Both the position numbers and the translations under genes were made by a program. Positions 1 to 64,000 of a DNA stretch of 64,000 nt are shown here, in pieces; position 1 is the first letter of the stretch, and the number at the start of each line of letters is the position of its first letter. The stretch spans positions 31,477 through 95,476 of the forward strand of contig CAZUJL010000011.1 of assembly GCA_964620045.1 (NCBI GenBank), read 5' to 3'. The notes under the pieces were generated by a model. The model did no database searches, had not been told where the DNA came from, and saw nothing but the letters and a program-made list of their open reading frames with translations. The stretch is from an uncultured Nitrospirales bacterium (lineage in GTDB: Bacteria > Hydrogenedentota > Hydrogenedentia > Hydrogenedentales > GCA-2746185).

Positions 1-974
1 TGCTCATCATCGGCCCGTGGCCGCATGGCGGCGAGCAGACGGTCGGGGATTTCACGTTTCCGGAAAAGACCAAGTTCCAGTGGACGCGCCTTGCGCATCA
101 GTTCCTGCGGCACTGGCTGCTGGGCGAGGACAACGGGATCATGGATCAGCCGGCGGTGCACTACTACGTGCTCGGCGACTTCGTCGATCCGAACGCACCG
201 GGCAATGAGTGGCGCACGGCCGAGGATTGGCCGCCGTATCCAACCACGGCGACCTCGTTCTACTTCGCGCAGGATGGCGCGCTCTCGCAGACTGCGCCGA
301 ACTCGGCGGATTCGTTGCGTCGCTTTACCTTTGATCCCACCAACCCCACTCCGTCCGTCGGCGGGCCGAATGTCGCTATTTCGGGCGGGCCGCGCGATCA
401 GCGCCTGATCAGTTCGCGGCCGGACGTGTTGAAGTTCGAGACTGCCCCGCTTACGGAAGCCATGGAAGTGACCGGCGCGATCACGGTGTCTTTGCATGTA
501 TCGACCGACGCGCCCGACACCGACTTCCACGCGAAATTGATCGACATCTATCCGGATGGCCGTGAAATTAACTTGTGCGAAGGCGCGGCGCGGTTGAAGT
601 TTCGCGAGGGCCGCGAACAACCAAAGCCGGTTGTGCCGGGAACGGTCGTGCCGCTCGAAATTCGCTGCGAGTCGGTCAGCGTTGTGTTCAACACCAGTCA
701 CCGGATTGGTGTGCTCGTGTCCAGCAGCAACTATCCGCGCTTTGAGTTGAATCCCAATACAGGTGCGGATCGCCCGGTATACACCGTCACGCCTGCAGCC
801 GGCGCGACGCCGACCCTCGCCAGTCAGGTACAGATGAATCGCACGCCGGGTGAACCGCCGGAGGTCATTGCCGATCAGGTGCTCGACGCCTCCAGCGTCC
901 GCAATGCCCGCAACACGGTGTATATGGATCGCGAACGGCCGAGCGCGTTGGTTCTGCCCGTCCGCGCGCGTTGA
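1..974 (+). CDS. CocE/NonD-family hydrolase (X-Pro dipeptidyl-peptidase-like), C-terminal part; the 5' end lies outside the window
   Basis: Frame 3 is open from base 3 (LIIGPWPHGGEQTV...) and continuous with ORF 141..974. The beta-sandwich C-terminal domain pattern matches CocE/NonD-family hydrolases. Confidence 0.55.
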   Translation, partial: LIIGPWPHGGEQTVGDFTFPEKTKFQWTRLAHQFLRHWLLGEDNGIMDQPAVHYYVLGDFVDPNAPGNEWRTAEDWPPYPTTATSFYFAQDGALSQTAPNSADSLRRFTFDPTNPTPSVGGPNVAISGGPRDQRLISSRPDVLKFETAPLTEAMEVTGAITVSLHVSTDAPDTDFHAKLIDIYPDGREINLCEGAARLKFREGREQPKPVVPGTVVPLEIRCESVSVVFNTSHRIGVLVSSSNYPRFELNPNTGADRPVYTVTPAAGATPTLASQVQMNRTPGEPPEVIADQVLDASSVRNARNTVYMDRERPSALVLPVRAR

Positions 975-1033
975 AGCACTCGCGGCGCTCAGCGATAATC
1001 TGCGCTCAACGCCGTACTTGGAGGCCATCCGCA

Positions 1034-1594
1034 ATGCCGCGCATTCCGAAAGCCCGCATCGAAGCCTTGCACGACGAGGAAGCCTGGACCGCGCCGCAGC
1101 GCGAGATTCTCGTGCCGATTTCGCGCAACGGCCGGCTCTACAATGTCCACGCGACGATGGCGAACCATCCGGCGCTGGCGAAGGACTGGATGACGTTCGC
1201 GGGGCATATCGTGCGCCGCAGCACCGTGCCGCCGCGTGATCGCGAACTCGTGATCCTGCGCACGGCGTGGCTCTGCAAAACGGAGTACGAGTGGGCGCAC
1301 CACACGCGCCTGGGCCGCAAGGCGGGCCTCAGCGAGGCGGACATTACCAACATCACCAAAGGCCCGGACGCGCCCGACCTCACGCCGCAGGACAAGCTGC
1401 TGCTGCAGGCGGCGGACGAGCTCCACAAGGACCAGTTCCTGTCCGACGCGACGTGGAATGCGCTCGCGAAGACCTACAGCAAAGAACAGCTCATGGATCT
1501 TGTGTTCACGGTCGGGCAATACACGCTCGTCTCGATGGCGCTGAACAGCTTTGGCGTGCAGCTCGACGAAGGCCTTGAGGGATTCCCGAAGTAA
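1034..1594 (+). CDS. Carboxymuconolactone decarboxylase (CMD/AhpD-like) family protein
   Basis: ORF 971..1594; an internal ATG at 1034 gives about 186 aa, the usual CMD size. The AhpD-like helical pattern is present (RTAWLCKTEYEWAHH). Confidence 0.6.
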   Translation: MPRIPKARIEALHDEEAWTAPQREILVPISRNGRLYNVHATMANHPALAKDWMTFAGHIVRRSTVPPRDRELVILRTAWLCKTEYEWAHHTRLGRKAGLSEADITNITKGPDAPDLTPQDKLLLQAADELHKDQFLSDATWNALAKTYSKEQLMDLVFTVGQYTLVSMALNSFGVQLDEGLEGFPK

Positions 1595-1616
1595 CCATTG
1601 ACGTTGAATTCGCTTG

Positions 1617-1639
1617 TAGGGGCGGGGCCCGCCCCTACC
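1617..1639. terminator. GC-rich perfect palindrome between convergent genes (GTAGGGGCGGGGCCCGCCCCTAC), flanked by an A6 tract on the + strand
   Basis: A 23-nt perfect inverted repeat read directly from the sequence. It sits between the CMD gene (+) and the SRPBCC gene (-). No clear U-tract follows on either strand, so terminator function is uncertain. Confidence 0.35.
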
Positions 1640-1646
1640 GAAAAAA

Positions 1647-2099
1647 TTAACGCCGCTTCGCTAGAAACTTCTCCAGCTTGTCGAAACCGCTCTCGGATCC
1701 GGTTTTGTGCGCGTCGCGTGTCGCTGCGTCTGGATAGCCGCGCTGCGTAAGCGTCGCGAAGGTGCCGTCTGGAGTTTCGCGTAGTTCGAGCAGTCCGTGC
1801 ATTACACCAGTATCGCCGAATCCGTCCACCGGCGTGGAGGTCCATTTCAGGATCGTCGGCGCGTTCACCTGTTGATAGTCCATGTCCCAGGTGTAGGTGT
1901 CGCCGGCGCCGCCTGTCATCGAGAACCGCGTCCCGCGGCCCGTCTTCGGGTCGACCTGTATGTTCGTGAACCGGAAGCCCTCGGGACACCACCACTGGCG
2001 GAGGTCCGCGGGATCGATATAGGCCTTGAATACGCGCGCGATCGGTGCCTGAAACCGGCGTGTGATTTGAAATGATGTGTCTGCAGCATGGTCGGCCAT
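1647..2099 (-). CDS. SRPBCC / AHSA1-like (polyketide-cyclase fold) protein
   Basis: ORF 1647..2168; the internal Met (MADHAADTSFQITRRF...) gives about 150 aa with AHSA1/SRPBCC-like composition. Confidence 0.5.
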   Translation of the reverse strand: MADHAADTSFQITRRFQAPIARVFKAYIDPADLRQWWCPEGFRFTNIQVDPKTGRGTRFSMTGGAGDTYTWDMDYQQVNAPTILKWTSTPVDGFGDTGVMHGLLELRETPDGTFATLTQRGYPDAATRDAHKTGSESGFDKLEKFLAKRR

Positions 2100-2217
2100 C
2101 GCGTTTGCCTCCCGCACTACCGTTCTCGACCTTTTGATTCGGTTTGTCAAGGCCCGCGTGGAGCACATTGATCCAGCCCGATATCAACGTTACGGTAAAG
2201 GGCTTCGGAGGAACCTT

Positions 2218-3657
2218 ATGCGCCGGTTTGTTCGCATTGTCGTCGCCATCGCGGTCGTATCCCTGTCATTCGCGGCATCCGCCGCGCCGCGCAACATTGT
2301 CCTGATCCTGACCGACGACCAGCGTTTCGATGCGCTTGGTGTGCTGAATCCGTACTTCGAGACGCCGAACCTCGACGCGCTCGCGAAGAACGGCATCCTG
2401 TTCGAAAACGCCTTTGTGACCACGGCGCTGTGCTCGCCGAGCCGGGGCTCGATCCTGACGGGACAATGGGCACACAAGCACGGCGTGCTCGACAACGTGA
2501 CCGCGCTGCCCGAGGACACGCCGACGTTTCCGCGCATGCTGCAGCAGGCGGGCTATGAGACGGCATTCATCGGCAAGTGGCACATGGGCGGCGAGAGCGA
2601 TGCGCCGCGGCCGGGGTTCGACCACTGGATCTCTTTTCGCGGCCAGGGGATTTATTTGAACCAGGTCTTCAACATCAACGGCAAGTCCGTGCCGACACAG
2701 GGTCACAATGTCGATCGCGTGACGGATTTCGCGCTGGAATACCTGCGCCAGAAACACGACAAGCCCTTCATGCTGTATGTCTCGCACAAGGCGGTGCATG
2801 CGGACTTTGTGCCGGCAGAGCGCCACGCGGGCAGCTATGCCGGCCGTGACTATCCGCACCCCGCCACGATGGCGGACACCGAGGAAAACTACGCCGGCAA
2901 ACCGAACTGGGTGCGCGCGCAGCGGAACTCGTGGCACGGTGTCGACGGGATGTACAACAAGACCGTGGACTTCGACGACTTCGCGCGACGCTACGCGGAA
3001 ACGCTGCGCAGCGTGGACGACAGCGTGGGCCAGATCGTCGCGGAGTTAAAGGCCCAAGGCCTGCTCGAGTCCACGCTGCTGATCTTCAGCTCGGACAACG
3101 GCTTTCTGTTCGGCGAGCACGGTCTCATCGACAAACGCACGATGTACGAGCCGTCCATCCGCGTGCCGTTTATCGCGCACTGCCCGGAACTCTTCGCCGG
3201 CGGGCAACGCCGCGCGCAGATGGTGCTAAACGTCGACCTCTGCCCCACCTTTCTCGAGGCCGCGGGCGTGGCGATTCCGGATACCGTGCAGGGCAAATCG
3301 TTTTACCCCATTCTGACCGATGCGCAGGCGCCGGGCCGCGATGCGTTTGTGTACACCTACTTCTGGGAGCGCGATTTCCCACAGACGCCAACGGTGCTCG
3401 GCGTGCGCACGGACCGTTACAAGCTGATGCGTTTTCAGGGCGTGTTCGACCGCTACGAACTGTATGACCTGCAGGCCGATCCGGACGAACGCCATAACCT
3501 CGTGGGCGACTACTACGTGACCACCGAAGCCGGCCGCGTCGAATATCGCATCCGCTCGGAAGCCGACGCCGACACGAAGGCCATCTTCAATCAGCTCGAT
3601 ACGCGCCTGAACCAACTGCTCGACGAAATTGGTTGTGCCCGCGAACCGCATTGGTGA
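2218..3657 (+). CDS. Formylglycine-dependent sulfatase (arylsulfatase family), secreted
   Basis: Signal peptide (MRRFVRIVVAIAVVSLSFAASA). Sulfatase signature C-S-P-S-R (LCSPSRGSILTG), and LILTDDQR at the N-terminus. Confidence 0.85.
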   Translation: MRRFVRIVVAIAVVSLSFAASAAPRNIVLILTDDQRFDALGVLNPYFETPNLDALAKNGILFENAFVTTALCSPSRGSILTGQWAHKHGVLDNVTALPEDTPTFPRMLQQAGYETAFIGKWHMGGESDAPRPGFDHWISFRGQGIYLNQVFNINGKSVPTQGHNVDRVTDFALEYLRQKHDKPFMLYVSHKAVHADFVPAERHAGSYAGRDYPHPATMADTEENYAGKPNWVRAQRNSWHGVDGMYNKTVDFDDFARRYAETLRSVDDSVGQIVAELKAQGLLESTLLIFSSDNGFLFGEHGLIDKRTMYEPSIRVPFIAHCPELFAGGQRRAQMVLNVDLCPTFLEAAGVAIPDTVQGKSFYPILTDAQAPGRDAFVYTYFWERDFPQTPTVLGVRTDRYKLMRFQGVFDRYELYDLQADPDERHNLVGDYYVTTEAGRVEYRIRSEADADTKAIFNQLDTRLNQLLDEIGCAREPHW

Positions 3658-3678
3658 TCGACTGCCGAGGATCGCTCG

Positions 3679-4479
3679 ATGAGCATGAAGAACAAGGTGG
3701 TCGTGGTCACGGGTGCCGGCGGCGACGCCTCGGGCCGCGCCATTGCGCGGCGATTCGCGCGGGCCGGTGCGCAGGTCGTCGTGTCGGACATCAACGAGCG
3801 CGGCATGCGCGACACCGAGCGCTTGATCGAGGGCGACGGCGGGCGCGTGGCCGCCTGTCGCGCTGACGTGCGCGATCCGAAGGCCGTGCGACGACTTGTG
3901 GCCTATGCCGAAAAAACCTTCGGCGGGCTTGACGTGATGGTCAACAACGCGAGCGGGAAAATCGTCCCGGAAGTCACGATGGACGACTGGTTCGGCAATC
4001 TCGAGGTCGATCTGCTCGGCGCGATGTACGGCGTGCGCTATGCCATCGAAGCGATGCGCCGTGCCAAGGGCAAACGGGGAGGCGCGATCGTCAACATCGG
4101 ATCGACCTCGTCTCTCGGCTATGGTCCGCCCCACTCCTCCCTGCCCGGCTATGATGCGGCGAAAGCCGCCATCATGCACCTCAGCGCGTCGCTCGCCGGC
4201 CTGAAGGAGGAAGGCATCCGCGTGAATTGTCTTGTGCCGGACTGGATCGCGTCGGGCGACGTGCTCGCCGGAATCGCGGGCCTGTCGGCGAAGGAACGCA
4301 CGGCGTGGCGTGTTCCGAAAACACTGACGACGCCGGGGGAAATCGCCGATGCGGTCTTCGAACTCGCCCGGAACCCGCGGCTCGCGGGCCGCGTGATGGT
4401 GTGGTGGAGCGGTCGCAAGCCGGGCTTCCTGCCGCAAGCCGAGCGCGGTTACACGCGGCTCGAACGAAAGCCGCGGTAG
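3679..4479 (+). CDS. Short-chain dehydrogenase/reductase (SDR)
   Basis: The Rossmann motif VVVVTGAGGDASGRAIA is at the N-terminus. SDR catalytic region is present (...SSLGYG...YDAAKAA, i.e. the YxxxK motif). Confidence 0.8.
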   Translation: MSMKNKVVVVTGAGGDASGRAIARRFARAGAQVVVSDINERGMRDTERLIEGDGGRVAACRADVRDPKAVRRLVAYAEKTFGGLDVMVNNASGKIVPEVTMDDWFGNLEVDLLGAMYGVRYAIEAMRRAKGKRGGAIVNIGSTSSLGYGPPHSSLPGYDAAKAAIMHLSASLAGLKEEGIRVNCLVPDWIASGDVLAGIAGLSAKERTAWRVPKTLTTPGEIADAVFELARNPRLAGRVMVWWSGRKPGFLPQAERGYTRLERKPR

Positions 4480-4483
4480 CCTT

Positions 4484-5935
4484 ATGCGCATCACGCGTTT
4501 CATCTGGATCACGATCGCCGTTATGTGTGCCGCAGGCGCAGGGGCACAGCCCACGCCCGCGCGGCCGAATGTGCTGATCATTCTGAGTGACGATCAACGA
4601 GCCGACACCATCTCGGCCTACGGCAATCCACGCATCAACACGCCCAACCTCGATCGCCTCGTCGCGCGTGGATATAACTTTCGCCGCACCTACTGCATGG
4701 GTTCGCCCCACGGCGCTGTGTGCATCCCCAGCCGCGCCATGCTGCTGACGGGCCGGTCGTATCTCCGCATCCCGCTCGACCTCGGCAATGTCGATACGCT
4801 GCCGCAGCGCCTCCGCGCGGCCGGTTATACGACGTTCATCACCGGCAAGTGGCACAACGAAGCACCGAGTCTGCTCAAGAGTTTCGAGCAAGGCCGCGCG
4901 ATCATGCTGGGTGGCATGTCCAACCACGAAGCCGTGCCACTGGCGGATATTGGCGACGGCACACTGGTGAATCAACGTACAGACACGCGGTTTTCGTCGG
5001 AAATTTTCGCGGACACGGCCATCGATTTTCTGAAAAATGCGCCCGCGGACAAGCCGTTTCTGTGCTACGTGCCTTTCACCGCGCCGCACGACCCGCGCAT
5101 GCCGCCGCCGGCCTACCGCGAGAAGTACTATGCGAAGCGTCCGCCGCTGCCACCCAATTTCATGTCGCAGCACCCGTTCGACAACGGCGGTCTGCTCACG
5201 CGCGACGAAAATCTCGCGCCGTGGCCGCGTACGCAGGATGTGATCAGCGATCAGCTCGCGGAGTACTACGGGCTTATCGAGCATCTCGATGTGCAAATCG
5301 GCCGCGTCCTCGATGCGCTGGCGGCTTCGCCTTTCGCGGAGAACACCTACATCGTGTTCGCCGCCGACCACGGCATCGCGCTCGGCAGCCATGGCCTGCT
5401 CGGCAAGCAGAGCGTCTACGAGCACAGCATGCGCGCGCCGCTGATCATCGCCGGGCCCGGCATTCCACACGGCGAGACGCGCGCGCTCACCTATCTGCTG
5501 GACGTGGCGCCCACGCTGTATACCCTGCTCGGCATCGACGCGCCGGGCCCGCTCGACGGCGTTTCGCTCGCGCCGGTGTGGCGTGGTGAAAAATCATCTG
5601 TGCGCGACGCCATCTTTCTGGCATACGAAAACAGCCAGCGCGCGATTGTGGAATCGCAGTGGAAACTGATCCGGTATCCGCTGATCAACTACACACAACT
5701 GTTCGACCTCGCAAACGATCCCTACGAGATGCAGAACCTGGCCGAGATTCCCGAATACGCCGACCGCGTGGACGCCCTGATGGATCGCCTGCGCGCGGAG
5801 CAGGCCCACTACGGAGACGGGGCGCCGCTTACCGTCGAGCGCCCCGCCCGGCGCCAGGTCGACCTCACCGGTATGCGCGGCGAACCCGATCCCTGGCAGC
5901 CCGAGTGGATCATCGAAAAGTATTTCCACCGCTAA
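4484..5935 (+). CDS. Sulfatase (second paralog), secreted
   Basis: Signal peptide. LIILSDDQRAD; C-I-P-S-R signature (AVCIPSRAMLLTG). Confidence 0.85.
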   Translation: MRITRFIWITIAVMCAAGAGAQPTPARPNVLIILSDDQRADTISAYGNPRINTPNLDRLVARGYNFRRTYCMGSPHGAVCIPSRAMLLTGRSYLRIPLDLGNVDTLPQRLRAAGYTTFITGKWHNEAPSLLKSFEQGRAIMLGGMSNHEAVPLADIGDGTLVNQRTDTRFSSEIFADTAIDFLKNAPADKPFLCYVPFTAPHDPRMPPPAYREKYYAKRPPLPPNFMSQHPFDNGGLLTRDENLAPWPRTQDVISDQLAEYYGLIEHLDVQIGRVLDALAASPFAENTYIVFAADHGIALGSHGLLGKQSVYEHSMRAPLIIAGPGIPHGETRALTYLLDVAPTLYTLLGIDAPGPLDGVSLAPVWRGEKSSVRDAIFLAYENSQRAIVESQWKLIRYPLINYTQLFDLANDPYEMQNLAEIPEYADRVDALMDRLRAEQAHYGDGAPLTVERPARRQVDLTGMRGEPDPWQPEWIIEKYFHR

Positions 5936-6066
5936 CAAAGGCACGAATCGGCGCGAGCATCTGCTCGTATAATTGCAAGCGAACATAGTTATCTAGTTCT
6001 AATTATTAGTCTTTCTAAACACTCGGAAATTTCGACGGTTTCGTCGGTCTTTTTGGTGTTCGGGCA

Positions 6067-6095
6067 TTGACAGATCGTCACAGATGTCCTACTAT
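6067..6095 (+). promoter_or_regulatory. Near-consensus sigma70-type promoter (TTGACA, 17 nt spacer, TACTAT) upstream of the cytochrome c monooxygenase-like gene
   Basis: TTGACA at 6067-6072 and TACTAT at 6090-6095, inside a roughly 200 bp AT-rich intergenic stretch. GGGAG lies 8 nt before the ATG at 6144. Confidence 0.4.
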
Positions 6096-6143
6096 GCAAC
6101 GTGGAAAAAGAGGGGACGTTTCGTCCTAATCGGGAGCTCGACG

Positions 6144-7412
6144 ATGATTCGGTTGTCGTATGCAGTCCGCTTTGGCGGCACGCTGCTCGCCTGCGCCTTT
6201 GTTGCGCCGGGCGTGTTCGCTGCGTCGCAAGAAGGCGGCACGGTTACCTACACGAAAGACGTGTTGCCCATCCTGCAGAAAAACTGTGAGATCTGCCACC
6301 GCGCCGGCGGGCAGAACCTCGGCGGCATGGTCGCGCCGATGGCCTTCACGAACTACGAAGAGACGCGCCCGTGGGCAAAGGCGATCGGCAAGGCGGTCGC
6401 CAACAAATACATGCCGCCCTGGCACGCCGCGCCGCAGCACCACGGCCAGTTCGAAGGCGAACGTGGCCTGACCGACGACGAGATTGCCACGATCGTCCGC
6501 TGGGTGGAAACCGGCGCGACGCGCGGTAACCCGACCGATGCGCCCGCTCCGCTGGAATGGCCGCAGATCGATGGCTGGACGATCGGCGAACCCGATCTCG
6601 TGATCTCGATGCCCGAGCCCTATTTCGTGCCGGATGACGTGCTCGACGAAACGAAGTACTTCCCGATGAAGCTCACGGAAGAGATGCTTCCAGAGGATCG
6701 CTGGGTCAAGGCTGTCGAGTTCCGGCCGGACAGCGAAGTGGTGCACCACATGATCGCGTCGCCGTTTGGCGGACTCGCCCCCGGCAACATGCCGATCGTG
6801 TACCAGGAGGGCTACAGCGCGAAAGTAACCAAGGGCGAACAAGTCACTTGGAATATGCACTACCACAAGGAGCCGGGCCCCGGCACAGGCCGCTGGGACC
6901 AGTCTTCGCTCGCGGTGAAGTTCTATCCGAAGGATTACCAGCCCAAGCACGTGCTTTCGCTGATCCCGCTGGGCCCGATGGTGTTTAAAATCCCGGCGGG
7001 CGACCCAAACTATCCGGGGACGGCCGAGTATGTGTTTGCGAAGGACACGCTCATCAATTCGATGATGCCGCACATGCACTACCGCGGCAAATCAGTGCAC
7101 TATGAACTCCTTTATCCGGATGGTCGGAAGGAAACGCTGCTGGACGTCCCGCACTTCGACTTCAACTGGCAGACAACCTACCGCTTTAAAGAGCCCAAGG
7201 CCGTGCCGGCCGGCACGAAGGTGATGATCACCGGTTGGTGGGACAATTCCGCCGACAATATCTGGAATCCGGATCCGACGGCCGATGTGACGTGGGGTGA
7301 AGCCACCCACGAGGAAATGCTCTTCGGCTGGCTCTCCTTCACGAACGCGGATGAGGACGCCACGGCGCACCAGGGCATCCAGAGCTTCAGCGAACTGAAC
7401 GGCGACGACTAA
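6144..7412 (+). CDS. Secreted cytochrome c (CxxCH, planctomycete PSCyt1-like) fused to a copper type II monooxygenase-like (DBH/PHM-like) domain
   Basis: Signal peptide. DVLPILQKNCEICHR heme-binding motif. Histidine clusters are present (VHHM, MHYH, HMH) followed by conserved Met. Confidence 0.6.
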   Translation: MIRLSYAVRFGGTLLACAFVAPGVFAASQEGGTVTYTKDVLPILQKNCEICHRAGGQNLGGMVAPMAFTNYEETRPWAKAIGKAVANKYMPPWHAAPQHHGQFEGERGLTDDEIATIVRWVETGATRGNPTDAPAPLEWPQIDGWTIGEPDLVISMPEPYFVPDDVLDETKYFPMKLTEEMLPEDRWVKAVEFRPDSEVVHHMIASPFGGLAPGNMPIVYQEGYSAKVTKGEQVTWNMHYHKEPGPGTGRWDQSSLAVKFYPKDYQPKHVLSLIPLGPMVFKIPAGDPNYPGTAEYVFAKDTLINSMMPHMHYRGKSVHYELLYPDGRKETLLDVPHFDFNWQTTYRFKEPKAVPAGTKVMITGWWDNSADNIWNPDPTADVTWGEATHEEMLFGWLSFTNADEDATAHQGIQSFSELNGDD

Positions 7413-7433
7413 GACATCGCTACAAATGACAAT

Positions 7434-7476
7434 CGGCCCGCGGAGACGATCTCCGCGGGCCGATTTGTGTTTTTCG
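7434..7476 (+). terminator. Rho-independent terminator-like hairpin (13-bp stem CGGCCCGCGGAGA/TCTCCGCGGGCCG) followed by a T-rich tract
   Basis: Read directly from the sequence, immediately 3' of CDS 6144..7412. Confidence 0.6.
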
Positions 7477-7544
7477 TCCGTTAAACAAAAGTCGACTCAC
7501 GGATGCTTTCATGGTGCTCTGTGGTGAGCTGACGGAGTAGAGCG

Positions 7545-8063
7545 CTAGTCGCCGATGGGAATGGGACCGAGACAATCCAGCAGATCGAGGAGCTCGGATT
7601 CGGCACCGAGTGCGACATAAAACTCTCGGCAGCCAGGGCACACCGTGCGGGACTCAAAACTAAACGCGGATTCGTGAAGTTCGCGGTGCCAATGGAACAG
7701 GCAGTGTCGGCGCGGACACTGGAGATCCTCGGGCTCCAGCAGGGCGTTCTCGTTCAGCGCGCCAAGTTGGGTCCGCGCGACGAGGTAGCACGTCCGCATG
7801 TACTCGATGCTGGAGATGCCCGAGTATTTGGCGAGCTCGCGACTTTCCCGGGTCGTGATGCGCGCGAGATTGCGGTTCACGAGATAGACCGGCCGGGGTT
7901 GGGCTTCGTTTGTGAAGCAGAAGTGCACGTGCTTCACAACGAGGTCCTCTGCATGCCTGGGCGAACCGTGTTCGCCCACGAAAAATTGCGCGAGTTCCTT
8001 CAAATCAATAGCGGACTCATAGGTCGAGTACACCGCAATCGGTTTTGCAGCAGGCATAGACAT
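7545..8063 (-). CDS. Hypothetical protein with a C-terminal Cys/His zinc-ribbon-like motif (CPRRHC...H..H...CPGC)
   Basis: ORF 7545..8273. Sequence upstream of 8063 drops to about 35-40% GC, so the start was set at an internal Met (MSMPAAK). The true N-terminus is uncertain. Confidence 0.4.
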   Translation of the reverse strand: MSMPAAKPIAVYSTYESAIDLKELAQFFVGEHGSPRHAEDLVVKHVHFCFTNEAQPRPVYLVNRNLARITTRESRELAKYSGISSIEYMRTCYLVARTQLGALNENALLEPEDLQCPRRHCLFHWHRELHESAFSFESRTVCPGCREFYVALGAESELLDLLDCLGPIPIGD

Positions 8064-8834
8064 CCACGCATGTGTGAGGTTTACGTTGTAATTACCGATT
8101 TGGTCTAGAACATTACAGATTGCCCACGCAAAATTAGTAAATAGCGACTCAACCGGCGATGTTTTTTCATAATTATTGTATTTATTAGCAGGGCCGAACC
8201 TGTTTGCAGAAACCCGCTGAGGCATGGTTCTAAAGGCCGGGCCCGACACAGCAAGGGGACGAAACGCCCTCAATTTGTTTTGCCGGGACTACGTCGAAAT
8301 GCGGATGCGGTTTCTGGTGCACCGCTCCGGCTGCGACATTGCCGAGGAACTGCTCCACGTTCTCAACCAGGTGACACTACAGTCATTCATGGAGCAACAA
8401 AGGGGCTGTCCAATGGGACCGGAAACCACCGCAGCGATCATGTTCTCTCCAGATCCACTTCCAAATAGTTCCCGACAGTGGCAACGTCACCGTCACGAAT
8501 TTTTTGCCCACGAGAGAAGATTTCTTGAACGCCCTTGGTGGACTTGCGTTCAAGGATTATTTTGGCCGCGCGCGAAGCACGTATTCCGCCGCGGAACTGG
8601 GGCTGTTCGCACGCAGACGGCGATTGGGCGTACTACCACGAAGCTGAAGCGGGTGTTGATGGAAACCGAAGCCCCGGATGTGCCGGACGGCGCGGCCTGT
8701 ATATCGACGGAGACCTCCAAGCAGTGCAACGGCGATTCCGGGGCCAGCGATGGTTGCTGATCCAAACCGGAAAATCTGCTCGGCGAATAACGGAGGGTAT
8801 GCGCGAACGCGCGCATTCAGTCAGACTTAAAAGC

Positions 8835-8911
8835 TGGCGTACCCGGAAGGATTCGAACCTCCGACCTCTTGGTCCGTAGCCAAGCGCTCTATCCAGCTGA
8901 GCTACGGGTAC
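8835..8911 (-). tRNA. tRNA-Arg (anticodon ACG)
   Basis: Manual fold: acceptor stem GTACCCG/CGGGTAC, D-arm GCTCAGCTGGATAGAGC, anticodon loop CTACGGA, T-arm GGTTCGAATCC, genomic CCA. Confidence 0.85.
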
Positions 8912-9086
8912 GCAGGAATGGCAGCCGCAGAGTGTAGCAAATGACGGCGGGGCGCTCAACTGCGCGGGCATCTGGCTGACCTGCATGGAAAATTCCGTGG
9001 CGTCCCTGAATGACCGGGCCTGCGCGAGGCGGACTATCCGTATCAAAGATGAGTCCGCTTCTGGAATTTCGTAGTCTTTCCCTGAC

Positions 9087-9974
9087 ATGGACACTTCATT
9101 GTTGCGGGAAAAACTCGATGCGCTGTATGCGCGCCTCAACCGTCGCGCGTTCGTATCGCCCGACCCGCTCGAAGTCGTGTATCGCTATGAAGACCCGCGC
9201 GATCGGGAGGTTGCTGGATTAATCGCGGCGGGTCTGGCCTATGGCCGTGTCGCGCAGATTCTGCGCAACCTGCATGCCTTGCTCGATACGCTCGGGCCGT
9301 CGCCCGCGGCGCGAATCCGGCAAAAAGGGGGCGCGGCGCTCGCCGGTGCGCCGGAATTTCGCCATCGATGGACCGATGCTGCGGAAATGAGCGCCTTTCT
9401 CGATGCCATCGGCGAAGCGCTGCATCGGCACGGTTCGCTTGAAGCGTGTTTTCTCGCGCACCGTGCGGCGCACGCGGAACACACGCTCGGCGCGCTTGAA
9501 GGATTCACGCGTGAATTGCGCAAGGGCGGTCCGCCCACAAGCTTGCTCTCCGCGCCGGAAAAAGGCAGCGCGTGCAAGCGGCTTCATCTTTATCTGCGCT
9601 GGATGGTGCGCCGTGACGATGTCGATCCGGGTTGCTGGAAAACCGTGTCACCGCGGATGCTGCTCATCCCGCTCGACACGCACATGCACCGGCTTTCGCG
9701 CGCGCTGGGCCTCACCAAACGCAACCAGGCAAACCTTGCGACGGCAATCGAAATCACCGAAGCCTTCCGGCGCATCAACCCGGATGATCCGCTGAAATAC
9801 GATTTCGCGCTGACCCGGCTGGGAATTCGCGGCGAGCTCGATCCGCAGGATTTTCTGCGCGAATGCAATGTGCCACAGGCGCGGTTGCAAAAACTATGGC
9901 CGCGAAACGGGGCTACGCCGCGCGCGCCACGCCGGCCGGGACTGTCGACACGACGGACGTCGCCACGCCCGTGA
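9087..9974 (+). CDS. TIGR02757/DUF2400-family protein (distant HhH-GPD-like)
   Basis: Family recognised by eye, including an Endo III-like LIPLDTHMHRLSRALGL segment. The 3' end overlaps ispE convergently. Confidence 0.5.
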   Translation: MDTSLLREKLDALYARLNRRAFVSPDPLEVVYRYEDPRDREVAGLIAAGLAYGRVAQILRNLHALLDTLGPSPAARIRQKGGAALAGAPEFRHRWTDAAEMSAFLDAIGEALHRHGSLEACFLAHRAAHAEHTLGALEGFTRELRKGGPPTSLLSAPEKGSACKRLHLYLRWMVRRDDVDPGCWKTVSPRMLLIPLDTHMHRLSRALGLTKRNQANLATAIEITEAFRRINPDDPLKYDFALTRLGIRGELDPQDFLRECNVPQARLQKLWPRNGATPRAPRRPGLSTRRTSPRP

Positions 9975-10810
9975 ACTGTGCGGCCACGCGCTCGGCATGC
10001 GCGCGATCCTTGCACAACCCAAAGAGGGTCGGCCCGCTGCCGCTCATCAGCGCACCCGCACAGCCCGCATCGAGCAACCGCTGCTTCATCACGGCCAACT
10101 CGGGGTATTCCAAAAACACCGGTGTCTCCATCGCGTTGTAAAACACATCGGCAATCGCTCCGCGCGCGACTGCGCCGAGCACGCCTTCGAAACTCGGCGT
10201 GATGCCGTGGATGCGTTCCTCGCGGCTCTTGCGCAGCGCCGGATGGTTGTAGACGCGCGCGGCACTCACTTCGAGCGCGGGATGCAGCAACACGAACCAG
10301 CTCTCGCGCAACGGATCGAGCGCCTGCAAAACTTCGCCGCGGCCTATGCCACGCGCCGTGCCGCCGGACACCAAAAAAGGCACGTCGGATCCGATTTCGG
10401 CGCCGAGCGCGCGCAGCGATTCGCTGGAAAGGTTTGTCTGCCAGGACTCGTTCAGCGCGACCAACACGGCGGCCGCGTCCGTCGAGCCGCCGGCCAGTCC
10501 TGCTGCCACGGGAATCCGCTTGGTGAGCGCGATCCGTGCACCACGACCCGGGGCATGCCGATCGCGCAGCAGCGATGCCGCGCGCAACGCGAGGTTGTCA
10601 TCCTTCTCCAGCGCGGCGATGTTGCAGGTCAGCGTTAGTTCGCCGGCGGCCGGTGTAACGTGGATCTCGTCGGCAAGGCCGACGGTCTGAAAAATTGTTT
10701 CGATGTCATGGTATCCATCGGGTCGGCGATCGATCACCGACAGATACAGATTGATCTTCGCAAAGGCGTTGTAACGGGCCGGTGCACTCGCGGCCGACCG
10801 CGTGTCGGGC
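9913..10810 (-). CDS. ispE: 4-diphosphocytidyl-2-C-methyl-D-erythritol kinase
   Basis: N-terminal FAKINLYLSV...RRPDGYHDIETIF and the GHMP-kinase motif PVAAGLAGGSTDAAA. The start ATG overlaps the upstream stop (TAATG). Confidence 0.85.
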
Positions 10811-10811
10811 A

Positions 10812-12428
10812 TTAGGGCGCGTTCCCGCCCTTCTTCGCCGTCTGCGCCGGCTCGGCCAGGCAGCACGCACGACCCACCGCGTCGCGCACATCCTTCTTCG
10901 GCGTGCCAGTCACTTCCACGGGGCCTTCGTACGCGGAAATCGCGGTTGCCAGGTCTTTCGAGACGGTTGAAATTTTGTCCGTGTCCACTTGCACCGGGCC
11001 CGAAGACGCGCCATAGGCCACGAGCGCTTCCGTGGAATTAATCGCTTCGCGCCAGCGCGACAGTTCGCCGCCGATCGTGAGTGCCGGTGACGGCATCACC
11101 GGACGATCGCGCACGGCTTCCGACAACGCCTGGAAGGCGAACAGGTCCACCTGCGCGCGCGTCACGTTGAACTTTTCCAGCACGTCGTCTGGCATCGTGG
11201 ACGGGCCGACGACGAAGAACGTGTAGCCCATGCCCGCCAGTTTCTCGGCGGCTTTCTTCACCTGTTCGCGCGCCTGCGGCTTGCTCAAATCGAGCCAGCG
11301 CGTACCATCCGCGGCGGCCACGGTCCAATCCTTCGTCTCGTCCGTCGCCAGCGGATCAAACGTAATCCCCGGTTTCATGCCGCGCTTCACAAGTTCGCCG
11401 GCCACCTTGCTCATGTCTTTCGGGTAACCCGGTTCCTTGCCCTGCAACGAACCCGAGGCCGCCTGCCAACCCGCCGGCACCAGCACGTGGTCCACGGAAT
11501 GATCCACCCACGCCTCGGCGATTTTGTACACTTCGGCCGCGGGCGCACCGCGCTGCGCCGTCGCCCAGCCGCGCGGGGCCACCGGGCCTTGCGCAGGCTG
11601 ACGGCCTTGCGCATCCGCCCACGCGTAAAACTTCGAAACTTCGCCCGCCTGCGGCACAAACTGCGACATCCATACCGGGTCGCAGCCAACCTTCGTGCCC
11701 GGCTTGATCGCGAGCAGCGGCAAGTAGCGGCAATGCACGGCGCCCACATACGACTTGCCGGAGGGCTGGAGATCGACCGACGAATTCATCATGCCCGACT
11801 GCAGCAAGCCAATGCCGAGTGTCATCGCGGGTTTCTTCACTTCGAACACAACCAGGCCGGCCGAGGCGCCGTCGTTCACGACCGAGTAGTTGCCGCGGCG
11901 CTGTGTGCGCGCCTGGGTCACCACGGTCGCATCGCCGATATCGGCCACCGCGCCCGGATCGAACACCACCGGCCGCACTTCCTTGATCAGCACGGGTTTC
12001 TTACCCAGGTTTGTCATGTTCAGATGCACCAGCATCGCGGGGTGGTCCAGCAGCCGCGATACGGAGAAGTCGATTTCGAGCTCATCGGGCGTCACGAAGA
12101 CAGAATGGAAGCGGGTGCCCTTACCGAGCGGGCCATCGAAGGATTCCCGGGAATCGCGCACGGCCTTCAGCGAGCTCAGGCGCAGCACGCGGCCGTCGGC
12201 ATACTCCAGCTCGCACTGCGCGTCCTTCACGAGCACGCCCAAGCCGTTGACCTCGATCATCCATTCGGCGGTCTGCACGTCGACTTTCAGGACCGAACGA
12301 TCGCCCTCGAATGAATAGTGGTCACGCAGCGCCCACGGCTTGTAATCCGCTTTCGGCGCATCGGCCGCCATGGCAGCGCCAGCAACAGCCAGCAGCGCCA
12401 ACCCAAGGCACACCCGGAATTTACACAT
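10812..12428 (-). CDS. Secreted protein of unknown function
   Basis: Start at MCKFRVCLGLALLAVAGAAMA (signal peptide) with a GGGGG Shine-Dalgarno just upstream. Long, well-balanced ORF; translationally coupled to ispE. Confidence 0.6.
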   Translation of the reverse strand: MCKFRVCLGLALLAVAGAAMAADAPKADYKPWALRDHYSFEGDRSVLKVDVQTAEWMIEVNGLGVLVKDAQCELEYADGRVLRLSSLKAVRDSRESFDGPLGKGTRFHSVFVTPDELEIDFSVSRLLDHPAMLVHLNMTNLGKKPVLIKEVRPVVFDPGAVADIGDATVVTQARTQRRGNYSVVNDGASAGLVVFEVKKPAMTLGIGLLQSGMMNSSVDLQPSGKSYVGAVHCRYLPLLAIKPGTKVGCDPVWMSQFVPQAGEVSKFYAWADAQGRQPAQGPVAPRGWATAQRGAPAAEVYKIAEAWVDHSVDHVLVPAGWQAASGSLQGKEPGYPKDMSKVAGELVKRGMKPGITFDPLATDETKDWTVAAADGTRWLDLSKPQAREQVKKAAEKLAGMGYTFFVVGPSTMPDDVLEKFNVTRAQVDLFAFQALSEAVRDRPVMPSPALTIGGELSRWREAINSTEALVAYGASSGPVQVDTDKISTVSKDLATAISAYEGPVEVTGTPKKDVRDAVGRACCLAEPAQTAKKGGNAP

Positions 12429-12570
12429 GAATACCCCCTGAAAAACTGCCCCAAAAAGCCAGCCCATTTCCCTTTACATTATACCGGACTATCCGGCATC
12501 GTGTGTAAAACCGTCTTAAAGCGCGACGGGTCGGACTTGGTGCGCCGCGGTTGCGGCATGATGTGGATTT

Positions 12571-14340
12571 TTGGTGGAAAACCCGATCGGTAAAGGACTT
12601 GCAGACTTCGCGGCCGCCCTCAATCGGCTGGACGAAGCCCTCGTCCTTGCGCCCGGCCTACACGATCGTGTGTTCGGTGGCACCCAGCCTTGGCGCGACC
12701 TGCTGACCTACAAACTCGTGCCGCATATGGCGGGCGCGGGCTGCCTGGTCGCGGCGGTGACCGGGGGGACGAACACCGGCAAGTCCACGGTTTTTAACCT
12801 GATCATCGGCCGGGCCGCCAGCCCCATCGTGAACACGGCGGCCGCCACCTGCCACCCCGTGCTCGCGGCAAATGCGCAGCGCCGGGCCGAGTGCCTAGAA
12901 GCCAAGCTGGTGCCCGAGTTCCAGCCGCGTCCACTGGAAAACCCCGGTCAGGCGACCGATGGCAGCTTGCCGGCCGAGGCGTTGTTCGTGGTGCTGGAAC
13001 CGTCCCTGCCGGATCACCTCGTCGTCATGGACACGCCCGATATCGACTCGATCGAAAAGCGCAACTGGGATGTCGCCGCGCATTTGCGCGCCGCGGGCGA
13101 CGTGATGGTGGCGGTGCTCACGGGCGATAAATACAAAGACGAGCGCGTGGTGGACTTTTTCCGGCATGCGGTCGCCGCCGACCGTGTTGTGATCCCGGTG
13201 ATGAACAAGGCCAACCCGGAAAACAGTTTCGATGTCGCGCGGCGGCAGCTCGCCGAGTTCCGCAAGGACACCGGCACAAGCGCTCCGGGATTCACGATTG
13301 CCCACGACTTCCACATCGGCAACAACCTGAAGCGGCCGATCGCGGCGATCGACGGCGCGGGCGATCTGCGCGCACACCTCGAATCGCTGGATGTGCCCGC
13401 GATCAAAGCGCGTGTGTACGAAGGAACAGTCCGCCGTTTCGCCAGTGAAGCGGAGGGGTTTCTTGCCAATCTTGAGATGAATGCCGGCGGCCTGCAACAG
13501 GTCACTTCGGCCTTTCACACGATTGCCGAGACCGCTTCGCACCAGTACGATCCGGCCCCCGGCAAGGAAGTCGGCGGACTCTTCCACGCCTTTGTGCAGT
13601 CCAAGCGCGGGCCGGTCCGCCGCACGATCGGGGCCACCAGCGCCACGTTTGCGCGGGGCGTCGGCGCGGCGGGGCGGTTCGTGCGTTCGGCGTTCGTCAA
13701 GCGCGCCACGATGGACTCGCCCGAAGACGAACAGGCCACGGATGCGCTGCACGCGGTGCACCGTGAAACCATCACGCGGATCGCGCGCGAAACCGCCGCC
13801 GCCTGCGCCGAGCGCGCGCGCACGATCGCCTCGCCGGCGCGCGAGATGATCGGGAATCGTTTCGAGCAGCTCGATGCCGAAGCCGCGGCCGAGGCCGTTG
13901 CCGCGGAGGTATTGAAAGCCGTCCCGGTTTCGGAAGCCTTTGCACAACACGCGCAGCAGATGCTCGAAACCTGGTGGACCGATCACAAAGGCCGCCGCCG
14001 CGCCCTCGAAGCGCTTGACGCGGTGCTCGCCGTGATGCCGGCCGCGATCGCCGCGCCTTTTGCCTTGCACACCGGCGGCCTCGGCGCCGCCGAGGCCGTG
14101 TTGCTGGCGGGACCCGTCGCCGCGCAGTTCGCCACGCGCGTGATGGAATTCCAGTTCGGCGACGCGCTCTTCGATTTCCTTTCGCCGTGGAAAGCCGAGC
14201 AGCAGACACGCCTGCGCGACGCGCTGCTGCGCCATATCGTCCATGCCGGCACGCAGCCGGTGGACGCCGCGGTCGACGCCATGTCTGGCGACAATGCCGC
14301 CCAGCTTAGGAGCGCCCTCGACGCATGCCATACTCGCTAA
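12571..14340 (+). CDS. Bacterial dynamin-like GTPase (first of a pair)
   Basis: P-loop GGTNTGKST, DTPDIDS (G3), NKAN (G4-like), and a long helical C-terminal region. Confidence 0.75.
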   Translation: MVENPIGKGLADFAAALNRLDEALVLAPGLHDRVFGGTQPWRDLLTYKLVPHMAGAGCLVAAVTGGTNTGKSTVFNLIIGRAASPIVNTAAATCHPVLAANAQRRAECLEAKLVPEFQPRPLENPGQATDGSLPAEALFVVLEPSLPDHLVVMDTPDIDSIEKRNWDVAAHLRAAGDVMVAVLTGDKYKDERVVDFFRHAVAADRVVIPVMNKANPENSFDVARRQLAEFRKDTGTSAPGFTIAHDFHIGNNLKRPIAAIDGAGDLRAHLESLDVPAIKARVYEGTVRRFASEAEGFLANLEMNAGGLQQVTSAFHTIAETASHQYDPAPGKEVGGLFHAFVQSKRGPVRRTIGATSATFARGVGAAGRFVRSAFVKRATMDSPEDEQATDALHAVHRETITRIARETAAACAERARTIASPAREMIGNRFEQLDAEAAAEAVAAEVLKAVPVSEAFAQHAQQMLETWWTDHKGRRRALEALDAVLAVMPAAIAAPFALHTGGLGAAEAVLLAGPVAAQFATRVMEFQFGDALFDFLSPWKAEQQTRLRDALLRHIVHAGTQPVDAAVDAMSGDNAAQLRSALDACHTR

Positions 14341-15980
14341 CCGATCTCTTCCGCCAGCTCGAGGGTCTCGCCGCGTACCAAGGACCCTGGGCGCCGCTGC
14401 GGCAGGAAGCCCCGCTGTTGCAGACGCGGCTGGCGGAACTCCGCGAGCGCGAGGTGCGGTTGGACGACCTGCTTGTGGTCGCGCTGGTGGGCGGTTCGGG
14501 TGTGGGCAAATCGACGCTGCTGAACGCGCTCGCCGGCGATGAACTCGCCAAAACGTCCGAGTTCCGCCCCTGCACTTCGGTGCCGACCGTCTACCATCCG
14601 CCGGGCGCGCGTCTGCCGTTTGGCGAAGGCTGGGTGGCGAAATCCGGCTCGGCGCTGGAACATCTCGTGATTGTCGACACGCCCGACTCCGACACGATCG
14701 CGCGCGAGCATCGCGTACTGGTGCAGGCGGCGTTGCGCGAATGCGACTTGATCCTCGTCTGCGCGGATTCGGAGAAATATCTCGACGAGGCCACGTGGTC
14801 GCTGCTGCGTCCGCTGAAGGACGAGCGCGCGCTTGTGTGCGTGGAAACCAAAGGCTCACCGGCGGCCAGCATCCGCGAGGATTGGCTGCGCCGGCTCAAA
14901 GCCGAAGGCTTCCGTGTCTCTGGGTATTTCCGCGTGAACAGCACGCGCACCTTTGACCGCAAGATTTCCGGGCGCGCGCCGGCGGCTGACGAATACGAGT
15001 TCCAGGGTCTTGAGACCTTTCTCGCGAACGAACTGACCGCCGACCGCATCCGCCGAATCAAGCGCTCGAACACGGCCGGGTTGCTGACGAAAACCGTGCG
15101 CACGCTCGACGAGCGCGTGGCCGCGCGTACGCCCGATCTCGCCCGCGCCGATCAGGTATTGCGCGAAGCGGAGACGGCCCTCGCCAAGGACGGTTTCGAC
15201 GTCGTCCGGCGGCGGCTGTTCAGCGAGCCGCATCTGTGGAACTACGCGCTGGGCCGTGAAATCAGCGTGCGCTCCAAGGGCGTTGTCGGCCTGTTGTACC
15301 GCGTGGTGGAGGCTGCGCGCTCATTGCCGGCGCGCTTGGCGGGTTGGTCGCCGTGGTCGCTGCGCTCCACAACCGGCCATCGCGCGGCGACGCTGCTTGG
15401 CGAAGGCGGCCTGCTCGACGCGCCGCTCGATCTCGGCTCTACCGAATTGCGGCGGCGCTTCGACGATCACGCGAGCACCGTGCGTGTGGCGCTGGCCCAG
15501 GCCGGTTTCGATGGCGGCGCGGATACGCAAAATTTTGATCGGTACGCGGCGGTGCTCGCGCGCGGCGTGGAGGAGGTCCTGCGCGGGCCGGCGCGCGAAC
15601 GCGTGGTGGCGCGCGCCCGAATCCTGAGCAGTTGGCCGATCGCGCTGGTGCTGGATGCCGCGCCGATCGCGTTTTTCGGCTACTCGGCGTATGCGCTGGT
15701 GCGCGATTACTTCTCGCAGGTGTATTGGAGCGCGGGCGAACTGGTGCATGCCGCGACGGTGCTGGGCATCATCCTCGCCGCGGAGCTGCTGTTGTTTTCG
15801 ATCGCGACTCGCATGCTTGCGTGGGGCGCACGCACGGGCGCGTCACGCGATTTACGCCTCGCCTTGGCGCCGGGCATCGCGGCGTTTACCGATGAACACG
15901 GGGCCATCGCACACGCGCAGGCCCTCGCCGCGGAGATTCAGGCTATCCAGCACAGCCTCGATCACGAAGCTGCGCGGTAG
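14325..15980 (+). CDS. Bacterial dynamin-like GTPase (second of a pair) with C-terminal hydrophobic segments
   Basis: P-loop GGSGVGKSTLLNAL and DTPDSD. Its start overlaps the upstream stop by 16 nt. Two predicted transmembrane/paddle segments near the C-terminus. Confidence 0.75.
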   Translation: MPYSLTDLFRQLEGLAAYQGPWAPLRQEAPLLQTRLAELREREVRLDDLLVVALVGGSGVGKSTLLNALAGDELAKTSEFRPCTSVPTVYHPPGARLPFGEGWVAKSGSALEHLVIVDTPDSDTIAREHRVLVQAALRECDLILVCADSEKYLDEATWSLLRPLKDERALVCVETKGSPAASIREDWLRRLKAEGFRVSGYFRVNSTRTFDRKISGRAPAADEYEFQGLETFLANELTADRIRRIKRSNTAGLLTKTVRTLDERVAARTPDLARADQVLREAETALAKDGFDVVRRRLFSEPHLWNYALGREISVRSKGVVGLLYRVVEAARSLPARLAGWSPWSLRSTTGHRAATLLGEGGLLDAPLDLGSTELRRRFDDHASTVRVALAQAGFDGGADTQNFDRYAAVLARGVEEVLRGPARERVVARARILSSWPIALVLDAAPIAFFGYSAYALVRDYFSQVYWSAGELVHAATVLGIILAAELLLFSIATRMLAWGARTGASRDLRLALAPGIAAFTDEHGAIAHAQALAAEIQAIQHSLDHEAAR

Positions 15981-15986
15981 CGTCCA

Positions 15987-17984
15987 TTAGTTCGACGGCG
16001 CCGGGTTTTCCGCAGCCGGTGTTTCCGCAGCGGGCGCTGCAGCGCCTTCAGCCGGAGCAGCTTCTGGAGCGATCTGAACTTCTGGCGTATCGGCGGCCGG
16101 GGCCGACGCAGTCGCCGGCGCCGCGGCCGGGGTCGTCGACAGCGGTTCAATCTGCAGAATCTGGTAAATCAGGTCTTCGTCTTCCTGCACCAGCGCCGCA
16201 TCGACGAATTTCGTGCGCAACTGCTGCATGTAATCCATCTGCAACTGCTGGCGGCGCGTGCGCACGACGTCCTCGCGAATGGCGGCCTTTTCCGTGGCGT
16301 ACTGCTGTTCCCACGTATCGCCCTCGGGCACGGTTTTCTCCACCACTTCGACGAAATGCGGGATCTGCAGCATGTCGTAAATCGGGCCGCCGAACTCGCC
16401 GGGGTTCTTGTTTACCAGGCGCTCGAGGAGCCGCCGGCCTTCCATGAACAGGCCCTGCTGGAACAGCATGTCGTTCAGACCGAAGGATTCGGTTTCCTTG
16501 ATTTCGACGTCCAGCTCGGGGAATTTCGCCTTCATGTCCTCCAGGCTCTTGCACTCCTGCTGGACCTTGATCACGTATTCGGCGACTTTTTGCCGGTAGT
16601 CGGGCGTTTGTTTTTGCTGCGCGACCGCGGACAGGCGCGCGTCTTCTTTTGCTTCCTCGTACGCACGCTGCGCGGGCGGCACGATCTCGACGATCTCGGC
16701 CACGTACACGTTGTGCGTGCCTTCGATCACCGGCGACACAATACCCATGGTGAGCTGCAGGGCATTGCTGCGGAAGGCCAGCATGTCTGCCTCGTCGATG
16801 TTTTCAATTTCAGAGGACTTATTGCTGAACCGACCGGTCTTCTTGGCTTCGAGGCCCTCGGCGGTGGCCAGCGCCGCGATGCTCAGCGACTCGGCCTTCG
16901 CTTTCGCGGAAAGCGCCGTCGCGCGTTCCATCCGCGCGGCGCGTTCCGCATCCGGCAGCTCCGCGCGCAGCACGATTTGCCGTGCTTTCACTTCGCGCAC
17001 GCCGTCCACAGTACGGGTTTCTTCAACTTTGTAGATGTGCCAGCCGATGAAGCTCTCGATCGGGCCGCGGATTTCGCCGACGGCCATTTCGAACAGCGGC
17101 TTTTCGTGGTCGCGCAGCGCGGGGGATTCCTTGATCCACTCCATCTCGCCGCCCTTGTCCGCGTCGATGCCTGAGGAATTTGTGCGCGCCAGTTCGGCGA
17201 AGTCCTCTCCGTTCTTGGCGCGGGTGATGAGTTCCTCCGCGAGAGGCGGCACGGGCGCGCGCAGCGAAATCGCGATGAAATCCGCCGTGCGTTCTTCCGG
17301 CGTCATGAATTCGACGAGGTTGGCGTCGTAGTAGGCCTTGATCTGTTCTTCGGTGAGTTCAACCTTCGGCGCGACCGCGGCGGCCTTCACTTTCATCGTG
17401 GTGTTGCGCGCGTAGAACTGCTGCTTTACTTCGCTCTCGGGCACGCGCACCGCGGCGCCAATCAAGGCCATGTACTTCTGGCGGTTGACCTGCTCGGCCA
17501 TGCCGGCGAAGATCTCGTCCCAGTTCGCGCGAACCTGGTTCTGGCGCTCCACCCACTGGTTGTACAGGCCCGGATCGAATTCCCCTTTTTCATTCTGGAA
17601 GCTGGGGTCCTTGCGCAGGGCGTCTTCCAAATACGCCTGGCTCGGGTGAATCGGTTCGTGCTTCGTCTTTTCGGTCACCAGCGCTTCTTCAATCAGCGCG
17701 TCCATGATCAGGCCGACCGTGCCGTCGTCCACCATGTCGCGCGCGCTCGCCGGCTGGCCGAACTGATTGCGCTGGTCTTGCACCATCATGTAGCGGTTCA
17801 CGAAGGTCTGCGCGGTGACGGGTGTCTTGCCGACCATCGCCACCGGCTGCTCCGCCGAGGCGCCTCCGCGGAAACGGTTCAGCTTGTTCACGCCGGGGAT
17901 GAAGAGCAGCATCGGCACGCCGATAAACAGCAGAATGAAAAGGCCCACAAGGCTCTTGTGGCGGTGAAGTTGGTTCAAAAGCAC
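15987..17984 (-). CDS. ppiD: Periplasmic chaperone PpiD/SurA-like with a parvulin PPIase domain
   Basis: N-terminal TM anchor, SurA_N-like region, a parvulin-like segment (GGEMEWIKESPA...) and an acidic/Ala-Pro-rich tail. Confidence 0.7.
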   Translation of the reverse strand: MLLNQLHRHKSLVGLFILLFIGVPMLLFIPGVNKLNRFRGGASAEQPVAMVGKTPVTAQTFVNRYMMVQDQRNQFGQPASARDMVDDGTVGLIMDALIEEALVTEKTKHEPIHPSQAYLEDALRKDPSFQNEKGEFDPGLYNQWVERQNQVRANWDEIFAGMAEQVNRQKYMALIGAAVRVPESEVKQQFYARNTTMKVKAAAVAPKVELTEEQIKAYYDANLVEFMTPEERTADFIAISLRAPVPPLAEELITRAKNGEDFAELARTNSSGIDADKGGEMEWIKESPALRDHEKPLFEMAVGEIRGPIESFIGWHIYKVEETRTVDGVREVKARQIVLRAELPDAERAARMERATALSAKAKAESLSIAALATAEGLEAKKTGRFSNKSSEIENIDEADMLAFRSNALQLTMGIVSPVIEGTHNVYVAEIVEIVPPAQRAYEEAKEDARLSAVAQQKQTPDYRQKVAEYVIKVQQECKSLEDMKAKFPELDVEIKETESFGLNDMLFQQGLFMEGRRLLERLVNKNPGEFGGPIYDMLQIPHFVEVVEKTVPEGDTWEQQYATEKAAIREDVVRTRRQQLQMDYMQQLRTKFVDAALVQEDEDLIYQILQIEPLSTTPAAAPATASAPAADTPEVQIAPEAAPAEGAAAPAAETPAAENPAPSN

Positions 17985-18209
17985 GCGGAAAACTCCTTCG
18001 CTTTACAGTGGTCGGCGCTGCGCTGCACGTCGCCCCGATACAGGCGCGCATCCAAGCCGAGTAGGCTACCACACGCCGAAAAACCCTTCAAAGCCCGGCC
18101 CGCCTGCGCGGCGAGGCATGCTCGGGCGTCCCGGAGCGCGGCGCGCGCGTTGACTCATGCCGGAACGCACCGTATAATTCCCGTTCTGCCGCAAGACCGC
18201 GTTTTTCGT

Positions 18210-18285
18210 GGGGGTATAGCTCAGTTGGGAGAGCGCTTCGCTGGCAGCGAAGAGGTCAGGGGTTCGACTCCCCTTACCTCCACCA
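18210..18285 (+). tRNA. tRNA-Ala (anticodon GGC)
   Basis: Manual fold: GGGGGTA acceptor, D-arm GCTCAGTTGGGAGAGC, anticodon loop CTGGCAG, T-arm GGTTCGACTCC, CCA encoded. Confidence 0.85.
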
Positions 18286-18295
18286 CTTACGCGGT

Positions 18296-20164
18296 TTAGT
18301 CCTCTTTCGTCGGCCCGACGAGCAGCCCTTCGCCAACACCCTCCGGCAGCGGGCGATTGCCTATCAGTAGGTATTTCTCGCGCGCATAGGGCCCGCCCAG
18401 CACGGTAAAACTGTCCGCTCCCGCGGCCGCTTCCAGCTCTTTGAGCTGCCGCTGGCGGAAGAAGTAGTAGTACGGTTCATCGCCGTGCAACGCTTCGCCC
18501 ACCTTCGCGAAATCCGGCTGCAGCGGGATGAGCGTGCGCACATAGAACGCGACCGGGGCGCGCACGACGAAGGCCTCGACCTTATCGCCGCGATCGTGAA
18601 GCTCGCGCATCGTCACGCCGAGCGCGCGTGGTGATTCGAGGCCCTGGTAGTGATACGACTGCATCACGAGACCTTGCGTCACACCGATCAGCGTCAATAC
18701 GGCCACGCCCAATGGCCGGCGCGCCGGACGCCACAGCATCGGCGCGACGCCGAGCGCCACAGCGGCGAAAATCCATTCCTCGATCACCAGCGAGGTCTTG
18801 CCGCCTTCGGTGACTGTGGCAAAGATCGCAACGCCAACCGAACCCGCCGCCAGCAACGGGAGCAGTGCTGCGGCCCAAATCCGAAAAACGCGGTCTGGCC
18901 AGCCCGGCACGCCGAGCGCCAGTGCATTCACAAGCCCCCCGAACGCGATCGCCATTACGGGATAGGCCGAGAGAACATAGTCCCCTTCCTTGCCCGCGAT
19001 GAGCGAGAAAATCGCGATCGACACGATCGCGGTCAGCCCGCTCGTGCTCCATGCGGGCGCGGCCGCCGCGTCGCGCACGGATTTCGAAAACACCAGCGGC
19101 GTTAACAAACACCACGGCGCCATATTGGCCAAAAAGCCGATGAGGTAGAAGAAATGCGAGCCGCTGTTGATCTCGGTGGCGACGTAGGTGCGGTCCACCG
19201 CCTGATCGTGCAGCAGCGACTGCCAGTAGTCCCACCCCAGCGCGCGCACGGCGAGCAAAAACCACGGCGCCGCGATCACGATGCCGATGCCGGCCACGGC
19301 CCCAAGCACACCCAGCCGACGCAGCCGATCCGCCGGGCCATGCCGAAACGCGAACCACAGCCACAGCGTCGCCGTGGCGATCAGTCCGTAGGGCGGCGTC
19401 AATACGCTGTGAAGCAACGCCGGCGCATTCTGCGGCACGAGGGCGTGGACGAGATTCAGCACCCAATCGGCGACGAAAAAAATCAGGGTTGCGATCAGCC
19501 CCGTGCGCGCGGTCTGCGCCGATCGCGGTCCGTGCACAATCGCGTGGATCGCCCACGCCGGAATGACAAACAAGGCCGCGACGGGGCCCTTCAGCAGAAT
19601 CGCCGCGCCGAAGGCCAGGCCGGCGGCCACTGTCCAAAATATCCGGCGCGTTTGCGTCTCCAGCGCCGTCCACATCCACAGGATCGCGAGGGTGGTGGTG
19701 AACGCGAGCGGCATATCCAGATCGCACACGCGCGAGCGCTGCAACACGATGGGCGTCGCCGCGGCCACCACGGCCGACCACAAAGCCGCGCGTTGGCCCA
19801 GCGTCCGCCGCGCATACCAATACACGGCCACAATCGTGAGCACGCCGCTGAGGGCATTCGGCACGCGCGCGATGAATTCGTTGATCGTGCCCGTGAGCCA
19901 GTACAACGCCGCGAGCGTCCAGTACAGCAGCGGCGGCTTGACGATGTAGACCTCGCCGTTGATCCGCGGCACGATGAAGTCGCCGGTCTGCAGCATTTCG
20001 ATGCCGGGCACGGAGCGCTGGCCTTCGTAAATAATCGTGACGTCTGCCCGGCCGAGCTCGAAGAAAATCGCCACGGCGCCCGCCGTCACAATTGCCCACA
20101 CCGCCCAGCGGCCGAAAGGGTGCGCGGGCGAGGCACTGGCGGGTGCGGAATCGGATGCGGACAC
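18296..20164 (-). CDS. GT39/GT83-type (ArnT/PMT-like) membrane glycosyltransferase
   Basis: Polytopic membrane protein with more than 10 TM helices. Family recognised from overall architecture and loop motifs. Confidence 0.6.
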   Translation of the reverse strand: MSASDSAPASASPAHPFGRWAVWAIVTAGAVAIFFELGRADVTIIYEGQRSVPGIEMLQTGDFIVPRINGEVYIVKPPLLYWTLAALYWLTGTINEFIARVPNALSGVLTIVAVYWYARRTLGQRAALWSAVVAAATPIVLQRSRVCDLDMPLAFTTTLAILWMWTALETQTRRIFWTVAAGLAFGAAILLKGPVAALFVIPAWAIHAIVHGPRSAQTARTGLIATLIFFVADWVLNLVHALVPQNAPALLHSVLTPPYGLIATATLWLWFAFRHGPADRLRRLGVLGAVAGIGIVIAAPWFLLAVRALGWDYWQSLLHDQAVDRTYVATEINSGSHFFYLIGFLANMAPWCLLTPLVFSKSVRDAAAAPAWSTSGLTAIVSIAIFSLIAGKEGDYVLSAYPVMAIAFGGLVNALALGVPGWPDRVFRIWAAALLPLLAAGSVGVAIFATVTEGGKTSLVIEEWIFAAVALGVAPMLWRPARRPLGVAVLTLIGVTQGLVMQSYHYQGLESPRALGVTMRELHDRGDKVEAFVVRAPVAFYVRTLIPLQPDFAKVGEALHGDEPYYYFFRQRQLKELEAAAGADSFTVLGGPYAREKYLLIGNRPLPEGVGEGLLVGPTKED

Positions 20165-20307
20165 GCGGGATCTCCGCGCGCGTTATACCGCTTGGGGCCG
20201 CGCGCGCTCAACACCCGCCGCCCGATTCGCGCGAAATCCGCAGGCTTTTCGCGGGGCCATTCGCGCCGCTATGATGCGGGATTCGGATTGATGCCAAGGA
20301 GAACACC

Positions 20308-21510
20308 ATGCCGGCGCTCGACGGTTTACGCATTCTCGACATGACGCAATACGAAGCGGGCACATCGTGCACGCAGGCGCTCGCGTGGCTCGGCGCCGAC
20401 GTCGTCAAGATCGAAAAGCCCGGTGTGGGCGATCCCGGCCGCGGACTCGACCTCGGCCTCTTCGAGGACGCCGAATATTTCGTCAACTGGAACAGCAACA
20501 AGCGCAGCGTGACGCTGAATCTCGATTCCGCCGAAGGCCGCGCGATCCTGCTCAAAATGCTGCCGAAGTACGACGTGTTCGTGGAGAATTACGGCCCCGG
20601 CGTGATCGAAAAAATGAACCTCGGCTACGACGTCATGAAGGCCGTGCATCCCGGAATCATCTACGGGCGCATCAAGGGTTTCGGCACCAGCGGACCGTAC
20701 GCGAAGTACAAGAGTTTCGACGTCGTCGCGCAGGCGGCCTCGGGTGCGCTTTCGACCACGGGCGAAGCCGGCGGCCCGCCCACGCGCAACGGCCCCACGA
20801 TCGGCGACGTCGGCACGGGCGTGCAGATGGCGCTCGCGATTACGGCGGCCTATGTGCAAAAGCTGCGCACCGGCGCCGGCCAGCTCATCGAGATCAGCAT
20901 GCAAGAGGCTGTGACGTACTTCATGCGGACAACCATGGCGCTCGGCTCCAAGTGGGGTACGCGCCCGGCGGAGCGCCGTGGCAACGGCATCAACCCGGTC
21001 ATCAACCTCTACCCGTGCACGCCCTTCGGCCCGAACGATCACGTGTACATCATGTGCGTGACGCAGCGACTCTTCGAACGGCTCTGCACCGTCATCGGCC
21101 GCGAAGACTTGCTCACGGATCCGCGCTTCGCGCAGCCCAAGGCGCGCCGCGAGCACGCCGACGCGCTGCGCGCGGAACTCGAAAAATGGACACGTCCGCG
21201 CACGAAGCGCGAGGCGATGCACATTCTGTGCGAGGGCGGCGTCCCGGCGAGCGCGGTCTTCGACACGACGGACCTCTTCAGCGATCCGCACCTGCAGTCC
21301 CGCGGGTTTATCCACAAGATCCCGCACGAGGCGCTTGGCGAGATTCCGCTCCTCGGCTGGCCGGCGCGGCTGTCCGAAAGCCATGTGCCCATCACGGCCT
21401 CGCCGCTGCTCGGCAAACACACGGCGGAGGTGATGGCCCAGGACCTGGGCCTGACCGAGGCCGAAATCGCCCTTCTGCGCGACGCCGGCACTCTCGGCAA
21501 CGAGCGCTAA
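20308..21510 (+). CDS. CoA-transferase family III (CaiB/BaiF/Frc-like)
   Basis: N-terminal LDGLRILDMTQYEAGTSCTQALAWLGADVVKIE and the conserved GRxKxxG region. AAGGAG RBS before the ATG. Confidence 0.8.
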   Translation: MPALDGLRILDMTQYEAGTSCTQALAWLGADVVKIEKPGVGDPGRGLDLGLFEDAEYFVNWNSNKRSVTLNLDSAEGRAILLKMLPKYDVFVENYGPGVIEKMNLGYDVMKAVHPGIIYGRIKGFGTSGPYAKYKSFDVVAQAASGALSTTGEAGGPPTRNGPTIGDVGTGVQMALAITAAYVQKLRTGAGQLIEISMQEAVTYFMRTTMALGSKWGTRPAERRGNGINPVINLYPCTPFGPNDHVYIMCVTQRLFERLCTVIGREDLLTDPRFAQPKARREHADALRAELEKWTRPRTKREAMHILCEGGVPASAVFDTTDLFSDPHLQSRGFIHKIPHEALGEIPLLGWPARLSESHVPITASPLLGKHTAEVMAQDLGLTEAEIALLRDAGTLGNER

Positions 21511-21517
21511 AAACGAA

Positions 21518-21556
21518 GAGGCGCCCGCGCGATGCGGGCGCCTCGTGCTTTTTCTG
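21518..21556. terminator. Bidirectional rho-independent terminator (11-bp stem GAGGCGCCCGC/GCGGGCGCCTC; T-tracts on both strands)
   Basis: Between the convergent CoA-transferase gene (+) and cytochrome c gene (-). T5 follows on the + strand; on the - strand the stem is followed by TTCGTTTTTTA (T-rich). Confidence 0.65.
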
Positions 21557-21565
21557 TAGTCGCGA

Positions 21566-23104
21566 TTACTTCGCGAGTTCGCCAGGGATCGTGATTGTCT
21601 GGCCGTTGCCGATGGGCAGCGTCAGTTTCAGCGCGTCGCCCTCGACGGTGCCGGCGATGGACATCGGATCCTGACCGGGAACCATCGCGGTGCCGGTGAA
21701 GCTGGTGCCGGTCCACACGATGTCCTTCACGGCGGCGCGGCCGACGATCTGGCCGAACTTCACGTACCAGCCGCCTTCGCCCGATTTCGGGATGTGCAGC
21801 GCGCTCGGCTCAAGCTGCGGGCCGTTCGCCTGGATCATTACTTTGAAGACATCGCCCGGGTGCGCCGCGGCGAGTTCCGCGAGCTTCGCGATCACGGGGC
21901 TGTCGGCGGTCGCGTCTTTCGGACTCACGCCTTCGGCCACGACATAGTCCACGAAGCCGATCATCATTTCGTCGTACGACTCGGGACCGAAGCTGATGTC
22001 TTTGGTCGGGTCCGGGTTGTGCGGGTTGTTCGACGAGTTGTCCCAGTGCGCGACGCAATCGATGCGCGAACCCTTCGGCACGGACACCGGCTCGTCGAAT
22101 TCATACACCGTCTGCCAGTTGAAGTCGTACTTGCTCACCTTGAGCAGGTCGCGCGTCTGGCCGTCGGGCGTCGTCAGCGTGTAGCTGAAATCCTTGCCAC
22201 GGTAGTGCATGTGCGGTGTCAGCGTGTGAATGATGCTGTCCTGCGCGAAGGTGAAGGTCGAAGTCGCTTCGTAGTTCGAATCGCCGGCCGGGATGCGGAA
22301 ATCGGCGTTCATCACCCACAGGTTGACGAGCTCCTTCTGCACGTCCTTCGCCTCGGCGAAGTGCAGGCCCACGCGCGTCTTGTCTTTCGTCGCTTCGCCG
22401 GTCAGGTGGTAGTGCATGTCGCCCACGATCGGCTGGCCCTTCTTCAGCAGGCGCGCCGTGCCATCGGGGAAGGAATCCGGGCCCGCGCCCGCGGCCCACG
22501 CGCTGATCCAGCCGTTCGGGTTGCCCTGGCTGCCCTGCCACAGGATCACGTGGTGCACGACCTTCGAGTTGCCCGGGAGAATTTCCACGCCCGTGATCCA
22601 CTTGTCTTCGGCGAAGTCTGTCTTGCCGACGAGGTTGTAGAACTCATCCGAACCGGTCGCCGGGAGATCGATTTCATCGAAGGTCACGACGTAGTCCGGT
22701 TCGCCCAACTGCCATTCGCCCGTCGGGAATTTCGGGGCCACGGGGAGGTCAGACTTGTTGCCTTCCGGCGCGCCGGCCTTCGCCCATTCGAGGATCAGAT
22801 CTTTTTCATCCTGCGTGAGCGAGCGATCGTTCGAGAAAGGGCCAAAGCCTTTGTCGGCATGCCACGGGGGCATCACATTGTCGCCGACATTTTTCTGAAT
22901 CGCCTTCACCCACGGCCGGACTTCGTCGTAGCTCAGGAGCGACATCGGACCAATCTGGCCCGGGCGGTGGCACTCGACGCACTTGGCGTTCATAATCGGC
23001 GCGACGTCTTTGCTGTAGGTCGGCTTCGCGGCGTCAGCGGTCCCGCCGATCAAACCAGCCGCGCCCACCGTGCACGCCGCCACTATTCCCTGAATCGCTT
23101 TCAT
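21566..23104 (-). CDS. Secreted cytochrome c (CxxCH) / copper-monooxygenase-like fusion; paralog of 6144..7412 with an extra roughly 110 aa C-terminal domain
   Basis: Signal peptide, KDVAPIMNAKCVECHRP, the VVHHV / MHYH / PHMHYRGK clusters, and YDFNWQT...WDNSSNNPHNPDP. It is collinear with the protein from 6144..7412. Confidence 0.6.
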   Translation of the reverse strand: MKAIQGIVAACTVGAAGLIGGTADAAKPTYSKDVAPIMNAKCVECHRPGQIGPMSLLSYDEVRPWVKAIQKNVGDNVMPPWHADKGFGPFSNDRSLTQDEKDLILEWAKAGAPEGNKSDLPVAPKFPTGEWQLGEPDYVVTFDEIDLPATGSDEFYNLVGKTDFAEDKWITGVEILPGNSKVVHHVILWQGSQGNPNGWISAWAAGAGPDSFPDGTARLLKKGQPIVGDMHYHLTGEATKDKTRVGLHFAEAKDVQKELVNLWVMNADFRIPAGDSNYEATSTFTFAQDSIIHTLTPHMHYRGKDFSYTLTTPDGQTRDLLKVSKYDFNWQTVYEFDEPVSVPKGSRIDCVAHWDNSSNNPHNPDPTKDISFGPESYDEMMIGFVDYVVAEGVSPKDATADSPVIAKLAELAAAHPGDVFKVMIQANGPQLEPSALHIPKSGEGGWYVKFGQIVGRAAVKDIVWTGTSFTGTAMVPGQDPMSIAGTVEGDALKLTLPIGNGQTITIPGELAK

Positions 23105-23267
23105 CCAATCTTTCCTCCAAAAGTCCCACGCGGGAACGCTGGCCAGTGTAACACCCTTGGCCCGCTAAAGTTTCGTATTCACGGGCCTTTTCGTTAGACG
23201 CGCGACCGTAAACAAGGGTTTCACGCAGAGGGATGACATTTCGTCACACTGGCGAATGGCGCGGAAA

Positions 23268-24971
23268 TTAGCGGTGTCGAATCCGCGCCAGCATCAACGG
23301 ATGCAGCAGGAACGGCAGCAGCGGCACTACCGAAATGCCCACCCACAGGGGCCAATTCATCGGGTGCGGAAATCGCTGCGCCCAATCTTTCGTGCCGGGC
23401 GGCACTTCCCACTGCACCATGGAATGCGCGAAGGCCCAGCTATATGCGAGCCACAGCGCGGCGCACACCCACGGCACGGCAGGGTGCAGCAGTCCGCGCC
23501 GGTTCGCCTGCCACGCGAGCACGAACAGGCCCAGCACCGCCAAACCTGCCCCCGCCCAATACGCGACGGGCGACCCCGTCGCTGCGTATTCCGTGGCCTT
23601 GGCAGGATCCAGCAGACCCACCAACGCACCGCCGAGCAACGCGCCGCGGAGCGGCACAAGCAGAATCAAAAAAGCGCCCGCGGCGAAGAGGTAGCTCGCC
23701 GGCCATGCGCACGCCCACATGAGCACGTACAAGAACCCGAAGTGCATCGCCACCACAAGCGCCTGCGGCAGGTGCGTGTAACCCTGGTGCAGGAACGCGC
23801 CGAAGCCGGTGGACTCACCCTGCGACCGCACGAATGCCTCGATCGCGAGCACGATGCCGGCGAGTTCCATCAGCGCGAGCAGCCCGCCGACGCCAATCAC
23901 GATCAGGCGCGCGTTCGAGATGCGGGTGAGCGTGAGTGGACGCGTGAGCAGATAACTCGAGTTCGAGTTCCAGTGGCCGCCGCGCATGAACAGCACGCCG
24001 CCGACCATCAATCCGCCCAGAAACGCGGCGAGGAACAGCCCCATCCACACGTACTGCGCGCTGGAGAACCAGTCGATGCGGAACAACGGCTCGCCGGAGG
24101 ACTTGCCGGTCACGTTCGTTGCGCGGAACAGCCCCACGACCAGCGGCATGCCGATGAAGTAGGCGGCCGCGGATCCGCCGACATAAATCGGCAGGAGCAG
24201 TCCGTATTGCCGCCATTCGAACCAAAACTGCGCCGCACGCGCGGAGCCGAAGGCGCGTCGTACACGAGTCTTCGCCACGGTCACGCTACGCCGCGGCAGA
24301 CTCGCCGCCCAGCCGCCGCGCCGCTGCACGACCAGTACGGCACACGTAAGTAGCGTCACAATGACCAGGGTCACACCGAACACGATCGCGCCCCGTGCGG
24401 GTGCGCTGCCGTCGAACAAGGTCCGCACCCAGGGCCGTTGCACGAGCGCGGCCAAGCTGCCGAAATACAGCACGAAGGAGACCAGCGCCACGCGCGGAGA
24501 GGCCTTGCCCATCGTGTAGGCCCAGAGCTGCGCGATCGGCATGAAGGCCATCGCGCCGAGCACGGGCTTCCACCACGTCATCTCTACCTTTAGCACGAAC
24601 GGCAACGGCACCGCCGCCGCGAGCGACACCACCGCGCCGACGGATGCGCCAAACGCGAGGTGGATAAGGGCCAATTTCCATGTGCGCAACGGCATGCGCA
24701 GCACACGATCCGGCAAGCCGATTATCAGGCGCTCCGCGTCGCTGTTGCTCAGGATCACGGCGGCCGCGCCGACGAGATTTGCGACGCCAATCAGCATCAG
24801 CGCGATCATGAAATCTTCGGAGGCGTCGCGGTTTTGCGCGCGCAACCCCTGCGCCTCGGCCAACCACAAGCCCACAAACGCCAGCGCAAGCCCCGCGAAC
24901 ACGATCAGGAGAATCTTGCGCACGCGCCGCCAGAGGCCGGCGTACAGCGTCCATACCGCGCGGTTCGCCAT
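23268..24971 (-). CDS. Polytopic membrane protein; probable ABC-2-type transporter permease
   Basis: At least 12 predicted TM helices. Its start overlaps the stop of the ABC ATPase gene immediately upstream. Confidence 0.55.
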   Translation of the reverse strand: MANRAVWTLYAGLWRRVRKILLIVFAGLALAFVGLWLAEAQGLRAQNRDASEDFMIALMLIGVANLVGAAAVILSNSDAERLIIGLPDRVLRMPLRTWKLALIHLAFGASVGAVVSLAAAVPLPFVLKVEMTWWKPVLGAMAFMPIAQLWAYTMGKASPRVALVSFVLYFGSLAALVQRPWVRTLFDGSAPARGAIVFGVTLVIVTLLTCAVLVVQRRGGWAASLPRRSVTVAKTRVRRAFGSARAAQFWFEWRQYGLLLPIYVGGSAAAYFIGMPLVVGLFRATNVTGKSSGEPLFRIDWFSSAQYVWMGLFLAAFLGGLMVGGVLFMRGGHWNSNSSYLLTRPLTLTRISNARLIVIGVGGLLALMELAGIVLAIEAFVRSQGESTGFGAFLHQGYTHLPQALVVAMHFGFLYVLMWACAWPASYLFAAGAFLILLVPLRGALLGGALVGLLDPAKATEYAATGSPVAYWAGAGLAVLGLFVLAWQANRRGLLHPAVPWVCAALWLAYSWAFAHSMVQWEVPPGTKDWAQRFPHPMNWPLWVGISVVPLLPFLLHPLMLARIRHR

Positions 24972-24974
24972 TGC

Positions 24975-25861
24975 TCAGAATCCCACGCGCGCCACGAAAA
25001 TGTCTTCGAGCGTCGGCCGTGATTCCTGCACGATTTTCGCACCCATTCGCGCGGCCTGCGCCTTCACGCCCTCCGCCGCGCCGTCGCACAGCACGCGCCA
25101 GGCCGTGCCCGCGCCGTCGCAGTGCAGCGCGCCGTCCAGCTTTGGCGCTTGTGTTTGCGCTTGCGGAAATTCGAGATGCAGGTGGCGGTGCGCGCTCAGA
25201 ATATTTTCGAGCCGATCGCACAGGAGCACCTTGCCGCGGTGGATGATCGCGACGTAGTCCGCGACGCGCTCCACTTCGTCGAGCAGATGCGACGAAAACA
25301 GAATCGTGCGGCCTTCGGCGGCCACGCTGCGCATCACGGCGCTTAGGATGTGCCGCCGCACGACGGGATCGAGGCCCGAAGACGGCTCGTCCAGGATCAG
25401 CAGTTCCGGCCGGTGCGCCAGCGCGCAGATGAGGCCGACCTTGGCCTTTTGCCCCTTCGACAGCGTGCCGATTTTCTGCGCCGGGTTCAGATCGAACCGC
25501 TCGCGCAATTCCTGCGCGAAGGTGTCGTCCCACTTCGGATATAGCCCGCGCGTGTAGCGCATTAACTCATCGACGCGCATCCAGCCCGGCAGATCGCGAT
25601 CTTCGGACAAATACCCTATGCGCCCGAGCGCGCCCTCCGGATCCGCGATCGGATCGCGGCCGAGCACGCGCACGGTGCCCTGCTGCGGTTTCAGCAGGCC
25701 GATCAAATGCCGGATCAGCGTCGTCTTGCCCGCGCCGCTCTCGCCCAGCAACCCGAATACGCACCCCGCCGGCACCTGCAGCGACACGTCGTCCGCCGCC
25801 ACCTTGCCCTTGTACACACGGCGCAGGTTCTGCACATCGATTACGGGTTGTTTATCTGGCA
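24975..25861 (-). CDS. ABC transporter ATP-binding protein
   Basis: Walker A GESGAGKTT, signature LSKGQKAKV, Walker B LLILDEPSSGLD. A GTG start with GGAG 7 nt upstream is proposed; the ORF tool extends it to 25916. Confidence 0.8.
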
Positions 25862-25954
25862 CAAAAGCTCCTCGAAAGCTGGCGCGACCGCCCAAAAGCG
25901 GCTTACTATTGCGCACGAACGGCCGGTGAATCCAGCCGCCGAAAGGAATGGGTG

Positions 25955-26239
25955 ATGTCCAAACCTCGCGTCGAAATCGTCTACTGCACGCAGTGCCGCT
26001 GGCTGCTTCGCGCCGCGTGGCTTGCGCAGGAACTGCTGACCACCTTCGAGCAAGAACTCGGCGAAGTGGCGCTCCAGCCCGGAACGGGCGGCGTCTTCGA
26101 GGTCCGCGCGCAAGGCCGGCTCGTATGGTCGCGCGTGGCCGACCACGGTTTCCCCGACGCCAAGGAACTCAAGCAGCGCGTGCGCGACGTCATCGCGCCG
26201 GAAAAGGACTTGGGGCATAGCGATACGCGGCCATCCTGA
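25955..26239 (+). CDS. SelW/SelT/Rdx-family small redox protein (CxxC variant)
   Basis: VEIVYCTQCRW motif at the N-terminus; about 95 aa. Confidence 0.6.
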   Translation: MSKPRVEIVYCTQCRWLLRAAWLAQELLTTFEQELGEVALQPGTGGVFEVRAQGRLVWSRVADHGFPDAKELKQRVRDVIAPEKDLGHSDTRPS

Positions 26240-26251
26240 GAAAAGCGACGG

Positions 26252-27160
26252 TTATTGCACCCCTTTGGGGTCCAACTCCGCCACGCGCCGGCGGCAGTCG
26301 TCGATCAAATCGATCATGGTGTCGAAGGACTTCCGCGTCTCGGGATTTTTGAACACAATCCTTCGTTGTTCCGGCTGTACCTTCCAGTCTCCCCAGTCGC
26401 CGATCAGGATATCCAGCAACGAGCCCACGTAACCCGTCATGAGCTGGTGAAGCTTGATGAGTTCGAGAATTTCGGAGTTGTTCCGCGATAGACCTCCGAC
26501 GAATTCCGTCCGGATCTTGGCGCGGGCGCTTGTGCCCACACCCCGCTGGATCAACCGCTCGTCGAGCACGGCCTCGATATCGGTAAAGTAGCGCGCGCAC
26601 TCCTCCGCGGCGCGCTCATGATTCGCCACGGCTTCCTTGTACGCCTCAAGCTCCTCCCGGGAAGTTATCTGCGTGACAATGTTGATGAGCATTTGCGTGG
26701 TGCGATCCGCTGTGCTCATCAGGTTGTTCACCGACTCGCGGATATCGTCCAAGAGTTCCCGCATTGCGGCGTACGCGCGGCCTTCGTCGATATCGTCGGG
26801 TGCCGTCGCATAGGGGTGTCCCGTCAGATATTTCTCGGTGTAGACAATCGGGTCCCAAGGGCCAATATTGCGGGCCGCGATCACGGCCCGCTCGATGCGC
26901 TCGGCGCGGACGTGGGCAACAGACCCAATGATCAGGATAATGCCGAGCAGAATCCCGACGCTGTATCCAACCTCCGCGGCGATCTCGCTGCGGTCGCTCA
27001 CCATCCACGCCGCCCCGCCGAGGATCAACGACAGAATGATCACTCCCGCGACCACGGCCGAAAGGAACGCGGCCGAACTGGCCGGCAGGGCGTCGCTGAG
27101 CAAAGGCACCACGGCCATCAGCAGGAGAAACAGGGTCAAGCTGGCGCTTACGATTCGCAT
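26252..27160 (-). CDS. Hypothetical membrane protein (3 N-terminal TM helices plus a helical soluble domain); paralog of 27549..28253
   Basis: Shares the C-terminal motif [IL]x[DE]WG[DN]W and a collinear helical segment with the downstream paralog. Confidence 0.55.
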   Translation of the reverse strand: MRIVSASLTLFLLLMAVVPLLSDALPASSAAFLSAVVAGVIILSLILGGAAWMVSDRSEIAAEVGYSVGILLGIILIIGSVAHVRAERIERAVIAARNIGPWDPIVYTEKYLTGHPYATAPDDIDEGRAYAAMRELLDDIRESVNNLMSTADRTTQMLINIVTQITSREELEAYKEAVANHERAAEECARYFTDIEAVLDERLIQRGVGTSARAKIRTEFVGGLSRNNSEILELIKLHQLMTGYVGSLLDILIGDWGDWKVQPEQRRIVFKNPETRKSFDTMIDLIDDCRRRVAELDPKGVQ

Positions 27161-27248
27161 GGGGTCGCTCTACGTTTCTACGAATCGTAACAATATACAG
27201 AAAAGGGGCCAGCGCGTTATCGCGCTGGCCCCTTTTAGACTTCGGTTT

Positions 27249-27420
27249 TTACGCCGCGACCGTGCTACCGCCGCGCACTTCGTCGCCGAAGCGCACCGAT
27301 ACGATTTGCGATACGCCGCGTTCCTGCTGGGTCACGCCGTACATGCCGGCAGCCTGCGCCATCGTCTGTTTGTTGTGCGTAATCACGACGAACTGGGTGT
27401 CGACCGTGAACTCTTCGACC
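27249..27420. repeat. Direct repeat copy A (~170 bp); partner at 28287..28458
   Basis: Aligned by eye: a core of about 150 bp differs at one position, with flanks becoming degenerate. Confidence 0.85.
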
Positions 27421-27452
27421 ACACTATGCAAATGCCGATGTTTACGATTCAT
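27249..27452 (-). pseudogene. Detached duplicate of the last ~57 codons of smc
   Basis: 27268-27417 is identical to 28306-28455 apart from one mismatch. It encodes the same C-terminal peptide as SMC (VEEFTVDTQFVVITHNKQTMAQAAGMYGVTQQERGVSQIVSVRFGDEVRGG). Confidence 0.7.
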
Positions 27453-27548
27453 CGCACCGGTTACGGTTTTGCGAATAGCACGGACGTTCTCCGCGCGCCT
27501 GTTAAAAAAAGTGCGCTTAGGTTGCAGCGTGCCTCCCGTTACCGATCC

Positions 27549-28253
27549 TCACGGGGCGGCTGCAGCTTCCTCCAGGAGTTTGACCTCTTGGCGTTTCGCA
27601 ACAACCAACGCTTGGGCTGCTTGTGCCTTTTCAAACAAAGCTTGGTACTTCGCGTGCATTTCAGAATCCGGGATCATGACTGCGACGTTTTCCCGGTCGA
27701 CAGACCAATTTCCCCATTCCTGGATCGCTAGCTTTAACATGCCCTGAAGGTGTGCCGCAAGATCAAGATTCGCGGCGCAGTATTCATTCACGAGCTGTTG
27801 ACCTTGGGGATCCTCCTTCGCATGCCATGCCGCCATTTCTGCCTGGCGGCGAGCGGGACTGATACCGTGCAATTGCATTTCCTGTTCCCAAGATTCACCG
27901 GCGGCGTTGTACGCTTGAATGAAACGCTGTGTTGCGGCTTCGAAGGTTTCGAGTCGTTGCAACGCCGTTTCGAGTTCCTCGCGTGAATCGGCAATCCCCA
28001 TGTTCACGTCCGGTTGGGCGACCACATCGTTCATGGCCGTCTTCCAATCGGACTTGAGTTGCGCGGCGCGTTTCTCCACTGCTGCAGCGGCAATAGCCAC
28101 GCGTTCATCGTCGATGTGTGTTTGCAGGGCTTCGTTAGCATCGCGGGATTGCTTCGCCGCATAGAACCAAAACGCGGCAGCCAATATAACTAGGACCGCA
28201 GTAGCGCAATTCGCGATGACATTGAGGCGTCGCATACCGCACCACCATGTCAC
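27549..28253 (-). CDS. Hypothetical membrane-anchored protein (1 TM plus helical domain); paralog of 26252..27160
   Basis: N-terminal TM helix and the motif AIQEWGNWSV (compare LIGDWGDWKV in the paralog). Confidence 0.55.
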   Translation of the reverse strand: MTWWCGMRRLNVIANCATAVLVILAAAFWFYAAKQSRDANEALQTHIDDERVAIAAAAVEKRAAQLKSDWKTAMNDVVAQPDVNMGIADSREELETALQRLETFEAATQRFIQAYNAAGESWEQEMQLHGISPARRQAEMAAWHAKEDPQGQQLVNEYCAANLDLAAHLQGMLKLAIQEWGNWSVDRENVAVMIPDSEMHAKYQALFEKAQAAQALVVAKRQEVKLLEEAAAAP

Positions 28254-28286
28254 ACGGTCCGTACTAGCGACAAATCCGCTATCGAA

Positions 28287-28458
28287 TTACGCCGCCGCGT
28301 GGCTCCCGCCGCGGACTTCGTCGCCGAAGCGCACCGATACGATTTGCGATACGCCGCGTTCCTGCTGGGTCACGCCGTACATGCCGGCAGCCTGCGCCAT
28401 CGTCTGTTTGTTGTGCGTAATCACGACGAACTGGGTGTCGACCGTGAACTCTTCAACC
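28287..28458. repeat. Direct repeat copy B (the 3' end of intact smc)
   Basis: See copy A. Confidence 0.85.
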
Positions 28459-31400
28459 ATCGACACAAAGCGGCCGATGTTCGCGTCGTCCAGCGGGGCG
28501 TCCACTTCGTCGAGCACGCAGAACGGGCTCGGCTTGGCCTTGAAGATGCCGAACAGCAGCGCGATCGCCGTCATGGCCTGCTCGCCGCCGGACAGCAGCA
28601 TGATGCTCTGCGGCTTCTTGCCGGGTGGACGCGCTTCGATCTCGATGCCGCACTCCAGCGGGTCGTTTTCGTCGGTCAGGAACAGGCGCGCCTGGCCGCC
28701 GTTGAACAACCGTCGGAAGTAGTTCTTGAAGTTTTCCGCGACCGCGTTGAAGGTCTCCACGAACATCGCGGTGATGGTCTTGTCGATGCGCTGGATCACG
28801 CCGAGCAGCGCTTCGCGCGCCTTGCGCAGGTCCTGATCCTGCGCCACCAGGAACGCGTGCCGCTCGACGAGCGCCTCGTGTTCCTCGATCGCCATCAGGT
28901 TCACCGGGCCGAGCCGTTCCAGACGCTCGCGGATATCGGCGACCATCTTTTCGCGCGTCTCCGCGTCGTGCTCGTCCGCGCCGACTTCTTCTTCGGTCAG
29001 CGACGCCAATGCCACGTGGTACTCGTTCAAAATCCGCTCGCGGAAGAATTCCAACTGGCTCTCGTCGTGCCGCAGTTCCATCTCGGTCTTGTGCACGAGC
29101 GTCTGCGCCTCGCGCACTTCCTCGCGCAGCACCTTGAGCGCCTTTTCGATCGTGTCGGATTCATCGAGCACTTCCTGGCGCCGGTTCTCGGCTTCGACCA
29201 CGCGCGTCCGCGCTTCCTCGCGCGCTTCGGACAAGGCCTTCGAGCGTTCGAGGTGTTCGGTAATGTCGGTTTCGAGCAGGCCCACCTGCGTGCGGAAGTC
29301 TTCGATCGCCTGTGCGCGACGGCCGGCTTCGCTGCGCGCATGCGCACACTCGCGCTGCACGCGCTGGTGCTCGCGCGCGGTCTCTTCGACCGACTTCGCC
29401 AGTTCAGCGATGTGCACGCGCAGGTCCGCCAGCGCCGCCGCCATCGTGGCGTGCGCCGTGCGCGCTTCGGCCGAGGCCTCCTGCGCCATGGTCAGCGCGC
29501 GCTCTAGCGACATTGCTTCCAGTTCCAGCGCCGCCGCCGCGTCCTGCTGCTGCGTGCGCTGGGTCGTGAAATCGTCGCGGCGCGAGACGAGCACATTGCG
29601 CTCGGCCTCGTTGTGTTCGGCGGATTTCTCCAACCGGGCGATTTCGCGCGACAGGCGGTCGCGTTCCGCAGCCACTTTGGCCCGGCCCGTGCGCACCGCG
29701 TCCATGCGCTGAGTCAGCGCCTCGCGCAGCTCGGTCTGCGCCGCCAAATGCAACGCCACGTCTTCGTTTTTCCACGCTGCGTGCGCCAGGCGGAATTCCA
29801 CGTCCGCCAGCGCCGCGTCGAGCCGCTCGATCTCCGCGCTGCGGCCGAGCAACCCGCGGCTTTCGTTTGCCGCGCGGCCGCCGGTCACCGCGCCCGAGGG
29901 CACGATCACCGAACCGTCCGCCGTCACGAAGGATCGGCGCGGCCGAACTTCGCGCGACAGGCGCAGGGCCTCGTCGAGCGAATCTGTAAGGTACGTGTCG
30001 CCCATCAAATAACGCACGATCGCGCTGTAGCGTTCATCGAAATTGACAAGGCTCAGCAGCGAACGCGCGGGGATGCTCTCGGCGTTTTCCGTCACGGCCG
30101 CTTCAATCGCATCGAGCGGCAAGAACGTCACGCGGCCGGCTTGTTGTTCCGACAAATAGGCAATCGCGGCCGCGGCATCTTCGCTGCGCTCGACCACGAC
30201 ACAATTCACATACGCGCCCAGCGCCGCTTCGACCGCGCGCTCGAATTCCGGGGCCGTGCGCACGAGATCGCCGACCGGCCCGATCACGCCGGACGCCGCC
30301 GGATGCGCCGTCTGCTTTGCGTGCATGATCGCTTTCACGCCCGCCGCGAAACCTTCGTACGAGTCGCGCAGTTCGCGGAAACTCGTCAGACGCGCTTCGA
30401 CACGGCCGCGCTCTTCGCGCAACCCTTGCCAAATCGCGCGCGCGGTTTCGCGTTCTTCGCGCAGGCGTTTCTCCGCGATGTTCGCTTCGCTGAGTTCGCT
30501 CTCGACACCCGCCAGCGCGGCGGCTTCCGCCTGCTCGCGCTGCTCGGCATCGGCCAGCGCAGCATTCAACGATTCGCGCTGCCGTGCTTCCTCGGCGAGA
30601 CGCGTATCGAGCGCCGCGAGCTGTTCTTCCATGTGCGCGATGTTGACGGTGAGCTTCTCAATCGCCGTCTCGGCGCGCGAGCGCTGGTTCATCGCATCTA
30701 CTGTCTTACGCCGCGATTCTTCAAGTCGCGCGTCCGCTTCCTTCACGCGCTCCGACGCCTGCTGCAGCTCGGCCTGGCGCGCGGCGAGCACGGCGTCGAT
30801 TTCGGCCTGCTCCGCACGCAACGCCTCGAGCCGCGCGGCCACTTCAGTGCCCTGCGTTTCGAGCGAATTCCCTTGTATTTCCAGAGATTCCCGCTCCGCC
30901 GCGGCCTTCTGCTCCTGGTCGCGCGAGAACGTGATCTGCTGCCGCACGAGCGCCACGTGCCGCTCGATTTTTTCCATCTCCACGTCGATCTCGTGCACCG
31001 CTTCGCGCCGCGCGTGGAGGTTGCGATCCGCTTCGAGTTTCGCGAGGCTGAGTTCTTCGTGCCGCGCCTCGAGCTCGCTCATCTCGGCGTTTTTCTTTTC
31101 GTACGTGTCCTGCGCCTGCGCGAAGCGTTCGTTCAACTCGGCCAATTTCGCGGTGAGGTCGCGCTGCTTGAGCCACGACGCGCGGATTTCCAGCTCGCGC
31201 AGTTGCGTGGTGAGTTCGCGGTGCCGCAGCGCCGCGTTTACCTGGCGCTTCAGCGATCGCATCTGCCGCTCGACTTCGTGAACGATGTCGCCGAGGCGCA
31301 ACAGATTTTGATCCGCGCCTTCGAGTTTGCGCATCGCGATCTTCTTGCGCGTTTTGTATTTGATGATCCCGGCGGCTTCTTCGAACAGGAAGCGGCGGTC

Positions 31401-31865
31401 TTCCGGCTTCGAGCTGAGCACCATGCCGATCTTGCCCTGCCCGATCATCGAGTACGCGTTCGTCCCGATGCCGGTGTCCATGAACAGTTCCTGCACATCG
31501 CGCAGGCGGCATGGCGCCTTGTTGATCAGGTACTCGCTCTCGCCCGAGCGGTACACGCGGCGGGTGACCTGCACCTCGGCAAATTCGATCGGCAGCGCGC
31601 CGTCGGCGTTGTCGAAAGTCAGCGTCACTTCGGCCATGCCCATGGCCGCGCGCTCTTCGCTGCCGTTAAAAATCACGTCCTGCATATGCGCGCCGCGCAG
31701 GCTCTTGGGCTTCTGCTCGCCCAGCGCCCAGCGCATCGCGTCGAGAATATTGCTCTTCCCGCAGCCGTTCGGCCCCACCACCGCGGTCATGCCCGCGTCG
31801 AGGTCCACAATGGTTCGGTCCGCGAAGGACTTAAAGCCGATCATTTCGATTCGTTTGAAATGCAT
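28287..31865 (-). CDS. smc: Chromosome partition protein SMC
   Basis: MHFKRIEMIGFKSFADRT...VVGPNGCGKSNILDAMRWALGEQ, a long coiled coil, the LSGGEQAMTAIALLF signature, and a C-terminal Walker B segment. Confidence 0.9.
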   Translation of the reverse strand: MHFKRIEMIGFKSFADRTIVDLDAGMTAVVGPNGCGKSNILDAMRWALGEQKPKSLRGAHMQDVIFNGSEERAAMGMAEVTLTFDNADGALPIEFAEVQVTRRVYRSGESEYLINKAPCRLRDVQELFMDTGIGTNAYSMIGQGKIGMVLSSKPEDRRFLFEEAAGIIKYKTRKKIAMRKLEGADQNLLRLGDIVHEVERQMRSLKRQVNAALRHRELTTQLRELEIRASWLKQRDLTAKLAELNERFAQAQDTYEKKNAEMSELEARHEELSLAKLEADRNLHARREAVHEIDVEMEKIERHVALVRQQITFSRDQEQKAAAERESLEIQGNSLETQGTEVAARLEALRAEQAEIDAVLAARQAELQQASERVKEADARLEESRRKTVDAMNQRSRAETAIEKLTVNIAHMEEQLAALDTRLAEEARQRESLNAALADAEQREQAEAAALAGVESELSEANIAEKRLREERETARAIWQGLREERGRVEARLTSFRELRDSYEGFAAGVKAIMHAKQTAHPAASGVIGPVGDLVRTAPEFERAVEAALGAYVNCVVVERSEDAAAAIAYLSEQQAGRVTFLPLDAIEAAVTENAESIPARSLLSLVNFDERYSAIVRYLMGDTYLTDSLDEALRLSREVRPRRSFVTADGSVIVPSGAVTGGRAANESRGLLGRSAEIERLDAALADVEFRLAHAAWKNEDVALHLAAQTELREALTQRMDAVRTGRAKVAAERDRLSREIARLEKSAEHNEAERNVLVSRRDDFTTQRTQQQDAAAALELEAMSLERALTMAQEASAEARTAHATMAAALADLRVHIAELAKSVEETAREHQRVQRECAHARSEAGRRAQAIEDFRTQVGLLETDITEHLERSKALSEAREEARTRVVEAENRRQEVLDESDTIEKALKVLREEVREAQTLVHKTEMELRHDESQLEFFRERILNEYHVALASLTEEEVGADEHDAETREKMVADIRERLERLGPVNLMAIEEHEALVERHAFLVAQDQDLRKAREALLGVIQRIDKTITAMFVETFNAVAENFKNYFRRLFNGGQARLFLTDENDPLECGIEIEARPPGKKPQSIMLLSGGEQAMTAIALLFGIFKAKPSPFCVLDEVDAPLDDANIGRFVSMVEEFTVDTQFVVITHNKQTMAQAAGMYGVTQQERGVSQIVSVRFGDEVRGGSHAAA

Positions 31866-32041
31866 GGTTTCCCGCCTGAGTTGATGCGCCCGAGATCCCC
31901 CAGCACGCGATCGCGCAGCTTCGAAAAAGCACGGCACAGCCGCCGCGCCAATCGAGGGGTGGGCTTCCGCCCAAAGATACCGCCCCACCGCCCAGCCCAT
32001 TGTCGGCGCTGGGGTTAGGGAATGTCAATCGCGAAATAACC

Positions 32042-33604
32042 CTACTTCGCGAGCTCCGAGGACCGCGTTTCGCGCACGACCGTGATCCGGATTTGGCCGG
32101 GGTAGGTCACGTCGCTTTCGATCTTTCGCGCGATGTCCCGCGCGAGCTGTTGCGACTGCGCGTCGTCCACCGAATCCGGCCGGACGACCACCCGCACCTC
32201 GCGGCCGGCCTGAATCGCGTAGCTCTTTTCGACGCCCGGGAAGGCGTCGGCAATTTCCTCAAGCTGCTTGATGCGCTTGATGTAGGTATCCACCGTTTCG
32301 CGCCGCGCGCCGGGCCGGGCGGCCGACAGGGCGTCCGCCGCCTGCACCAGCACGGCAATGACGGAATTTTGGGGCATTTCGTTGTGGTGTGCGCCCACGG
32401 CATTCGCGATCAGCTCGGATTCGCCATATTTTTTGCACAAATCGTAGCCCAGCACCGCGTGGGAGCCTTCGACTTCGTGGGTCAGCGCCTTGCCCATGTC
32501 GTGGATCAGGGCCGCGCGCTTGGCAACCTGGATGTCCTCGCCGATTTCGGCCGCCATGATGCCGGCCAGGTGGCAGACTTCCTGGCTATGGCGCAACACG
32601 TTCTGGCCATAGGACGTGCGGTATTTCAACCGGCCAATCAGCTTTACGATTTCCGGGTGCAGCCCGTGCACGTCCACTTCCATGCACGCCGCGTCGCCCC
32701 ACTCGCGGATGTTCTGATCCATTTCCTGGCCGACCTTCTCGACCATTTCCTCGATGCGCGCGGGATGGATGCGGCCGTCCTGGATCAGGCGCTCCAACGT
32801 AATGCGCGCGATTTCGCGCTTGATGGGATCGAAGCCGGAGAGCACCACGGCCTCGGGGGTGTCGTCGATGATCAGGTTGATGCCGGTCGCCGTTTCCAGC
32901 GCGCGGATGTTGCGCCCTTCGCGGCCGATGATGCGGCCCTTCATTTCGTCGCTGGGCAGCGCGACCACCGACACGGAATGCTCCGCGATGTGGTCCGCCG
33001 CGCAACGCTGCACGGCCTCGCTGAGAATCTTCTTGGCCTTCTTCTCGGAATTCTCGACCAGCTCGTCTTCAATGCGCTTGAGCCGCAGCGCCGAGTCGCG
33101 CCGCACTTCCTGTTCCAGCTTCTCGAAGATCTGCTCGCGCGCGGCGTCCGCCGTTAACCCGGCAATCTGCTCCAGTTGCTTGAGTTGCTGCTGGATAATT
33201 TCGTCGACGCGGGTCTCTTTTTTCTTCAGATTGTCCGCGCGGCCCTGCAATTCCTTGTCGCGTTTCGAGAGGTTTTCGGTCTTTTCTTCGAGGGCTTCCA
33301 GGCGGGAATCGAGGCTCTCTTCCTTCTTCAGGATACGTTTTTCAAGGTTCAGCAGCTCGGTGCGCTGTTTGGAAGATTCCTCCTCCATGCGCTCGCGGAG
33401 CGAAATTTCCTGCTCCTTCACGGAAGTCTTGGCTTCTTTGGCCATGGCCGCGGCATTGCGTTCCGCGTCGGACAGAATCTGCGCCGCTTCGCGCCGCGCG
33501 GCCTTCAGCGCGCCTTGCCCGCGCATGGTCATCAGCACGATACCGCCGCCGGCGCCAAGGACCAGCGCGACGACTACCAAGGCCCACATAATGGGATCGG
33601 ACAT
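32042..33604 (-). CDS. rny: Ribonuclease Y
   Basis: N-terminal TM helix, coiled coil, KH domain ([13 protein letters not shown]) and HD domain (LIHDMGKA...). Confidence 0.85.
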
Positions 33605-34133
33605 GTTTCATCATCTCCTCGGGGACCGAAGAGACGCAGATCGGGGATGGTGTGAGAACGGACTTACGCGGATGGGCGAAGCGGTGCGGTCATAAAATCG
33701 ATGTACCGCCCTGGATCAAGGCTCACTCGTTGTGCTTCGCCGAAACTACAGATCGCGGCAGTCGTGCCGCGCATCCGTCGTTCTTCGGCGGAGCGGTCAA
33801 GGCAAACGCCTGTCATTCACCAACCTATCGCTAAACGCCCCGTGAAGGGACGAAGTCACGTTCTCTGGCGCAAATCGCGCCAACCGGTCCGCCGCGCACG
33901 AGCGCCGCGTCCTCGTTGCGTCTTTGGGTCACCCAGTCAGTTTCTACTCGGTGATGTATATGTGTAACGGCGATTGGCTTACTTCCGCCCCAAATCGCCG
34001 ACGGGCCATTATAGGGAGCGCTGGCAGGGCAGTCAATGAAATCTGGCCTTCAGGCCCCTGTTTGATCCGGCCCTGCGCTTCACGCTACTTTCGCGTCACG
34101 AAGCCTGCGTCGGATCCTCACGCCAAGGAAGCC

Positions 34134-36134
34134 ATGGCCCCGAACGACCCCACCATCAACGACGCCGAGGCGCTGGTTCGCCAGCAAATCGTGTCCTCTG
34201 AAGACATGGCCGAGGCCCTCAAGCGCGAAGAAGCTGGCGGTGCGCCGTGGTATCGCCAGCTTGTGCACATGCGCAAGCTCAGCTTCGGCAATGTCAGCGA
34301 CATCCTCCATTACGAATTCCATTCGCCGGCCGCGCGGCAAAGCCATGCGCAGCTCGGCGAAGCGCTCGTACACTCCAACGTGCTCACGCAGGAGCGTCTG
34401 CAGGAGGCGCTCGCGCTGCAAAAGCGCAGCGGCAAACTGCTCGGCTCCGTTCTGGTGGATGCCGGGTTCGTCACGCCGGATCAGATCGCGCAAGTCCTGG
34501 CTGCGCAGTACGGCCTCGAGTACGTCCCGCTCGACAAAACGCCCAGCCGCCGCGAGGCGCTCGACCTTGTGCCGGAAAACATCGCCGTGCAAAAGGCGCT
34601 TATTCCCGTGCATGTCGAGGGCGATCGCCTCACGGTCCTGATTACGGGTCCACAAGCCCCCGATCGCCTGAAGGCGGTCGGCATTCTGCTGGGCGTGCGC
34701 GTGCACCCGAAGATGACGGCGGTCGCCGACCTCGAAGCCGAAATCAAACGGCGCTATGAGGGGCGGCCGAAGCACCTACACGCACCCGCGCCGGCTCCCG
34801 CACCGGCGGCCAAGGCGCCTCCCAAACCTGCACCGCCCCCGGCCCCGCCGCCGGCCGCTGCGCCTGTGGCTGCAGCACCCGTGGCAAAACCGGAATCGCC
34901 GAAACCAGCGCCGACCAAGGAAACAAAAAACATGACGCAGAACGAAACATCCGAGCCGAAACGCTTCGAAGAAATCGCGCGCGAAGCCCAGGGCGTTCCG
35001 GTGGTGAAGCTCGTGACCACCATCATCGAGGGCGCGGTGAACTCCGGCGCCACGGACGTGCACCTCGATCCACAGGACCCCGAGATGCGCGTGCGCTACC
35101 GCATCGACGGCGTGCTGCACGACGTGATGAGCATTCCACGGGACATCGAGAGCGCGGTCGTCTCGCGTCTGAAAATCATGGCCGACATGGACATCACCGA
35201 AACGCGCCGGCCGCAGGACGGCCACATCAGCATGACCATCGGCGAAGGCGAGTTCGATATCCGCATCGCGACGCTGCCCGCGTTCCTCGGCGAACGCATC
35301 GTGCTGCGCCTCTTGGACCAGTCCTCGGTGCTGTCGGGGATCCGCGATCTCGGCCTCGAGCCGGACGACGAGAAGCGGCTCCAGCGCATTATCGAGCAGC
35401 CCTACGGCATGATTCTCGTGACCGGCCCCACGGGCAGCGGTAAAACGACGACGCTTTACTCCTGCCTGAACGAAATGGATGTGCTCACGCAAAGCATCGT
35501 CACGCTTGAAGACCCGGTCGAATACCAGCTCTCGGGCATTAACCAGGTGCAGATCGATCCGGATATCGATCTCACCTTTGCCAACGTGCTGCGCGCCTCG
35601 CTGCGCCAGGACATTGACGTTCTGCTCGTCGGCGAAATTCGCGACCCCGAGACCGCGCGCATCGCGATCCGCGCCGCGATGACGGGCCATCTGGTTTTTA
35701 GCACCCTGCACACCAACGATGCGCCGGAAGCTATTTCAACACTGCGCAACATGGACGTGCCGTCGTACCTTGTCGCGTCGGCGCTCACCGCAATCATCGC
35801 GCAGCGCCTGGTGCGCTGCATCTGCACCGAATGCAAAACAGCGTATACCCCGACGAAGCCGTTGCTGAATTCCATCCGTCTGCCTGAGACGACGAAAAAA
35901 CTTTACAAGGGCGCCGGTTGCAGCAACTGTTATCACACGGGTCACCACGGCCGCACGGGTATCTTCGAAATCCTCGAACTCAATGAAGCCATCCGCAAAA
36001 TGGTGGTCGCCGACGATCCGGTGGAAAAAATCGCGAAGGCCGCGAAGCTGCAAACCATGGCCGATCGCTGCCGGACGAAGGTGAAAAATGGTGAAATTAC
36101 CGCCGAGGAATTTCTGAACGTCATCCGGACGTGA
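34134..36134 (+). CDS. GspE/PilB-family secretion ATPase with two N-terminal T2SSE_N/MshEN-like domains and a Pro/Ala-rich linker
   Basis: Walker A GPTGSGKTT, Asp box, Walker B DVLLVGEIRD, His box, and a tetracysteine motif (CTECK...CSNC). AAGGAAG RBS before the ATG. Confidence 0.85.
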   Translation: MAPNDPTINDAEALVRQQIVSSEDMAEALKREEAGGAPWYRQLVHMRKLSFGNVSDILHYEFHSPAARQSHAQLGEALVHSNVLTQERLQEALALQKRSGKLLGSVLVDAGFVTPDQIAQVLAAQYGLEYVPLDKTPSRREALDLVPENIAVQKALIPVHVEGDRLTVLITGPQAPDRLKAVGILLGVRVHPKMTAVADLEAEIKRRYEGRPKHLHAPAPAPAPAAKAPPKPAPPPAPPPAAAPVAAAPVAKPESPKPAPTKETKNMTQNETSEPKRFEEIAREAQGVPVVKLVTTIIEGAVNSGATDVHLDPQDPEMRVRYRIDGVLHDVMSIPRDIESAVVSRLKIMADMDITETRRPQDGHISMTIGEGEFDIRIATLPAFLGERIVLRLLDQSSVLSGIRDLGLEPDDEKRLQRIIEQPYGMILVTGPTGSGKTTTLYSCLNEMDVLTQSIVTLEDPVEYQLSGINQVQIDPDIDLTFANVLRASLRQDIDVLLVGEIRDPETARIAIRAAMTGHLVFSTLHTNDAPEAISTLRNMDVPSYLVASALTAIIAQRLVRCICTECKTAYTPTKPLLNSIRLPETTKKLYKGAGCSNCYHTGHHGRTGIFEILELNEAIRKMVVADDPVEKIAKAAKLQTMADRCRTKVKNGEITAEEFLNVIRT

Positions 36135-36522
36135 TCGGCCAGAAAACCGCGTATTATTGGGCTTTGCGCCTTGTAAAGCCCCTGAGCCTTTGTTAGCATG
36201 AAGTCGCTGCACGGGGTTCTGCGGGCAGCGCTTCCCGGGGTTGAGATCTCCACAGGTTTGTTGGATATGTGGAGAATTGTTTGTGAATCGCACTCCAAAA
36301 ACGCGCGGTTCATCAACACGAATTCAGACCCCATGAAGCGGCGGGATGGTGGTATGGGGAGTGCGGGGAATGATCGTGCATTTTTTCCGCAAGTCATCCA
36401 CCGGCCAACCAGTGTCGCGCCATGGGGTTGGAAGGTTTTCACAATAACTCACACGACCACTACTACGATTACTTAATTTATAAATTAAGAAAAGAACCAT
36501 TACTACACGAGGATATTGTGAA

Positions 36523-37632
36523 ATGAAGATCATCATCCCGAAGCAGGATTTACTGGACGCGGTCAATAAAGTGAAGACGGTAGTGTCCGCGAAATCCGCG
36601 TTGCCGATCCTCTCTCACATCCTCATCGAAGCGGAAAAGGGAAAGATTCATCTTTCCGCGACGGATTTGAAAGTCAGTCTGGAATGCACAGTTGATTGTG
36701 AAGTGAAGAAAGCCGGTTCATTGACGGTGTCTTCACAGCGTCTTGCATCCATCCTGGCTGAGCTTCCGGATTCGGATATCACGATTGAACTGGGTGAAAG
36801 CAATGTGATTCGCATTGAATGCGGGAAAATCCACACCCGCTTGTTCAGTATGTCACCCGAAGAGTTCCCGCCCGCGCGGCAGTTGGAAGATGTGGAGCCG
36901 CTGGTTCTGCCACAGAAGTTACTCCGGGATATTTTTGAGAAGACCTCTTTCGCGATTTGCACCGACCAGGCCCGCTACAACCTTACAGGACTTTTGATGG
37001 AGCTCAAGAACGGCGTGCTTACCGCCGTGGCCACGGATGGTCGCCGCATGAGCCTTTACAAGGAAGATGAAGGCATCATCGATGGTGTCAACGTAAAGGT
37101 GATTGTTCCGGGAAAATTGATCCAGGAATTGATGCGTTTGCTGGGTGATGAAGGTGATGTGCAGGTGTATTTCGGCGAGAATCAGGCCGCCTTCGAGTTT
37201 GATTCACTCCGCTTGACGACGGCCCTTATCGAAGGTTCGTTCCCGAATTACGAGATGGTCGTGCCGCAGAAGCACGACAAACAGGCCAAGGTCGATACCG
37301 CTGCCTTTATCGAAGCGGTACGCCGTACGCGCACAATGACCAACGAAAAATTTAACTCCGTTCGCTTTAAGCTCGACAACGGACTAGTCCGCCTGAGCGT
37401 AGTAACCCCTGAAGTTGGTGAATACGAAGAAGAGCTGCAACTCGAGTACAAGGGCGACACAATCGAGATCGCGTTCAATCCTGATTTCCTGCTTGATATT
37501 CTCAAACACATCAACTCTGATTCATCCATCTTGGTGCTGAAGGACGCGATGAGCCCGGGCATCGTAAAGCCGGTGGCCGAGAACGGCACCGACAAGTACA
37601 TCAACGTCGTGATGCCAATCCGCATATCCTGA
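36523..37632 (+). CDS. dnaN: DNA polymerase III beta sliding clamp
   Basis: MKIIIPKQDLLDAVNKV...ILSHILIEA..., about 369 aa, typical DnaN. Confidence 0.9.
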   Translation: MKIIIPKQDLLDAVNKVKTVVSAKSALPILSHILIEAEKGKIHLSATDLKVSLECTVDCEVKKAGSLTVSSQRLASILAELPDSDITIELGESNVIRIECGKIHTRLFSMSPEEFPPARQLEDVEPLVLPQKLLRDIFEKTSFAICTDQARYNLTGLLMELKNGVLTAVATDGRRMSLYKEDEGIIDGVNVKVIVPGKLIQELMRLLGDEGDVQVYFGENQAAFEFDSLRLTTALIEGSFPNYEMVVPQKHDKQAKVDTAAFIEAVRRTRTMTNEKFNSVRFKLDNGLVRLSVVTPEVGEYEEELQLEYKGDTIEIAFNPDFLLDILKHINSDSSILVLKDAMSPGIVKPVAENGTDKYINVVMPIRIS

Positions 37633-37648
37633 GGGCATGTGGGAAAGT

Positions 37649-37657
37649 TGTGGATAA
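37649..37657. promoter_or_regulatory. Perfect DnaA box TGTGGATAA in the AT-rich region 3' of dnaN
   Basis: Exact 9-mer consensus, inside a 234-bp AT-rich intergenic region that also contains a nearby AAACCATT...AATGGTTT inverted repeat and a TATATATATAAATT tract. Confidence 0.4.
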
Positions 37658-37866
37658 CCCAGGTTTCATTCGGGAATATCTTGACCGTACTGCTACTCAC
37701 ACCCATCAAAATTGAAAACTACTCTGCAACACGATCACTATAAACCATTTATCATCAATGGTTTATATATATAAATTGACGCTTGGTTTTTAGACCCTTG
37801 GGATTTCCCAGCTAGCGAAGTTTTGCGTCAACTGATCATACGCGCGGTGCATAACTCCTTTAATTC

Positions 37867-38847
37867 GTGAGATGTTTCCTTGTCGCGGGAGGTAGCGTTC
37901 TGGCGAAGTATCTGGTGACCGGCGGCGCTGGATTCATCGGCGGCCATTTGGTCGAAGCGCTCGTTCGGCGTGGCGAAGATGTCCGTGTATTGGACAACCT
38001 CGCCACCGGGAAGATTCACAACCTCGCGAATTTTCGCAACCAGATCGAATTCATTGAGGGCGATATCTGTGATGCGGATACGCTCGCCCGCGCGATGAAC
38101 GGCGTCACATACTGCCTGCACCAAGCGGCGCTCGGTTCTGTCCCGCGCTCAATCGCCAACCCTCTGGCCAGCAACGAGGCCAACGTTATCGGCAGCATCG
38201 CTGTCTATCTCGCCGCGCGCGACGCCGGCGTAAAGCGTGTGCTCGCCGCATCGTCGTCGTCCGTGTATGGCCCGCGGGCGCCGGTGCCCACGCCGGAATC
38301 GTCGCCGCTCTCGCCGGCCTCTCCCTACGCCGTGTCGAAAGCCGCGGCTGCGATGTACGGCGAAGTTTTCTCGCAAATATACAGCACGGAGATCGCCCTG
38401 CTTCGCTACTTCAACGTATTTGGTCCACGACAGGATCCAACCTCGCAGTACGCGGCCGTGATCCCGCGCTTCACGACGTCGCTGTTGAACGGTCAGGCGC
38501 CCACAATCAACGGCGACGGCCAGCAGTCCCGCGACTTCACCTTTGTGGAGAACGTAGTGGAGGCCAACCTCGCGGCCTGCGCCGCGCCCACGCGCCTCAG
38601 CGGTACCTACAACGTGGCCTGTGGCGGCACGACGACGATCCTGCGGTTGTACGAGCTGATCTCGCAGGAATTGGGCGTGAGTATTGCCCCGATCCACGGC
38701 CCGCCGCGCGCGGGCGATATTACGCGGTCTTTCGCCGACATCACGCGCGCCAAAGAAGGCTTTGGATATACGCCGCGCGTCAGTGTGGAAGATGGGATCA
38801 AGCGCACGGTGGCCTGGTACCGCGCGCAACACGCGCAGCGCGCTTAG
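37867..38847 (+). CDS. NAD-dependent epimerase/dehydratase (GalE/WbpP-like UDP-sugar 4-epimerase family)
   Basis: VTGGAGFIGGHLVEAL Rossmann motif and YAVSKAAAAMY (YxxxK). The start is uncertain (GTG at 37867 or downstream). Confidence 0.75.
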   Translation: MRCFLVAGGSVLAKYLVTGGAGFIGGHLVEALVRRGEDVRVLDNLATGKIHNLANFRNQIEFIEGDICDADTLARAMNGVTYCLHQAALGSVPRSIANPLASNEANVIGSIAVYLAARDAGVKRVLAASSSSVYGPRAPVPTPESSPLSPASPYAVSKAAAAMYGEVFSQIYSTEIALLRYFNVFGPRQDPTSQYAAVIPRFTTSLLNGQAPTINGDGQQSRDFTFVENVVEANLAACAAPTRLSGTYNVACGGTTTILRLYELISQELGVSIAPIHGPPRAGDITRSFADITRAKEGFGYTPRVSVEDGIKRTVAWYRAQHAQRA

Positions 38848-39848
38848 AGCAGCTCCGCGATCTGCACGGCGTTGTAGGCGGCGCCCTTCAGCAGGTTGTC
38901 CGACACGATCCACATATTCAGCGCGCGCGGATGTGATCCGTCTTCACGGATGCGGCCTACGAACGTTTCCCAGTGGCCCGCGGCGGTGGTCGCCAGGGGA
39001 TAGAGCTGATTCGCGAGGTCGTCCTGCACGATCACGCTCGGCGCTTTGCGCAACAGCTCACGCGCCTTGTCGGCCGTCAGCTTCTCGCGCGTTTCTACGT
39101 TGACCGATTCGCTATGGCTCGTGCGCACGGGCACGCGCACAGTGGTCGCGGTCACACGGATGCTGTCGTCGCCCATGATCTTCTTTGTTTCTTTGATCAT
39201 CTTGATTTCTTCGGTCGAGTAGCCGTCGTCTTCAAACGCGGCGCTCTGGGGAATCTGCGGGATGCAGTTGAACGCAATCTGGTGAGGAAAAAGCTGGTTG
39301 ATCGGCTGTTTGCCGTCGAGCACCGCGCGGGTTTGCGCGTCGAGTTCTTCCAGGGCTTTTACGCCCGCGCCGGATACCGCCTGGTAGGTCGATACCACGA
39401 TGCGCTCAATCTTTGCTGCATCGTGCAACGGCTTGAGCACAACCACCATCTGGATCGTCGAGCAGTTCGGGTTGGCGATGATGCCCTTGTGCGTCTTGAT
39501 GGCCGCGCTGTTTACCTCGGGTACCACGAGCGGCACATCGGCATCCATGCGCCATGCGCTCGAATTGTCGATCACTATGCAACCGTCTTTCGCCGCGAAC
39601 GGCGCGAATTTCTTGCTTGTGCTACCGCCGGCGCTGAACAGCGCCACTTCGACGCCCTTGAACGAGGACTCCGTGAGCACTTCCACCGGGATTTCTTCGC
39701 CGCGGAACGTCATCCGCTTGCCTTTGGACCGCTCGGAGGCGAGCAATTTGATTGATTTTACGGGGAATTTGCGCTCTTCGAGGGTCTGCAACATGCGCTG
39801 GCCGACCAATCCGGTGGCCCCGGCGACGGCGACGGTCTTACTGGACAT
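38844..39848 (-). CDS. asd: Aspartate-semialdehyde dehydrogenase
   Basis: VAVAGATGLVGQ at the N-terminus and the active-site NPNCSTIQ motif; the 3' end overlaps the epimerase gene convergently by 4 nt. Confidence 0.85.
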   Translation of the reverse strand: MSSKTVAVAGATGLVGQRMLQTLEERKFPVKSIKLLASERSKGKRMTFRGEEIPVEVLTESSFKGVEVALFSAGGSTSKKFAPFAAKDGCIVIDNSSAWRMDADVPLVVPEVNSAAIKTHKGIIANPNCSTIQMVVVLKPLHDAAKIERIVVSTYQAVSGAGVKALEELDAQTRAVLDGKQPINQLFPHQIAFNCIPQIPQSAAFEDDGYSTEEIKMIKETKKIMGDDSIRVTATTVRVPVRTSHSESVNVETREKLTADKARELLRKAPSVIVQDDLANQLYPLATTAAGHWETFVGRIREDGSHPRALNMWIVSDNLLKGAAYNAVQIAELL

Positions 39849-39920
39849 TGCGATGGCTCCGTTCGGTTGGATGTGGTTCCGGTAGAAGCGGACAGTATGC
39901 CTACTTTCGGCCCCGGTCGG

Positions 39921-39957
39921 CAAGAAGAAAGCGGTGGTTCACGAATGAACCACCGCT
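39921..39957 (-). terminator. Rho-independent terminator downstream of trxA (12-bp stem AGCGGTGGTTCA/TGAACCACCGCT followed by TTCTTCTT)
   Basis: Perfect hairpin with a U-rich tail on the minus-strand transcript. Confidence 0.65.
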
Positions 39958-39979
39958 GATTTCCTTACTTAAATGGTAC

Positions 39980-40294
39980 TTAGGCTGCGTCGATCGCCGC
40001 GGCAATCTTGGCCTTCGGCTGCACGCCTACCAGGCGGCCCTTCTCCTGGCCGTCCTTAATCACGAGCAGGGTGGGGATCGAATTCACGCGGAAGCGCGCC
40101 GCGAGGTCGCCCTCGTTGTCGACGTTTACCTTCGCCACGCGGGCTTTGCCCTGATACTCGCCGGCCAACTCGTCCAGCACGGGCGCAATCATCCGACACG
40201 GACCGCACCACTCCGCCCAGAAGTCCACCAACGTAACGCCGTTGCTTGTTTCTTGGTCGAAGTTTTGCGTCGTCAGTTCAGTTGCTTTGCCCAT
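39980..40294 (-). CDS. trxA: Thioredoxin
   Basis: WCGPC active site; about 104 aa. Confidence 0.9.
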   Translation of the reverse strand: MGKATELTTQNFDQETSNGVTLVDFWAEWCGPCRMIAPVLDELAGEYQGKARVAKVNVDNEGDLAARFRVNSIPTLLVIKDGQEKGRLVGVQPKAKIAAAIDAA

Positions 40295-40462
40295 CTGAAA
40301 TTACCTCCACTCTGGCTTCGAGAAGGAAACCGGCCCCCGGGAACCAATATTCCCGATGCCCTAACACGGTGTGAAGTATACCGTTACCGTGCAATTCCGC
40401 TCAACGCGGCCGTCCGTTCCGTTGAAGGCCGCGCCGATGCACCGTATACTACCGGCCCTTCG

Positions 40463-40552
40463 GGAGAGATGGCCGAGTGGCTGAAGGCGCTCGCTTGGAA
40501 AGCGTGTGTACGTGAAAACGTACCGAGGGTTCGAATCCCTCTCTCTCCGCCA
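40463..40552 (+). tRNA. tRNA-Ser (anticodon GGA) with a long variable arm
   Basis: Manual fold: GGAGAGA acceptor, D-arm GCCGAGTGGCTGAAGGC, anticodon loop TTGGAAA, long variable arm, T-arm GGTTCGAATCC, CCA encoded. Confidence 0.8.
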
Positions 40553-40949
40553 TTCAAGGCTACGAAAATTCTCCCCTGGCGAAATGCGCCGTGACGACTA
40601 CCGAACGGCTGCATGACCAGGCGAAGAAGTTTGCTGACCCTACGCCCTCGACAGCCTAGCAATATGCCATACTGCTCTGCCGTGCAAGATGCACCAATTC
40701 CACATGCGCTAGCGGTTCCGCCAAGATGTCGCCCCAAACACCGGAAGTGCTCTCATAATGTCTATGAGACGAGGTCGAGAATGGGCAGTGGTGATCCTGC
40801 GGTGAGAACCCGCAATGATTTCCACTTTGAGGCCGGCTGTAAAGTGTGATGAACCCAAAGACAAATCTGCCACACACTGGGCGTTGCGCGTGAAATCCCG
40901 TTTAGAGTCTCTGCGACCGAAGAACGCATCAATAGGCCTCCGCGAAAGC

Positions 40950-42677
40950 ATGCCTCATGACGAATTTCTGCGGAGAATCTATATCGGTTGCGCGATTGCG
41001 GCCGTTGCCACGAAGATTTGGCTTACCTTGGCGTTTCAGATGCGTGCCGCGAATACGCCGGCCGATGATCTGTTGTATATGCGGTTAGCAGAGCAAATTC
41101 TCCATGGCGAGTGGCTCGGCCATTATGATCAGTACACGCTGGCAAAAGGACCGTTCTTTTCCATCTGGATTGCCGGCGCGTTCCTTCTCAATATTCCGCT
41201 GTTATTGTCCTACCAGCTTCTACATGCCTTGGCGTGTGTGCTGATGATAATCGCGCTCATGCCGTTACTTCGCCCAAGATTCCTCTGCTTGGCGCTCTTT
41301 CTGTTGCTCCTCTTCGATCCGTCTACATACAGCCCGATCGCATCATGGGTAATCCGTGAAAGCATCTATGCTTCTCTGACGATGATGGTTTTGGCGGGAA
41401 TGATCGCGCTGATTGTGAGACTCGAACGGCGTCCCGGCGCGCTTGTGTTTTGGGCTATCGAACTTGGGATAGCTGCCGGCGCATTTGCAACGTTGCGCGA
41501 AGAGGGCGTTTGGATACTGCCCGCGGTAATATTGGCGTTGCTCTACGCCACGATAATGATCTGTCGTACGGACCGACAAAGGACTGCGAAGTTGGCACTT
41601 GTTTTCATGCCCGCTGCAATCGCGGTCGCATGGGTTCTCGGCATCTGCACGCTAAACCAGCGCTATTACGGAATATTCGAGGTAACCGATTTTAAGAGCG
41701 AAGGCTTCTTGCGAGCGAACGGAGCGCTGATGCGCGTGAAGCATGCCGAAATAAACCAATTCGCGAATGTGCCCAAAGAAGTACGAGAAAAAGTATATAA
41801 GGAGAGCCCCACATTCGCCGAGTTAGAAGTTTACCTTGAGGGTCCCTTGGGGCAAGCGTGGGGAAAGATCTCGGAGAAATGGCTCTCCGGAGGCACCCCC
41901 AACGCGGCCGATATTCGCGGCGGTTTCTTCGTGTGGGCCATGCGCGACGCGGTCGGGAGACTGGGCCATTACCAAACGGCCGCGGAAACAGACGCCTATT
42001 ACACGAAAGTGGCAAACGAAATTAATTCGGCTTGCGACGCGGGCAGACTTGATTGTTGGGCGGAGCGTTCGTCCCTTTTGCCTCCCTGGCGCCGCAGTTT
42101 ATTTACACCCGCAATCGCGAGCATTCGTAAGGGAGTTCGCATGGTGGCAACGCTCGACGAGCTTGATCCGGGTAACATGCCCACGCAAGGGTCCGCCGAT
42201 ATTGCGGTTATGTTCGAGGATTTGGGCCGTTCGCGCCTTAGCCCGCGGGTGTTTCATTCTGAGGAGACTCCGCGGTTAGCAAACCAAGCGCAATTGGACA
42301 AATTTCGATTCGGGGTATTGAATCGGTTGAATCATGCGTTCCGGGTCTTATGGCCTTTCGCGACGGCTGTTGGCTGCTTGTCCTTTCTAATTGCTTGCGT
42401 GATCGAGGTTCGGGTGCGCACATTCGATCCCGTTTTGCCCATTCTCATGGTTTTGATTGCGTCTTTCGCCGCCCGATTGGGAATTCTCGCGCTGGTTTCC
42501 ATCACCTCGTTCGAAGCCATGCAATATCGCTTGCTGCTGCCCGTGTATCCCATGGTGATCCTGTTTTGGTTTCTTTCGACGTATCGCGCGGGAAAGCTCG
42601 GCATTTCGCACCTTTCTGCCGCGCGACGGAGTAGACGCGAAGATGAGAAGTCGGAATTGTCGTCCCGTGCCGGATGA
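40950..42677 (+). CDS. GT-C fold membrane glycosyltransferase (ArnT/PMT-like)
   Basis: A first-loop acidic motif ADDLLYMRLAEQILHGEW resembles ArnT DExRYAEIxREML. Multiple TM helices. About 52% GC. The start could be as early as 40815. Confidence 0.5.
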   Translation: MPHDEFLRRIYIGCAIAAVATKIWLTLAFQMRAANTPADDLLYMRLAEQILHGEWLGHYDQYTLAKGPFFSIWIAGAFLLNIPLLLSYQLLHALACVLMIIALMPLLRPRFLCLALFLLLLFDPSTYSPIASWVIRESIYASLTMMVLAGMIALIVRLERRPGALVFWAIELGIAAGAFATLREEGVWILPAVILALLYATIMICRTDRQRTAKLALVFMPAAIAVAWVLGICTLNQRYYGIFEVTDFKSEGFLRANGALMRVKHAEINQFANVPKEVREKVYKESPTFAELEVYLEGPLGQAWGKISEKWLSGGTPNAADIRGGFFVWAMRDAVGRLGHYQTAAETDAYYTKVANEINSACDAGRLDCWAERSSLLPPWRRSLFTPAIASIRKGVRMVATLDELDPGNMPTQGSADIAVMFEDLGRSRLSPRVFHSEETPRLANQAQLDKFRFGVLNRLNHAFRVLWPFATAVGCLSFLIACVIEVRVRTFDPVLPILMVLIASFAARLGILALVSITSFEAMQYRLLLPVYPMVILFWFLSTYRAGKLGISHLSAARRSRREDEKSELSSRAG

Positions 42678-42777
42678 TGGGCATCAGAATCCACTCATCG
42701 GCTAGTGAGCACGTGTTGTAGTATTCGAACTCGTTACTTGGTTCTGCGTGGATCTCTGAGATTCTTTGCCAACTCCC

Positions 42778-43947
42778 TCAATGTACGGCGATTGGCGGCG
42801 TCGCGGTCTCGTGAAGGTCTGTCAGAATCGCTTGAGCGATGTAGCCGCCGGCGACGCTGGCGCCCTGCGCATTAAAGTGGCAGTCGTCAACGAAAAACTC
42901 GGCGCGGCCGTTCATAAACGACAGATCGACGATAGGCGCTTCCATTTCGCGGCAAACCTGCAGACTGACTGAGTTCAGCATGTCCGCCAACTGCCGAAGA
43001 CTGGACGTGCTCAGAAACTGGCCGGCAATCGCGGTTCGTCCGGTCCAGATGCGGCGTTCGTCCTCCTCCGGCAAATCATTTGCCCAGAGCACGGCTTGAG
43101 TCACGAATACCGGCCTAATCTTCAGCCGCTTGCACGTCGAAATAATCGCTTCTATAGTCGATCGATACTCTCGCAAGAAATCCTGTGGCGATGGAAAGTC
43201 ATCCACTAGAACCGATGCCGTACTGTTCCCAAACAGGCCTAAGCGGGCGCCGGTCATCAGGGCCGGCGGTGGATTTCCGCGTGATGGGGGCGCAGGGGCA
43301 CCACCTTCAGCCCCGCGCACGTTCGCGCCGACCCACGCGAGCACATCGTTTATTCCGATCAGGAAGACAAGGTGGGTATACCGGGGCACGGAAGCATCCG
43401 TATGTAGGTATTCCAAATGGTGTTTCGACAAGTACCCCGGGATCCCCGCACCTCCGACCCAGGCCGGGCTTGCAGGCAGGCGCCGATTCATTTCATTCAT
43501 GACAACATGAGTCCATGCTTCTGAATCGTCGAGATAGGCGCACTGCGTGACGCTATCGCCGACACACAGTATGCGATACAGCTTCTCTCGATTGAACTCG
43601 GGACCACGGATTCCTTCCGAATTTGTTGAGTAAATGCGCCGTGGCGTTTCGTGGAGACCCGACAGGCTGATCGACAGATTTGGCGTGACAAAGTGGAATT
43701 TCGGCTTTGGTGCGCTAACGAGGTTCCATCGGTCGCTGAACGTAAAGTGCCGATCGACAAAAATGCCATATCTCAGGGGAGCAAGGCGTAAGGAATCGAT
43801 GCTCCACGTCCAGACGGGGAATTTTGCCTTTGGGGTGGGCGAGGATTGCGTTTGAGTCTGGACGTACCACACTGACGGGAGCAGCAGAATAACCAGGAAT
43901 CCTGCGATCCGCGCGATGTATATAAACTTGAGCAAGATTGAAGGCAT
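42778..43947 (-). CDS. SGNH/GDSL hydrolase (polysaccharide O-acetyl transferase/esterase-like, AlgJ/PatB-like)
   Basis: N-terminal TM anchor, then the block I motif LCVGDSVTQ, block III LIGINDV and block V DDCHFN (DxxH). Confidence 0.6.
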   Translation of the reverse strand: MPSILLKFIYIARIAGFLVILLLPSVWYVQTQTQSSPTPKAKFPVWTWSIDSLRLAPLRYGIFVDRHFTFSDRWNLVSAPKPKFHFVTPNLSISLSGLHETPRRIYSTNSEGIRGPEFNREKLYRILCVGDSVTQCAYLDDSEAWTHVVMNEMNRRLPASPAWVGGAGIPGYLSKHHLEYLHTDASVPRYTHLVFLIGINDVLAWVGANVRGAEGGAPAPPSRGNPPPALMTGARLGLFGNSTASVLVDDFPSPQDFLREYRSTIEAIISTCKRLKIRPVFVTQAVLWANDLPEEDERRIWTGRTAIAGQFLSTSSLRQLADMLNSVSLQVCREMEAPIVDLSFMNGRAEFFVDDCHFNAQGASVAGGYIAQAILTDLHETATPPIAVH

Positions 43948-43950
43948 CGG

Positions 43951-45429
43951 TTAGAACCGGAAATAGATGAAGGGGTTCTCGCGCTGTACACTTAGCAGGA
44001 TGCACGACAGCACGAGTATGCCGAATACGAACATCGTAATCACCAATTGACTTGATGCTGCGAGCACCGTGGCCGTAGAGCCCTGAGCGCGCTGTATCCG
44101 GGTTTCGATCCATCTCCCCGCGGTCGGCGCCCAGGGGGTGGACCCGATAATTCCGAGTGCGAGCGCCAGCCAGATCTGGTTGTTCCAAAACTCATTGAAT
44201 GGCGGCTCGCCGGGAACGGCCAACTTCAAGCTGAACATTGCGCGCAGAAATACTCCAATTTGCGAGAACGTCTCGGCACGAAATATCAACCATCCAAAAA
44301 ATACCACGGAGAGCGCGTAGACGTGCCGCACAGGCGCCCAGAACCGGTCCATGAAAGCGAGCGCACTCGATCGCTCCAAGACGAGGAAAACCCCGTGGTA
44401 CAGTCCCCAGGTAACGAAGGTCCAACTAGCGCCGTGCCACAATCCACACAAGAAAAATACGATCATAAGATTGAGATAGGTCCGCACGGTTCCGCCTCGA
44501 TTGCCTCCGAGCGGGACGTAGAGGTAATCCCGGAACCAGGTGGACAGCGAGATGTGCCAGCGCCGCCAGAACTCTTGCACGGATTTGGAAATATAGGGGT
44601 AGTTGAAGTTTTCGAGAAAGTGGAACCCGAACATTTTGCCGAGTCCGATGGCCATGTCCGAGTAACCGGAAAAATCGAAATAGATCTGGAGCGTGTAGCA
44701 AAGTACCGCGAACCACGCGAGCCCCGTAGAAACCCGCTCGTCGGGTAACGCGAAAATCTGATCGGCCGGGCCGGCCAGGGCATTGGCGATGATGACCTTC
44801 TTTCCCAACCCGAGGACGAATCGGCGGACGCCCTCGGAAAATACTTCGATCGACACCTTTCGCTCTACGAGGTCACCGGCGACCTGAACATAACGAACGA
44901 TCGGCCCCGCGACAAGCTGCGGAAACAGGCTCGAGTAGGTGGCGAAGTTGATGAAGTTCCTGGTGCGGCGCACATCGCCGCGATACACGTCGATGACGTA
45001 GCTCATGCCGTGGAATGTGAAAAAGCTGATGCCCAGCGGCAAGGTCACACGCATTGGATCGTCAAGAATTAGTGTCCGGGCGTCTAGCCCCGCCACGAAC
45101 GCATTCCATGAGTCAACAGCGAAATTGAAGTATTTGAAGAAGGCCAGTAGTGCGAGATTTGCCGCGATCGTGATTGCTAGCGCGAAGCGACGTCGACGCG
45201 AACCTGCGTTTCCAGAAACCGGATCGCCGATGGCAAGACCCGCGACATAGTTGATCGCGATCACCAGGAGAAACAATCCGACGAAAAAAGTCTCCCCCCA
45301 AGCGTAGAAGAGAAGGCTCGCCAGCAACAGCAGGGTGTTGCGGAGTTTGCGCGGCGCCAGGTAATAAAGCACCAGAACCGTCGGCAAAAAAATAAATAGG
45401 AACAGCTTGGAACTGAATACCAACGCGTT
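43951..45429 (-). CDS. MBOAT-family membrane-bound O-acyltransferase (AlgI/PatA/DltB-like)
   Basis: VFSSKLFLFIFLPTVLVLYY N-terminus typical of AlgI, and a conserved His-containing C-terminal half. TTG start with GGAG upstream is proposed; the ORF tool extends it to 45483. Confidence 0.7.
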   Translation of the reverse strand, partial: NALVFSSKLFLFIFLPTVLVLYYLAPRKLRNTLLLLASLLFYAWGETFFVGLFLLVIAINYVAGLAIGDPVSGNAGSRRRRFALAITIAANLALLAFFKYFNFAVDSWNAFVAGLDARTLILDDPMRVTLPLGISFFTFHGMSYVIDVYRGDVRRTRNFINFATYSSLFPQLVAGPIVRYVQVAGDLVERKVSIEVFSEGVRRFVLGLGKKVIIANALAGPADQIFALPDERVSTGLAWFAVLCYTLQIYFDFSGYSDMAIGLGKMFGFHFLENFNYPYISKSVQEFWRRWHISLSTWFRDYLYVPLGGNRGGTVRTYLNLMIVFFLCGLWHGASWTFVTWGLYHGVFLVLERSSALAFMDRFWAPVRHVYALSVVFFGWLIFRAETFSQIGVFLRAMFSLKLAVPGEPPFNEFWNNQIWLALALGIIGSTPWAPTAGRWIETRIQRAQGSTATVLAASSQLVITMFVFGILVLSCILLSVQRENPFIYFRF

Positions 45430-45671
45430 TCTCCTGAACGGCTGTGCCGCGCAACCGACGGATGTCAGAGCATGGAGGCGCAACGCGGCCGAACGATGTG
45501 TTGGAAATCAGTCTCGCGTCGACAATGTCCGCCCGGGTGCTCTGAGCGCAGTCCGAAAGTATACTCGAATTCAGAGAATTGGACGGCAGAGAAGAGTTCG
45601 AGCGCAACTCGCTACACAGCCATACACACGCCTCTCATCCTTGCTGACGAGTTCGGCCGCGCAGGACGCTT

Positions 45672-48206
45672 TTATTGCGCGGCGTTCGGCGCGGCGCTGA
45701 GCTTTTTCCAATCGGATTCGCTGATCGGCTTGGTGAAGTTTTTGTTGGGCAGCTTTTTGTTGAGTATCGCCTGCTCAATCGCGTCGTGCTGATCCACGGG
45801 GTAGTGAATAAGGTAAGGCATGCAGGAAACTTTTTGGGCGTTGTACACCACATTACGCTGAAATATCTCGGTGTACGGAATGCGGCCGCTGTTGCTTACT
45901 TTGTTTGTGAAGATCCCCAGCCCGAACCCAGAGCCGAGATCGCGCGGCATCGAGTAATCCAGCACGGTCCGGTCGTCCACCACGGGTGGAATTCCTTCCA
46001 CAAACTTCGCCAGTTCGGGCGGGCCGAACAGGAACATCGCGAAAATATCCTCGGGTGTGTGAAGTTGACAGAATTCCATGTCGCGTCGAATGCGTGGCGC
46101 GGACATCTTTTCCTGCACGCGTGTATAGTCCAGGCGGAGCGGCTGCTTGCCGCTGATCAGCAATGTGGGCCCCACCCACGTCAATTGCCGCCACACGGTT
46201 CCTTCCGGAAAGACTTCGTAGAACGATCGAAACAACATCTTCTCCTGTTCCAGCGGGCCCTCTCCCGTCGGAATCCAATGCATGAAAATGCCGTCGTCGT
46301 TCAGACGCTCGCGCACCAGTTTGTAAAACTCCGTCGTGTACAGGTTGATCACGCCCGCGCTGAACGTATCGGGCGGTTCCAGCAGGATCACGTCATATTT
46401 CGACTCGGTCGCCATGATGAAATTTCGGCCGTCGTCGATGATCGTGTTCACCTTCGGATTTTTCAGCACATTGTCGTTGGTCCAGAAATACGGCGCGGCA
46501 TCAAGCACGTGCGGGCTCAGCTCCACGCTGTCTATTCGTGTGAGCGAATCGTGCGACGCCGTCGCCGAGAGGCTGTTGCCGACGCCAAAACAGATGTGCA
46601 GCGCGGTTTTCGGCTCGCCCGGGTGCAACAGCACAGGCAGGTGTCCCAATAGAAAATTCCATTGGTACGACCACGTCGAGGCGGTGCCGCGCATGTCCTC
46701 ATACATGATGTGGCGCTGGCCGTCTGACTCCAGCACCCCCACCGTATCCGTCGCGCCTTCCTTGTAAAACACCAAGGCGGAATCGGCCCCCGACATAAAC
46801 CCCACGATCTTCGCGGCTGACCGCTCGAAGGTAGTTTTGAACACATCGCTTCGAACGGTGGCGATGATCGAGACGGTCCCGATTACGGCCACCGGAACAA
46901 GCGCGATCCGCGCACGTTTGAGGCCAAATTCGGCGATCAGCAGCAACGCCGCGACGGTGATCGTGCATCCCGTCAGCACGGCCACCGTGCTGCTCATTCC
47001 GATCGACGGGATTAGTACGAAGGTCGCGACTATGCTTCCAAAAATACATCCCAGCGTGTTGACCGCGTAGATCGTGCCCACGGTGGCGCCGACGCCGGTA
47101 TTGTTTCGTACGCAAATGTCCGTGGCGGCTGGAAGCGCGGCCCCCAAGCACACCGCCGGCAACAAAAACACCACCATCGCCGACAACGACAGCATCCCCA
47201 CGGTTTCGCTGAACGAATTAATTTCGCCGCCGGTGAATCGCGCCGAGATCGCGGGGAGATCGGCAAATAACATCAGCGAGATCACGAATCCGATCGCCAC
47301 GCCAAATTCCAACAATGCGAACAACAGCATGGGCCGCTGCTTGCGAAGCGGCAAGCGCGGGTACAGCGCGCTGCCAATGGCCAAACCCGCCAGGAAGACG
47401 GTGAGTATGGTCGAAAATGCGTAGGTGCTGTTGTAGACGTACCGCAGCAGCGCGCGCGTCCACAGGACTTCGTGCGCCAGCGATACAAATCCTGAAACGC
47501 CGGTCGCGATCACGGTGACCCGAACCGCAAACGCGGAAAGCGGAACCAGTTGTGTGTCCGATTGCGAGGGAGCTGGTGCAACAGTCTCGCGATCCCCACG
47601 CAGACCGCTCCACAACAGCAAGGGGCCGGCTGCCAATGCGAAATTGGTGATAACCGCCACCCGTGTCGTACCGGTGTTGCCCAAATATTCAATGAGGTAG
47701 AAACCGGCCAGTGCGCATCCGGCCACGGCCCCGGCCGTATTCACGAAATAGAGCATCGCGATTCGGTTGGAGATTTCGCGCTGCGATCGCACCAGAAACT
47801 TCGCGAGCACGGGCAATGTTCCGCCCATCAGGATTGTCGGCGGCAATAGGACCAGACACACAAGCAACGCTCGGCCGAGCACGAGCCCGCTATGGGGCAG
47901 GTCGAGTCGATACAGGTGGATGTACGGCGTCCGCAGCAAACCGAATAAGTCGGCAACAAAAAAACCGTACACGCCGATGCCGATTTCCAGCAGGGCATAC
48001 ACGAGAAGCGGATTCTGGGTGCGATCAGCCACCCGCCCAAACAGCCGGCTGCCGATTGACAAGCCACCCATGAACACCGCCAGCACCGTCGCCATGGCGT
48101 AGGTTGTCGCGCCGAACACGACGGACAACTGCCGAATCCATACGATTTCGTATACCAGCGAGGCTGCGCCAGATAGGAAGAAGATCGGGAAAATCGCCCA
48201 GCGCAT
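45672..48206 (-). CDS. Fused polytopic membrane (MFS-like) / spermidine-synthase-like (PABS aminopropyltransferase fold) protein
   Basis: About 12 TM helices, then a PABS-like domain (ICFGVGNS...VELSP...DVILLEPPD). 844 aa. Confidence 0.6.
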   Translation of the reverse strand: MRWAIFPIFFLSGAASLVYEIVWIRQLSVVFGATTYAMATVLAVFMGGLSIGSRLFGRVADRTQNPLLVYALLEIGIGVYGFFVADLFGLLRTPYIHLYRLDLPHSGLVLGRALLVCLVLLPPTILMGGTLPVLAKFLVRSQREISNRIAMLYFVNTAGAVAGCALAGFYLIEYLGNTGTTRVAVITNFALAAGPLLLWSGLRGDRETVAPAPSQSDTQLVPLSAFAVRVTVIATGVSGFVSLAHEVLWTRALLRYVYNSTYAFSTILTVFLAGLAIGSALYPRLPLRKQRPMLLFALLEFGVAIGFVISLMLFADLPAISARFTGGEINSFSETVGMLSLSAMVVFLLPAVCLGAALPAATDICVRNNTGVGATVGTIYAVNTLGCIFGSIVATFVLIPSIGMSSTVAVLTGCTITVAALLLIAEFGLKRARIALVPVAVIGTVSIIATVRSDVFKTTFERSAAKIVGFMSGADSALVFYKEGATDTVGVLESDGQRHIMYEDMRGTASTWSYQWNFLLGHLPVLLHPGEPKTALHICFGVGNSLSATASHDSLTRIDSVELSPHVLDAAPYFWTNDNVLKNPKVNTIIDDGRNFIMATESKYDVILLEPPDTFSAGVINLYTTEFYKLVRERLNDDGIFMHWIPTGEGPLEQEKMLFRSFYEVFPEGTVWRQLTWVGPTLLISGKQPLRLDYTRVQEKMSAPRIRRDMEFCQLHTPEDIFAMFLFGPPELAKFVEGIPPVVDDRTVLDYSMPRDLGSGFGLGIFTNKVSNSGRIPYTEIFQRNVVYNAQKVSCMPYLIHYPVDQHDAIEQAILNKKLPNKNFTKPISESDWKKLSAAPNAAQ

Positions 48207-48349
48207 GGGAAATGCACCTCCAAATGTGCGCCGGATTTCGGTAATAGGCGCGATGCATGCTGTGGCGCATGCAGGAAGCGGATTTAATCACGGGCACGCG
48301 TGGCATCGCAACTACAAAATGAATCAAACAACAGCCGTGCGTGGCGTCA

Positions 48350-49516
48350 CTATTGGATGATTTCGGTTGTCAGCGTGCCCAGGCGGTCGATGTGAATCGA
48401 CACGGTGTCGCCGGGCTTCAGGTAGCGGTCGTTCTTCTTTTCCGTGGCGATATACGATTCGATGACGTGGTCGGTAACGGGTTTTCCCCAGCCTCCGGCG
48501 ACCCAATGTAAAAGGCCGGATGCCATGGCGGATTTTGGGATTCCGTCGAACACGGTGCCCGCCGGGGTGCCGGCCAGGATCAGCGTGCGTGCGGGGATCG
48601 CGCCATTTACCACCGGCAGTTGTGCAGTCTCGCCGTTGTAGTCCCACCGTGCGTCCTTGCGCGCGTCCGTCTGGCGCAGCAGCTCGGCGATGTCCCAAAT
48701 TGCCAGTGTCATATTGGCCTGCTGGCGCAATTCCTCATTTACGGCCAGCCTCAGATTCAGTGCGCTCGCGAAGGCCTCGAGATCGCGCGGAATTACAAAC
48801 AAGTTGCCGACCGGCAGATACCCCGGCGCGCTTTTGCCGGTGGTGAATCCGTCGCCCGAGGTCACGTCGTCGGGATTCACGTGACGCAACAATGCCGCGC
48901 GGTTCGTGAAGTCGTTCACGGCGATCAGACCCATGTGCTTGGGCGTCCCGGGCAGCGGTGTGTCGTTCAGCGTTACAAACGCCACTTCGACTTCGTAGTC
49001 GAGCAGCGCGTCGCCCGCCGATACCGGTGCGCGGAAGGGGGTCGGCTCGACGAGTTTCGCGAACAGGAAAGGGCCGTCTTCGACTTCGGATTCTTCCGCG
49101 TGCTCGGCGAAGTTTGTTCCCGCGGCCACGTGTGCGCTGGTCAAATCGACCGGCAGGATTAGCGATTCCAGTGGCACTGTTGCGGACGCGTGTGCGAACG
49201 CCGCCGCGATCCGGGCCTGCAGTGCGTCGTACCCGAATCCGTTGAAGGCCGCGATCGGATCGGTGTACTCCGGCCCCAGCTCTTTCGTCAGATTGACCGC
49301 TGTTACCTCGTTGTTCTCGGCCTTGCTGACCGCGAGCAACTGAATGCCGCCATCGGCCTGTATGCGCGCAAAGGTGAGCGCCTCTTCGAGCGGCGCAATC
49401 GCGATGGAGTGTGGAAAGTTCGCGGCCGTGTGTGTTTCCGGCTCACCAGAACACCGCGCGAGCAGCGCAATCAGGCTCATCGTTGCAACGATATTTCTCA
49501 TGGACTGGCCTTTCAT
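48350..49516 (-). CDS. Fumarylacetoacetate hydrolase (FAH)-family protein with a lipoprotein-type signal (LLARCSG)
   Basis: C-terminal FAH-fold pattern (…ILAGTPAGT…PGDTVSIHIDRLGTL…). Confidence 0.55.
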   Translation of the reverse strand: MKGQSMRNIVATMSLIALLARCSGEPETHTAANFPHSIAIAPLEEALTFARIQADGGIQLLAVSKAENNEVTAVNLTKELGPEYTDPIAAFNGFGYDALQARIAAAFAHASATVPLESLILPVDLTSAHVAAGTNFAEHAEESEVEDGPFLFAKLVEPTPFRAPVSAGDALLDYEVEVAFVTLNDTPLPGTPKHMGLIAVNDFTNRAALLRHVNPDDVTSGDGFTTGKSAPGYLPVGNLFVIPRDLEAFASALNLRLAVNEELRQQANMTLAIWDIAELLRQTDARKDARWDYNGETAQLPVVNGAIPARTLILAGTPAGTVFDGIPKSAMASGLLHWVAGGWGKPVTDHVIESYIATEKKNDRYLKPGDTVSIHIDRLGTLTTEIIQ

Positions 49517-51261
49517 CGGTTGATCGTTTCGCTGCGCGCGGACTGCGCGGTCGCGGCGTCCAAAATCGCCTTCAACGTTTCGTCGTCACAAACACTGCTT
49601 GTACCCCGCCACGCGATGTGACCATCCGGGCGCACCAATAGCACCTGATCCGGCGGAAAGAGACCCGGCGGATATTCGGAGCTATCGACGACGTGAATAG
49701 TTGAGCTTTTATCCACGCCAGAATGGTGTTTTGTGGTTAATAGGCTGAATCTCGTGTAGCACAGGTCGTCGTGCACGGCGCGCCGTCCATTCGCCGTGAC
49801 AATCCATCGATGCGGCAGCCGCGCTCCGGGCATTGTGCTTGGGATGTATTCGGCCACGTCGTTCAAGGGCGCTGCATGGGCGCTACCATCTGACAGCAGC
49901 GCGCCTTCACTGTAGACATATCCGATATCCAGTCCTAGCCGATCGAAGTGATTTGTCTGTTCGGCGATCGCCGCAGCCACACGCTCGCGCCGCGCGCCCG
50001 GCCGCAACGCCCTTCCGATCAGCCAGTACACGGGCCGCGTCACCGCGCGCTTTGCGATCCCTCGAAGGCGCGCCGGCAACGCGCGCATCAGCCGCGCGAG
50101 GTGTTTCATGCCGCCCGGATCGATGCCGAGCGCACGAATCACGTCGAACATTTTTTCGAAATTGGTGTGGCTCTCCGCGCAGTTTTTCTGCGCCACGGGC
50201 CGCCGTTCGTGTTCATAGGTATCCAGCAGCGCATCCCCCGCGCCGCCCGCCAGCACGAGCCCGAGTTTCCACGCCAGGTTGTGCGCGTCGCCGATGCCGG
50301 TGTTCATGCCGAGCCCGCCTGTGGGCGGGAATCGGTGTGCCGCATCGCCCAGTAGAAAGACACGTCCGCGGCGATAGCGTTCGGCCACCTGCGCCGTCAT
50401 GCGCCAGGTGCTCAGCGAGTGGACCTGCACATCGGGCGCATCGAACCCCAGCGCGCCGGCAATGCGCGCGCGCATGACGTCCTTCGTAAAATCCTCTGGC
50501 TGCTCCCAAGGCTGTTCGACCGGCACCGCATACACCCAGCGCTTTTCCATGTGGTGCGCGATAAAGGCCCCTGCGTATTCCGGATGCATGATCCAGTACA
50601 GCTTGGCCGGCGTGCGCACGCGATCGCGCAGATTGGCGTTGAAGAACGCGTTTACGAAGGTCTGAATTTCGGCCGGGCCATCCATGGCAATTCCGGCTGC
50701 CTGTCGAACGCGGCTCGAAGCGCCGTCACAGCCCAGTAGATATTGCGATTGGATCGTGTACGGCGCGTCGGACTCGACGACACTGCTGACATACGTGCTG
50801 GCGCTTTCATACGAGGCCCACTTATGCCCGAACCGCAGGTCAATCAGCGGGCATTGCCGTGCATGCGCGACGAGAATTTTCTCGAACTCAGACTGAGATA
50901 GGTTCAGGTACGGCAGCGTTTGCCGCAGATTTTCTTCGTACTTACGCCGGCGCGCGGGGTCGGCCAGCAAATCGATCCGGCCCAGTTCTTCGTTGATCGT
51001 CCTGCAGAACAGCACCCGCGAGGCATCTTCGAGCGGCGAGGCCTCTGCCGCCAGCTCCTGCTCTGCAATGCCGGCGTCGCGCAGGATCTCGATCGAGCGC
51101 GCGTTGATCTCATGCGCTTTGGGGTGATCGATCGTCTCCGTATTGCGCTCGACGACGATGCTCCGCACGTTCCACCGCGCCAGCAGCAGCGCCGTCACGA
51201 GCCCTGAAGGCCCGGCGCCGGCGATGAGGACATCGGTGGCTTCGGTGCGGCCGCTCGTCAC
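49513..51261 (-). CDS. FAD-dependent aromatic-ring monooxygenase (PHBH/PheA-like)
   Basis: DVLIAGAGPSGL dinucleotide-binding motif, GDAAHRFPPTGGLGMNTGIGDAHNLAWKL motif, and a C-terminal thioredoxin-like extension. Confidence 0.75.
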   Translation of the reverse strand: MTSGRTEATDVLIAGAGPSGLVTALLLARWNVRSIVVERNTETIDHPKAHEINARSIEILRDAGIAEQELAAEASPLEDASRVLFCRTINEELGRIDLLADPARRRKYEENLRQTLPYLNLSQSEFEKILVAHARQCPLIDLRFGHKWASYESASTYVSSVVESDAPYTIQSQYLLGCDGASSRVRQAAGIAMDGPAEIQTFVNAFFNANLRDRVRTPAKLYWIMHPEYAGAFIAHHMEKRWVYAVPVEQPWEQPEDFTKDVMRARIAGALGFDAPDVQVHSLSTWRMTAQVAERYRRGRVFLLGDAAHRFPPTGGLGMNTGIGDAHNLAWKLGLVLAGGAGDALLDTYEHERRPVAQKNCAESHTNFEKMFDVIRALGIDPGGMKHLARLMRALPARLRGIAKRAVTRPVYWLIGRALRPGARRERVAAAIAEQTNHFDRLGLDIGYVYSEGALLSDGSAHAAPLNDVAEYIPSTMPGARLPHRWIVTANGRRAVHDDLCYTRFSLLTTKHHSGVDKSSTIHVVDSSEYPPGLFPPDQVLLVRPDGHIAWRGTSSVCDDETLKAILDAATAQSARSETINR

Positions 51262-51725
51262 TGCGCGGCAGCCCGAATGCGGGGCTCAACGCGGAAAAAC
51301 AGCAGGCCCAGCGCCACTATATAAAACGTGCTCAGCACGCCGAACACGAAGACGTTTTCGTCGATGCCGAGAATGGGGATGTGCTCGTGCGGCACTGTGA
51401 CCATGCCGTCGTATTGCGGCGCCCACACCACGGCGAGCCAGAAGCCCAAAAAGTTCGTCGCCAGCCACGCGAACGAGGTGTACAGATGGATCAATCGCAG
51501 CGGTCGCACGAACCAGATCAGATAGACGTTCGCGATTCCAGAGAACAGGAAGAACCCGAGCAGCCACATCATGTGCACGCGCGCGTGCCCGACCCAGTCT
51601 GGATTAAACAAGTGCGACTGCGAGTAATCGCGGCCCCACGGCCCGAAGAACTCGAACGCGCAGACCGTCATTAAAATGCGAACCAGCAACAGCCCTTTTA
51701 CCGGCCCTTTAATCGCCTCATACAT
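51258..51725 (-). CDS. Small membrane protein (4 TM), unknown function
   Basis: Overlaps both the tetR stop and the monooxygenase start; hydrophobic profile. Confidence 0.5.
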   Translation of the reverse strand: MYEAIKGPVKGLLLVRILMTVCAFEFFGPWGRDYSQSHLFNPDWVGHARVHMMWLLGFFLFSGIANVYLIWFVRPLRLIHLYTSFAWLATNFLGFWLAVVWAPQYDGMVTVPHEHIPILGIDENVFVFGVLSTFYIVALGLLFFRVEPRIRAAAQ

Positions 51726-52395
51726 GCGTGGGTGTCTCCTGGTTTAGCGATCCTTGCGCGAGCAGGCAATCGAGCATGGCCAGCACCACCGCCACATGCC
51801 GCTGTACAAAAGCCTCGTCGGTTACGTTCTGATTGAACAGCGCCTTCACTTCGCCCGGCAGCGAGAACACCATGTTGCACGCGCCGAGCAGCGCGTACCG
51901 CACGTGCGGGTCGTTCTCCAGCAACGCGAGCACCGGGTCGACCGCGCCGATCTGCCGGTTCAGTTCACGCAGCGGCCGCAGAAAGTTTTCGATCACCCAC
52001 TGCGTGCGCCACGACGGCGCCGCGTTCTCGCGGATCATGAGTTGATTGAGGTGCGGCGCCTCCGCCGAGGTGCGCACGAATCGTTCGATCAAAAAGCGCA
52101 TGCGCGTGCGGCCGTCGAGCGCGCGCAGCAATTCCACCTGTCCGCGCAGCGCGTCGAGGTACGGCAGAAATGAAAACGTGAACGCCGCCTTCCAGATGTC
52201 CTCCTTGTTGCCGAAGTGATACGTCACCACGCCGCGATTGACGCCAGCGGCCTGCTCGATGTCGCGAATGCCGGTGCCGTCGTAGCCCTGTTCTGCGAAC
52301 ATGCGCGTGGCGACACGCAAAATTTTTTCGCGCGTCTGTCCGCCTTTTGTGGACGCCGCATCGAGCGGCCACTCTGCAGTACTTGTGTTCGACAT
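51718..52395 (-). CDS. TetR/AcrR-family transcriptional regulator
   Basis: HTH region ILRVATRMFAEQGYDGTGIRDIEQAAGVNRGVVTYHFGNKE. Confidence 0.8.
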   Translation of the reverse strand: MSNTSTAEWPLDAASTKGGQTREKILRVATRMFAEQGYDGTGIRDIEQAAGVNRGVVTYHFGNKEDIWKAAFTFSFLPYLDALRGQVELLRALDGRTRMRFLIERFVRTSAEAPHLNQLMIRENAAPSWRTQWVIENFLRPLRELNRQIGAVDPVLALLENDPHVRYALLGACNMVFSLPGEVKALFNQNVTDEAFVQRHVAVVLAMLDCLLAQGSLNQETPTHV

Positions 52396-52502
52396 CGAGG
52401 TGCTCCTTGGAAGAATTTGTATATAGTATAGTAAATTTATACGAGATGCAAGTATTTTAATAGACGCAATAAAGTTAATTGAATCAATAGGTTATGAATG
52501 GG
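52396..52502. promoter_or_regulatory. AT-rich (about 30% GC) promoter/operator region upstream of the tetR-led operon
   Basis: GTATATAGTATAGTAAATTTATAC-type imperfect palindromes read from the sequence, in an otherwise 65% GC context. Confidence 0.35.
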
Positions 52503-53282
52503 CTACGCCCGGCGAATTGTCAGGCCGCCGTCCACGGGCAGCGCGATCCCGGTAACGAACGAGGCCGCCGGCATGCAGAGGCTCAGCGTCATGTGCGCGA
52601 CTTCTTCGGGCTCGCCGTAGCGGCGCAGCGCGGTGCGACGCCGCGCGTAGATCTGCTTTTCTTCGTCGCCGATGCCCGCCGTCATACCGGTGTTGACCGG
52701 TCCCGGGCAGATTGCGTTCACCGTGATGCCTTCCTTGCCAAGTTCAATCGCGAGGCTGCGCGTGAGTCCGATGACGCCCGTCTTCGCCGCGGCGTAGGCG
52801 CTGTTGCCGCCCGTCGCGCCGAGGCCTTCGGTGGACGCGATATTCACGATGCGCGGATGCTCCGCCTTGCGCAGGTGCGGCAGCACTTCGCGAACGAGCA
52901 ACACTTGTGCGGTGAGCAACACGCGGTGTGTGAGCTCCCAGATCGCCATATAGTTGTCGGTATCGACCGGCGTCGGCAACGCAATGCCGGCGTTGTTCAC
53001 CAAAATATCCAGCCCGCCGAATTCGCGCACGACCTCAGCGACGACTTCGCGAATGCGCTCCGGCTTCGACACATCCAACGCCCAGGCCTTCGCCTGACCA
53101 CCCGCCGCGCGAATCTGCGCCGCAACGTCTTCGGCGCCGTCCGCGTGCATATCGGTGACGGCCACCCGCGCGCCTTCGTCGCCAAACAGCATCGCGGTCG
53201 CCCGCCCCATGCCGCTCGCGCAGCCGGTAATCAGCACGCGCTTTCCGGCAACGCTGCGGCTCAGTTTCGACAATCGCGGCAT
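52503..53282 (-). CDS. SDR-family oxidoreductase
   Basis: KRVLITGCASGMGRA (Rossmann), NNAG, and the YAAAK (YxxxK) catalytic motif. Confidence 0.8.
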   Translation of the reverse strand: MPRLSKLSRSVAGKRVLITGCASGMGRATAMLFGDEGARVAVTDMHADGAEDVAAQIRAAGGQAKAWALDVSKPERIREVVAEVVREFGGLDILVNNAGIALPTPVDTDNYMAIWELTHRVLLTAQVLLVREVLPHLRKAEHPRIVNIASTEGLGATGGNSAYAAAKTGVIGLTRSLAIELGKEGITVNAICPGPVNTGMTAGIGDEEKQIYARRRTALRRYGEPEEVAHMTLSLCMPAASFVTGIALPVDGGLTIRRA

Positions 53283-53284
53283 GG

Positions 53285-54094
53285 TTAGGCCTCCGTCTCG
53301 TACTTCGGTTTCCGCTTCTCGGTGAATGCCCGCGCGCCTTCGCGGAAATCGCCGCTCATCACGGCCAGCGTCTGCGTGCGGTTTTCCATGAACAGCGCGG
53401 CCTCGAGGCTCTGCGCGTCGATCGACTGGTTCAGCACTTCCTTCGTCATTCGCAGGCCAAACGGCGCCTTCTCAAGCATGATGCGCGCGGTCTCCAGCGC
53501 GGCATTCACCGCCTCGCCGTCCGGCACGACGCGCGACACATACCCAATCCGCTCGGCCTCGGCCGCCTCCATCGTGCGGCCCGTGTACAGCAGGTCCGCC
53601 GCGCGCGACAGTCCAATCAGCCGCGGCAGGAAGTACGTGCTGCCGATCTCGCCGGAGCTGAGCCCGATGTTGATGTACGAGCATACGAACCGCGCGCTTT
53701 GCGCCGCGATGCGGATGTCCGCCGCCATGGTGAGCGAGAAGCCGCCACCGGCCGCGACGCCGTTGATCGCCGCGATGATTGGCTGCGGGATCCGGCGCAT
53801 GTGCTGCACCATGTCGGCGATGTACCGCTGCGAACTCGTTTGCTTGGACACGTTCATCGGTTCGCCGTCCGCGCTGCGGCTCGATTTCAGGTCCGTGCCC
53901 GCGCTAAATCCGCGGCCCGCGCCGGTGAGAATCACTACGCGCACGCGGTTCGACGATTCGAACTCCGTCAAGCACGCGTGGATTTCTTTCACGGTTTCGT
54001 AATCAAACGCATTCAGCCGATCCGGCCGGTTGATGGTCACCACGGCGATGCCCGGCTCCGGCTCCTGCACCAACAGCGATTTGTACGTAGTCAT
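53285..54094 (-). CDS. Enoyl-CoA hydratase/isomerase (crotonase) family
   Basis: VVTINRPDRLNAF...VILTGAGRGFSAGTDLK and the AAINGVAAGGG oxyanion-hole motif. Confidence 0.8.
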   Translation of the reverse strand: MTTYKSLLVQEPEPGIAVVTINRPDRLNAFDYETVKEIHACLTEFESSNRVRVVILTGAGRGFSAGTDLKSSRSADGEPMNVSKQTSSQRYIADMVQHMRRIPQPIIAAINGVAAGGGFSLTMAADIRIAAQSARFVCSYINIGLSSGEIGSTYFLPRLIGLSRAADLLYTGRTMEAAEAERIGYVSRVVPDGEAVNAALETARIMLEKAPFGLRMTKEVLNQSIDAQSLEAALFMENRTQTLAVMSGDFREGARAFTEKRKPKYETEA

Positions 54095-54217
54095 GCGGCC
54101 TCCCTTTGCAACCCGCGCGCACTCTAGCCCGCGTCCCGGCCAAACGCAATCGTCCTGCGGATACCTTCGCCCGCCATCTGATAGTCTCTCTAAAATCCGC
54201 AATTCGGAGGACCGCGC

Positions 54218-56509
54218 GTGCGCACATTGCTGGTACTCTCGCTGCTTCTAGCCGCGTCCGCCTCTTCGGCGCCGGCCGATATGCCCAAGGGCTCCTTGCT
54301 GATCGCCGAGCACGGCGTGGCCCACGGCCGTATCGTGGTGGCCGACGATGCATTACCGTCCACGCTCTATGCCGCGGCTGAATTGCAGCGCTTCCTGAAC
54401 GAAATGAGCGGCGCGCGGATCCCCATCGTGCCCGCCACGGAACGTTTGCGCCGGGGCGATATCGTGCTCGGCCAAAGTCCGAACTACCGTCGCCGCATTG
54501 GCATAAAGTACGACACGGCTCCGGCGCGGCCCGAAACCTACTTTCTGAACACACATCAGGGCTGCCTCTACATCAATGGCGCTGAACCGCGCGGGGTGTT
54601 GTATGGGGTCTACGCCCTGCTCGAAGACGTGCTCGGCTGCCGCTGGTTTACGCCCGAAGTCAGTCGGATTCCTAAGGCCGATTCCCTCGTGATTCCGCCG
54701 CTCAGCGTGTCACACGCTCCCGCGCTCGAATACCGCGAACCTTTCACCGCCGAGTGCCGCGACGGGGAGTGGGCCGCGCGCAACCGCATGAACAGCAGTG
54801 CCGCAGATCTCACAGAGGCCCAGGGCGGCAAAGTGACCTACTTTGGTTTCGTGCATACCTTCGACCAACTTATACCGCCGGCGCAGTATTTCGACACGCA
54901 CCCCGAGTACTTCTCGCTGGTCAAGGGCAAACGCCTGAAGGAGCGTTCGCAGCTCTGCACGACCAACGAGGATGTCGTCCGCATCATCACCGACGAAATC
55001 CGCAAGCGCATGCGCGAACACCCGGAAGCGACCGTGTTCTCCGTCTCGCAGAACGACTGGTACAACTACTGCGAGTGCGACAAATGCACTGCGATGGCCC
55101 AGGCCGAAGGCTCGCAGATCGCGCCGGTGCTCTGGATGGTCAACCGCGTCGCGGATGCGGTCAAGGACGAGTTCCCCGACAAAGCCATCGATACGCTCGC
55201 CTACCAATGGACCCGCAAACCGCCGCGCACGATGCGCCCGGCGTCCAACGTGATTATGCGCCTGTGCAGCATCGAATGCTGCTTCGCGCACTCCTTCGAA
55301 GCCTGCAATAGCCCCGAAAACAGGGCCTTTGTGGAGGATGTGAAGGGCTGGTCGACCATGTGCGACCGCCTGTGGGTGTGGGACTACGTCACCAGTTTCG
55401 GCCACTACCTCACACCGTTCCCGAACATGCGCCTGCGCGACGACAACATCCGTTTCTTCGCCGAGCACAACGTCACCGGCATCTTCGAGCAGGACGTTTA
55501 CACCACGAAGAACGGCGAGCTTTCCGCGCTCAGTGGCTATGTGGGTGCGAAGCTGTTGTGGAATCCGGACGCCGACGCACAGATCGCCACAACGGAATTC
55601 CTCGATGGCGTCTACGGCGCGGCCGCGCCACACATCCAGCGCTACCTCGATTTGATCCACGATCACGTCGAGCAGGAAAACCATCACGTCATGATCTGGG
55701 CGAGTCCTTCGGATCCGTATCTGAACGAGGCGCTGCTGGCGCAGGCCGACACCATCTGGGACGCCGCCGAAGCAGCCGTTGCCGCCGAGCCGGATACGCT
55801 CGCGCGCGTGCAGACGGCGCGGCTGACGGTTGATTATGCGATCATCGAACGTGCACGCCAGCGCGGCGATCGGCCCTACTCCATCGATCACGCCACCTAC
55901 ACCGTCACGCCAAACCCGGAGTTCCGCGCGCGGGCGGATCGCTTCTTTACCATCGGCGAGCGTAGCCACATTGAAAGCCTGCGCGAGTCCAGTTTCACGC
56001 TTGCGGACTACGCCAAGTTGATCGAGCCGATGATGAGCCCGGTGACGCTCAAGCCGATTTCCGCAAAATCCCATCCGTCCGGATTGCAGCCGGGCCTCAA
56101 TTTCCAATACTACGAAGGCGATTTTACGGACCTGCCCGATTTCAATGCGCTTACGCCCACCGCCACCGGCTGGACAGGCCGCGTGTCCCTCGATCCTTCG
56201 CCGCAAACAAATGCGCTTGCCCTGCGCTTCGAAGGCTATATCGAAATTCCCGCCGACGGCGTCTACACCTTCAACACGCGCTCCAACGACGGCAGCCAGC
56301 TTTTCCTCGGCGACAAGCTCCTGGTCGACAACGGAGGCCAGCACCCGATGCGCGGCCAGTCGGCCTTCATCGCGCTGCGAAAAGGGTATTATCCCCTCCG
56401 CGTGACGTACTTTCAGGCCGGGGCCCTCTATGGCCTTGAGCTCTACTATTCCGGCCCGGGGATCGAGATGCAGCAAGTCCCGACGTCCGCGCTGTGGCGC
56501 AGGCCGTAG
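54218..56509 (+). CDS. Secreted DUF4838-like (GH-like TIM barrel) protein with a C-terminal PA14 domain
   Basis: Signal peptide; a long domain typical of DUF4838 glycan-active proteins; PA14-like segment LNFQYYEGDF...GYYPLRVTYFQ. Confidence 0.5.
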   Translation: MRTLLVLSLLLAASASSAPADMPKGSLLIAEHGVAHGRIVVADDALPSTLYAAAELQRFLNEMSGARIPIVPATERLRRGDIVLGQSPNYRRRIGIKYDTAPARPETYFLNTHQGCLYINGAEPRGVLYGVYALLEDVLGCRWFTPEVSRIPKADSLVIPPLSVSHAPALEYREPFTAECRDGEWAARNRMNSSAADLTEAQGGKVTYFGFVHTFDQLIPPAQYFDTHPEYFSLVKGKRLKERSQLCTTNEDVVRIITDEIRKRMREHPEATVFSVSQNDWYNYCECDKCTAMAQAEGSQIAPVLWMVNRVADAVKDEFPDKAIDTLAYQWTRKPPRTMRPASNVIMRLCSIECCFAHSFEACNSPENRAFVEDVKGWSTMCDRLWVWDYVTSFGHYLTPFPNMRLRDDNIRFFAEHNVTGIFEQDVYTTKNGELSALSGYVGAKLLWNPDADAQIATTEFLDGVYGAAAPHIQRYLDLIHDHVEQENHHVMIWASPSDPYLNEALLAQADTIWDAAEAAVAAEPDTLARVQTARLTVDYAIIERARQRGDRPYSIDHATYTVTPNPEFRARADRFFTIGERSHIESLRESSFTLADYAKLIEPMMSPVTLKPISAKSHPSGLQPGLNFQYYEGDFTDLPDFNALTPTATGWTGRVSLDPSPQTNALALRFEGYIEIPADGVYTFNTRSNDGSQLFLGDKLLVDNGGQHPMRGQSAFIALRKGYYPLRVTYFQAGALYGLELYYSGPGIEMQQVPTSALWRRP

Positions 56510-56533
56510 TCGAAGTAAAGGAGTCGTCCTCGC

Positions 56534-57832
56534 ATGAAGCACTCTCGCCGCACCTTCCTGAAAGGCACGCTTGCCGGGGCCGCCGGCTTCGCGTTTCTGC
56601 CTTCGCGTCGCGCCACGGCGGCCCGTGTTGGGCCGAACGACACCGTGCGTCTCGCCGTCGTCGGCTGTGGTGGCATGGGCCGCGCGCACATCTATTCGCT
56701 GGCCTATCAGGACGGCTGTGAAATCGTCGCGCTGTGCGACGTATACAAGCCGCGCTACGAAGAAGTCGTGCAGAACGTCACCACGATTTATCACGACAAG
56801 CGCAACATGCCGGACAAGACGCCGGTCGGCTACCAGGACTTCCGGCACGTCCTCGATCGCGACGATATCGATGCGGTGTTCTTTGCCACGCCGGACCACT
56901 GGCACGCGCTGATGACGATCATGGCCTGCCAGGCCGGCAAGGATGTTTACGTGGAAAAGCCCTGCTCCACCACGGTGGACGAAGGCCGCAAGATGGTCGA
57001 GGCCGCGCGCCGCTATGGCCGTGTCGTGCAGGTGGGCACGCAGCAGCGCTCCATGCCGGTCTTCCACGAGGCTATGAAGATCATCCACAGCGGCGTGCTT
57101 GGCCCGATCACGACCGCCACCGCGTGGATCGGCACGAACTACACCGGCGAACGCATGACCTATGAGCCTGTGCCCGAGGGCCTTGATTGGGACCTCTGGC
57201 TCGGCCCGGCGCCGGAAGTGCCCTATTCGCCCGAGCGCTTTGGCGCCTTCCGCGGCTGGCACGAATACGCCCGCGGCGGCGAGCTGACGAACTGGGGCGT
57301 GCACCTTGTCGACATCCTGCACTGGGGCATCGGCCAGGATGCGCCGCTCAACATTCAGGCGACCGGCGGCAATTACATCACCGGGGGCGGCGCGGACAAC
57401 TATGAAGTCGTCGACGCGCTCTTCGAATATCCCGGTTGCACGCTCACGTGGGAGCAGCGCCACACGAACCAGCACGCCTCGCTCGGCTACGGCATGAAGT
57501 TCCAGGGGCCGAACGGCCAGCTTGCTTGCGACCGAGGCCGGCTCTTTGTCGAACCCGACACGCTCGGCATCGCGCCGATGATTTTCCCGCCGGAAGAGAC
57601 CTGGGCGAATCGTGATCATCACCAGAATTTCTTCGACTGCGTGCGCACGCGCCGTCGGCCCGCCGCCGATATCGAGCAGGGTCATCGCTCCACGACGGCG
57701 GTGCTGCTTGCCGGCATCGCGCTGCAGTCCGACCGCGAACTGCACTGGGATCGCACCACCGAAACCTTCCTGAACGATCCGCAAGCCAACCGCCATCTGT
57801 CGCGGCCCTACCGCGCCCCGTGGCATCTGTAG
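56534..57832 (+). CDS. Gfo/Idh/MocA-family oxidoreductase with a twin-arginine (Tat) signal
   Basis: RRTFLKG Tat motif and VGCGGMGRAH Rossmann motif. Confidence 0.8.
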   Translation: MKHSRRTFLKGTLAGAAGFAFLPSRRATAARVGPNDTVRLAVVGCGGMGRAHIYSLAYQDGCEIVALCDVYKPRYEEVVQNVTTIYHDKRNMPDKTPVGYQDFRHVLDRDDIDAVFFATPDHWHALMTIMACQAGKDVYVEKPCSTTVDEGRKMVEAARRYGRVVQVGTQQRSMPVFHEAMKIIHSGVLGPITTATAWIGTNYTGERMTYEPVPEGLDWDLWLGPAPEVPYSPERFGAFRGWHEYARGGELTNWGVHLVDILHWGIGQDAPLNIQATGGNYITGGGADNYEVVDALFEYPGCTLTWEQRHTNQHASLGYGMKFQGPNGQLACDRGRLFVEPDTLGIAPMIFPPEETWANRDHHQNFFDCVRTRRRPAADIEQGHRSTTAVLLAGIALQSDRELHWDRTTETFLNDPQANRHLSRPYRAPWHL

Positions 57833-59931
57833 AAGGCTGTGAAATGACGTCGAAATTCTACAATTTATTGGCGAAAACCCTCGTTTTTGGCTTGGCGCTG
57901 GCGGCCACCTTCTCGGCCTCCGCCCAGATCGCGCGCCACGAATTGCTGCGCATGATGCGGAGCGACAATGCGAAGGAGCGCGCCCTCGCGCGTCAGCTTC
58001 TGCCGCGCGAAGGCGTCGATGTTGTCGAGGACGTGCTGCCCGCGCTCGCCGACGGCAACGAGGCTGTGTGGCGCACGGCGTCGAACATCCTCAGCGATAT
58101 CGGCAACGAAGTCTCCGCGCCCGGCTTCGAAGCCAATCGGCGCCACTACTCGGATCTGCTGCTTGCGCGCCTTGCCGCTAAACCGGAAGCGGCCGAAGTT
58201 ACGCGCCTGCTCAACATCGTTCCGTTTGCACTGCCCGAAGGCACCGATGTCGCGCCCGTCGCCGCGTATCTGGCCGATCCCGCGTTGCGCTTCAACGCCC
58301 GCAATGCGTTGCAGCTTGCGGCCACAACAGAGTCCAAGACCGCCTTGCGCACGGCGCTGAAGGGTGCCGACGGCACCTTTGCGCTCGCGCTCATCGACAC
58401 GCTCGACAAGCTCCGCGATGCCGCCGCCCGCGAGCAATTGACCGCCCGCATGCGCGATCGCGACCCGGCCATTCGCGCCGCCGCCGCGCGCGCCCTGGCG
58501 TGGACGGGAGATACGAGCCTCGTTCCCGCGTACCGCGAGATCATCAAGAACGCCACGCCCGAAACGCAGATTGAAGCCGGCAACGCCATCTTGCTGCTGG
58601 CGGATGCCGTGGTGGTGCGCGGCGGCCAATACGATTTCGCCATGGAGATTTATCGCTGGGCGCTGCAGAACCTGGACGGCCTGGTGCTCAAGGGCGCCGC
58701 CATGGCCAGCATGGGGCGTTACGGCGATGACCGCGTCGTGCCCTGGATTCTGGATGCCGCCGCGGCCGCTCCCTCTGGCACGCTCGATCATGGCGCCCTG
58801 GAGGCCTTTGCTGCCTTGAAAGGCGACACCTGCGCGCACGTACTCGTGGCAAACCATGAAGCTTCGCTGAAGCAGTTCGGGCCTTCGATTTACGGTGCGT
58901 ACGGCCGCCGGCCTGAAGAAATTTTCTTATCGCTGCTGCTCGACGCGGTCAACAGCGATGACGCCTACACGCGCCACGTCGTTACGCTGGCGCTGCTCGA
59001 TACGGACCGTCCGCAGGCGATTCAGGTGGTCGCGCAGCGCGGCGTAGGTCTCGAAGGCGAACCCCGCGCGATTCTCATCGACACCCTCGAACTCAAGGCC
59101 GCCAAATACCGCCGGGCGAACAACGCCGCGGCCGCCGGCGCTGCGTATGCCGGCCTCTATCGTCTCGCGACGACCGACGAAGACCGCCATTTTGCGCTGG
59201 ACGGCATGATGCGGTATCCCTCCGAGGAAGCCTTCACGCTGGTGAAAGACCTCATTGGCCAGGACCAGCTCAAGGACCTGTCCGTGCCCTTCCTGGCCGG
59301 CATTGCGCGTGCGCTCTACGCGGCCAATCGCCCCGAGGACGCAGGCCGCATTCTTGACTCCGTCGTGCCGCGCATCGTCACCAGTGCCGACATGCAGGCC
59401 TTCATGGGCGCCGTGCAGGGTGGCGGACCGGAACTCGCCCGTGCGCTTGGCTTCATCACGAAGTGGCAGGTGATCGGCCCCTTCCCGTGGTCGATGGCCG
59501 ATGCGTTTTCGGCAAATCCCATCGGCGCGCCGGACGTCGATCTTGGTAAGACGTACTCCGTATCCAAAGGCGATCCGCGCGCGTGGAAGGCTGCGGAAGC
59601 CGGCGGCGCGAACGCCATCGTCGATCTGACTGGGCTCTTTGGTATGCAGTCCAATGCCGCGGCCTACGCTTACGCCGAGATCAACGCCGCAGAGGCGACG
59701 CCCATTGTGCTGCGCGCCGGTAGCGACGACGGCATCAAGATTTGGGTCAACGGCACCGTGGCCCACGAGCACAACATCGATCGCGGCCTTGCCGTCGATC
59801 AGGATCAAGCCAACGCCGGGTTGGTTGTCGGAAAGAATCGTATCCTCGTCGAGATTACGCAGGGCGGCGGCGGTTGGAATTTCTGCCTGCGGCTGACCTA
59901 TCCGGATGGTCGCCCCTACTCGGCGAAGTGA
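57826..59931 (+). CDS. Secreted HEAT/PBS-lyase-repeat protein with a C-terminal beta-sandwich (lectin/GH-like) domain
   Basis: Signal peptide, repeated DPAIRAAAARALA-type HEAT units, and a C-terminal WQVIGPFP...IKIWVNG domain. Confidence 0.5.
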   Translation, partial: SVEGCEMTSKFYNLLAKTLVFGLALAATFSASAQIARHELLRMMRSDNAKERALARQLLPREGVDVVEDVLPALADGNEAVWRTASNILSDIGNEVSAPGFEANRRHYSDLLLARLAAKPEAAEVTRLLNIVPFALPEGTDVAPVAAYLADPALRFNARNALQLAATTESKTALRTALKGADGTFALALIDTLDKLRDAAAREQLTARMRDRDPAIRAAAARALAWTGDTSLVPAYREIIKNATPETQIEAGNAILLLADAVVVRGGQYDFAMEIYRWALQNLDGLVLKGAAMASMGRYGDDRVVPWILDAAAAAPSGTLDHGALEAFAALKGDTCAHVLVANHEASLKQFGPSIYGAYGRRPEEIFLSLLLDAVNSDDAYTRHVVTLALLDTDRPQAIQVVAQRGVGLEGEPRAILIDTLELKAAKYRRANNAAAAGAAYAGLYRLATTDEDRHFALDGMMRYPSEEAFTLVKDLIGQDQLKDLSVPFLAGIARALYAANRPEDAGRILDSVVPRIVTSADMQAFMGAVQGGGPELARALGFITKWQVIGPFPWSMADAFSANPIGAPDVDLGKTYSVSKGDPRAWKAAEAGGANAIVDLTGLFGMQSNAAAYAYAEINAAEATPIVLRAGSDDGIKIWVNGTVAHEHNIDRGLAVDQDQANAGLVVGKNRILVEITQGGGGWNFCLRLTYPDGRPYSAK

Positions 59932-59938
59932 AGTGGAC

Positions 59939-61084
59939 TCAGGTTGCCATCACTTCTAGAAAGACTTTCTTAAAGGTCTCCATCTCGTCCGGCGTGCCGA
60001 TCGAGATGCGCGCGTGCGTCGGCCACGAAGACCACGGCCGGCCGATGTATACGTCGCGTGCGGCCATGCGCGCGATGACGTCCTGCGCCGGCCGGTGGGT
60101 GTCGACCATCATTTTATTGCTCTGATTCAGCGCAAACGTGTAGCCGTTTTTCGTGAAAAAGTCCTGCAAATCCTTACGCCGCTCGTCGTATAGCGCTTTG
60201 CGCTCCGGCACCACCGTCGAGTCGGCCAGCATCGTGCGCGCCGCTGCCATGGCCGGCGCCGGCATCGCGCCCGCCTGCATGCCGCGCATGGGCGTCACCT
60301 TGTCCGGCGACCCGATTGCAAAACCCGCGCGCAGCCCCGCCATGCCGTAAATCTTGGAGAAGGTCCGCAGCACGACCACGTTGCGCCCGTCACGCACATA
60401 CGCTGTGCCGCGGGGCTCATCGGTAAAGTGGATATACGCCTCGTCCAAAATCACAGTTACATCGCTTGGACAGTTTTCTATTATATATTTCACGTCGGCA
60501 TCCGGCACCACGGTCCCGGTCGGATTGTTCGGATTGCAGAGATAAATCGCGCCCGCGCCTGTAGCTGCTTTCACCATGCTCTGCACGTCCTGCCGGCCGT
60601 CTTTGGCGAGCGGTACGCGCGTGACCGGCGCGCCCATCCACCGTGCAGCACCCGCAGCCGACTCATATCCTGGGTCGGACGTAACGAGCCCGCGCGACGG
60701 AGACGTGTATGCGATGACCGCCTGGTGCAACGCGAGACTCGATCCCGGATAGACCAATATGCCGCGCGGATCCACGCCTTCCTGCTCGGCAAACAGGCCG
60801 ACGAGGTCGGAGGCTTCTTCGTAGTTGTAGCGTCCGCCATCACGCGCCACGGCCGTATATGCGTCCAGCGCCGCGGGCGTGATCCCCATCGGGTTTTCGT
60901 TCGCGTTGATCTTCACCGCGCCCGCCCCGAGCCGCCTTCCCAAGGCCGACGCCTGCGCCATCGCGGCTTCGTTGTAGAAGGAGAGCGTCGCCGCGCCCGC
61001 GCCGAGCAGGGTCGCGATCTTGAAGAAGTCCCGGCGCGAGTGGCCGAGTTTGATCAGGGTCTCCGCCGTCTGTTCGGTCAGCAT
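59939..61084 (-). CDS. Class I/II PLP-dependent aminotransferase (HisC-like) with an N-terminal Tat signal peptide
   Basis: SRRDFFKIATLLGAGAATL...AMA Tat signal, INANENPMG (HisC-type), and the PLP-binding Lys region TFSKIYGMAGLRAG. Confidence 0.7.
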   Translation of the reverse strand: MLTEQTAETLIKLGHSRRDFFKIATLLGAGAATLSFYNEAAMAQASALGRRLGAGAVKINANENPMGITPAALDAYTAVARDGGRYNYEEASDLVGLFAEQEGVDPRGILVYPGSSLALHQAVIAYTSPSRGLVTSDPGYESAAGAARWMGAPVTRVPLAKDGRQDVQSMVKAATGAGAIYLCNPNNPTGTVVPDADVKYIIENCPSDVTVILDEAYIHFTDEPRGTAYVRDGRNVVVLRTFSKIYGMAGLRAGFAIGSPDKVTPMRGMQAGAMPAPAMAAARTMLADSTVVPERKALYDERRKDLQDFFTKNGYTFALNQSNKMMVDTHRPAQDVIARMAARDVYIGRPWSSWPTHARISIGTPDEMETFKKVFLEVMAT

Positions 61085-61523
61085 CGCGAATCCTCCGAGG
61101 AAAAAGTATATCCCTATTTAGCAACGACGATGCCACGAAATTTTCACACGATCTACGCTAAAACGGGCTGTTTTTAAAATCCCCGCGTGCCTTGGTGCCA
61201 CGGAAGACACCCTCCCGTAAGTTTCGCACAGCGAGCTACCGCCGGGTAGAAAAAGCGCACGCGGCCGATCTGGAGTTTGTTGAAATTAGAGCTATATAAG
61301 CATAATAGTATTTATGTATAGCTCGAAAATCGGCGATTTTTGGCGGTCTGTCGCAAACGGGGGCAATATTTTGAGGAGTATCCTGCGTGGAAGTGGCGCC
61401 TTACGTGAATAACTTGGGGATAACCGCACTTTTTGGTCGACGAATGGTGCTTGGGGCGCCAGGTAGGGCTAGTTATAGGGGCGATTCTCCCTATTTTGGC
61501 TGATTTGGGTCTGTGGTGCCATT

Positions 61524-61532
61524 TGTGGATAA
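61524..61532. promoter_or_regulatory. Perfect DnaA box TGTGGATAA in the 480-bp AT-rich non-coding region beside rsmG (a second box-like TGGGGATAA at 61415..61423)
   Basis: Exact consensus 9-mer read from the sequence; the region 61085..61563 has no convincing ORF and is AT-rich. Confidence 0.4.
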
Positions 61533-61563
61533 GTTGGGTGCTTCGATGGGTTCCACGTGGAAC

Positions 61564-62202
61564 CTAGCGGGTTAGTCTATAGAGCTTGCCACGGCGCAGC
61601 CCGCTGCCTTCGAAGGCATCATGCACCGGCACGCACTCCGTTACCCCATGCACGCCGGCTGTCGCAGCCTCTCGTTGCATCAAGTACACGTCTCCGGGCC
61701 GCAATTGCTTTATTAGTTCAGAGTCGAAGGCTTCAGGGCGTTCCACGGCTCGCGCGGTATAGATGCGGCCCTTCGGGGCGTCGAGTTGTAGGGGATATTG
61801 GCCTGCCACCACATGGCCCGAGGGCAGGTCGAGCGCCCTCAGCGCCTGGCGTAGATAGTCGGACTTCCGTTCGGAGCGTTCGACCAACCATACCGCCCGG
61901 TCCCCCAGCGCGACAGCGATTGGTAGGGCGGGGAATCCTCCTCCCGATCCGATATCGACATAGGCCAGATCTGGTCGGCCCTGGATCTCTGGACAGAGGG
62001 TCAGCGAATCGGCGATATGCTCGTCGAAGCGTTCACCGAGGTCGCCTTTGGACATCAACTTCGCGGCAAGGTTCCACGTGGAACATAGCCGATGGAAGAC
62101 CTCAATCCGCGCCAGGAAGGTATCGTGATCAATATCAATCCCGAGCGACAGGAGGACATTAAGGGCCTTGGTGGTTTGAGGAAAGCCATAGGAAGAAATC
62201 AT
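61564..62202 (-). CDS. rsmG: 16S rRNA (guanine527-N7)-methyltransferase RsmG (GidB)
   Basis: STWNLAAKLMS...DIGSGGGFPALPIAVAL SAM-binding motif; the start (ATG 62202 or TTG 62262) is uncertain. Confidence 0.75.
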   Translation of the reverse strand: MISSYGFPQTTKALNVLLSLGIDIDHDTFLARIEVFHRLCSTWNLAAKLMSKGDLGERFDEHIADSLTLCPEIQGRPDLAYVDIGSGGGFPALPIAVALGDRAVWLVERSERKSDYLRQALRALDLPSGHVVAGQYPLQLDAPKGRIYTARAVERPEAFDSELIKQLRPGDVYLMQREAATAGVHGVTECVPVHDAFEGSGLRRGKLYRLTR

Positions 62203-62300
62203 GGAAATTACTTGCGTTTTGGCCAATAAATTCGATACATTCGGCAAATCCTGTAAGAGCAACCCACAAGCCTAATCACGCACATCTTGGGAGATACCCC

Positions 62301-63530
62301 GTGAAATTCTTGGTCCTTTTGGGGGACGGCATGGCCGATTTCCCGCATCCGGATTTGGACAATAAGACCCCGCTTCAGTACTCGAAAACTCCCGCGATGG
62401 ATGCCGCCGCGCGGTCGGGCGTCTCCGGGTTGTTCTGTCCTATCGCTGACGGTCTGCCTGCCGGCAGTGACATTGGCAACCTGACCGTCTTCGGATACAA
62501 CCCCCGCGAGACCTTCACCGGCCGTGCTCCGTTGGAGGCCGCGAACCAGGGAATCGTGCCCACCGACAACGAACTAGTCTTCCGCTGCAATCTAGTGACG
62601 CTGGAAGACGGCAAAATGCGGGATTTCACGGCCGATCATATCACGAACGAAGAAGCGCGCGAGCTGATCGGGGCGATCAACGCCGCAATGGGCCGGCCCG
62701 GCCTGCGCTTCGCGCCCGGCGTGAGCTATCGCAACCTGTGCATCGTGGGCACGACGCCCTCCACGCGCGAGCCCTTGCGCACCCTGCGCTGCACCCCTCC
62801 GCATGATATTACAGGACAAAACTATGATACGCATTTACCCTCGGGTCCGCAGCAGGATGCGGTCCGCGCGCTGATGGAGGCCTCGCGGCCCGTTCTCGCG
62901 GATCACCCTGTAAATAAAGCTCGCCGCGCGGCCGGAAAGCTCCCGGCCACGAGCATTTGGCTCTGGGGCCAGGGCGGCGCGCCGCGGATCGCGCCCTACC
63001 GCGAACGCTTCGGGATCAGCGGAGCCGTCGTGTCCGCGGTCGATCTTGTCAACGGCATTGGCCATTGCGCCGGCTTTGAAGTCCTCCGCGTTCCGGGTAT
63101 CACGGGCTATCTCGACACCAACTACGAAGGCAAAGTCAGCGCCGCGCTGGATGCCTTCGATCGCCACGACTTTGTCTACCTCCACGTCGAAGCGCCAGAC
63201 GAAACAGCCCATCAGGGACGCCCGGATCTGAAGGTTCAGGCCATCGAAGACTTCGACAAGCGCGTCGTGGCCCCCTGCCTGGAAGCCGCCCGCCGCCGCG
63301 GCGACATCCGGATTCTCATTGCACCGGACCACATCACCTCGCTGGCCAGCCGCACCCATGCCGGCGGCCCTGTTCCTTTTGTTCTGTGCGGCCCCGGCAT
63401 CCGTCCCAACGGCCTGCGGTCGTACGACGAAGCCGAGGCCGCGCGCGCCGGCGTGTTGTACCCGGACGGCCACATGCTCGTGCCCGCCATGATTCGCGAG
63501 CAAGAGATCGCCTTCCCCCATGTGTCATAA
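62301..63530 (+). CDS. Cofactor-independent phosphoglycerate mutase, archaeal-type (ApgM family)
   Basis: MKFLVLLGDGMADFP at the N-terminus and the metalloenzyme-domain pattern; about 409 aa. Confidence 0.7.
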   Translation: MKFLVLLGDGMADFPHPDLDNKTPLQYSKTPAMDAAARSGVSGLFCPIADGLPAGSDIGNLTVFGYNPRETFTGRAPLEAANQGIVPTDNELVFRCNLVTLEDGKMRDFTADHITNEEARELIGAINAAMGRPGLRFAPGVSYRNLCIVGTTPSTREPLRTLRCTPPHDITGQNYDTHLPSGPQQDAVRALMEASRPVLADHPVNKARRAAGKLPATSIWLWGQGGAPRIAPYRERFGISGAVVSAVDLVNGIGHCAGFEVLRVPGITGYLDTNYEGKVSAALDAFDRHDFVYLHVEAPDETAHQGRPDLKVQAIEDFDKRVVAPCLEAARRRGDIRILIAPDHITSLASRTHAGGPVPFVLCGPGIRPNGLRSYDEAEAARAGVLYPDGHMLVPAMIREQEIAFPHVS

Positions 63531-63555
63531 TCGGCGGCCCTAAAGGAAGATTTTC

Positions 63556-64000
63556 GTGCAGCCCCAAGTGGTCGACATCTACGACGTCACCCTGCGTGAC
63601 GGCGCCCAAGGCCCCGGCATCAAGTTTTCGGCCGAGGACCAGCTCCGCGTTGTTAAGGCGCTCGACGATTTTGGGGCGAAATTTGTCGAAGGCGGCCAGC
63701 CGGGCTCGAATCCGAAAGCGGCCGAGTTCTTCGAACGCGCGCGCGACATGGACCTCAAGCATGTAAAGCTCGCGGCCTTCGGCAGCACGCGCCATTCCTC
63801 GCTCGCGCCCGAAGACGACGCGAACCTCGCCGCCTTGCTCAGCGCGCAGACGGACGTCGTCACGATCTTCGCCAAGTCCTCGCCCACGCATGTCCGCGAA
63901 GTATTGCGCGTGAGCCTCGATGAAAATTTGAAGATAGTAGAAGAGTCAGTTTCCTATCTCAGAGCAAATAAACGGCGTGTCTTCCTGGACGGAGAGCATT
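63556..64000 (+). CDS. Citramalate/2-isopropylmalate synthase family (CimA/LeuA-like), N-terminal fragment; GTG start, runs off the window
   Basis: IYDVTLRDGAQG HMGL-like motif; AGGAAGA RBS 6 nt before the GTG; no stop codon before the window ends. Confidence 0.65.
   Translation, partial: MQPQVVDIYDVTLRDGAQGPGIKFSAEDQLRVVKALDDFGAKFVEGGQPGSNPKAAEFFERARDMDLKHVKLAAFGSTRHSSLAPEDDANLAALLSAQTDVVTIFAKSSPTHVREVLRVSLDENLKIVEESVSYLRANKRRVFLDGEH

Follow-up and report, generated by a model that had tools for sequence, protein, structure and literature searches.

A variable slot behind smc in Hydrogenedentales holds two distant homologues of a membrane-anchored WGxW family, one of them probably acquired

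In one group of Hydrogenedentales, the interval between smc and a SelW-like gene (rdx) is an accessory slot with variable content, and in the DNA analysed here it holds two genes, A and B, that encode distantly related membrane-anchored proteins of a family absent by name from the curated libraries searched. Our preferred reading of the locus, to which we give somewhat more credence than to all its competitors together, is that A is the resident occupant of the slot, that B was acquired horizontally through recombination anchored in smc, and that both encode binding or scaffold proteins of the cell envelope. The material is a stretch of 64,000 nt from Hydrogenedentota (Hydrogenedentales), hereafter the window, in which the pair was examined at 26252-28253, in a neighbourhood of RNase Y, smc, Rdx, ABC transporter, dnaN and T2SS ATPase genes. 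Handles beginning with L denote metagenome contigs of relatives. The features of the locus are as follows.

25952-26239, plus strand: Rdx (SelW-like) gene (PF10262 at 7e-34), convergent with A; conserved right border of the slot
26252-27160, minus strand: gene A, ORF of 302 aa with three N-terminal transmembrane (TM) helices
27148-27190, minus strand: conserved 5' leader of gene A, from an upstream alignment of the window, L001, L002 and L004
27201-27236, minus strand: strong hairpin of intrinsic-terminator type with a 16-bp stem (11 GC pairs) and a 4-nt loop, then T-rich
27249-27442, minus strand: displaced (pseudo) smc 3' end, 194 nt, last ~57 codons, ending in GGSTVAA and a stop codon; 5' edge (27417-27442) decayed
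27443-27548, minus strand: 3' flank of gene B; the initial ~45 nt past the stop codon are common to the L004 B unit, the remainder is unrelated to L004
27549-28253, minus strand: gene B, ORF of 234 aa from GTG at 28253, with one N-terminal TM helix
28287-28459, minus strand: live smc 3' end, ending in GGSHAAA and a stop codon; similar to the smc-B junction of L004 in its terminal codons and in the 33-nt spacer that leads to B
28287-31865, minus strand: smc, 1192 aa from MHFKRIEM (SMC_N 6e-70, SMC_hinge 4e-32); conserved left border of the slot and putative homology anchor

Homology between A and B

An earlier note on this DNA had described the two proteins as tandem diverged paralogs with collinear segments, a shared C-terminal WG[DN]W motif, and three (A) or one (B) N-terminal TM helices. 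The relatedness is upheld: BLASTP aligns A and B over 154 aa at 16% identity with an E-value of 9e-5, significant and well below 0.01, and the alignment takes in the EELEAYK/EELETAL segment as well as the motif, which reads WGDW in A (residues 256-259) and WGNW in B (at residue 174). Aligning the small family alignments of A and B with hhalign gives a probability of 92.7% and an E-value of 4e-7 over 157 columns. The two are also bridged by P0008, a B-like protein that occupies this slot in another lineage, with E-values of 1e-26 to 1e-28 against B (at 33% identity) and of 1e-11 to 1e-13 against A-type proteins. On these three grounds the similarity goes beyond chance and, judged by sequence comparison, A and B are true, if distant, homologues. 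Hydropathy likewise agrees with the proposed numbers of TM helices, as do the AlphaFold models. Public gene calls start B at an ATG at 28235, which yields 228 aa (MRRLNV...).

An envelope-anchored family with a near-invariant WGxW motif

Together, A, B and another 154 representatives form a family of at least 156 clusters at 50% identity (E<=1e-3), found in Hydrogenedentota, Verrucomicrobiota and other MAGs; one relative, P0009, comes from the tractable Ruficoccus sp. ZRK36. The family was defined through profiles A3/A4, with most alignments spanning profile positions 160-296, which correspond to the C-termini of the members (a domain of ~130 aa). Among 150 family sequences, conservation reaches 90% or more in the W, G and W columns only. 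These form the sole near-invariant motif, which lies ~45-60 residues before the C-terminus, ahead of a beta-hairpin and a last helix, a layout to which both A and B conform. Two types of anchor recur across the family: hydropathy assigns three TM helices to 78 members and one to 32. A local family HMM matches A at 2e-61 and B at 8e-44, values to be read in the knowledge that both proteins are in the seed (the independent support for homology being BLASTP, hhalign and P0008); across the window A and B are its sole matches, and every other locus is single-copy.

The earlier note could not name this family by eye, and neither can the databases: by sequence search, the WGxW family is not named in any curated library consulted. 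Searches of Pfam, NCBIfam, PADLOC and PHROGs with A, B and their relatives stayed below threshold throughout, and a sequence profile search of the PDB gave no match beyond TM-helix or de novo design noise. A profile scan of genome contigs with the family alignment returned no locus. Matches to Dor1, isoafricanol synthase and an Rz-like spanin were single, non-recurring and sub-threshold, and were dismissed.

The AlphaFold2 model of B (pLDDT 94.5, pTM 0.80) shows a TM helix that runs on as a stalk helix of ~70 residues, then a helical bundle and the WGNW motif, with a beta-hairpin and a long C-terminal helix completing the chain. That of A (pLDDT 77 overall, 82-93 in the C-terminal domain) comprises three TM helices, a helical bundle, a hairpin and a final helix. 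The beta-hairpins occupy residues 259-270 in A and 178-187 in B. Inspection of B by eye revealed no canonical AxA cleavage site and no lipobox, and the modelled TM helix continues into the stalk, so the idea of a cleavable signal peptide or lipobox was rejected for this protein. With respect to topology, 67 of the 78 three-TM members carry more positive charge in loop 2 than in loop 1, and among one-TM members the more positive flank of the helix is the N-terminal one in 19 cases and the C-terminal one in 9. Charge rules and these family statistics predict a cytoplasmic N-terminus and a periplasmic WGxW domain; protein A taken by itself, with its strongly positive residues after TM3, would favour a cytoplasmic C-domain. 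Since de novo designs or GPCR helices head both lists of structure matches, generic helical-bundle matches count as non-specific; PhoU-like six-helix bundles, periplasmic four-helix-bundle sensor domains and S. aureus 2AP3, at 4-14% identity, were set aside as such.

Occupancy of the smc-rdx slot

Relatives were collected by scanning metagenome contigs with the smc C-terminus, of which the last 300 aa are 91-93% identical among Hydrogenedentales contigs. What lies beyond that conserved end varies. In L016 and L030, smc is directly adjacent to rdx and the slot is empty; L001 and L002 carry A only, as orthologues after smc with 76% and 51% identity, respectively; P0008 is the sole occupant in another lineage; L004-L009 contain B together with a remnant of the smc tail; and the slot of L013 is filled by Endonuc_Holl (nuclease-like), IS630 and MerR genes. 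In so far as the earlier interpretation implies a variable locus, it is supported: occupancy alternates between A only, B-like only, none and other cargo, and the genes evolve several-fold faster than their neighbours.

Beyond this group, the picture is different. Homologues outside the subclade are single genes in housekeeping surroundings (after sufBD, near cbb3-oxidase genes or after pfk), and they are not ubiquitous housekeeping proteins of known function. Those adjoining smc are confined to one Hydrogenedentales subclade, and members from other phyla never lie beside smc. The idea that homologues might recur next to smc or in defence islands thus fares poorly, with smc adjacency restricted to this subclade, no defence island seen and no PADLOC match. 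No defence-island or mobile-element location was found for the pair, the slot itself being variable and, in L013, containing the IS630 and the nuclease-like gene; searches of phages and plasmids, tblastn included, gave no match.

The earlier note had also surmised diversifying pressure, which the substitution rates do not demonstrate. Gene A has a dN/dS of 0.29 and gene B one of 0.32 (versus L004), compared with 0.05-0.09 for the neighbours at similar dS. Values of ~0.3, well below 1, point to purifying selection on A and B though both are fast-evolving by sequence, and rapid divergence is common to the whole WGxW family, which evolves much faster than neighbouring genes wherever checked.

Origin of the pair

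The smc 3' end is present twice, as a direct repeat with a period of 1038 nt that encloses gene B. The segments 27249-27421 and 28287-28459 are 95% identical and include an identical run of 140 nt (27277-27416 = 28315-28454). A 67-aa ORF of the pseudo tail matches the end of SMC_N (positions 175-219 of 220), and the live and pseudo tails encode the same peptide except for roughly its last five residues. The terminal codons of the pseudo tail (STVAA) and the subsequent hairpin correspond to the real smc end in L001, where a matching hairpin lies directly 3' of the real smc stop codon; from this comparison, the hairpin at 27201-27236 is read as the original smc terminator, now located behind the displaced tail. 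Rfam searches around the locus gave only sub-threshold ar35 matches, on the terminator hairpin. Apart from B, no plausible gene lies between the repeats, and the insert of ~0.9-1.0 kb encodes no integrase or recombinase. B starts 33-51 nt past the smc stop codon, across a spacer devoid of a terminator, and terminator-like sites are absent all the way from smc to the hairpin at 27236-27201.

The composition of the two genes differs as well. The GC3 of B is 0.58 (0.60 for B of L004) versus 0.79-0.87 in the neighbours, and that of A is host-like at 0.785. B shares 86% identity with the B of L004 (dS 0.21), and the adjacent A-type genes of the same two lineages share only 30%. Because B has a foreign GC3, is bracketed by the smc 3' end and is closer to P0008 than to A, in-situ duplication is an unlikely origin of the pair, and acquisition followed by stacking probably fits better. 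The label of tandem diverged paralogs hence stands in so far as the proteins are homologous and membrane-anchored, and these same three features speak against its other half, local duplication.

We envision the following course of events, deduced from the anatomy of the locus. Gene A would be the resident occupant, vertically inherited and equipped with its own leader and promoter region, and gene B a very divergent second allele of the WGxW family that was acquired horizontally. An incoming fragment made of the end of smc, B and a short 3' flank would have recombined using smc as a one-sided homology anchor, its far end joining illegitimately within the recipient's smc tail in a manner resembling homology-facilitated illegitimate recombination; a Campbell-type single crossover with a circular fragment is an alternative route. 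Such an event would have supplied new last codons to smc (..SHAAA) and moved gene A downstream together with the former smc tail (..STVAA) and the former terminator, leaving B probably co-transcribed with smc as far as that terminator. The right junctions of the two B-carrying lineages look independent, and in both, homology of the B unit stops ~45 nt past the stop codon. The argument for horizontal exchange draws on 114 nt of smc plus B itself, and L004-L009 are short contigs whose distance to the window organism is poorly known. No donor genome with smc-B-rdx alone was recovered, and P0008 is only 33% identical to B.

The strongest competitor, which we consider improbable but well above negligible, is a tandem duplication in situ of the smc tail plus a family gene by unequal crossing-over, after which the copies diverged to ~16% identity, B lost two TM helices and the tail was kept alike by repeated gene conversion from the live smc. 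It would account for the head-to-tail layout of the repeat with its 1038-nt period, for the co-occurrence of B and the smc-tail remnant in L004-L009, and for the identical 140-nt core next to a decayed 5' edge, which resembles a conversion tract and could reflect recent gene conversion on an older duplication. Under this scenario, however, a useless tail copy must persist while the genes drop to 16% identity, B should not differ so far in GC3 from A and from all neighbours, nor be nearer to a protein of another lineage than to A. Close relatives with flanks 91-96% identical lack B or lack both genes, and the right junction differs between the two B-carrying lineages, with a tail copy of 194 nt and a period of 1038 nt here versus 44 nt and 863 nt in L004, which likewise tells against a duplication in place.

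Much less probable is an assembly artefact in which a smc-B strain and a smc-A strain were falsely joined through the 140-nt smc tail. The source is metagenomic and same-strain Logan contigs end inside the repeat, 146 nt upstream of A, which would suit such a chimaera; the strain also occurs in SRR13076512, SRR13076513 and SRR13076518. Yet the downstream flank of B enters the smc tail through a unique decayed junction that a simple strain join would not produce, a path that takes each junction once is exactly the tandem one, and in L004-L006 the order smc tail, B, tail remnant, A-type gene is found on individual contigs, with a repeat of just 44 nt to cross.

The leader of gene A has a feature of its own. 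Codons 2-4 of gene A, CGAATCGTAA (27148-27157), have their exact reverse complement in the segment TTACGATTCG (27181-27190), and RNAalifold yields a consensus stem of 12-14 bp at -13.8 kcal/mol, with no covariation among the n=4 sequences; the resulting hairpin is predicted to bury the AUG. The element TACGA-T-TCGTA in this leader is also a DNA palindrome.

If smc-anchored acquisition is the correct reading, the locus is a clean and small case of one-sided homology in an essential gene capturing a foreign gene, and its scar, a duplicated gene end plus a displaced terminator, is one by which annotators could recognize such events.

Possible function of A and B

The models and predicted topology suggest that A and B are non-enzymatic inner-membrane proteins, in which a stalk helix would hold the bundle and the invariant WGxW/beta-hairpin face in the periplasm, and their most likely role appears to be binding or scaffolding at the cell envelope. 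The analysis also defines a sizeable family, nameless in databases, with a WGxW signature, a confident predicted fold and a probable periplasmic location, in poorly studied phyla. It opens no long-standing question and is mainly a documented lead for work on the cell envelope of Verrucomicrobiota and Hydrogenedentota.

A more specific role, in our view doubtful, would be that of a protective cassette array, in which A and B, as immunity or exclusion proteins of the envelope, would guard against a phage or a toxin acting in the periplasm, and in which stacking, by retaining the old allele alongside a new one, would widen the protection, as in orphan immunity arrays. The anatomy parallels that of anchor-mediated displacement arrays (T6SS, Rhs, CDI), the slot varies and can be dispensed with, L013 fills it with a nuclease-like gene and an IS element, and a raised dN/dS, purifying selection on both copies and the predicted periplasmic location would all suit such a function. 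By contrast, neither A nor B matches an immunity family in sequence or fold, and Pfam, PHROGs and PADLOC gave no hit of this kind (no PADLOC-DB family even at E<=1); toxin, T6SS and CDI genes are absent nearby, the surroundings being core housekeeping genes; members elsewhere are single and syntenically stable beside suf, pfk or cco genes; and a dN/dS below 1 fits a loosely constrained helical scaffold equally well. More speculative still is the generalization that WGxW proteins form an undescribed periplasm-facing protective class across Verrucomicrobiota, Hydrogenedentota and other phyla, of which Hydrogenedentales swap and stack alleles through the smc anchor, uncoupled from any toxin or secretion locus.

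That A and B work with SMC, for instance as a membrane tether of condensin, so that their position behind smc would be functional, is hardly credible: B does follow smc across a terminator-free gap of 33-51 nt and A-type genes trail smc in several relatives, but relatives with 91-93% identical smc have an empty smc-rdx interval, family members of other phyla never adjoin smc, the conserved domain is predicted to be periplasmic, and the proteins bear no similarity to ScpA or ScpB.

Comparison with known systems

At the protein level, A and B differ from generic membrane-proximal helical bundles, none of which has the WGxW/beta-hairpin element. The only curated family to recur as a weak match is DUF3053/YiaF (PF11254), an uncharacterized envelope family of Proteobacteria, whose E. 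coli member yiaF affects biofilm colonization resistance (PMC3646849). Like the WGxW family it is envelope-anchored and mostly helical, and both show a strand-turn-strand followed by Y-N-x-L near the C-terminus; unlike it, YiaF is devoid of the WGxW motif. The match is collinear with the C-terminal domain in 6 of 150 members (best E 8e-4, ~16 bits versus a cut-off of 23.9) and is absent for A and B, and hhalign of the 150-sequence profile against the single E. coli YiaF sequence gives a probability of 0.5% (E 0.11, 36 columns). With scores below the cut-off and this hhalign result, membership in DUF3053 is not supported and a relationship is not established, although a very remote link is still conceivable.

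At the locus level, genomic islands and integrative elements that target gene 3' ends and restore them from a copy of their own offer one point of reference. There, as here, direct repeats of the target 3' end (attL/attR in their case) flank the insert, and on our reading the live end likewise comes from the incoming DNA. The present insert differs in consisting of B alone, within ~0.9-1.0 kb and without integrase or recombinase, and its repeat measures 194 nt in one lineage and 44 nt in another, which an att core would not give.

The other point of reference is the anchor-mediated displacement arrays of Rhs, CDI and T6SS effector-immunity loci, which involve HFIR-like insertion (Kirchberger et al. 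2017, PMC5361080). In the present case the upstream gene is the housekeeping smc rather than a polymorphic toxin with a variable C-terminal domain, the smc tails encode nearly the same peptide, so that nothing functional is swapped in smc, and effector, secretion system and recognized immunity family are absent. The anatomical likeness, on our reading, is this: in both, the incoming module combines the conserved end of an upstream gene with a new downstream gene and relies on one-sided homology; the resident 3' fragment and its downstream gene are displaced and kept, here as the pseudo smc tail and old terminator that precede A; and the outcome is a stack of divergent homologues, each behind a fragment of the upstream gene.

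Gene pair downstream of smc

Downstream of smc lie two genes, B and A, followed by a convergent Rdx/SelW-like gene (rdx) and an ABC ATPase gene. By hydropathy, A has three N-terminal transmembrane (TM) helices and B has one, in agreement with the earlier note, which had described both products as membrane-anchored.

Features of the locus (window coordinates)
28287-31865, minus strand: smc (SMC_N 6e-70, SMC_hinge 4e-32)
27549-28253, minus strand: ORF B, 234 aa from GTG (228 aa from the ATG at 28235 in public gene calls)
27201-27236: terminator hairpin with a 16-bp stem, after the lower copy of the smc 3' end
26252-27160, minus strand: ORF A, 302 aa
25952-26239, convergent, after A: Rdx/SelW-like gene (PF10262, 7e-34)

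The similarity between A and B is real. BLASTP aligns 154 residues at 16% identity (E 9e-5), spanning both segments quoted in the earlier note, and hhalign of the two family alignments, each with close relatives, gives a probability of 92.7% (E 4e-7). Moreover, P0008, a relative from another lineage recovered by exhaustive search, matches B at 33% identity (E 1e-26 to 1e-28) and also A-type proteins (E 1e-11 to 1e-13), thereby linking the two transitively.

The wider surroundings are core housekeeping (RNase Y, a T2SS/T4P-type ATPase, dnaN and polysaccharide genes), and the smc C-terminus, 91-93% identical to those of Candidatus Hydrogenedentales contigs, marks this order as the likely source. 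Two minus-strand genes nearby encode proteins without a Pfam family, namely a 567-aa polytopic membrane protein (23268-24971) downstream of the ABC ATPase and a 512-aa protein (21566-23104) whose N-terminus is signal-like and which carries a CxxCH motif; their order is kept in relatives, and in the related contig L013 the membrane protein is only 64% identical to that of the window, against 83% for the ATPase. Positions 36000-47000, with dnaN, NAD-epimerase, GDSL-lipase-like, MBOAT and spermine-synthase-like genes, have a G+C content of 0.51-0.56 versus ~0.63, and the consecutive ORFs at 38973-39755, 39752-40594 and 40815-42677 all lack a Pfam match.

Upstream of A, a conserved leader motif (27148-27190, minus strand) recurs at L001:~287-330 and L002:~262-308, in two contigs carrying related loci. 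Here, TTACGATTCG is the exact reverse complement of A codons 2-4 (CGAATCGTAA), so that a hairpin of 12-14 bp burying the start codon is predicted; TACGA-T-TCGTA in the leader is a DNA palindrome as well, and all A-type proteins start with MRIV. The motif could act in translational control or as an operator.

The WGxW protein family

Word-indexed searches returned three and two close relatives only, and an exhaustive HMMER search, seeded with a profile of five sequences, returned 156 representatives of clusters at 50% identity (E<=1e-3). Members are nearly all 260-370 aa long, with three TM helices in 78 of them and one in 32, and carry a W-G-x-W motif 45-60 residues from the C-terminus. In an alignment of 150 sequences, no columns other than these W, G and W reach >=90% conservation. 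Sources comprise Ruficoccus, Puniceicoccales and Chthoniobacteraceae (all Verrucomicrobiota), together with MAGs labelled Haliangiales and Nitrospirota, and the members with named sources are annotated as 'hypothetical protein' throughout. None of Pfam, NCBIfam, PHROGs and PADLOC produced a hit above threshold for the pair or the family, consistent with the proteins having been called uncharacterised, and a PDB sequence-profile search returned TM or design noise only. The sole recurring weak Pfam match was DUF3053/YiaF (6/150 members, best E 8e-4), an assignment rejected on an hhalign probability of 0.5% between the family profile and E. coli YiaF. The WGxW family is undescribed.

AlphaFold2 models of A (pLDDT 77, 82-93 in the C-terminal domain; 5-sequence MSA) and B (pLDDT 94.5, pTM 0.80; 77-sequence MSA) agree with each other. 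In both, the last TM helix continues into a long stalk helix (B residues 2-72), followed by four more helices; WGxW ends the penultimate long helix and precedes a short beta-hairpin (A 259-270; B 178-187) and a long C-terminal helix. Loop 2 is inside and loop 1 outside by net charge in 67 of the 78 three-TM members, and the more positive flank is the N-terminal one in 19 one-TM members and the C-terminal one in 9. Across the family, these charge rules suggest an N-in/C-out topology that puts the WGxW domain in the periplasm, protein A alone being ambiguous owing to positive residues after TM3. The WGxW proteins have neither a conserved catalytic-looking residue set nor an enzyme fold, and we therefore infer that they are binding or scaffold proteins.

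The earlier note had raised recurrence next to smc or in defence islands. Outside Hydrogenedentales, members are single genes that never adjoin smc, and searches gave no phage, plasmid or defence-system signal; nor was any link of A or B to smc function or to defence islands found. Members instead follow pfk or ribonucleotide reductase in Puniceicoccales, lie between a hybrid histidine kinase and ccoI/cbb3-oxidase genes, adjoin a cupin gene, or directly follow fur-sufCBD, and no shared partner gene emerges from the neighbourhoods examined. In two Verrucomicrobiota-type contigs (L026:5695-7828 and L027:5531-7873), a one-TM WGxW gene stands straight after fur-sufC-sufB-sufD, and its 17-nt overlap with the sufD stop in L026 suggests membership of the suf operon there; the WGxW genes of the window have no suf link. 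A role for the WGxW proteins as protective factors of the envelope, exchanged in cassette form, seems to us improbable.

A variable slot between smc and rdx

The slot between smc and rdx varies among relatives with an smc C-terminus 91-93% identical to that of the window. It is empty in L016 and L030, where rdx directly follows smc, and in L013 (smc 91% identical) it holds about 2.8 kb of other cargo (L013:8910-11649), comprising an unknown 145-aa ORF, a TM-anchored Endonuc_Holl protein (PF10107), an IS630-type transposase (DDE_3 + HTH) and a MerR-family regulator, with neither a WGxW gene nor an smc-tail repeat. More distant Hydrogenedentota (66-68% identity) carry unrelated genes after smc. 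Since the family HMM finds no copy at any of these smc loci, A and B are dispensable accessory genes in this Hydrogenedentales clade; it finds no third copy in the window either.

In L030, an additional ORF of 110 aa with no Pfam match (7194-7526) lies between rdx and the ABC ATPase, giving this neighbourhood another small variable site besides the smc-rdx slot. The contigs L016 (VFKU01000467.1; MAG label Rhodothermaeota) and L018 (CAYPNI010000117.1; MAG label Nitrospirales) have smc C-termini 91% and 83% identical to Hydrogenedentales, the former with the same rdx neighbour, and are probably mis-binned.

Rapid turnover under purifying selection

A shares 76.5% identity with its L001 counterpart, whereas Rdx, the ABC ATPase, the 567-aa and 512-aa proteins and the smc tail share 88-96%; the dN/dS of A in this comparison is 0.29 versus 0.05-0.09 for its neighbours at comparable dS, and that of B against its L004 counterpart is 0.32. 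Being below 1, these ratios indicate that both genes are functional and under purifying selection, and the rates show relaxed or partly diversifying evolution. The diversifying pressure proposed earlier is not demonstrated, as these data do not establish positive selection. Syntenic family members of two Puniceicoccales genomes are 41% identical versus 74-88% for most neighbours, and those of two Chthoniobacterales-type contigs 26% versus 60-91% for Fur and SufCBD. Rapid sequence turnover at a fixed position is therefore a property of the family rather than of this locus.

Origin of B

The smc 3' end (28287-28459) is duplicated at 27249-27421 with 95% identity, sandwiching B; this is the repeat to which the pair had been linked. 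The copies are perfectly identical over 140 nt (27277-27416 = 28315-28454), with 7 mismatches within the last 28 nt; decayed homology of the lower copy reaches ~27442, and its 67-aa pseudo-ORF matches the end of SMC_N.

The smc ends and spacers of relatives, compared with the two copies, orient the event. In L001 and L002 (A 76% and 51% identical, respectively), A comes straight after smc, and the real smc end of L001 reads ..GGSTVAA followed by the same hairpin, exactly as in the lower (pseudo) copy. The live smc of the window ends in ..GGSHAAA, with the spacer type of L004-L009; in these contigs, ..GGSHVAA is followed by the spacer, a B gene 86% identical to ours, a 44-nt smc-tail remnant and P0006, an A-type gene 30% identical to A. 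Both lineages thus share a unit of the last smc codons, spacer, B and about 45 nt, where homology stops past the B stop codon in window and L004 alike, and differ in the right junction (tail copy of 194 nt and period of 1038 in the window; 44 nt and 863 in L004). B is also compositionally foreign, with a GC3 of 0.58 (0.60 in L004), whereas A stands at 0.785 and smc, Rdx, the ABC ATPase and other neighbours at 0.80-0.87. The dS of B between these lineages is 0.21, against 0.3-0.8 for flanking genes between window and L001, and yet the adjoining A-type genes are only 30% identical. Finally, P0008 combines three TM helices with a B-like C-domain, and on its contig no other gene lies between rdx and an smc-like fragment. 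Taken together, the shared unit, differing junctions, composition, dS contrast and P0008 favour the gain of B by smc-anchored recombination, the join at the far end being illegitimate or variable.

The main rival, in which a local duplication took place long ago and gene conversion acted on the tail, accounts for the identical core beside a decayed edge, but leaves unexplained the composition of B, its affinity to P0008, the differing right junctions and its absence from close relatives. Chimeric assembly is unlikely: same-strain contigs do break inside the repeat, but the junction of B with the tail is unique sequence, and the whole arrangement is read through by short contigs from other samples. 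Of the earlier description as tandem paralogs, the homology of the neighbours stands, whereas a resident gene plus an acquired allele explains the pair better than local tandem duplication.

Under acquisition, an incoming B unit would have recombined with smc as its anchor, leaving resident A and acquired B stacked; the same product would result if a circular fragment had entered by a Campbell-type crossover. Such an insertion is an already known kind of event, resembling the HFIR-like insertions proposed as the mechanism behind effector-immunity arrays in Vibrio T6SS clusters and behind Rhs 'C-terminal displacement' (PMC5361080).

Follow-up and report, generated by a model that had tools for sequence, protein, structure and literature searches.

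The 3' end of smc in an uncultured member of the Hydrogenedentota is present twice, as a 173-nt direct repeat that encloses a small gene (geneA), and this repeat is probably the scar of a combined homologous and illegitimate recombination at a variable spot that separates smc from the convergent gene rdx. In the window, i.e. the whole stretch of 64,000 nucleotides that was analysed, the features of the locus follow each other in the minus-strand transcript order given in table 1, and the other neighbours (RNase Y, T2SSE ATPase, dnaN and asd) are core chromosome. The true start of smc is probably M46 at 31865; a database look-up for the exact SMC protein from M46 returned no record, and smc orthologues in Hydrogenedentota MAGs are 91% identical over the C-terminal part.

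Table 1. Features of the smc–rdx locus in the window, from smc downstream; T1-T173 are the positions of the repeat in transcript direction.
Feature	Position	Strand	Description
smc	28287..32000	-	intact; SMC_N 7e-70, SMC_hinge 5e-32; ORF 1237 aa
repeat copy B	28287..28459	-	3' end of working smc, T1-T173
last 28 nt of present smc (…GGSHAAA*)	28287..28314	-	read as imported with geneA
spacer from smc stop to geneA ATG, 51 nt	28236..28286	-	46/51 identical to L002; read as shared cassette
geneA	27549..28235	-	228 aa; putative inserted cargo
geneA 3' flank, 45 nt	27504..27548	-	ends in T-run; common to L082 up to …GCACTTTTT
apparent decayed geneB-type 5' remnant, 82 nt	27422..27503	-	alignment to geneB 5' regions; fused to T1
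repeat copy A	27249..27421	-	read as displaced native smc 3' end (…GGSTVAA*), gene fragment
67-aa ORF	27249..27452	-	10 remnant codons in frame with 57 C-terminal SMC residues
palindrome CTTCGTCGCCGAAG	27278..27291 (copy A), 28316-28329 (copy B)		T131-144, encodes RFGDEV
native smc intrinsic terminator	27201..27236	-	16-bp stem, 11 G-C pairs; after displaced tail
geneB	26252..27160	-	302 aa; preceded by leader; resident of the site
rdx	25952-26239	+	convergent with smc; ABC ATPase gene beyond

An earlier note on this DNA had described a near-identical direct repeat of about 170 bp that duplicates the 3' end of smc and brackets a gene, and this description is borne out by the two 173-nt copies, which are spaced by 1038 nt from start to start and differ at 8 positions (27258, 27259, 27261, 27262, 27263, 27267, 27276 and 27417). 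The longest identical run of the repeat comprises 140 nt (27277-27416), and beyond the repeat ends identity collapses at once, with 42 mismatches in 49 positions past one end and 36 in 49 past the other. Within the repeat, the mismatches are clustered: when positions are numbered in transcript direction, i.e. along the minus strand, a single one falls into T1-T145, compared to seven in the 28 positions next to the stop codon, T146-T173 (Fisher P = 1e-5). Thus, the recurrence of 28306-28455 at 27268-27417 noted before is real, but this 150-nt sub-range contains two mismatches rather than a single one. The detached 67-codon ORF that ends in the C-terminal 57 SMC residues and the gene 27549..28253 on the minus strand inside the 1038-nt unit are likewise present, the ATG at 28235 being the more likely start of the latter.

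An important question is which of the two tail ends is native to this locus. In the diagnostic block T159-164, copy A reads ACGGTC (encoding S-T-V), to be compared with ACCGTC in the relative L008, whereas copy B reads CACGCG (S-H-A), to be compared with CACGTG in the more distant lineage represented by L002. Over the last 28 nt of smc, copy B agrees with the L002-lineage end at 27 positions and with copy A at 21. Moreover, the terminator hairpin that follows copy A is the same hairpin that directly follows the intact smc in L008. With its L008-type tail end and its L008 terminator, copy A is identified at the level of sequence as the displaced native end of smc, and the 28 stop-proximal nucleotides of copy B as a segment that arrived with geneA. 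The S-H-[AV] type of tail is also found in L014, L030 and, nearly, L009, which suggests that STVAA is a derived state common to L008 and copy A. By contrast with the ends, the repeat core is of the window type in both copies, with 144 of 145 positions identical between them and only 75 of 86 identical to L002; when L002 serves as reference, native sequence gives way to imported sequence somewhere between T143 and T159.

The site between smc and rdx is a small variable spot. The two genes are directly adjacent, which is the basal state, in L030, L089 and L090, and geneB alone occupies the site in L008 and L009, neither of which has a second copy of the smc tail. In L014, an unrelated insert of 2.8 kb is found, which to judge from its sequence includes a putative transposase ORF. 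L008 is the closest relative of the window by its flanking genes (95% amino acid identity for the ABC protein and 76% for geneB), and here the smc body (…DEVDAPLDDANIGRFVSM) runs uninterrupted over the repeat boundary to …GGSTVAA*, followed by the terminator hairpin and geneB. The more distant lineage L002/L082 carries both geneA and geneB at the same site as the window; in L082 the order is smc(…GGSHVAA*), geneA, 35 nt, a 44-nt tail remnant and geneB, with smc being intact and the tail repeat of 44 nt showing 95% identity at a spacing of 863. Among 67 smc loci of species-representative genomes, none had geneA, geneB or a duplicated tail. When an SMC C-terminal query ending in STVAA was used to look for a conspecific allele with an empty site, only relatives of at most 91% identity were retrieved, two of which added further examples of the basal smc|rdx arrangement. 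The state of L008 could also be a secondary loss through recombination between the repeats and not the original empty site.

The 86% amino acid identity of geneA to its orthologue in L002/L082 was considered as an anomaly in itself and dropped, since the flanking proteins reach 88-94%, so that only a comparison of synonymous sites is informative. At identical residues, identity at third codon positions between the window and the L002 lineage amounts to 87.9% for geneA as against 70-75% for its flanks (P = 2.6e-5), i.e. 70% for the ABC gene, 73% for rdx and 75% for the smc tail; the corresponding value for geneB is 47%, at 30% amino acid identity. This comparison shows geneA, as far as synonymous divergence can date it, to be younger at the locus than its flanks. 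Because geneA exceeds its flanks in this way and L008, the closest relative, is without geneA, the cassette appears to have been moved between lineages by recombination.

The far junction of the cassette carries a trace of its former surroundings. The 82-nt segment at 27422-27503 aligns with the 5' region of geneB, i.e. 5' UTR and start, with a score of 39 for L009 and of 27 for L002, and 0 of 2000 shuffles reached either score; this match was demonstrated by targeted Smith–Waterman alignment combined with shuffling, and BLAST-short yielded only chance 13-mers. The alignments thus show what appears to be a decayed geneB-type 5' UTR followed by a start codon and some 20 coding nucleotides, and it is within this remnant that the ATG of the 67-aa ORF lies. 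A marginal similarity of the same segment to smc upstream of the repeat (9-mer AACATCGGC; p = 0.05) is attributed to the geneB-type remnant. The remnant suggests that at its source the cassette had a geneB-type gene downstream of geneA, and the fusion of a geneB-type 5' end to smc T1 is an illegitimate junction. Downstream of …GCACTTTTT, the window and L082 differ: the window has the 82-nt remnant and the 173-nt tail (from T1), and L082 has an unrelated stretch of 35 nt and the 44-nt tail (from T129), the similarity between the 82-nt and the 35-nt segment being not significant (p = 0.13). Since the far junctions differ between the lineages, they either arose independently or one of them was remodelled later.

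Taken together, these comparisons are consistent with the following course of events. The native locus would have had the order smc(…GGSTVAA*), terminator and geneB, as in the closest relative. The incoming block would have consisted of the last ~28 nt of smc (…GGSHAAA*), the 51-nt spacer, geneA with its 3' flank and the start of a geneB-type gene, and its source may have been a divergent lineage or else a haplotype of the same species into which the block had been imported earlier. On the smc side, the join would have been homologous and placed in the tail of smc, either at the palindrome or immediately past it, i.e. between T143 and T159, whereas the join on the far side would have been illegitimate, with a truncated geneB-type 5' end fused to T1 of an smc tail. 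In consequence, 173 nt of smc would have been doubled, with smc staying intact because the incoming block brought a gene end, and the native end with its terminator would have been shifted 1038 nt downstream, where it would now close an smc-geneA unit with copy A located in its 3' region. A scan of the 51-nt spacer detected no terminator-like site, so that geneA is probably read through from smc. The near identity over 145 nt would not need selection, as both copies may be same-species smc brought together by a recent event or may have been subject to gene conversion.

For the enzymology of the joins, we infer three candidate models. The most economical one (model A) is a single unequal crossover between a version of the locus with geneA and the SHAAA end and the native, L008-like version, where the SHAAA end would have entered beforehand through homologous recombination that ended near T145. 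This model could account for the identical cores (both being the species' own smc), for the different ends, for the remnant and for the native terminator having been kept. One-sided homologous recombination together with a microhomology-primed join (model B) and a Campbell-type entry of a 1038-bp circle (model C) would both give the same product, but an L002-like donor would then need a near-identical core or later gene conversion. Given how much better the cores match each other than L002, the donor would have to be far closer than L002, or conspecific, unless gene conversion has intervened. With Campbell-type integration and homology-facilitated illegitimate recombination, the locus shares a homologous anchor join, here in the smc tail, that is combined with an illegitimate join, as well as the duplication of the anchor around foreign DNA. 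Classical homology-facilitated illegitimate recombination in natural transformation usually deletes recipient DNA and does not duplicate it, whereas recipient DNA is duplicated here; a search of the literature on this process found nothing directly applicable. To our knowledge, neither a circular intermediate nor a transformation system has been documented in this uncultured phylum.

Some integrative elements enter the 3' ends of tRNA, tmRNA or protein-coding genes and carry a replacement 3' end (attL/attR repeats). The smc locus is similar in that its repeats derive from the 3' end of the target (173 nt, and 44 nt in L082), the insert supplies the gene end and the original end sits on the far side of the insert. 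A trans-acting tyrosine or serine recombinase might therefore have inserted the geneA cassette at the smc-tail palindrome, with an attP that contained the replacement smc end, and the cassette could then be a remnant of, or a satellite to, an integrative element; we regard both versions as unlikely. The identity block in L082, which starts at T129, 2 nt ahead of the palindrome, and continues to the stop codon, does look like a typical att site of the kind that restores a gene end, and in the window imported sequence replaces native sequence just past the palindrome (T143-T159). Also, the element-side tail ends are nearly the same in both lineages (27/28), with the displaced ends following each host. 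However, the arms of the palindrome measure only 5 nt, and while the two lineages have compatible near boundaries, their far boundaries are not alike. Upstream of the putative crossover, the window repeat continues for 130 nt that are identical to the host, which would require an element arm with 130 nt of host-identical smc, something that a foreign attP would not have. Unlike 3'-end integrative elements, the cassette has a single 228-aa gene as its cargo and no integrase: its 865-bp insert contains one ORF, with no Pfam match, and no mobility gene, and no integrase or mobility gene was found among the neighbours scanned against Pfam over ~17-40 kb of the window, a scan that covered part of the ORFs, although an enzyme could act in trans. 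In viral contigs, no geneA relative was found beside recombinases, the one weak match there (L091) being probably spurious.

What remains of potential interest in this context is the palindrome itself. It occurs exactly twice in the window, and in both lineages it is flanked by breakpoints, as identity stops at T145 in the window and the repeat starts at T129 in L082. This hints at a crossover preference for the palindrome and might point to a site-specific enzyme. A doubtful generalization would be that the GC-rich palindrome within the final 45 nt of smc serves as a recurrent, possibly enzyme-targeted crossover point in the Hydrogenedentota. If so, lineages of this phylum would use the palindrome to swap fast-evolving genes for WGxW-family membrane proteins beside smc, and the 1-kb geneA unit would be a minimal gene cassette that carries its own replacement gene end.

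A different role for the same sequence had been proposed in the earlier note, which suggested that the copies may persist because the stretch is selected for a function beyond coding the SMC tail, with the hairpin formed by the palindrome as one candidate element. It is very improbable that the duplicated stretch is under selection as a hairpin, terminator or regulatory RNA, or that the 67-aa SMC-tail peptide has a function. The near identity of the copies over 140 nt would fit such selection, as would the ORF that has stayed open and begins at a geneB-type start codon, and the hairpin does lie in the only segment that is duplicated in both lineages. This position between breakpoints, however, is better explained by a crossover point than by selection for a function. 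The hairpin consists of plain codons for RFGDEV and, despite conservation of the protein, is disrupted in L009, L014 and L030. The RNA fold of the repeat is not more stable than those of shuffled sequences (z = +0.39), and Rfam gave no family above the gathering score on the repeat, the only matches being sub-threshold ones to ar35 on the terminator. Comparison of orthologous smc 3' regions likewise spoke against the earlier proposal: the relatives L008, L009, L030, L089 and L090 have one tail only, and the repeat in the geneA-bearing L082 is restricted to 44 nt. An extra SNP in another population, present in contig L081, is synonymous and would agree with a selected peptide, but one synonymous SNP has no statistical weight. 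In addition, the 57-residue fragment begins past the Walker B motif and D-loop, which we place by what is generally known of ABC-type ATPases, and would not form an ATPase domain alone; its weak SMC_N match spans only the last 45 profile positions. The 67-aa ORF is thus most likely a pseudogene fragment, and annotators should treat this 'SMC_N' ORF as such. A less likely extension is that the peptide is expressed from the captured geneB-type start and interferes with the SMC head.

An in-situ tandem duplication from the smc tail to geneB, in which the upstream gene copy then diverged into geneA, is just as hard to reconcile with the data and highly unlikely. geneA and geneB are indeed distant tandem paralogs, the direct repeats bound one 1038-nt unit and the geneB-type 5' remnant is found just upstream of copy A, and as in microhomology-mediated tandem duplication a 1038-nt unit is arranged head to tail, its junction (geneB-type 5' end | smc T1) being new. 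Yet the two genes are 16-18% identical, compared to 99% for the repeat core, and the differences between the copies are distributed unevenly (1/145 vs 7/28). The content of the unit is not duplicated, and the copies end in different alleles, i.e. in tails of two evolutionary types (STVAA and SHAAA), which a simple duplication cannot yield. Finally, the nearest relative of geneA is found in another lineage, with a synonymous identity above that of the flanks, and geneA is missing in the closest relative, L008.

That a strain mixture or a mis-join produced a false duplication is the least credible explanation: the source is a short-read MAG, and Logan contigs of the same project break within the repeat, but an independent assembly from a different run (contig L081, run SRR14271334) connects unique geneA sequence with unique geneB sequence by way of the complete copy A and the terminator, L082 shows the same gene order contiguously with a repeat too short to mislead an assembler, and each copy has its own distinct end that runs on into different unique sequence. 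The earlier concern about an assembly artefact could thus be settled. L081 is identical to the window at 905 of 906 positions, and its single extra SNP sits in the repeat core, which shows that the repeat copies are not strictly homogenized. Contigs L001 (geneA) and L011 (geneB onward), which stem from other runs and another project than L081, break inside the repeat, as a true repeat would cause them to; they begin with the same 30 nt of the core and then part into the two different tail ends. An empty site accompanied by a free 1038-bp circle, which corresponds to an equivalent assembly graph, was excluded by L081 together with L001 and L011.

Recombination at the variable spot thus being the preferred reading, the locus adds one more example to a known type of event, which resembles att-flanked 3'-end insertions as well as displaced orphan modules. 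The latter, i.e. displaced 'orphan' 3' modules, are found at rhs/cdiA polymorphic-toxin loci. As in these, a cassette would have recombined within the conserved part of a gene, with the old 3' fragment left downstream as a promoterless remnant beside small, fast-evolving genes. In contrast to rhs/cdiA, the replaced part comprises about nine near-equivalent codons of a housekeeping gene, and no toxin or immunity domains were detected at the locus by family searches. Although no new kind of system is revealed, this is a clean and datable case in which the essential smc survives an insertion into its own coding end by means of a replacement end, in which relatives supply empty, filled and differently filled sites, and which illustrates gene flow in an uncultured phylum.

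The locus also points to a very small family of very fast-evolving, so far unnamed membrane proteins at this hot spot. geneA is predicted to have one N-terminal membrane helix and a helical domain with a QEWGNW motif, and geneB three membrane helices and a helical domain with a GDWGDW motif. The pairwise identity of the two is 16%, but hhalign relates them with 91% probability (E 1.1e-6) over 156 columns. The earlier view of the enclosed gene as a diverged paralog of 26252..27160 therefore holds only at the level of a distant family, as supported by hhalign and the WGxW motif. Profile comparison and the common motif mark geneA and geneB as distant members of one tiny family. Neither protein matched Pfam, NCBIfam, PADLOC or PHROGs above the cut-off, a faint DUF3053 match in one relative being the best; the AlphaFold model of geneB, which is all-helical and of low confidence (pLDDT 64.8), had no PDB match with E < 0.1, and a search of JGI metagenome contigs gave no geneA/geneB loci. 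How rare these proteins are is reflected in only two protein clusters for geneA among 5.8 billion proteins and only 26 representatives for the geneB profile among 1.84 billion. geneB evolves fast, with 76%, 51% and 30% identity in relatives in which the ABC protein is 95%, 91% and 88% identical. P0018 has a geneA-like architecture. Membrane helices at the N-terminus and a helical domain are present in all family members inspected, together with, as in geneA, a C-terminal [DEN]WGxW motif, which in each of them stands before a conserved hydrophobic-x-F.

Within the smc tail, the duplication breakpoints flank a palindrome which encodes the residues RFGDEV: in the window, the identical run of the smc tail repeat stops 1 nt past this palindrome, and in L082, a contig of the more distant lineage that also carries geneA (the inserted membrane-protein gene) together with its distant paralog geneB, a 44-nt repeat begins 2 nt ahead of it.

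Features at the smc-rdx site and in related contigs
Feature	Position	Strand	Remark
Palindrome-flanking breakpoints	window 27278-27291 and 28316-28329; L082:70-113 and 933-976		same palindrome, two lineages
geneB leader hairpin	window 27145-27192	-	conserved; also upstream of geneB in L008, L009, L082, L086
smc ORF upstream extension	window 31866-32000	-	45 codons ahead of conserved MHFKRIEM start
Low-GC insert in smc-rdx gap	L014:6895-9700		2.8 kb; MAG contig JBCLBO010000024

The resident gene of this site, geneB (window 26252-27160, minus strand), is hyper-divergent relative to its neighbours. While the adjacent ABC ATPase retains 95%, 91% and 88% identity between the window and L008, L009 (relatives with geneB only) and L082/L083, respectively, the amino acid identity of geneB falls to 76%, 51% and 30% in the same three relatives, which suggests diversifying selection or allele replacement at the geneB locus. 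The leader of geneB can fold into a hairpin, in which 27145-27159 base-pairs with a UTR segment (27179-27192); the last two bases of the AUG start codon and the 12 nt after it lie within the former stretch. Five lineages carry this hairpin; changes in the stem are one-sided only, with no double compensatory change among the five, and the structure is a candidate translational control element.

The geneB-type family itself (proteins P0006-P0030 of a profile search) is very small and unnamed: a search of 1.84 billion proteins gives about 26 of its representatives at the 50% identity level. Its members are helical and membrane-anchored, and their C-terminal part has the motif [DEN]WGxW…hydrophobic-x-F; one of them shows faint similarity to DUF3053. 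For geneA, tblastn gave a single weak match (37% identity over 62 residues) on a viral contig (L091:4870-5064; IMGVR_UViG_3300022744_000628), probably a chance likeness of helical segments.

A different insert fills the smc-rdx gap of L014, from a MAG whose smc is the closest one in the set of species-representative genomes. By eye, the ORFs of this insert include those of a putative DDE (IS630-like) transposase and a putative MerR-like protein. The annotated smc start of the window probably lies too far upstream; the L014 smc ORF also has a similar N-terminal extension, which is non-homologous to that of the window.

Follow-up and report, generated by a model that had tools for sequence, protein, structure and literature searches.

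The locus analyzed here raises the question of whether the genes behind a tRNA gene work together and were acquired together. The window, by which we mean the whole 64,000-nucleotide stretch of DNA, carries a low-GC block of about 7.8 kb (40553–48340) directly downstream of tRNA-Ser(GGA). Its four genes encode a GT-C glycosyltransferase, an SGNH hydrolase, an MBOAT acyltransferase and an 844-aa membrane protein with a spermidine-synthase-like domain. A preliminary description read the block as one horizontally acquired module that glycosylates and O-acetylates a lipid-linked surface polymer. From the comparisons below, we think it probable that the block consists of three separately distributed envelope units side by side, at the start of a tRNA-adjacent variable segment of ∼20.8 kb.

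Results

Features of the locus

As shown in Table 1, the tRNA gene and the four open reading frames were found where the preliminary description had placed them. Its assignments of the MBOAT protein, the membrane-anchored SGNH protein and the fused 844-aa protein agreed with the matches to PF03062, PF13472 and NF037959. Rfam found three tRNAs in the whole window and nothing else.

Table 1. Coordinates of features at the tRNA-Ser(GGA) locus of the window.
Feature	Position	Strand	Evidence or remark
tRNA-Ser(GGA)	40463–40552	+	ARAGORN; Rfam 57 bits
GT-C fold ArnT-like membrane glycosyltransferase	40815–42677	+	Uncurated family
Membrane-anchored SGNH/GDSL acyltransferase partner	42778–43947	-	PF13472, 46.5 bits
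MBOAT O-acyltransferase, PatA/AlgI-type, 490 aa	43951–45423	-	PF03062, 103 bits (cut-off 27)
Conserved leader/promoter region of the MBOAT-SGNH cassette	45424–45569	-	
Fused MFS-like and spermidine-synthase-like membrane protein, 844 aa	45672–48206	-	NF037959, 163 bits (cut-off 40)
Rest of window-specific segment	48350–61084		Pfam assignments
Right edge	61405–61566		L006 homology resumes; DnaA box and parS-like palindrome just downstream of rsmG
DnaA box TTATCCACA	61524–61532		
parS-like palindrome GGTTCCACGTGGAACC	61549–61564		
rsmG	61564–62262	-	

Comparison with related genomes

The closest genome available for comparison, and the single close relative, was L006, whose flanking genes encode proteins 83–89% identical to those of the window. 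It retains the gene order T2SSE-dnaN-epimerase-asd-trx-tRNA-Ser with 68–89% protein identity to the window. Its tRNA-Ser leads straight into rsmG-apgM-leuA, which are found at 61.6–64 kb in the window. When the L006 tRNA-rsmG spacer was compared by blastn, nucleotide homology stopped at 40552 and picked up again at ∼61405–61566. The 3′ end of the tRNA gene is therefore the exact left border of the window-specific segment, and the variable segment is ∼20.8 kb long, not 7.8 kb. A second relative, L007, has other genes downstream of the same tRNA. In all, the GT-C, SGNH and MBOAT genes are absent at the tRNA in three related genomes, each of which carries other genes immediately behind the tRNA or beside asd. 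Thus, these three genes are missing from relatives as expected of an acquired region, but the proposed extent of 7.8 kb does not hold. With one close relative compared, insertion in the window lineage and deletion in L006 both fit and cannot be told apart.

The remainder of the segment (48350–61084) is also missing between tRNA-Ser and rsmG in L006. It encodes an FAH-family hydrolase, an FAD monooxygenase, orf155, a TetR protein, an SDR protein, an enoyl-CoA hydratase, a DUF4838+PA14 protein, a TAT GFO/IDH/MocA oxidoreductase, a HEAT-repeat protein and an aminotransferase.

No integrase, transposase or recombinase was annotated by Pfam among the 14 genes of 40.5–61.4 kb, and the ∼20.8-kb segment has no other mobility gene. 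On both strands of 40.5–62.5 kb, the 3′ end of tRNA-Ser did not recur as a direct repeat, whether searched as a 26-mer (up to 3 mismatches) or as 16–30-mers (3–9 mismatches). General repeat finding returned chance-level families only. The earlier observation that integrase and tRNA-fragment repeat are lacking now extends over the entire 40.5–62.5 kb. With neither a recombinase gene nor a tRNA 3′ repeat at the far boundary, the segment lacks the marks of an integrase-borne tRNA genomic island. A similarity search of plasmids with 40553–45600 matched the conserved MBOAT core only (64–73% identity), and the neighborhood of the best match was uninformative.

Base composition and codon usage

The block has 56.1% GC, compared with 62.9% for the window outside 36.0–48.3 kb. 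Across all 7.8-kb windows the average is 61.6% (sd 2.7%), which puts the block ∼2 sd lower. The block ranges from 54.1 to 59.1% in 1-kb windows and from 52 to 61% in 400-nt windows, and its flanks have 59–68%. The dip in GC content is thus real, but the figures first given for it, a fall from about 65% to about 50–55%, were too extreme.

GC content at third codon positions (GC3) is largely independent of amino-acid content. We compared the GC3 of each gene with the window mean (0.775, sd 0.060, 43 genes). The GT-C, SGNH, MBOAT and 844-aa genes have GC3 values of 0.61, 0.64, 0.70 and 0.75 (0.746), with z-scores of −2.7, −2.3, −1.2 and −0.5, respectively. GC3 is clearly atypical for the GT-C and SGNH genes only. 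The MBOAT gene is mildly low and the 844-aa gene is native-like. In the 844-aa gene, GC is low at codon positions 1 and 2 only, because of the amino-acid content of a membrane protein. Its codon-usage distance (0.23) is ordinary; that of the GT-C gene (0.48) is surpassed in the window by one 178-aa ORF only. An amino-acid-composition artefact was therefore rejected as the cause of the dip for the GT-C and SGNH genes, on the basis of GC3, and accepted for the 844-aa gene.

Since GC3 is low for GT-C and SGNH and native for the 844-aa gene, atypical codon usage is limited to ∼40.8–45.5 kb. The 844-aa gene is probably not part of an acquired piece. The ten genes after it are native-like as well (GC3 z-scores from −0.6 to +0.9), and ∼15 of the 20.8 kb are compositionally native. 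Low GC3 could also come from weak expression instead of foreign origin.

The MBOAT-SGNH cassette

The MBOAT gene starts with TTG at 45423, and the listed ORF to 45483 is an upstream extension. The start codon and an AGGAGA Shine-Dalgarno sequence are kept in L172, a locus of a second genome. His330 of the MBOAT protein (490-aa numbering, in LCGLWHG) aligned to position 336 of DltB (6bug), which we take to be the catalytic His. The RWH motif is conserved, and His330 is invariant in 10 homologues. The protein has extra C-terminal TM helices, and a TM helix (481–499) directly precedes its C terminus, ...NPFIYFRF. This tail is an FxYxxF acyl-shuttle motif, and 10 of 10 homologues end with NPFIY[FW]xF. 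The motif, defined in PMC12148441, is common to all acyl-CoA-type MBOAT-SGNH systems (PMC12148441) and thus cannot tell targets apart.

The SGNH gene begins 3 nt past the MBOAT stop. Its product has one N-terminal TM helix, a linker of about 100–110 residues and an SGNH domain at 125–370. The catalytic residues Ser132, Asp354 and His357 form an intact triad, and 4 homologues all keep Ser132, N200-D201 and D354-x-x-H357. Its predicted model, built from a 4-sequence alignment, is weak (pLDDT 58). All Foldseek matches of this weak model were SGNH/GDSL esterases, with PatB in 36th place after generic esterases.

With the leader included, the two genes form a unit of 2.76 kb (42812–45569). It is 81.9% identical in nucleotides over 2,769 nt to L172, which holds the closest MBOAT-SGNH pair. 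Homology ends at both cassette borders and reaches neither the 844-aa gene nor the GT-C gene. In L170–L172, the MBOAT and SGNH proteins are 83% and 78% identical to those of the window, and the pair lies between RND-efflux and radical-SAM genes, without polysaccharide synthesis genes. The MBOAT-SGNH pair is present again in L165. Cassette GC is 55.7–56.7%, the same in the second genome with other flanks. The 82% identity could reflect vertical inheritance with local rearrangement. No housekeeping genes shared by the window and the L172 organism were found in the loci compared to calibrate their distance.

With its conserved His, FxYxxF tail and adjacent triad-bearing SGNH partner, the pair is of the acyl-CoA type (PatAB/AlgIJ type). 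PatA/PatB, AlgI/AlgJ and WssH/WssI likewise have nearly abutting MBOAT and SGNH genes, the conserved MBOAT His (DltB position 336), extra MBOAT TM helices with the FxYxxF tail, and an anchored SGNH protein with linker and triad. Unlike in these systems, the SGNH protein of the window has no sequence-level match to the structures of PatB, AlgJ, AlgX, DltD or WssI, and no ape1, algF/algX, cellulose synthase or alginate synthase gene lies near the pair. Among solved structures, the MBOAT protein matches DltB best (E 1e-26), and the two have catalytic core motifs in common. In contrast to the Dlt system (DltB/DltD/DltX/DltC), the MBOAT protein carries the shuttle motif as a fusion at its own C terminus, not on a DltX microprotein. 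A Dlt D-alanylation system was ruled out: no DltA, DltC or DltX was found among the annotated genes of 36–62 kb, and TIGR04091 scored 160 against a cut-off of 375.

The GT-C glycosyltransferase

The likely true start of the GT-C protein is Met47 at 40953, which gives 575 aa. It is a multi-TM protein with a GT-C_A-like fold, and its best structural match is ArnT. The first extracytoplasmic loop, which follows TM1, carries an invariant DD motif; invariant acidic residues there are a feature in common with ArnT (GT83). An extracytoplasmic insert of ∼200 residues (about 290–500) precedes the last TM helices. The family comprises about 5,000 clusters at 50% identity. None of 22 members matched Pfam, even at E≤1. 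NCBIfam gave no match for the GT-C protein, and the family profile gave no sequence match in PDB. The protein is thus a member of the fold class outside every curated sequence family (PMT_2, GT83, GT39, DUF2142 and the like). Eight long fusion proteins of the family (1,000–1,300 aa) gave no Pfam match and thus no Rosetta-stone clue.

Of 82 loci, 54 have a GT2 with C-terminal TM helices (GtrB-like) next to the GT-C gene, in most cases as its direct upstream neighbor in the same orientation. This GtrB/ArnC-like neighbor, occasionally joined by a GtrA-like small membrane protein, recalls the GtrA/GtrB/GtrC systems. Three-component systems of GT2, flippase and GT-C are established, among them the GT136 system (PMC11127046). 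Unlike in ArnT and GtrA/GtrB/GtrC systems, the window protein lacks sequence matches to the GT-C families of Pfam, NCBIfam and PDB, carries the ∼200-residue insert and has no adjacent GT2. No GT2 homologue was found in the whole 64-kb window, so the three-component system is incomplete at this locus. The partner GT2 is likewise not adjacent in the closest GT-C subfamily (53–56% identity). For the GT-C protein, we predict that the donor is a polyprenyl-phosphate-sugar and that its sugar is passed to an acceptor in the periplasm.

The 844-aa protein

The 844-aa protein has about 12–14 TM helices, a PF01564 match over residues 519–642 and an extra C-terminal region of ∼170 aa. It matches the NF037959 family, "fused MFS/spermidine synthase", well above the cut-off. 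It is not a true SpeE: equivalog models gave 66–99 bits against cut-offs of 250–472, and only NF037959 reached its threshold. T. maritima SpeE (1inl) can be aligned to its SpeE-like Rossmann domain over about 165 residues. Unlike in SpeE aminopropyltransferases, GGGDG is replaced by CFGVG and the catalytic D170 by E610; D173 is kept as D613. The aspartate of GGGDG is thought to select decarboxylated SAM. The literature searched gave no published function for this fused family. In the Hydrogenedentota locus L009, a homologue of the 844-aa protein (33% identity) is encoded 3 kb from asd, and the gene for a TAT GFO/IDH/MocA oxidoreductase is also within 3 kb of asd.

Linkage of the four genes

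The window proteins were compared by tblastn with 82 GT-C loci, 79 of them metagenomic. An MBOAT gene was near a GT-C relative in one independent case. The window SGNH protein had no match in any of the 82 loci. The 844-aa protein had one weak partial match, in L002 (27% over 117 residues). In the L172 genome the MBOAT-SGNH pair stands alone, with a GT-C homologue about 130 kb off on the same contig. The GT-C gene of the window is convergent with the other three genes and not co-transcribed with them.

In L104/L105, a GT-C gene of this family, a GtrB-like GT2 gene, an MBOAT gene (42% identity) and a gene for an AlgX-type SGNH-like protein share one rhamnan-type polysaccharide cluster. Given this combination, the proteins could plausibly act together on one polymer. 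The closest GT-C subfamily has a conserved cluster in which an 837–840-aa membrane protein with a SpeE-like domain is encoded two genes from GT-C, and one contig also encodes an SGNH protein. This cluster loosely echoes the gene set of the window. The 840-aa and 844-aa proteins are 27% identical over 117 residues only, and their domain order is different.

Discussion

Our preferred reading has three units. The first would be an orphan ArnT-like GT-C that most likely transfers a sugar from polyprenyl-phosphate-sugar to a glycan or lipid acceptor at the periplasmic face. Its donor would be made by a GtrB/ArnC-like GT2, the usual neighbor of the family, which presumably must be encoded elsewhere. 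The second would be a self-contained two-gene O-acylation cassette. Its motifs are observed, and the chemistry is inferred from PatA/PatB: the MBOAT protein is predicted to use its conserved His to acylate the Tyr of FIYFRF, probably with acetyl from acetyl-CoA, and Ser132 of the SGNH protein would accept the acyl group and pass it to an extracytoplasmic polymer. The third would be the native MFS/spermidine-synthase-like membrane protein, whose putative cofactor motif lacks the aspartate typical of aminopropyltransferases. Only the first two units (about 40.8–45.6 kb) have foreign-looking codon usage and were probably gained laterally, possibly in separate events. The remainder of the 20.8 kb is probably not a classical island brought in by an integrase but the outcome of rearrangement, or of older gain or loss, where synteny breaks next to the tRNA. 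Like tRNA-targeted islands, the window-specific DNA starts exactly at a tRNA gene 3′ end, and its first three genes combine deviant codon usage with surface-modification functions. Unlike such islands, it has no integrase, tRNA 3′-end repeat or other mobility gene, and most of it is native. Horizontal acquisition, as first proposed, thus stands for three genes and about 5 kb, by composition and by absence at the tRNA in three relatives. It does not stand for a 7.8-kb block, since synteny is interrupted over 20.8 kb, a gap for which neither a mobility gene nor an att repeat accounts.

That all four genes form a single laterally acquired module, glycosylating and O-acetylating one lipid-linked surface polymer, seems to us improbable. 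All four encode adjacent envelope or membrane proteins, L104/L105 unites GT-C, GT2, MBOAT and an AlgX-like protein, and a large SpeE-like membrane protein is encoded two genes away from the closest GT-C relatives. However, that protein and the 844-aa protein are alike over a short stretch only and have their domains in a different order, codon usage of the 844-aa gene is native, and the GT-C gene runs convergent to the others. None of the 79 metagenomic GT-C loci matches the window SGNH or 844-aa protein, and in L172 the pair stands alone, with homology halting short of both outer genes and the GT-C homologue ∼130 kb distant. The single four-gene system of the preliminary description is therefore not upheld. 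Periplasmic glycosylation and O-acylation of surface glycans by the GT-C and the MBOAT-SGNH pair, the other part of that proposal, is well supported. Equally improbable in our judgment is that there was no lateral gain, with 40.5–61.4 kb ancestral and deleted in the L006 lineage and the dip due to membrane-protein composition and weak expression. The 844-aa GC deficit confined to codon positions 1 and 2, the L009 genes within 3 kb of asd and the lack of mobility genes and att sites agree with it. GC3 values 2.3–2.7 sd low for GT-C and SGNH, and the GT-C codon-usage distance, argue against it. So do the different genes of the three relatives after the tRNA or next to asd, and the cassette GC held in a second genome with other flanks.

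As for the target of the cassette, we are doubtful that it is a PatA/PatB-type peptidoglycan O-acetyltransferase and not a modifier of exopolysaccharide or O-antigen. Its architecture is PatA/PatB-like, with FxYxxF after extra helices and an SGNH protein made of a TM helix, a ∼110-residue dispensable linker and the domain. The lone pair of L170–L172, without polysaccharide genes, suits a universal substrate such as peptidoglycan, and PatB is among the Foldseek matches. Against this, PatB ranks behind generic esterases in a search with a weak model, the SGNH protein matches none of the PatB, AlgJ, AlgX and DltD structures by sequence, and FxYxxF is not target-specific. The layout of OAP clusters is the yardstick for an adjacent ape1-like esterase gene, and no such gene is adjacent here.

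The closest GT-C subfamily recurs with degenerate-SpeE large membrane proteins, sulfatase/phosphoethanolamine-transferase-like enzymes, an aryl-sulfotransferase-like protein and SGNH proteins. It is a long shot, in our view, that these mark an undescribed pathway of the periplasm in which an envelope polymer receives groups beyond plain sugar and acetate, for example aminoalkyl, methyl or sulfate groups. In that case, the GT-C, MBOAT/SGNH and 844-aa genes of the window would be a variant of this pathway, and the GT-C family could found a new CAZy GT-C family. The genes of the block are ordinary, known kinds of surface-sugar-modifying genes, represented by new members in a tRNA-adjacent variable region.

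The practical value of these findings is modest. For genome scans, low GC over genes for membrane proteins has to be resolved by codon position before an island is called, and synteny can shift island borders far, here from 7.8 kb to 20.8 kb. The MBOAT-SGNH pair is a clean example, in a candidate phylum (a Hydrogenedentota-like lineage), of a portable 2.76-kb cassette with its own leader and the recently defined FxYxxF shuttle. The GT-C family is large and widespread and lacks a curated model, and its strong linkage to a GtrB-like GT2 makes its general function predictable and testable.

Composition of the genes beside tRNA-Ser

The preliminary description placed a 7.8-kb lower-GC block after tRNA-Ser(GGA) and read it as one horizontally acquired four-gene glycan-modification module. 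The GC content of this block (40553-48340) is 56.1%, compared with 62.9% when 36.0-48.3 kb is left out of the window, and lies about 2 sd under the mean of all 7.8-kb windows. The dip is real, but smaller than the claimed fall from 65% to 50-55%, as 1-kb windows inside the block range from 54 to 59%.

Codon-position analysis was performed per gene on 43 window genes (mean GC3 0.775, sd 0.060) and splits the four-gene block, with GC3 z running from -2.7 to -0.5. Only one 178-aa ORF in the window has a codon-usage distance above that of ORF620. The low GC of ORF844 lies in codon positions 1 and 2 and is a membrane-protein composition effect. Two ORFs without Pfam match abut tRNA-Arg(ACG); with their low GC3, they are the second compositional anomaly beside a tRNA gene of the window.

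Features of the window, with codon-position statistics for selected genes
Feature	Coordinates	Strand	Remark	GC3	z	Codon-usage distance
ORF without Pfam match	7545-8273	-		0.64	-2.2	
ORF without Pfam match	8224-8760	+		0.63	-2.5	
tRNA-Arg(ACG)	8835-8911					
dnaN-flanking spacer	36200-36520		DnaA-box match at 36268			
dnaN	36523-37632		51% GC	0.65	-2.1	
dnaN-flanking spacer	37633-37866		DnaA-box match at 37649			
tRNA-Ser(GGA)	40463-40552	+	ARAGORN and Rfam			
ORF620 (GT-C)	40815-42677	+	620 aa	0.61	-2.7	0.48
ORF389 (SGNH)	42778-43947	-	389 aa	0.64	-2.3	0.39
ORF510 (MBOAT)	43951-45483	-	510 aa	0.70	-1.2	0.32
ORF844	45672-48206	-	844 aa	0.75	-0.5	0.23
Catabolic-looking run	48350-54202	-				
Shadow ORF of SDR gene	52494-53288	+				
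SDR gene	52503-53282	-				
DnaA box	61524-61532		TTATCCACA, perfect			
parS-like palindrome	61549-61564		GGTTCCACGTGGAACC			
rsmG	61564-62262					
parS-like palindrome	62070-62085		GGTTCCACGTGGAACA			

Synteny at tRNA-Ser

Relatives were fetched with asd, the gene beside tRNA-Ser, as query. The best relative was a MAG contig labelled Rhodothermaeota (VFKU01000161, L006), and the next-best matches were Hydrogenedentota at 76-78% identity. The order T2SSE, dnaN, epimerase, asd, thioredoxin (protein identities 89%, 88%, 68%, 83% and 84%) and tRNA-Ser(GGA) is common to L006 and the window. After the tRNA, L006 continues directly to rsmG, apgM (80% identity) and a LeuA-like gene, which lie at 61.6-64.0 kb in the window. 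Nucleotide homology ends exactly at 40552, the tRNA 3′ end, and restarts at about 61405-61566, in the spacer beside rsmG. This gives a window-specific segment of about 20.8 kb and 14 genes instead of 7.8 kb.

Beyond the four block genes, the segment encodes, by Pfam, FAH, FAD monooxygenase, orf155, TetR, SDR, enoyl-CoA hydratase, DUF4838+PA14, a TAT GFO/IDH/MocA oxidoreductase, a HEAT-repeat protein and an aminotransferase. All ten genes have native GC3. The catabolic-looking run within the segment (TetR, orf155, FAD aromatic-ring monooxygenase, FAH-family hydrolase, then SDR and enoyl-CoA hydratase) is also native in composition. There is no recombinase gene among the 14 genes, a search for a repeat of the tRNA-Ser 3′ end found none, and Rfam detected no RNA element in the segment. 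The earlier remark that integrase and tRNA-fragment repeats are lacking is borne out across all 20.8 kb.

In a second relative (L007) the trx-tRNA-Ser pair is also present, and the genes after it (GT9, M20 peptidase) are of quite another kind. A third (L009) has no tRNA at this place and carries an MFS/spermidine-synthase gene (33% identity) and GFO/IDH/MocA near asd. The tRNA-Ser 3′ end is thus a recurrent synteny breakpoint. With a single close relative, the difference between the window and L006 may be either an insertion or a deletion.

The rsmG genes of the window and L006 (8482-9147) are only 41% identical, whereas their neighbours are 80-89% identical; they are either unusually divergent or not orthologous. 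The palindromes, called with the parS consensus (4 strand-matches against 0.46 expected), and the DnaA box adjoin or fall within rsmG. The spacer between tRNA-Ser and rsmG in L006 retains the box and palindrome. These elements, with dnaN at a distance of 24 kb, suggest that the region near rsmG is origin- or partition-proximal. On its two sides dnaN has genes for a PilB-like T2SSE ATPase and for a sugar epimerase instead of dnaA, and its flanking spacers have 45-49% GC. Since L006 dnaN has equally low GC, this is an old, conserved lineage feature and not a recent import.

The GT-C family of ORF620

ORF620 has no match in Pfam or NCBIfam, and 0 of 22 family members matched Pfam even at E<=1. 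AlphaFold2, given an alignment of 22 sequences, produced a confident model (pLDDT 88.4, pTM 0.86). In the family alignment, D84, directly after TM1, is invariant, D85 is at least 90% conserved and R228-E229-E230 is likewise invariant. The GT-C assignment of the preliminary description is therefore correct. The stretch "DDxLFxxLAExILxGxWLGxY...KGPFYSIW" is reminiscent of the ArnT/PMT loop motif. The NCBI gene model starts at Met47 (575 aa); residues 1-45 have low confidence in the AlphaFold2 model.

This is a large family: 451 relatives were detected in metagenome contigs, and a full HMMER scan gave 5,031 clusters (50% identity) at E<=1e-3 and 2,951 at E<=1e-30. Many representatives (P0147-P0176) reach 1,000-1,490 aa and carry the GT-C domain at one end or the other, or in two copies; Pfam found no domain in any of eight fusion partners. 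In 54 of 82 fetched loci, GT-C adjoins a GtrB/ArnC-like GT2 that carries C-terminal TM helices (PF00535 plus GT2_TM_C) and mostly lies directly upstream on the same strand. A few loci have a GtrA-like small membrane protein, called by eye from sequence. This neighbourhood is the signature of three-component periplasmic glycosylation, in which a GT-C is combined with a synthase for the polyprenyl-phosphate sugar and with a flippase (PMC11127046). No GtrB/ArnC-like GT2 is present across the whole 64-kb window.

The MBOAT-SGNH cassette

ORF389 is an SGNH/GDSL protein (PF13472) with one N-terminal TM helix and a linker, about 100 residues long, that has little ordered structure. Ser132, N200-D201 and D354-x-x-H357 are invariant. 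ORF510 is an MBOAT (PF03062, 103 bits). Its true start is TTG at 45423, preceded by an AGGAGA Shine-Dalgarno; both are kept in a homologous locus, and the start agrees with the NCBI 490-aa model. The best solved relative is DltB (E 1e-26). In the alignment with DltB 6bug, His330 (490-aa numbering) falls on position 336, presumably the catalytic His.

ORF510 ends in NPFIYFRF, and 10/10 homologues from several phyla terminate in NPFIY[FW]xF. FIYFRF is the hexapeptide "acyl shuttle", FxYxxF, whose Tyr in PatA is auto-acetylated from acetyl-CoA before the acetyl is passed to the SGNH partner PatB. Every acyl-CoA-type MBOAT-SGNH system has the motif fused to MBOAT, whereas Dlt systems have it on the DltX microprotein (PMC12148441). 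ORF510 carries the motif itself, and no gene annotated in 36-62 kb encodes DltA, DltC or DltX; the pair of ORF510 and ORF389 is therefore an O-acyltransferase of the PatAB/AlgIJ type and not a Dlt system. A PatAB-like role in peptidoglycan is possible: the architecture fits PatAB and the pair is found without polysaccharide genes. The predicted SGNH model (pLDDT 58) is too weak to decide on this, with PatB only 36th among its Foldseek matches.

In contigs L170-L172, the MBOAT and SGNH proteins are 83% and 78% identical to the window pair. Nucleotide identity is 81.9% across 42812-45569, including a leader of ~146 nt, and homology stops at both edges, where RND-efflux and radical-SAM genes flank the cassette. 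Cassette GC is 55.7-56.7% in both genomes. A third occurrence (L165) has identities of 76% and 57%. The pair travels by itself.

ORF844

ORF844 meets NCBIfam NF037959, "fused MFS/spermidine synthase", at 163 bits (cut-off 40). It has about 12-14 TM helices, a SpeE-like domain (519-642) and a further C-terminal ~170 residues. Compared with T. maritima SpeE, it has CFGVG in place of GGGDG and Glu for D170, whereas D173 is retained. ORF844 is unlikely to be a canonical aminopropyltransferase. A literature search on the fused family found nothing.

Probably three units rather than one module

In favour of one module, a GT-C of ORF620's family occurs in the rhamnan-type polysaccharide cluster L104 alongside a GtrB-like GT2, several methyltransferases, an MBOAT and an AlgX/DHHW-type SGNH-like protein. 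However, L104/L105 (one independent case) are the only loci among 82 with an MBOAT homologue near GT-C, and 79 metagenome GT-C loci gave no match to the window SGNH or 844-aa protein. On the 380-kb contig that carries the L170-L172 pair, a GT-C homologue (50% identity) is ~130 kb distant. The single four-gene module is therefore not upheld.

A second point for one module is that the closest GT-C subfamily (53-56% identity; L002, L003, L168 and the P0002 contig) sits in a conserved cluster with two sulfatase/phosphoethanolamine-transferase-like membrane proteins, a PF14269 aryl-sulfotransferase-like protein, methyltransferases and a membrane protein of 837-840 aa that has no Pfam match and a SpeE-like domain at its centre. 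The cluster spans 3675-12451 in L002, which has an extra asparagine-synthase-like gene, and 820-12143 in L168. It may be an undescribed envelope-modification pathway. The sole match to ORF844 among the 82 GT-C loci is in L002, weak and partial (27% over 117 residues). The 840-aa protein and ORF844 have no more than 27% identity, over 117 residues, and a different domain order; we regard this resemblance as a lead and not as a link.

Direct observation covers the folds, the motifs for catalysis and for the acyl shuttle, the adjacency of genes, the limits of the cassette, composition and synteny; the mechanism proposed here goes further. The MBOAT would draw a short acyl group, probably acetyl, from cytoplasmic acyl-CoA and acylate the Tyr of FIYFRF, and Ser132 of the SGNH would pass the group on to an extracytoplasmic glycan. 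As its donor, the GT-C would use a polyprenyl-phosphate sugar from a GT2 whose gene lies elsewhere.

The observation in the preliminary description is confirmed in part, and its interpretation is supported in part. All four gene identities stand, but neither the 7.8-kb extent nor the single module is supported. A classical island is not supported; a lateral origin is likely for ~5 kb. ORF620 belongs to an uncurated yet widespread GT-C family, the MBOAT-SGNH cassette is canonical, and ORF844 is a native NF037959 protein. These three units lie side by side in a variable segment next to the tRNA.

Follow-up and report, generated by a model that had tools for sequence, protein, structure and literature searches.

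The gene at 59939..61084 of the window (the whole 64-kb stretch of DNA that was analysed) stands alone, and its product is most probably a divergent PRK09105 (NF006580) protein, that is, a Tat-exported periplasmic PLP transaminase of the family that contains PtaA. What is new is a representative of these Tat-exported enzymes from the Hydrogenedentota, an uncultured phylum. The family itself was already catalogued as a large group of periplasmic transaminases, in which only the pyoverdine-tailoring PtaA has a known reaction. The features to which we refer are the following:

59939..61084, minus strand: complete coding sequence of an aminotransferase with a predicted Tat signal, HisC fold and PLP dependence, 381 amino acids plus stop (ORF list, PF00155, NF006580/PRK09105)
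61091..61096, minus strand: Shine-Dalgarno sequence GGAGGA, separated by 6 nt from the start codon ATG (61082-61084; read from the sequence)
60956..61084, minus strand: predicted Tat signal peptide, residues 1-43 (sequence, sub-threshold HMMs, conservation, hydropathy, AlphaFold)
61019..61039, minus strand: twin-arginine motif S16-R-R-D-F-F-K22 (sequence; R17 and R18 invariant in alignment A1)
59942..60955, minus strand: predicted mature enzyme, residues 44-381, class I/II aminotransferase of the HisC subgroup (AlphaFold, Foldseek, phmmer)
60890..60907, minus strand: N60-A-N-E-N-P65 motif, HisC-type substrate/PLP-pocket loop (sequence, A1, HisC alignment)
60353..60355, minus strand: codon of K244, the predicted PLP Schiff-base lysine (aligned with K214 of E. 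coli HisC 1fg3)

The body of the protein is that of a HisC-like class I/II aminotransferase, as a sequence-only reading of this DNA had claimed. PF00155 (E=1.6e-36) is the only Pfam family matched at E<=0.01, and DegT_DnrJ_EryC1 is not among the matches at that threshold. The NANENPxG-type motif named in that reading is present as INANENPMG (residues 59-67); N60, A61, N62 and E63 are invariant in A1, and NANENP aligns with NANEYP of E. coli HisC. The catalytic lysine, which was to be located by alignment with HisC, falls at K244: RTFSK244IYGMAGLR aligns with RTLSK214AFALAGLR of the E. coli enzyme, whose K214 is the PLP lysine. K244, D214, Y217, N186/N187, R252 and R349 are all invariant in A1, and the positions that serve PLP binding and catalysis in the HisC fold are intact. 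The AlphaFold model (mean pLDDT 85.9, pTM 0.87) has the HisC fold with a detached N-terminus. Its best Foldseek match is 3ly1 (TM 0.81/0.89, rmsd 1.9 A, 330 columns), followed by HisC structures, and 3ly1 was also found by phmmer against the PDB (E=1.1e-38).

Ahead of this body lies a region with the predicted layout of a Tat signal: an n-region (1-15), SRRDFFK (16-22; consensus S/T-R-R-x-F-L-K), 16 uncharged residues (23-38, IATLLGAGAATLSFYN), and a c-region ending in A-M-A (41-43) directly before Q44. The h-region core (23-36, 14 residues) has a mean Kyte-Doolittle value of 1.64, and the predicted signal-peptidase cut lies between A43 and Q44. The Tat-type signal that had been proposed for this N-terminus is thus borne out in its parts, and so is the expectation that homologues would keep it: of the 120 best homologues, 114 retain the twin arginines and the h-region, as do 61 of 69 ORFs called crudely in genomes that span several phyla, and the AxA is also conserved among homologues. 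On the isolated N-terminus, the curated Tat models fall short of their thresholds, with 20.0 bits against 22.7 for Pfam TAT_signal (PF10518; E=6.4e-4, residues 16-33) and 13.6 against 16.7 for TIGR01409 (residues 16-35). The textbook SRRTFLK signal of the adjoining Gfo/Idh/MocA gene is also just under the TAT_signal threshold (22.2 versus 22.7). The presence of that signal (MKHSRRTFLKG) indicates that the organism uses Tat targeting; no tatABC genes were seen within the window.

One property of the region runs against a simple cleaved signal. Conservation over residues 14-46 equals that of the enzyme body (0.70 in both), and the c-region reaches 0.80, with E39, A43, Q44 and S46 invariant in A1; such a conserved c-region with an invariant Glu is unusual and unlike what a signal that is merely cut off would predict. 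The AlphaFold model has a continuous helix over residues 17-36 (pLDDT ~76-87), and the linker that leads on to the folded domain (32-46) is modelled with low confidence. These observations would suit an N-terminal region that stays uncleaved, either as a Tat- or Sec-inserted membrane anchor, in which case the enzyme would be tethered to the inner membrane at its periplasmic face, or as a chaperone-binding or regulatory pro-segment. We consider this unlikely, however, since a conserved A-x-A|Q at the expected distance and a short, weakly hydrophobic h-region are typical of a cleaved Tat signal. Other subclades keep RR, h-region and AxA although their sequences are unrelated, and the signal of P. 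aeruginosa PA2531 is listed as ending at an AxA-type site, RAFA (PMC6085387).

The neighbourhood offered a different alternative, namely functional coupling to the adjoining DUF4838/PA14, Gfo/Idh/MocA and HEAT-repeat proteins, in which a periplasmic keto-sugar made by the dehydrogenase would be aminated by the transaminase. Kanosamine-type pathways follow this logic of pairing a dehydrogenase and an aminotransferase. Each of the four proteins has an export signal, and among NCBIfam models the Gfo/Idh/MocA protein best matches that of the BT_2158 glycoside 3-dehydrogenases, although its 148 bits are far below the cut-off of 750. The adjacency is kept in two relatives at 80% identity (L083 and L084), but there an extra metallophosphatase gene lies in between. 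The aminotransferase gene is moreover convergent to the DUF4838/Gfo/HEAT operon and hence does not form one operon with the glycan-type genes, and a copy at 90% identity (L087) sits in a wholly different neighbourhood with none of them; its upstream neighbours are PhoPQ_related and a pilin-like DUF1559 protein, and downstream it is followed by an unannotated ORF, DUF5131 and a tRNA synthetase. The link to the neighbouring glycan genes is therefore not conserved, and more distant relatives pair instead with an outer-membrane receptor and a SulP permease. Sugar aminotransferases are normally of the DegT/DnrJ/EryC1 type, in contrast to the sole PF00155 match here. The amino-sugar or glycan-derived keto substrate suggested by the sequence-only reading is not supported by these observations, and we judge the coupling quite improbable.

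Elsewhere in the surroundings of the gene, an Rfam scan of 59500-62400 (E<=1) returned no riboswitch or leader upstream. A promoter and terminator consensus scan of 59700-61700 gave chance-level matches only, with none in the upstream region on the gene's strand. DnaA boxes are weakly enriched over the whole window (10 versus 5.0 expected; 5 of 100 shuffles reach 10). A replication origin in the spacer between rsmG and the aminotransferase gene was set aside, given the weak box enrichment and the lack of dnaA before dnaN, where the upstream ORF is a T2SSE ATPase.

The case for an exported enzyme depends on the upstream Met being the real start. The ORF opens with ATG, and GGAGGA stands 6 nt before it; GGGAGGA is kept at the equivalent place in L083. 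The alternative would be an ordinary cytoplasmic HisC whose start has been called too far upstream, the true start being M42 and the twin arginines lost. M42 is in frame, a protein starting MAQASALGRRLGAGAVKINANENP would have normal HisC length, and HisC structures are, as noted, the nearest folds after 3ly1. Yet no Shine-Dalgarno sequence precedes M42 (which follows CCTTCTACAACGAAGCCGCG), nor any of the other alternative starts examined (L48, V57, M66). Over codons 1-34, the comparison with L083 gives 14 synonymous and 5 non-synonymous changes, and the N-terminal region is accordingly translated and under selection. The equal conservation of residues 14-46 and the enzyme body points the same way, as does an NF006580 alignment that begins at residue 13. 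The gene is also called on two metagenome contigs (L001 and L002), and gene callers chose the same M1 on independent contigs. The score on the HisC equivalog TIGR01141 is 194 bits against a cut-off of 276.55, and no his genes occur among the neighbours (rsmG, a phosphoglycerate-mutase-like gene and genes of exported proteins). A HisC-type cytoplasmic protein would have no signal, whereas this one has a conserved 43-residue signal-like extension. On the Shine-Dalgarno evidence, conservation and substitution pattern we rejected M42, L48, V57 and M66 as starts and kept M1, and a mis-called HisC is very improbable.

The best NCBIfam match is NF006580/PRK09105 (419.5 bits, E=1e-125), which aligns end to end, signal region included (residues 13-380 against positions 3-372 of the 375 in the model). 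This match leads those to other families by >80 bits and yet lies 25 bits under the curated cut-off of 444, which argues for a divergent branch and not an outsider. A relative at 80% identity (P0002) is likewise under the cut-off (423.2 bits). The members that pass it are 45-57% identical to the window protein, and relatives at 49-57% score 454-495. Judged by its sequence, then, the aminotransferase is a divergent branch of the NF006580/PRK09105 family, and it is neither a PtaA orthologue nor a HisC. The same model also scores a Pseudomonas PtaA (L079, 498 bits), proteins of Xanthomonas, Stenotrophomonas and Caulobacter, and the receptor-linked proteins of Acidobacteria. Among GTDB contigs (one genome per species), at least 582 encode relatives among the 600 pattern matches listed; as a sequence family this is a very large one, for which a model already exists. 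The earlier statement that periplasmic PLP aminotransferases are uncommon therefore stands for the characterised enzymes, which are few, and fails for the family as a whole. That the gene is a true PtaA orthologue, whose product would turn the glutamate at the N-terminus of a pyoverdine-like siderophore into alpha-ketoglutarate, can be practically dismissed: the PtaA equivalog NF051461 is indeed the second-best NCBIfam match (E=6e-101) and identity to a Pseudomonas PtaA is ~41%, but the score is 337.7 bits against a cut-off of 500 and the 672.7 of the genuine PtaA L079, the host is, as judged from its DnaN homologues, a Hydrogenedentota bacterium, no NRPS/pvd-type domains were found among the genes annotated at ~28-64 kb, and PtaA also occurs in species that make no pyoverdine, where homologues are thought to be active in other pathways (PMC6206403).

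As a Tat-exported member of the NF006580 family, the protein would fold in the cytoplasm with PLP bound at K244, probably as a dimer, as in HisC-fold enzymes. The Tat translocase would recognize its SRRDFFK signal and export the holo-enzyme in folded form, on the model of PtaA and its presumed relative PA2531, and the A-M-A motif suggests that signal peptidase would cut after A43. Passage of a pre-folded, PLP-loaded enzyme through Tat, as had been supposed from the sequence alone, would agree with reports on PtaA, a member of this family (PMC6206403). In the periplasm of its Hydrogenedentota host, the enzyme could then carry out ping-pong transamination, with an L-alpha-amino-acid-type compound (free alpha-amino and alpha-carboxyl groups) as the probable donor and a keto acid as the acceptor. 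Its most likely role, speculatively, would be to convert an amino compound that has entered through the outer membrane into a keto-acid or anion for import.

This suggestion comes from gene order in the relatives. The closest ones outside the Hydrogenedentota are flanked on one side by an outer-membrane protein resembling TonB-dependent receptors and on the other by a DauA/BicA-like SulP permease of the inner membrane, and among relatives at 43-57% identity a module recurs that joins the aminotransferase to a TonB-type outer-membrane protein and a SulP permease. It lies on one strand with short gaps at seven genome loci (L003, L004, L008, L010, L028, L043 and L085) and five metagenome loci (L089, L092, L093, L096 and L098); about ten further loci have the aminotransferase followed by SulP alone. 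These counts come from tblastn. An earlier clustering had used crude greedy ORF calls, which are noisy in high-GC DNA, and the counts were redone because shadow ORFs sometimes replaced the aminotransferase. Neither the window nor the 80-90% relatives contain receptor or SulP homologues, and a role in an uptake module may therefore not hold for this lineage. A Gfo/Idh/MocA gene of cytoplasmic type (cluster 5) also lies near the aminotransferase at nine Acidobacteriaceae loci. Because the same loci share RluD-like and vWA genes, we judged this to be shared synteny of close genomes, and it provides no independent evidence for a dehydrogenase link.

A bolder extension of these observations can be put forward tentatively. 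The window enzyme and its subclade, in Acidobacteria, Planctomycetota, Hydrogenedentota and others, may catalyse a periplasmic transamination, as yet undescribed, as one step in acquiring nutrients. An amino compound, perhaps first trimmed by a small HExxH protein, would cross the outer membrane through the dedicated TonB-type protein; in the periplasm it would be deaminated by the Tat-exported enzyme, and the STAS-less SulP permease would import the resulting keto-acid or anion. The Hydrogenedentota enzyme would have become unlinked from its receptor and SulP partners, and the conserved signal peptide might have a second role, e.g., as a handle for a dedicated export-proofreading factor.

Two wider questions are touched here: what the substrates of periplasmic transaminases are outside Pseudomonas, and how PLP is regenerated from PMP where the compartment may lack an obvious keto-acid pool (PMC6206403). 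Being stand-alone in a variable neighbourhood, the window gene gives no new handle on either. The more useful lead comes from the relatives, in which the module of receptor, aminotransferase and SulP permease provides a testable hypothesis of role in culturable Acidobacteria.

Among known systems, the closest solved structure is PDB 3ly1, a putative histidinol-phosphate aminotransferase (YP_050345.1) of Pectobacterium (Erwinia) atrosepticum. The NENP, NPNNPTG, DEAY and TFSKI motifs are common to both proteins, whereas identity is 31%, the alignment to the deposited chain begins only at query residue 56, and the entry is a structural-genomics deposit with no assigned function. HisC itself (TIGR01141; PDB 1fg3/1gew) shares the fold and the PLP-binding constellation, with K244 equivalent to K214, but it is cytoplasmic, has no signal peptide, and in its E. 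coli form is ~22% identical by structural alignment. PvdN, absent from the family matches of the window protein, is another PLP enzyme of pyoverdine tailoring that is Tat-exported folded with its cofactor (PMC6206403, PMC6085387); unlike the enzymes considered here, it belongs to a different family, and its reaction is no transamination but the formation of succinamide from glutamate (PMC6206403).

The members of NF006580, which span Xanthomonas, Stenotrophomonas, Caulobacter, Acidobacteria, Planctomycetota and others, are closer. The window protein carries the subclade signature RR...LPFYNE.A.AQ.S, as LSFYNEAAMAQAS, but has LGHSRR in place of RGF(S/T)RR, and its nearest members are adjoined by the receptor and SulP partners that the window gene lacks.

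The most instructive comparison is with PtaA. The Tat substrate PA2531 of P. aeruginosa is a protein of the same kind as PtaA, and probably the PtaA of that species. Annotated as an 'aminotransferase', PA2531 has a signal peptide that was validated as a Tat signal in an amidase reporter assay (PMC6085387). The 'periplasmic transaminase A' (PtaA) of Pseudomonas fluorescens is a PLP transaminase exported folded and with its cofactor via Tat (Ringel, Draeger & Brueser 2017, in PMC6206403), and such Tat-dependent export with bound PLP, together with activity in the periplasm, is reported for Pseudomonas members only (PMC6206403). PtaA and the window protein are both HisC-fold class I/II PLP aminotransferases of ~360-380 amino acids with an N-terminal twin-arginine signal and conserved catalytic residues; both match the NF006580/PRK09105 model along their whole length, and both genes usually stand alone, outside a pathway cluster. 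They differ in that the window protein is only ~41% identical and has a different signal-peptide sequence, and in that its host is a member of the Hydrogenedentota with no pyoverdine genes nearby. Its substrate must therefore differ from that of PtaA, and is not pyoverdine.

The window encodes an aminotransferase with a twin-arginine (Tat) type N-terminal signal, and its start codon is sound. The gene and its immediate surroundings are as follows:

54218-59931, plus strand, operon of three genes for exported proteins
59939-61084, minus strand, aminotransferase ORF, 381 aa, ATG start
60947-61045, residues 14-46 of the aminotransferase, signal region as conserved as the mature enzyme
61091-61096, Shine-Dalgarno GGAGGA, 6 nt upstream of the aminotransferase ATG
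61564-62262, minus strand, rsmG/gidB, with a 479 bp spacer before the aminotransferase

We looked for a better downstream start, which would have removed the signal. None of the in-frame alternatives (M42, L48, V57 and M66) has a Shine-Dalgarno. Of the 120 best database homologues, 114 preserve the N-terminal region as protein sequence, as do 61 of 69 crude ORF calls made on GTDB genomes from several phyla, and genes called independently on metagenome contigs share this start. Compared with the 80%-identical relative at locus L083, codons 1-34 are identical in 15 cases, synonymous in 14 and non-synonymous in five, the signature of a translated, selected sequence. A downstream start is rejected on these three grounds (no Shine-Dalgarno, conservation upstream of it and coding-type substitutions), and the upstream ATG is taken as the true start.

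The N-terminus reads MLTEQTAETLIKLGH-SRRDFFK-IATLLGAGAATLSFYN-EAAMA, followed by QAS. An n-region of 15 residues leads into a near-consensus twin-arginine motif (compared with S/T-R-R-x-F-L-K), then 16 uncharged residues and an A-x-A site, and the motif predicts cleavage after A43. The mean Kyte-Doolittle value over the 14-residue core of the h-region, 1.64, is near that of the Sec h-region of the neighbouring HEAT-repeat protein (1.61); that of the DUF4838 protein is higher (2.07). On the isolated N-terminus, Pfam TAT_signal scores 20.0 bits (E = 6.4e-4; gathering score 22.7) and TIGR01409 scores 13.6 bits against 16.7, both on residues 16-35. These short models are stringent, since the textbook signal MKHSRRTFLKG of the neighbouring Gfo/Idh/MocA protein, at 22.2 bits, likewise falls under the Pfam threshold. 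The export signal proposed from the sequence alone appears to be of Tat type, with all three elements present in a region that is translated and conserved.

Cleaved signals usually drift. Within the subclade defined by the signature RR...LPFYNE.A.AQ.S (window form LSFYNEAAMAQAS), whose members are 43%–57% identical to the window protein, the signal region (residues 14-46) and the rest of the protein (residues 47-381) have the same mean majority-residue frequency, 0.70, and the c-region (residues 37-46) reaches 0.80. G14, R17, R18, E39, A43, Q44 and S46 are invariant in the subclade; other subclades retain no more than the general layout of RR, h-region and AxA. An additional constraint on the subclade signal is therefore possible, which might come from a proofreading factor that binds the signal, from an anchor that is retained or from a structural function of the junction.

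The class I/II aminotransferase part (Pfam PF00155, E = 1.6e-36) begins at about residue 50 and has an intact PLP active site of the HisC fold. INANENPMG occupies residues 59-67, and RTFSK244IYGMAGLR aligns residue for residue with E. coli HisC RTLSK214AFALAGLR, whose K214 is the PLP lysine. D214, Y217, N186/N187, R252 and R349 are invariant across 28 family members. The HisC-like assignment of the sequence-only reading holds on this evidence. An AlphaFold model built from the 28-sequence alignment (mean pLDDT 85.9, pTM 0.87) has helices at 4-12 and 17-36, a low-confidence linker at 32-46 and a confident aminotransferase body. Its nearest Foldseek match is 3ly1 (TM 0.81/0.89, rmsd 1.9 Å), an unassigned "putative histidinol-phosphate aminotransferase" of Pectobacterium, with HisC structures next.

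The best family is NCBIfam NF006580 (PRK09105, "pyridoxal phosphate-dependent aminotransferase"; 419.5 bits, E = 1e-125). Residues 13-380 align to model positions 3-372 of 375, so the family model includes the signal region. The similarity to this family, which contains the pyoverdine enzyme PtaA, is at the level of membership. Calibration proteins score 579 bits (Xanthomonas), 538 (Stenotrophomonas), 526 (Caulobacter), 498 (the genuine Pseudomonas PtaA, L079, which scores 672.7 on the PtaA model), 454–495 (acidobacterial relatives) and 423 (an 80%-identity relative of the window protein). The window protein lies 25 bits under the curated cut-off and is, by these scores, a somewhat divergent branch of the family. 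HisC itself, the third match, is ruled out (194 bits against 276.55), as is a PtaA orthologue: the second match, NF051461 ("pyoverdine biosynthesis transaminase PtaA"), gives 337.7 bits where the cut-off is 500. Members of the family are numerous and spread over many taxa: among 600 pattern-matching stretches listed from GTDB contigs (one genome per species), at least 582 encode relatives, and the taxa listed include Acidobacteriota, Planctomycetota, Caulobacterales, Xanthomonadales, Pseudomonas, Gemmatimonadales and a Limnocylindria MAG. The protein hits also include names from Myxococcota. Periplasmic PLP aminotransferases of this kind are hence not as uncommon as had been supposed.

The DnaN of the window (36523-37632) is 66%–75% identical to Candidatus Hydrogenedentes/Hydrogenedentota proteins, which places the host in the uncultured phylum Hydrogenedentota. 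GC content falls to 0.51 around dnaN (36000-38000), compared with about 0.62 elsewhere. The gene upstream of dnaN is a T2SSE-type ATPase (33924-36134) and not dnaA; SMC (28287-32000) and RNase Y (32042-33604) come just before it. The spacer between rsmG and the aminotransferase (61085-61563), 24 kb from dnaN, has mostly diverged from L083, apart from a few conserved islands: a perfect DnaA box TTATCCACA and GTTATCCCCAAGTTATTCACG, with an AT-rich stretch next in the window. DnaA-box-like sites lie at 61524-61532 and 61415-61423; enrichment across the whole window is weak (10 against 5 expected). The 14-bp palindrome GTTCCACGTGGAAC has two exact copies (0.23 expected), one directly after the rsmG stop (61550-61563) and conserved in L083, the other inside rsmG (62071-62084), where it encodes C-S-T-W-N.

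The aminotransferase converges, across a 7-bp gap, on the plus-strand operon, which encodes:

DUF4838/PA14 protein with a GH67N/GH20b-like N-terminus, Sec-type signal
Gfo/Idh/MocA oxidoreductase, Tat signal; best NCBIfam match the BT_2158 glycoside 3-dehydrogenase family, far sub-threshold
HEAT-repeat protein, 695-703 aa, Sec-type signal, Pfam matches to HEAT repeats only

A 1,038-aa minus-strand ORF (54710-57826) that overlaps the first two has no Pfam match and is a shadow ORF, not a gene; such ORFs are typical of high-GC DNA. Proximity to this exported, glycan-type operon had suggested a glycan-derived keto substrate. Comparison with related loci gives no support to such a functional link. 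In the 80%-identity relatives the order is kept with a metallophosphatase gene inserted between aminotransferase and operon, and the window protein has no DegT-type sugar-aminotransferase signature in a Pfam search. On the contig of a 90%-identity copy (L087:1-14463), the rsmG, HEAT, Gfo and DUF4838 proteins are all absent; upstream of the copy are genes for a DUF1559 pilin-like and a PhoPQ_related protein, and downstream of it an ORF without annotation, DUF5131 and a class II tRNA synthetase. This neighbourhood indicates that the gene moved recently or that the lineage has a second copy.

Members of the subclade show a recurrent arrangement of three genes on one strand with short gaps:

Gene 1, TonB-dependent-receptor-like outer-membrane protein, ~1150 aa, CarboxypepD_reg, weak Plug match, OMP_b-brl_4 barrel
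Gene 2, Tat-signal aminotransferase
Gene 3, STAS-less SulP/Sulfate_transp permease, about 430-450 aa

All three occur in at least 12 loci, from genomes (L003, L004, L008, L010, L028, L043, L085) and metagenomes (L089, L092, L093, L096, L098); examples are L003:6498-12356, L085:6383-12541, L093:6491-12493 and L096:6477-12463. SulP lies directly 3′ of the aminotransferase in about ten more loci, and on L102 and L108, both truncated contigs, the receptor adjoins the aminotransferase. The best specific NCBIfam matches of the permease (sulP, DauA and BicA) are all far below cut-off. In 13 loci (L028:5640-6272, L085:5510-6064 and 11 others) the module has beside it the gene of a small exported protein, about 180-210 aa long and carrying the HExxH-like motif AHELFHMM. 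For this protein Pfam gives a sub-threshold hint to DUF5700 "putative zinc peptidase" and nothing else. An enzyme gene flanked by those of an importer in the outer membrane and a permease in the inner membrane provides independent genomic support for periplasmic action, and suggests that the enzyme helps to process an imported amino compound. The receptor and SulP partners were not found in the window, L083/L084 (the 80%-identity loci) or L087, so this inference extends to the Hydrogenedentota enzyme by homology alone.

The closest functional precedent is PtaA ("periplasmic transaminase A"), a normal PLP transaminase whose one peculiarity is its periplasmic site of action; the Tat pathway carries it folded, with its PLP (PMC6206403). 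In pyoverdine it turns the glutamate residue into alpha-ketoglutarate, and it carries a general name because it also occurs in species unable to make pyoverdine; how PLP is regenerated in the periplasm was left open (PMC6206403). The signal MPALSRRSFVTLTALASSSILLSPRAFA of P. aeruginosa PA2531, annotated as "aminotransferase", was Tat-validated in a genome-wide reporter screen (PMC6085387). The full-text papers searched treat periplasmic transaminases only in connection with pyoverdine and describe no function outside Pseudomonas. By homology, the window protein would fold and load PLP in the cytoplasm, be exported by Tat and transaminate in the periplasm; the earlier suggestion that this route suits a pre-folded, cofactor-loaded enzyme agrees with the PtaA analogy. 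Its donors might, speculatively, be L-alpha-amino-acid-like compounds whose alpha-amino/alpha-carboxyl group is free, as for PtaA, and its role might be nutrient processing. The Tat-signal aminotransferase is real, but already known as a kind. New here is a stand-alone Hydrogenedentota member of that known kind of enzyme, and the better lead is the recurrent outer-membrane receptor–aminotransferase–SulP permease module of its relatives.
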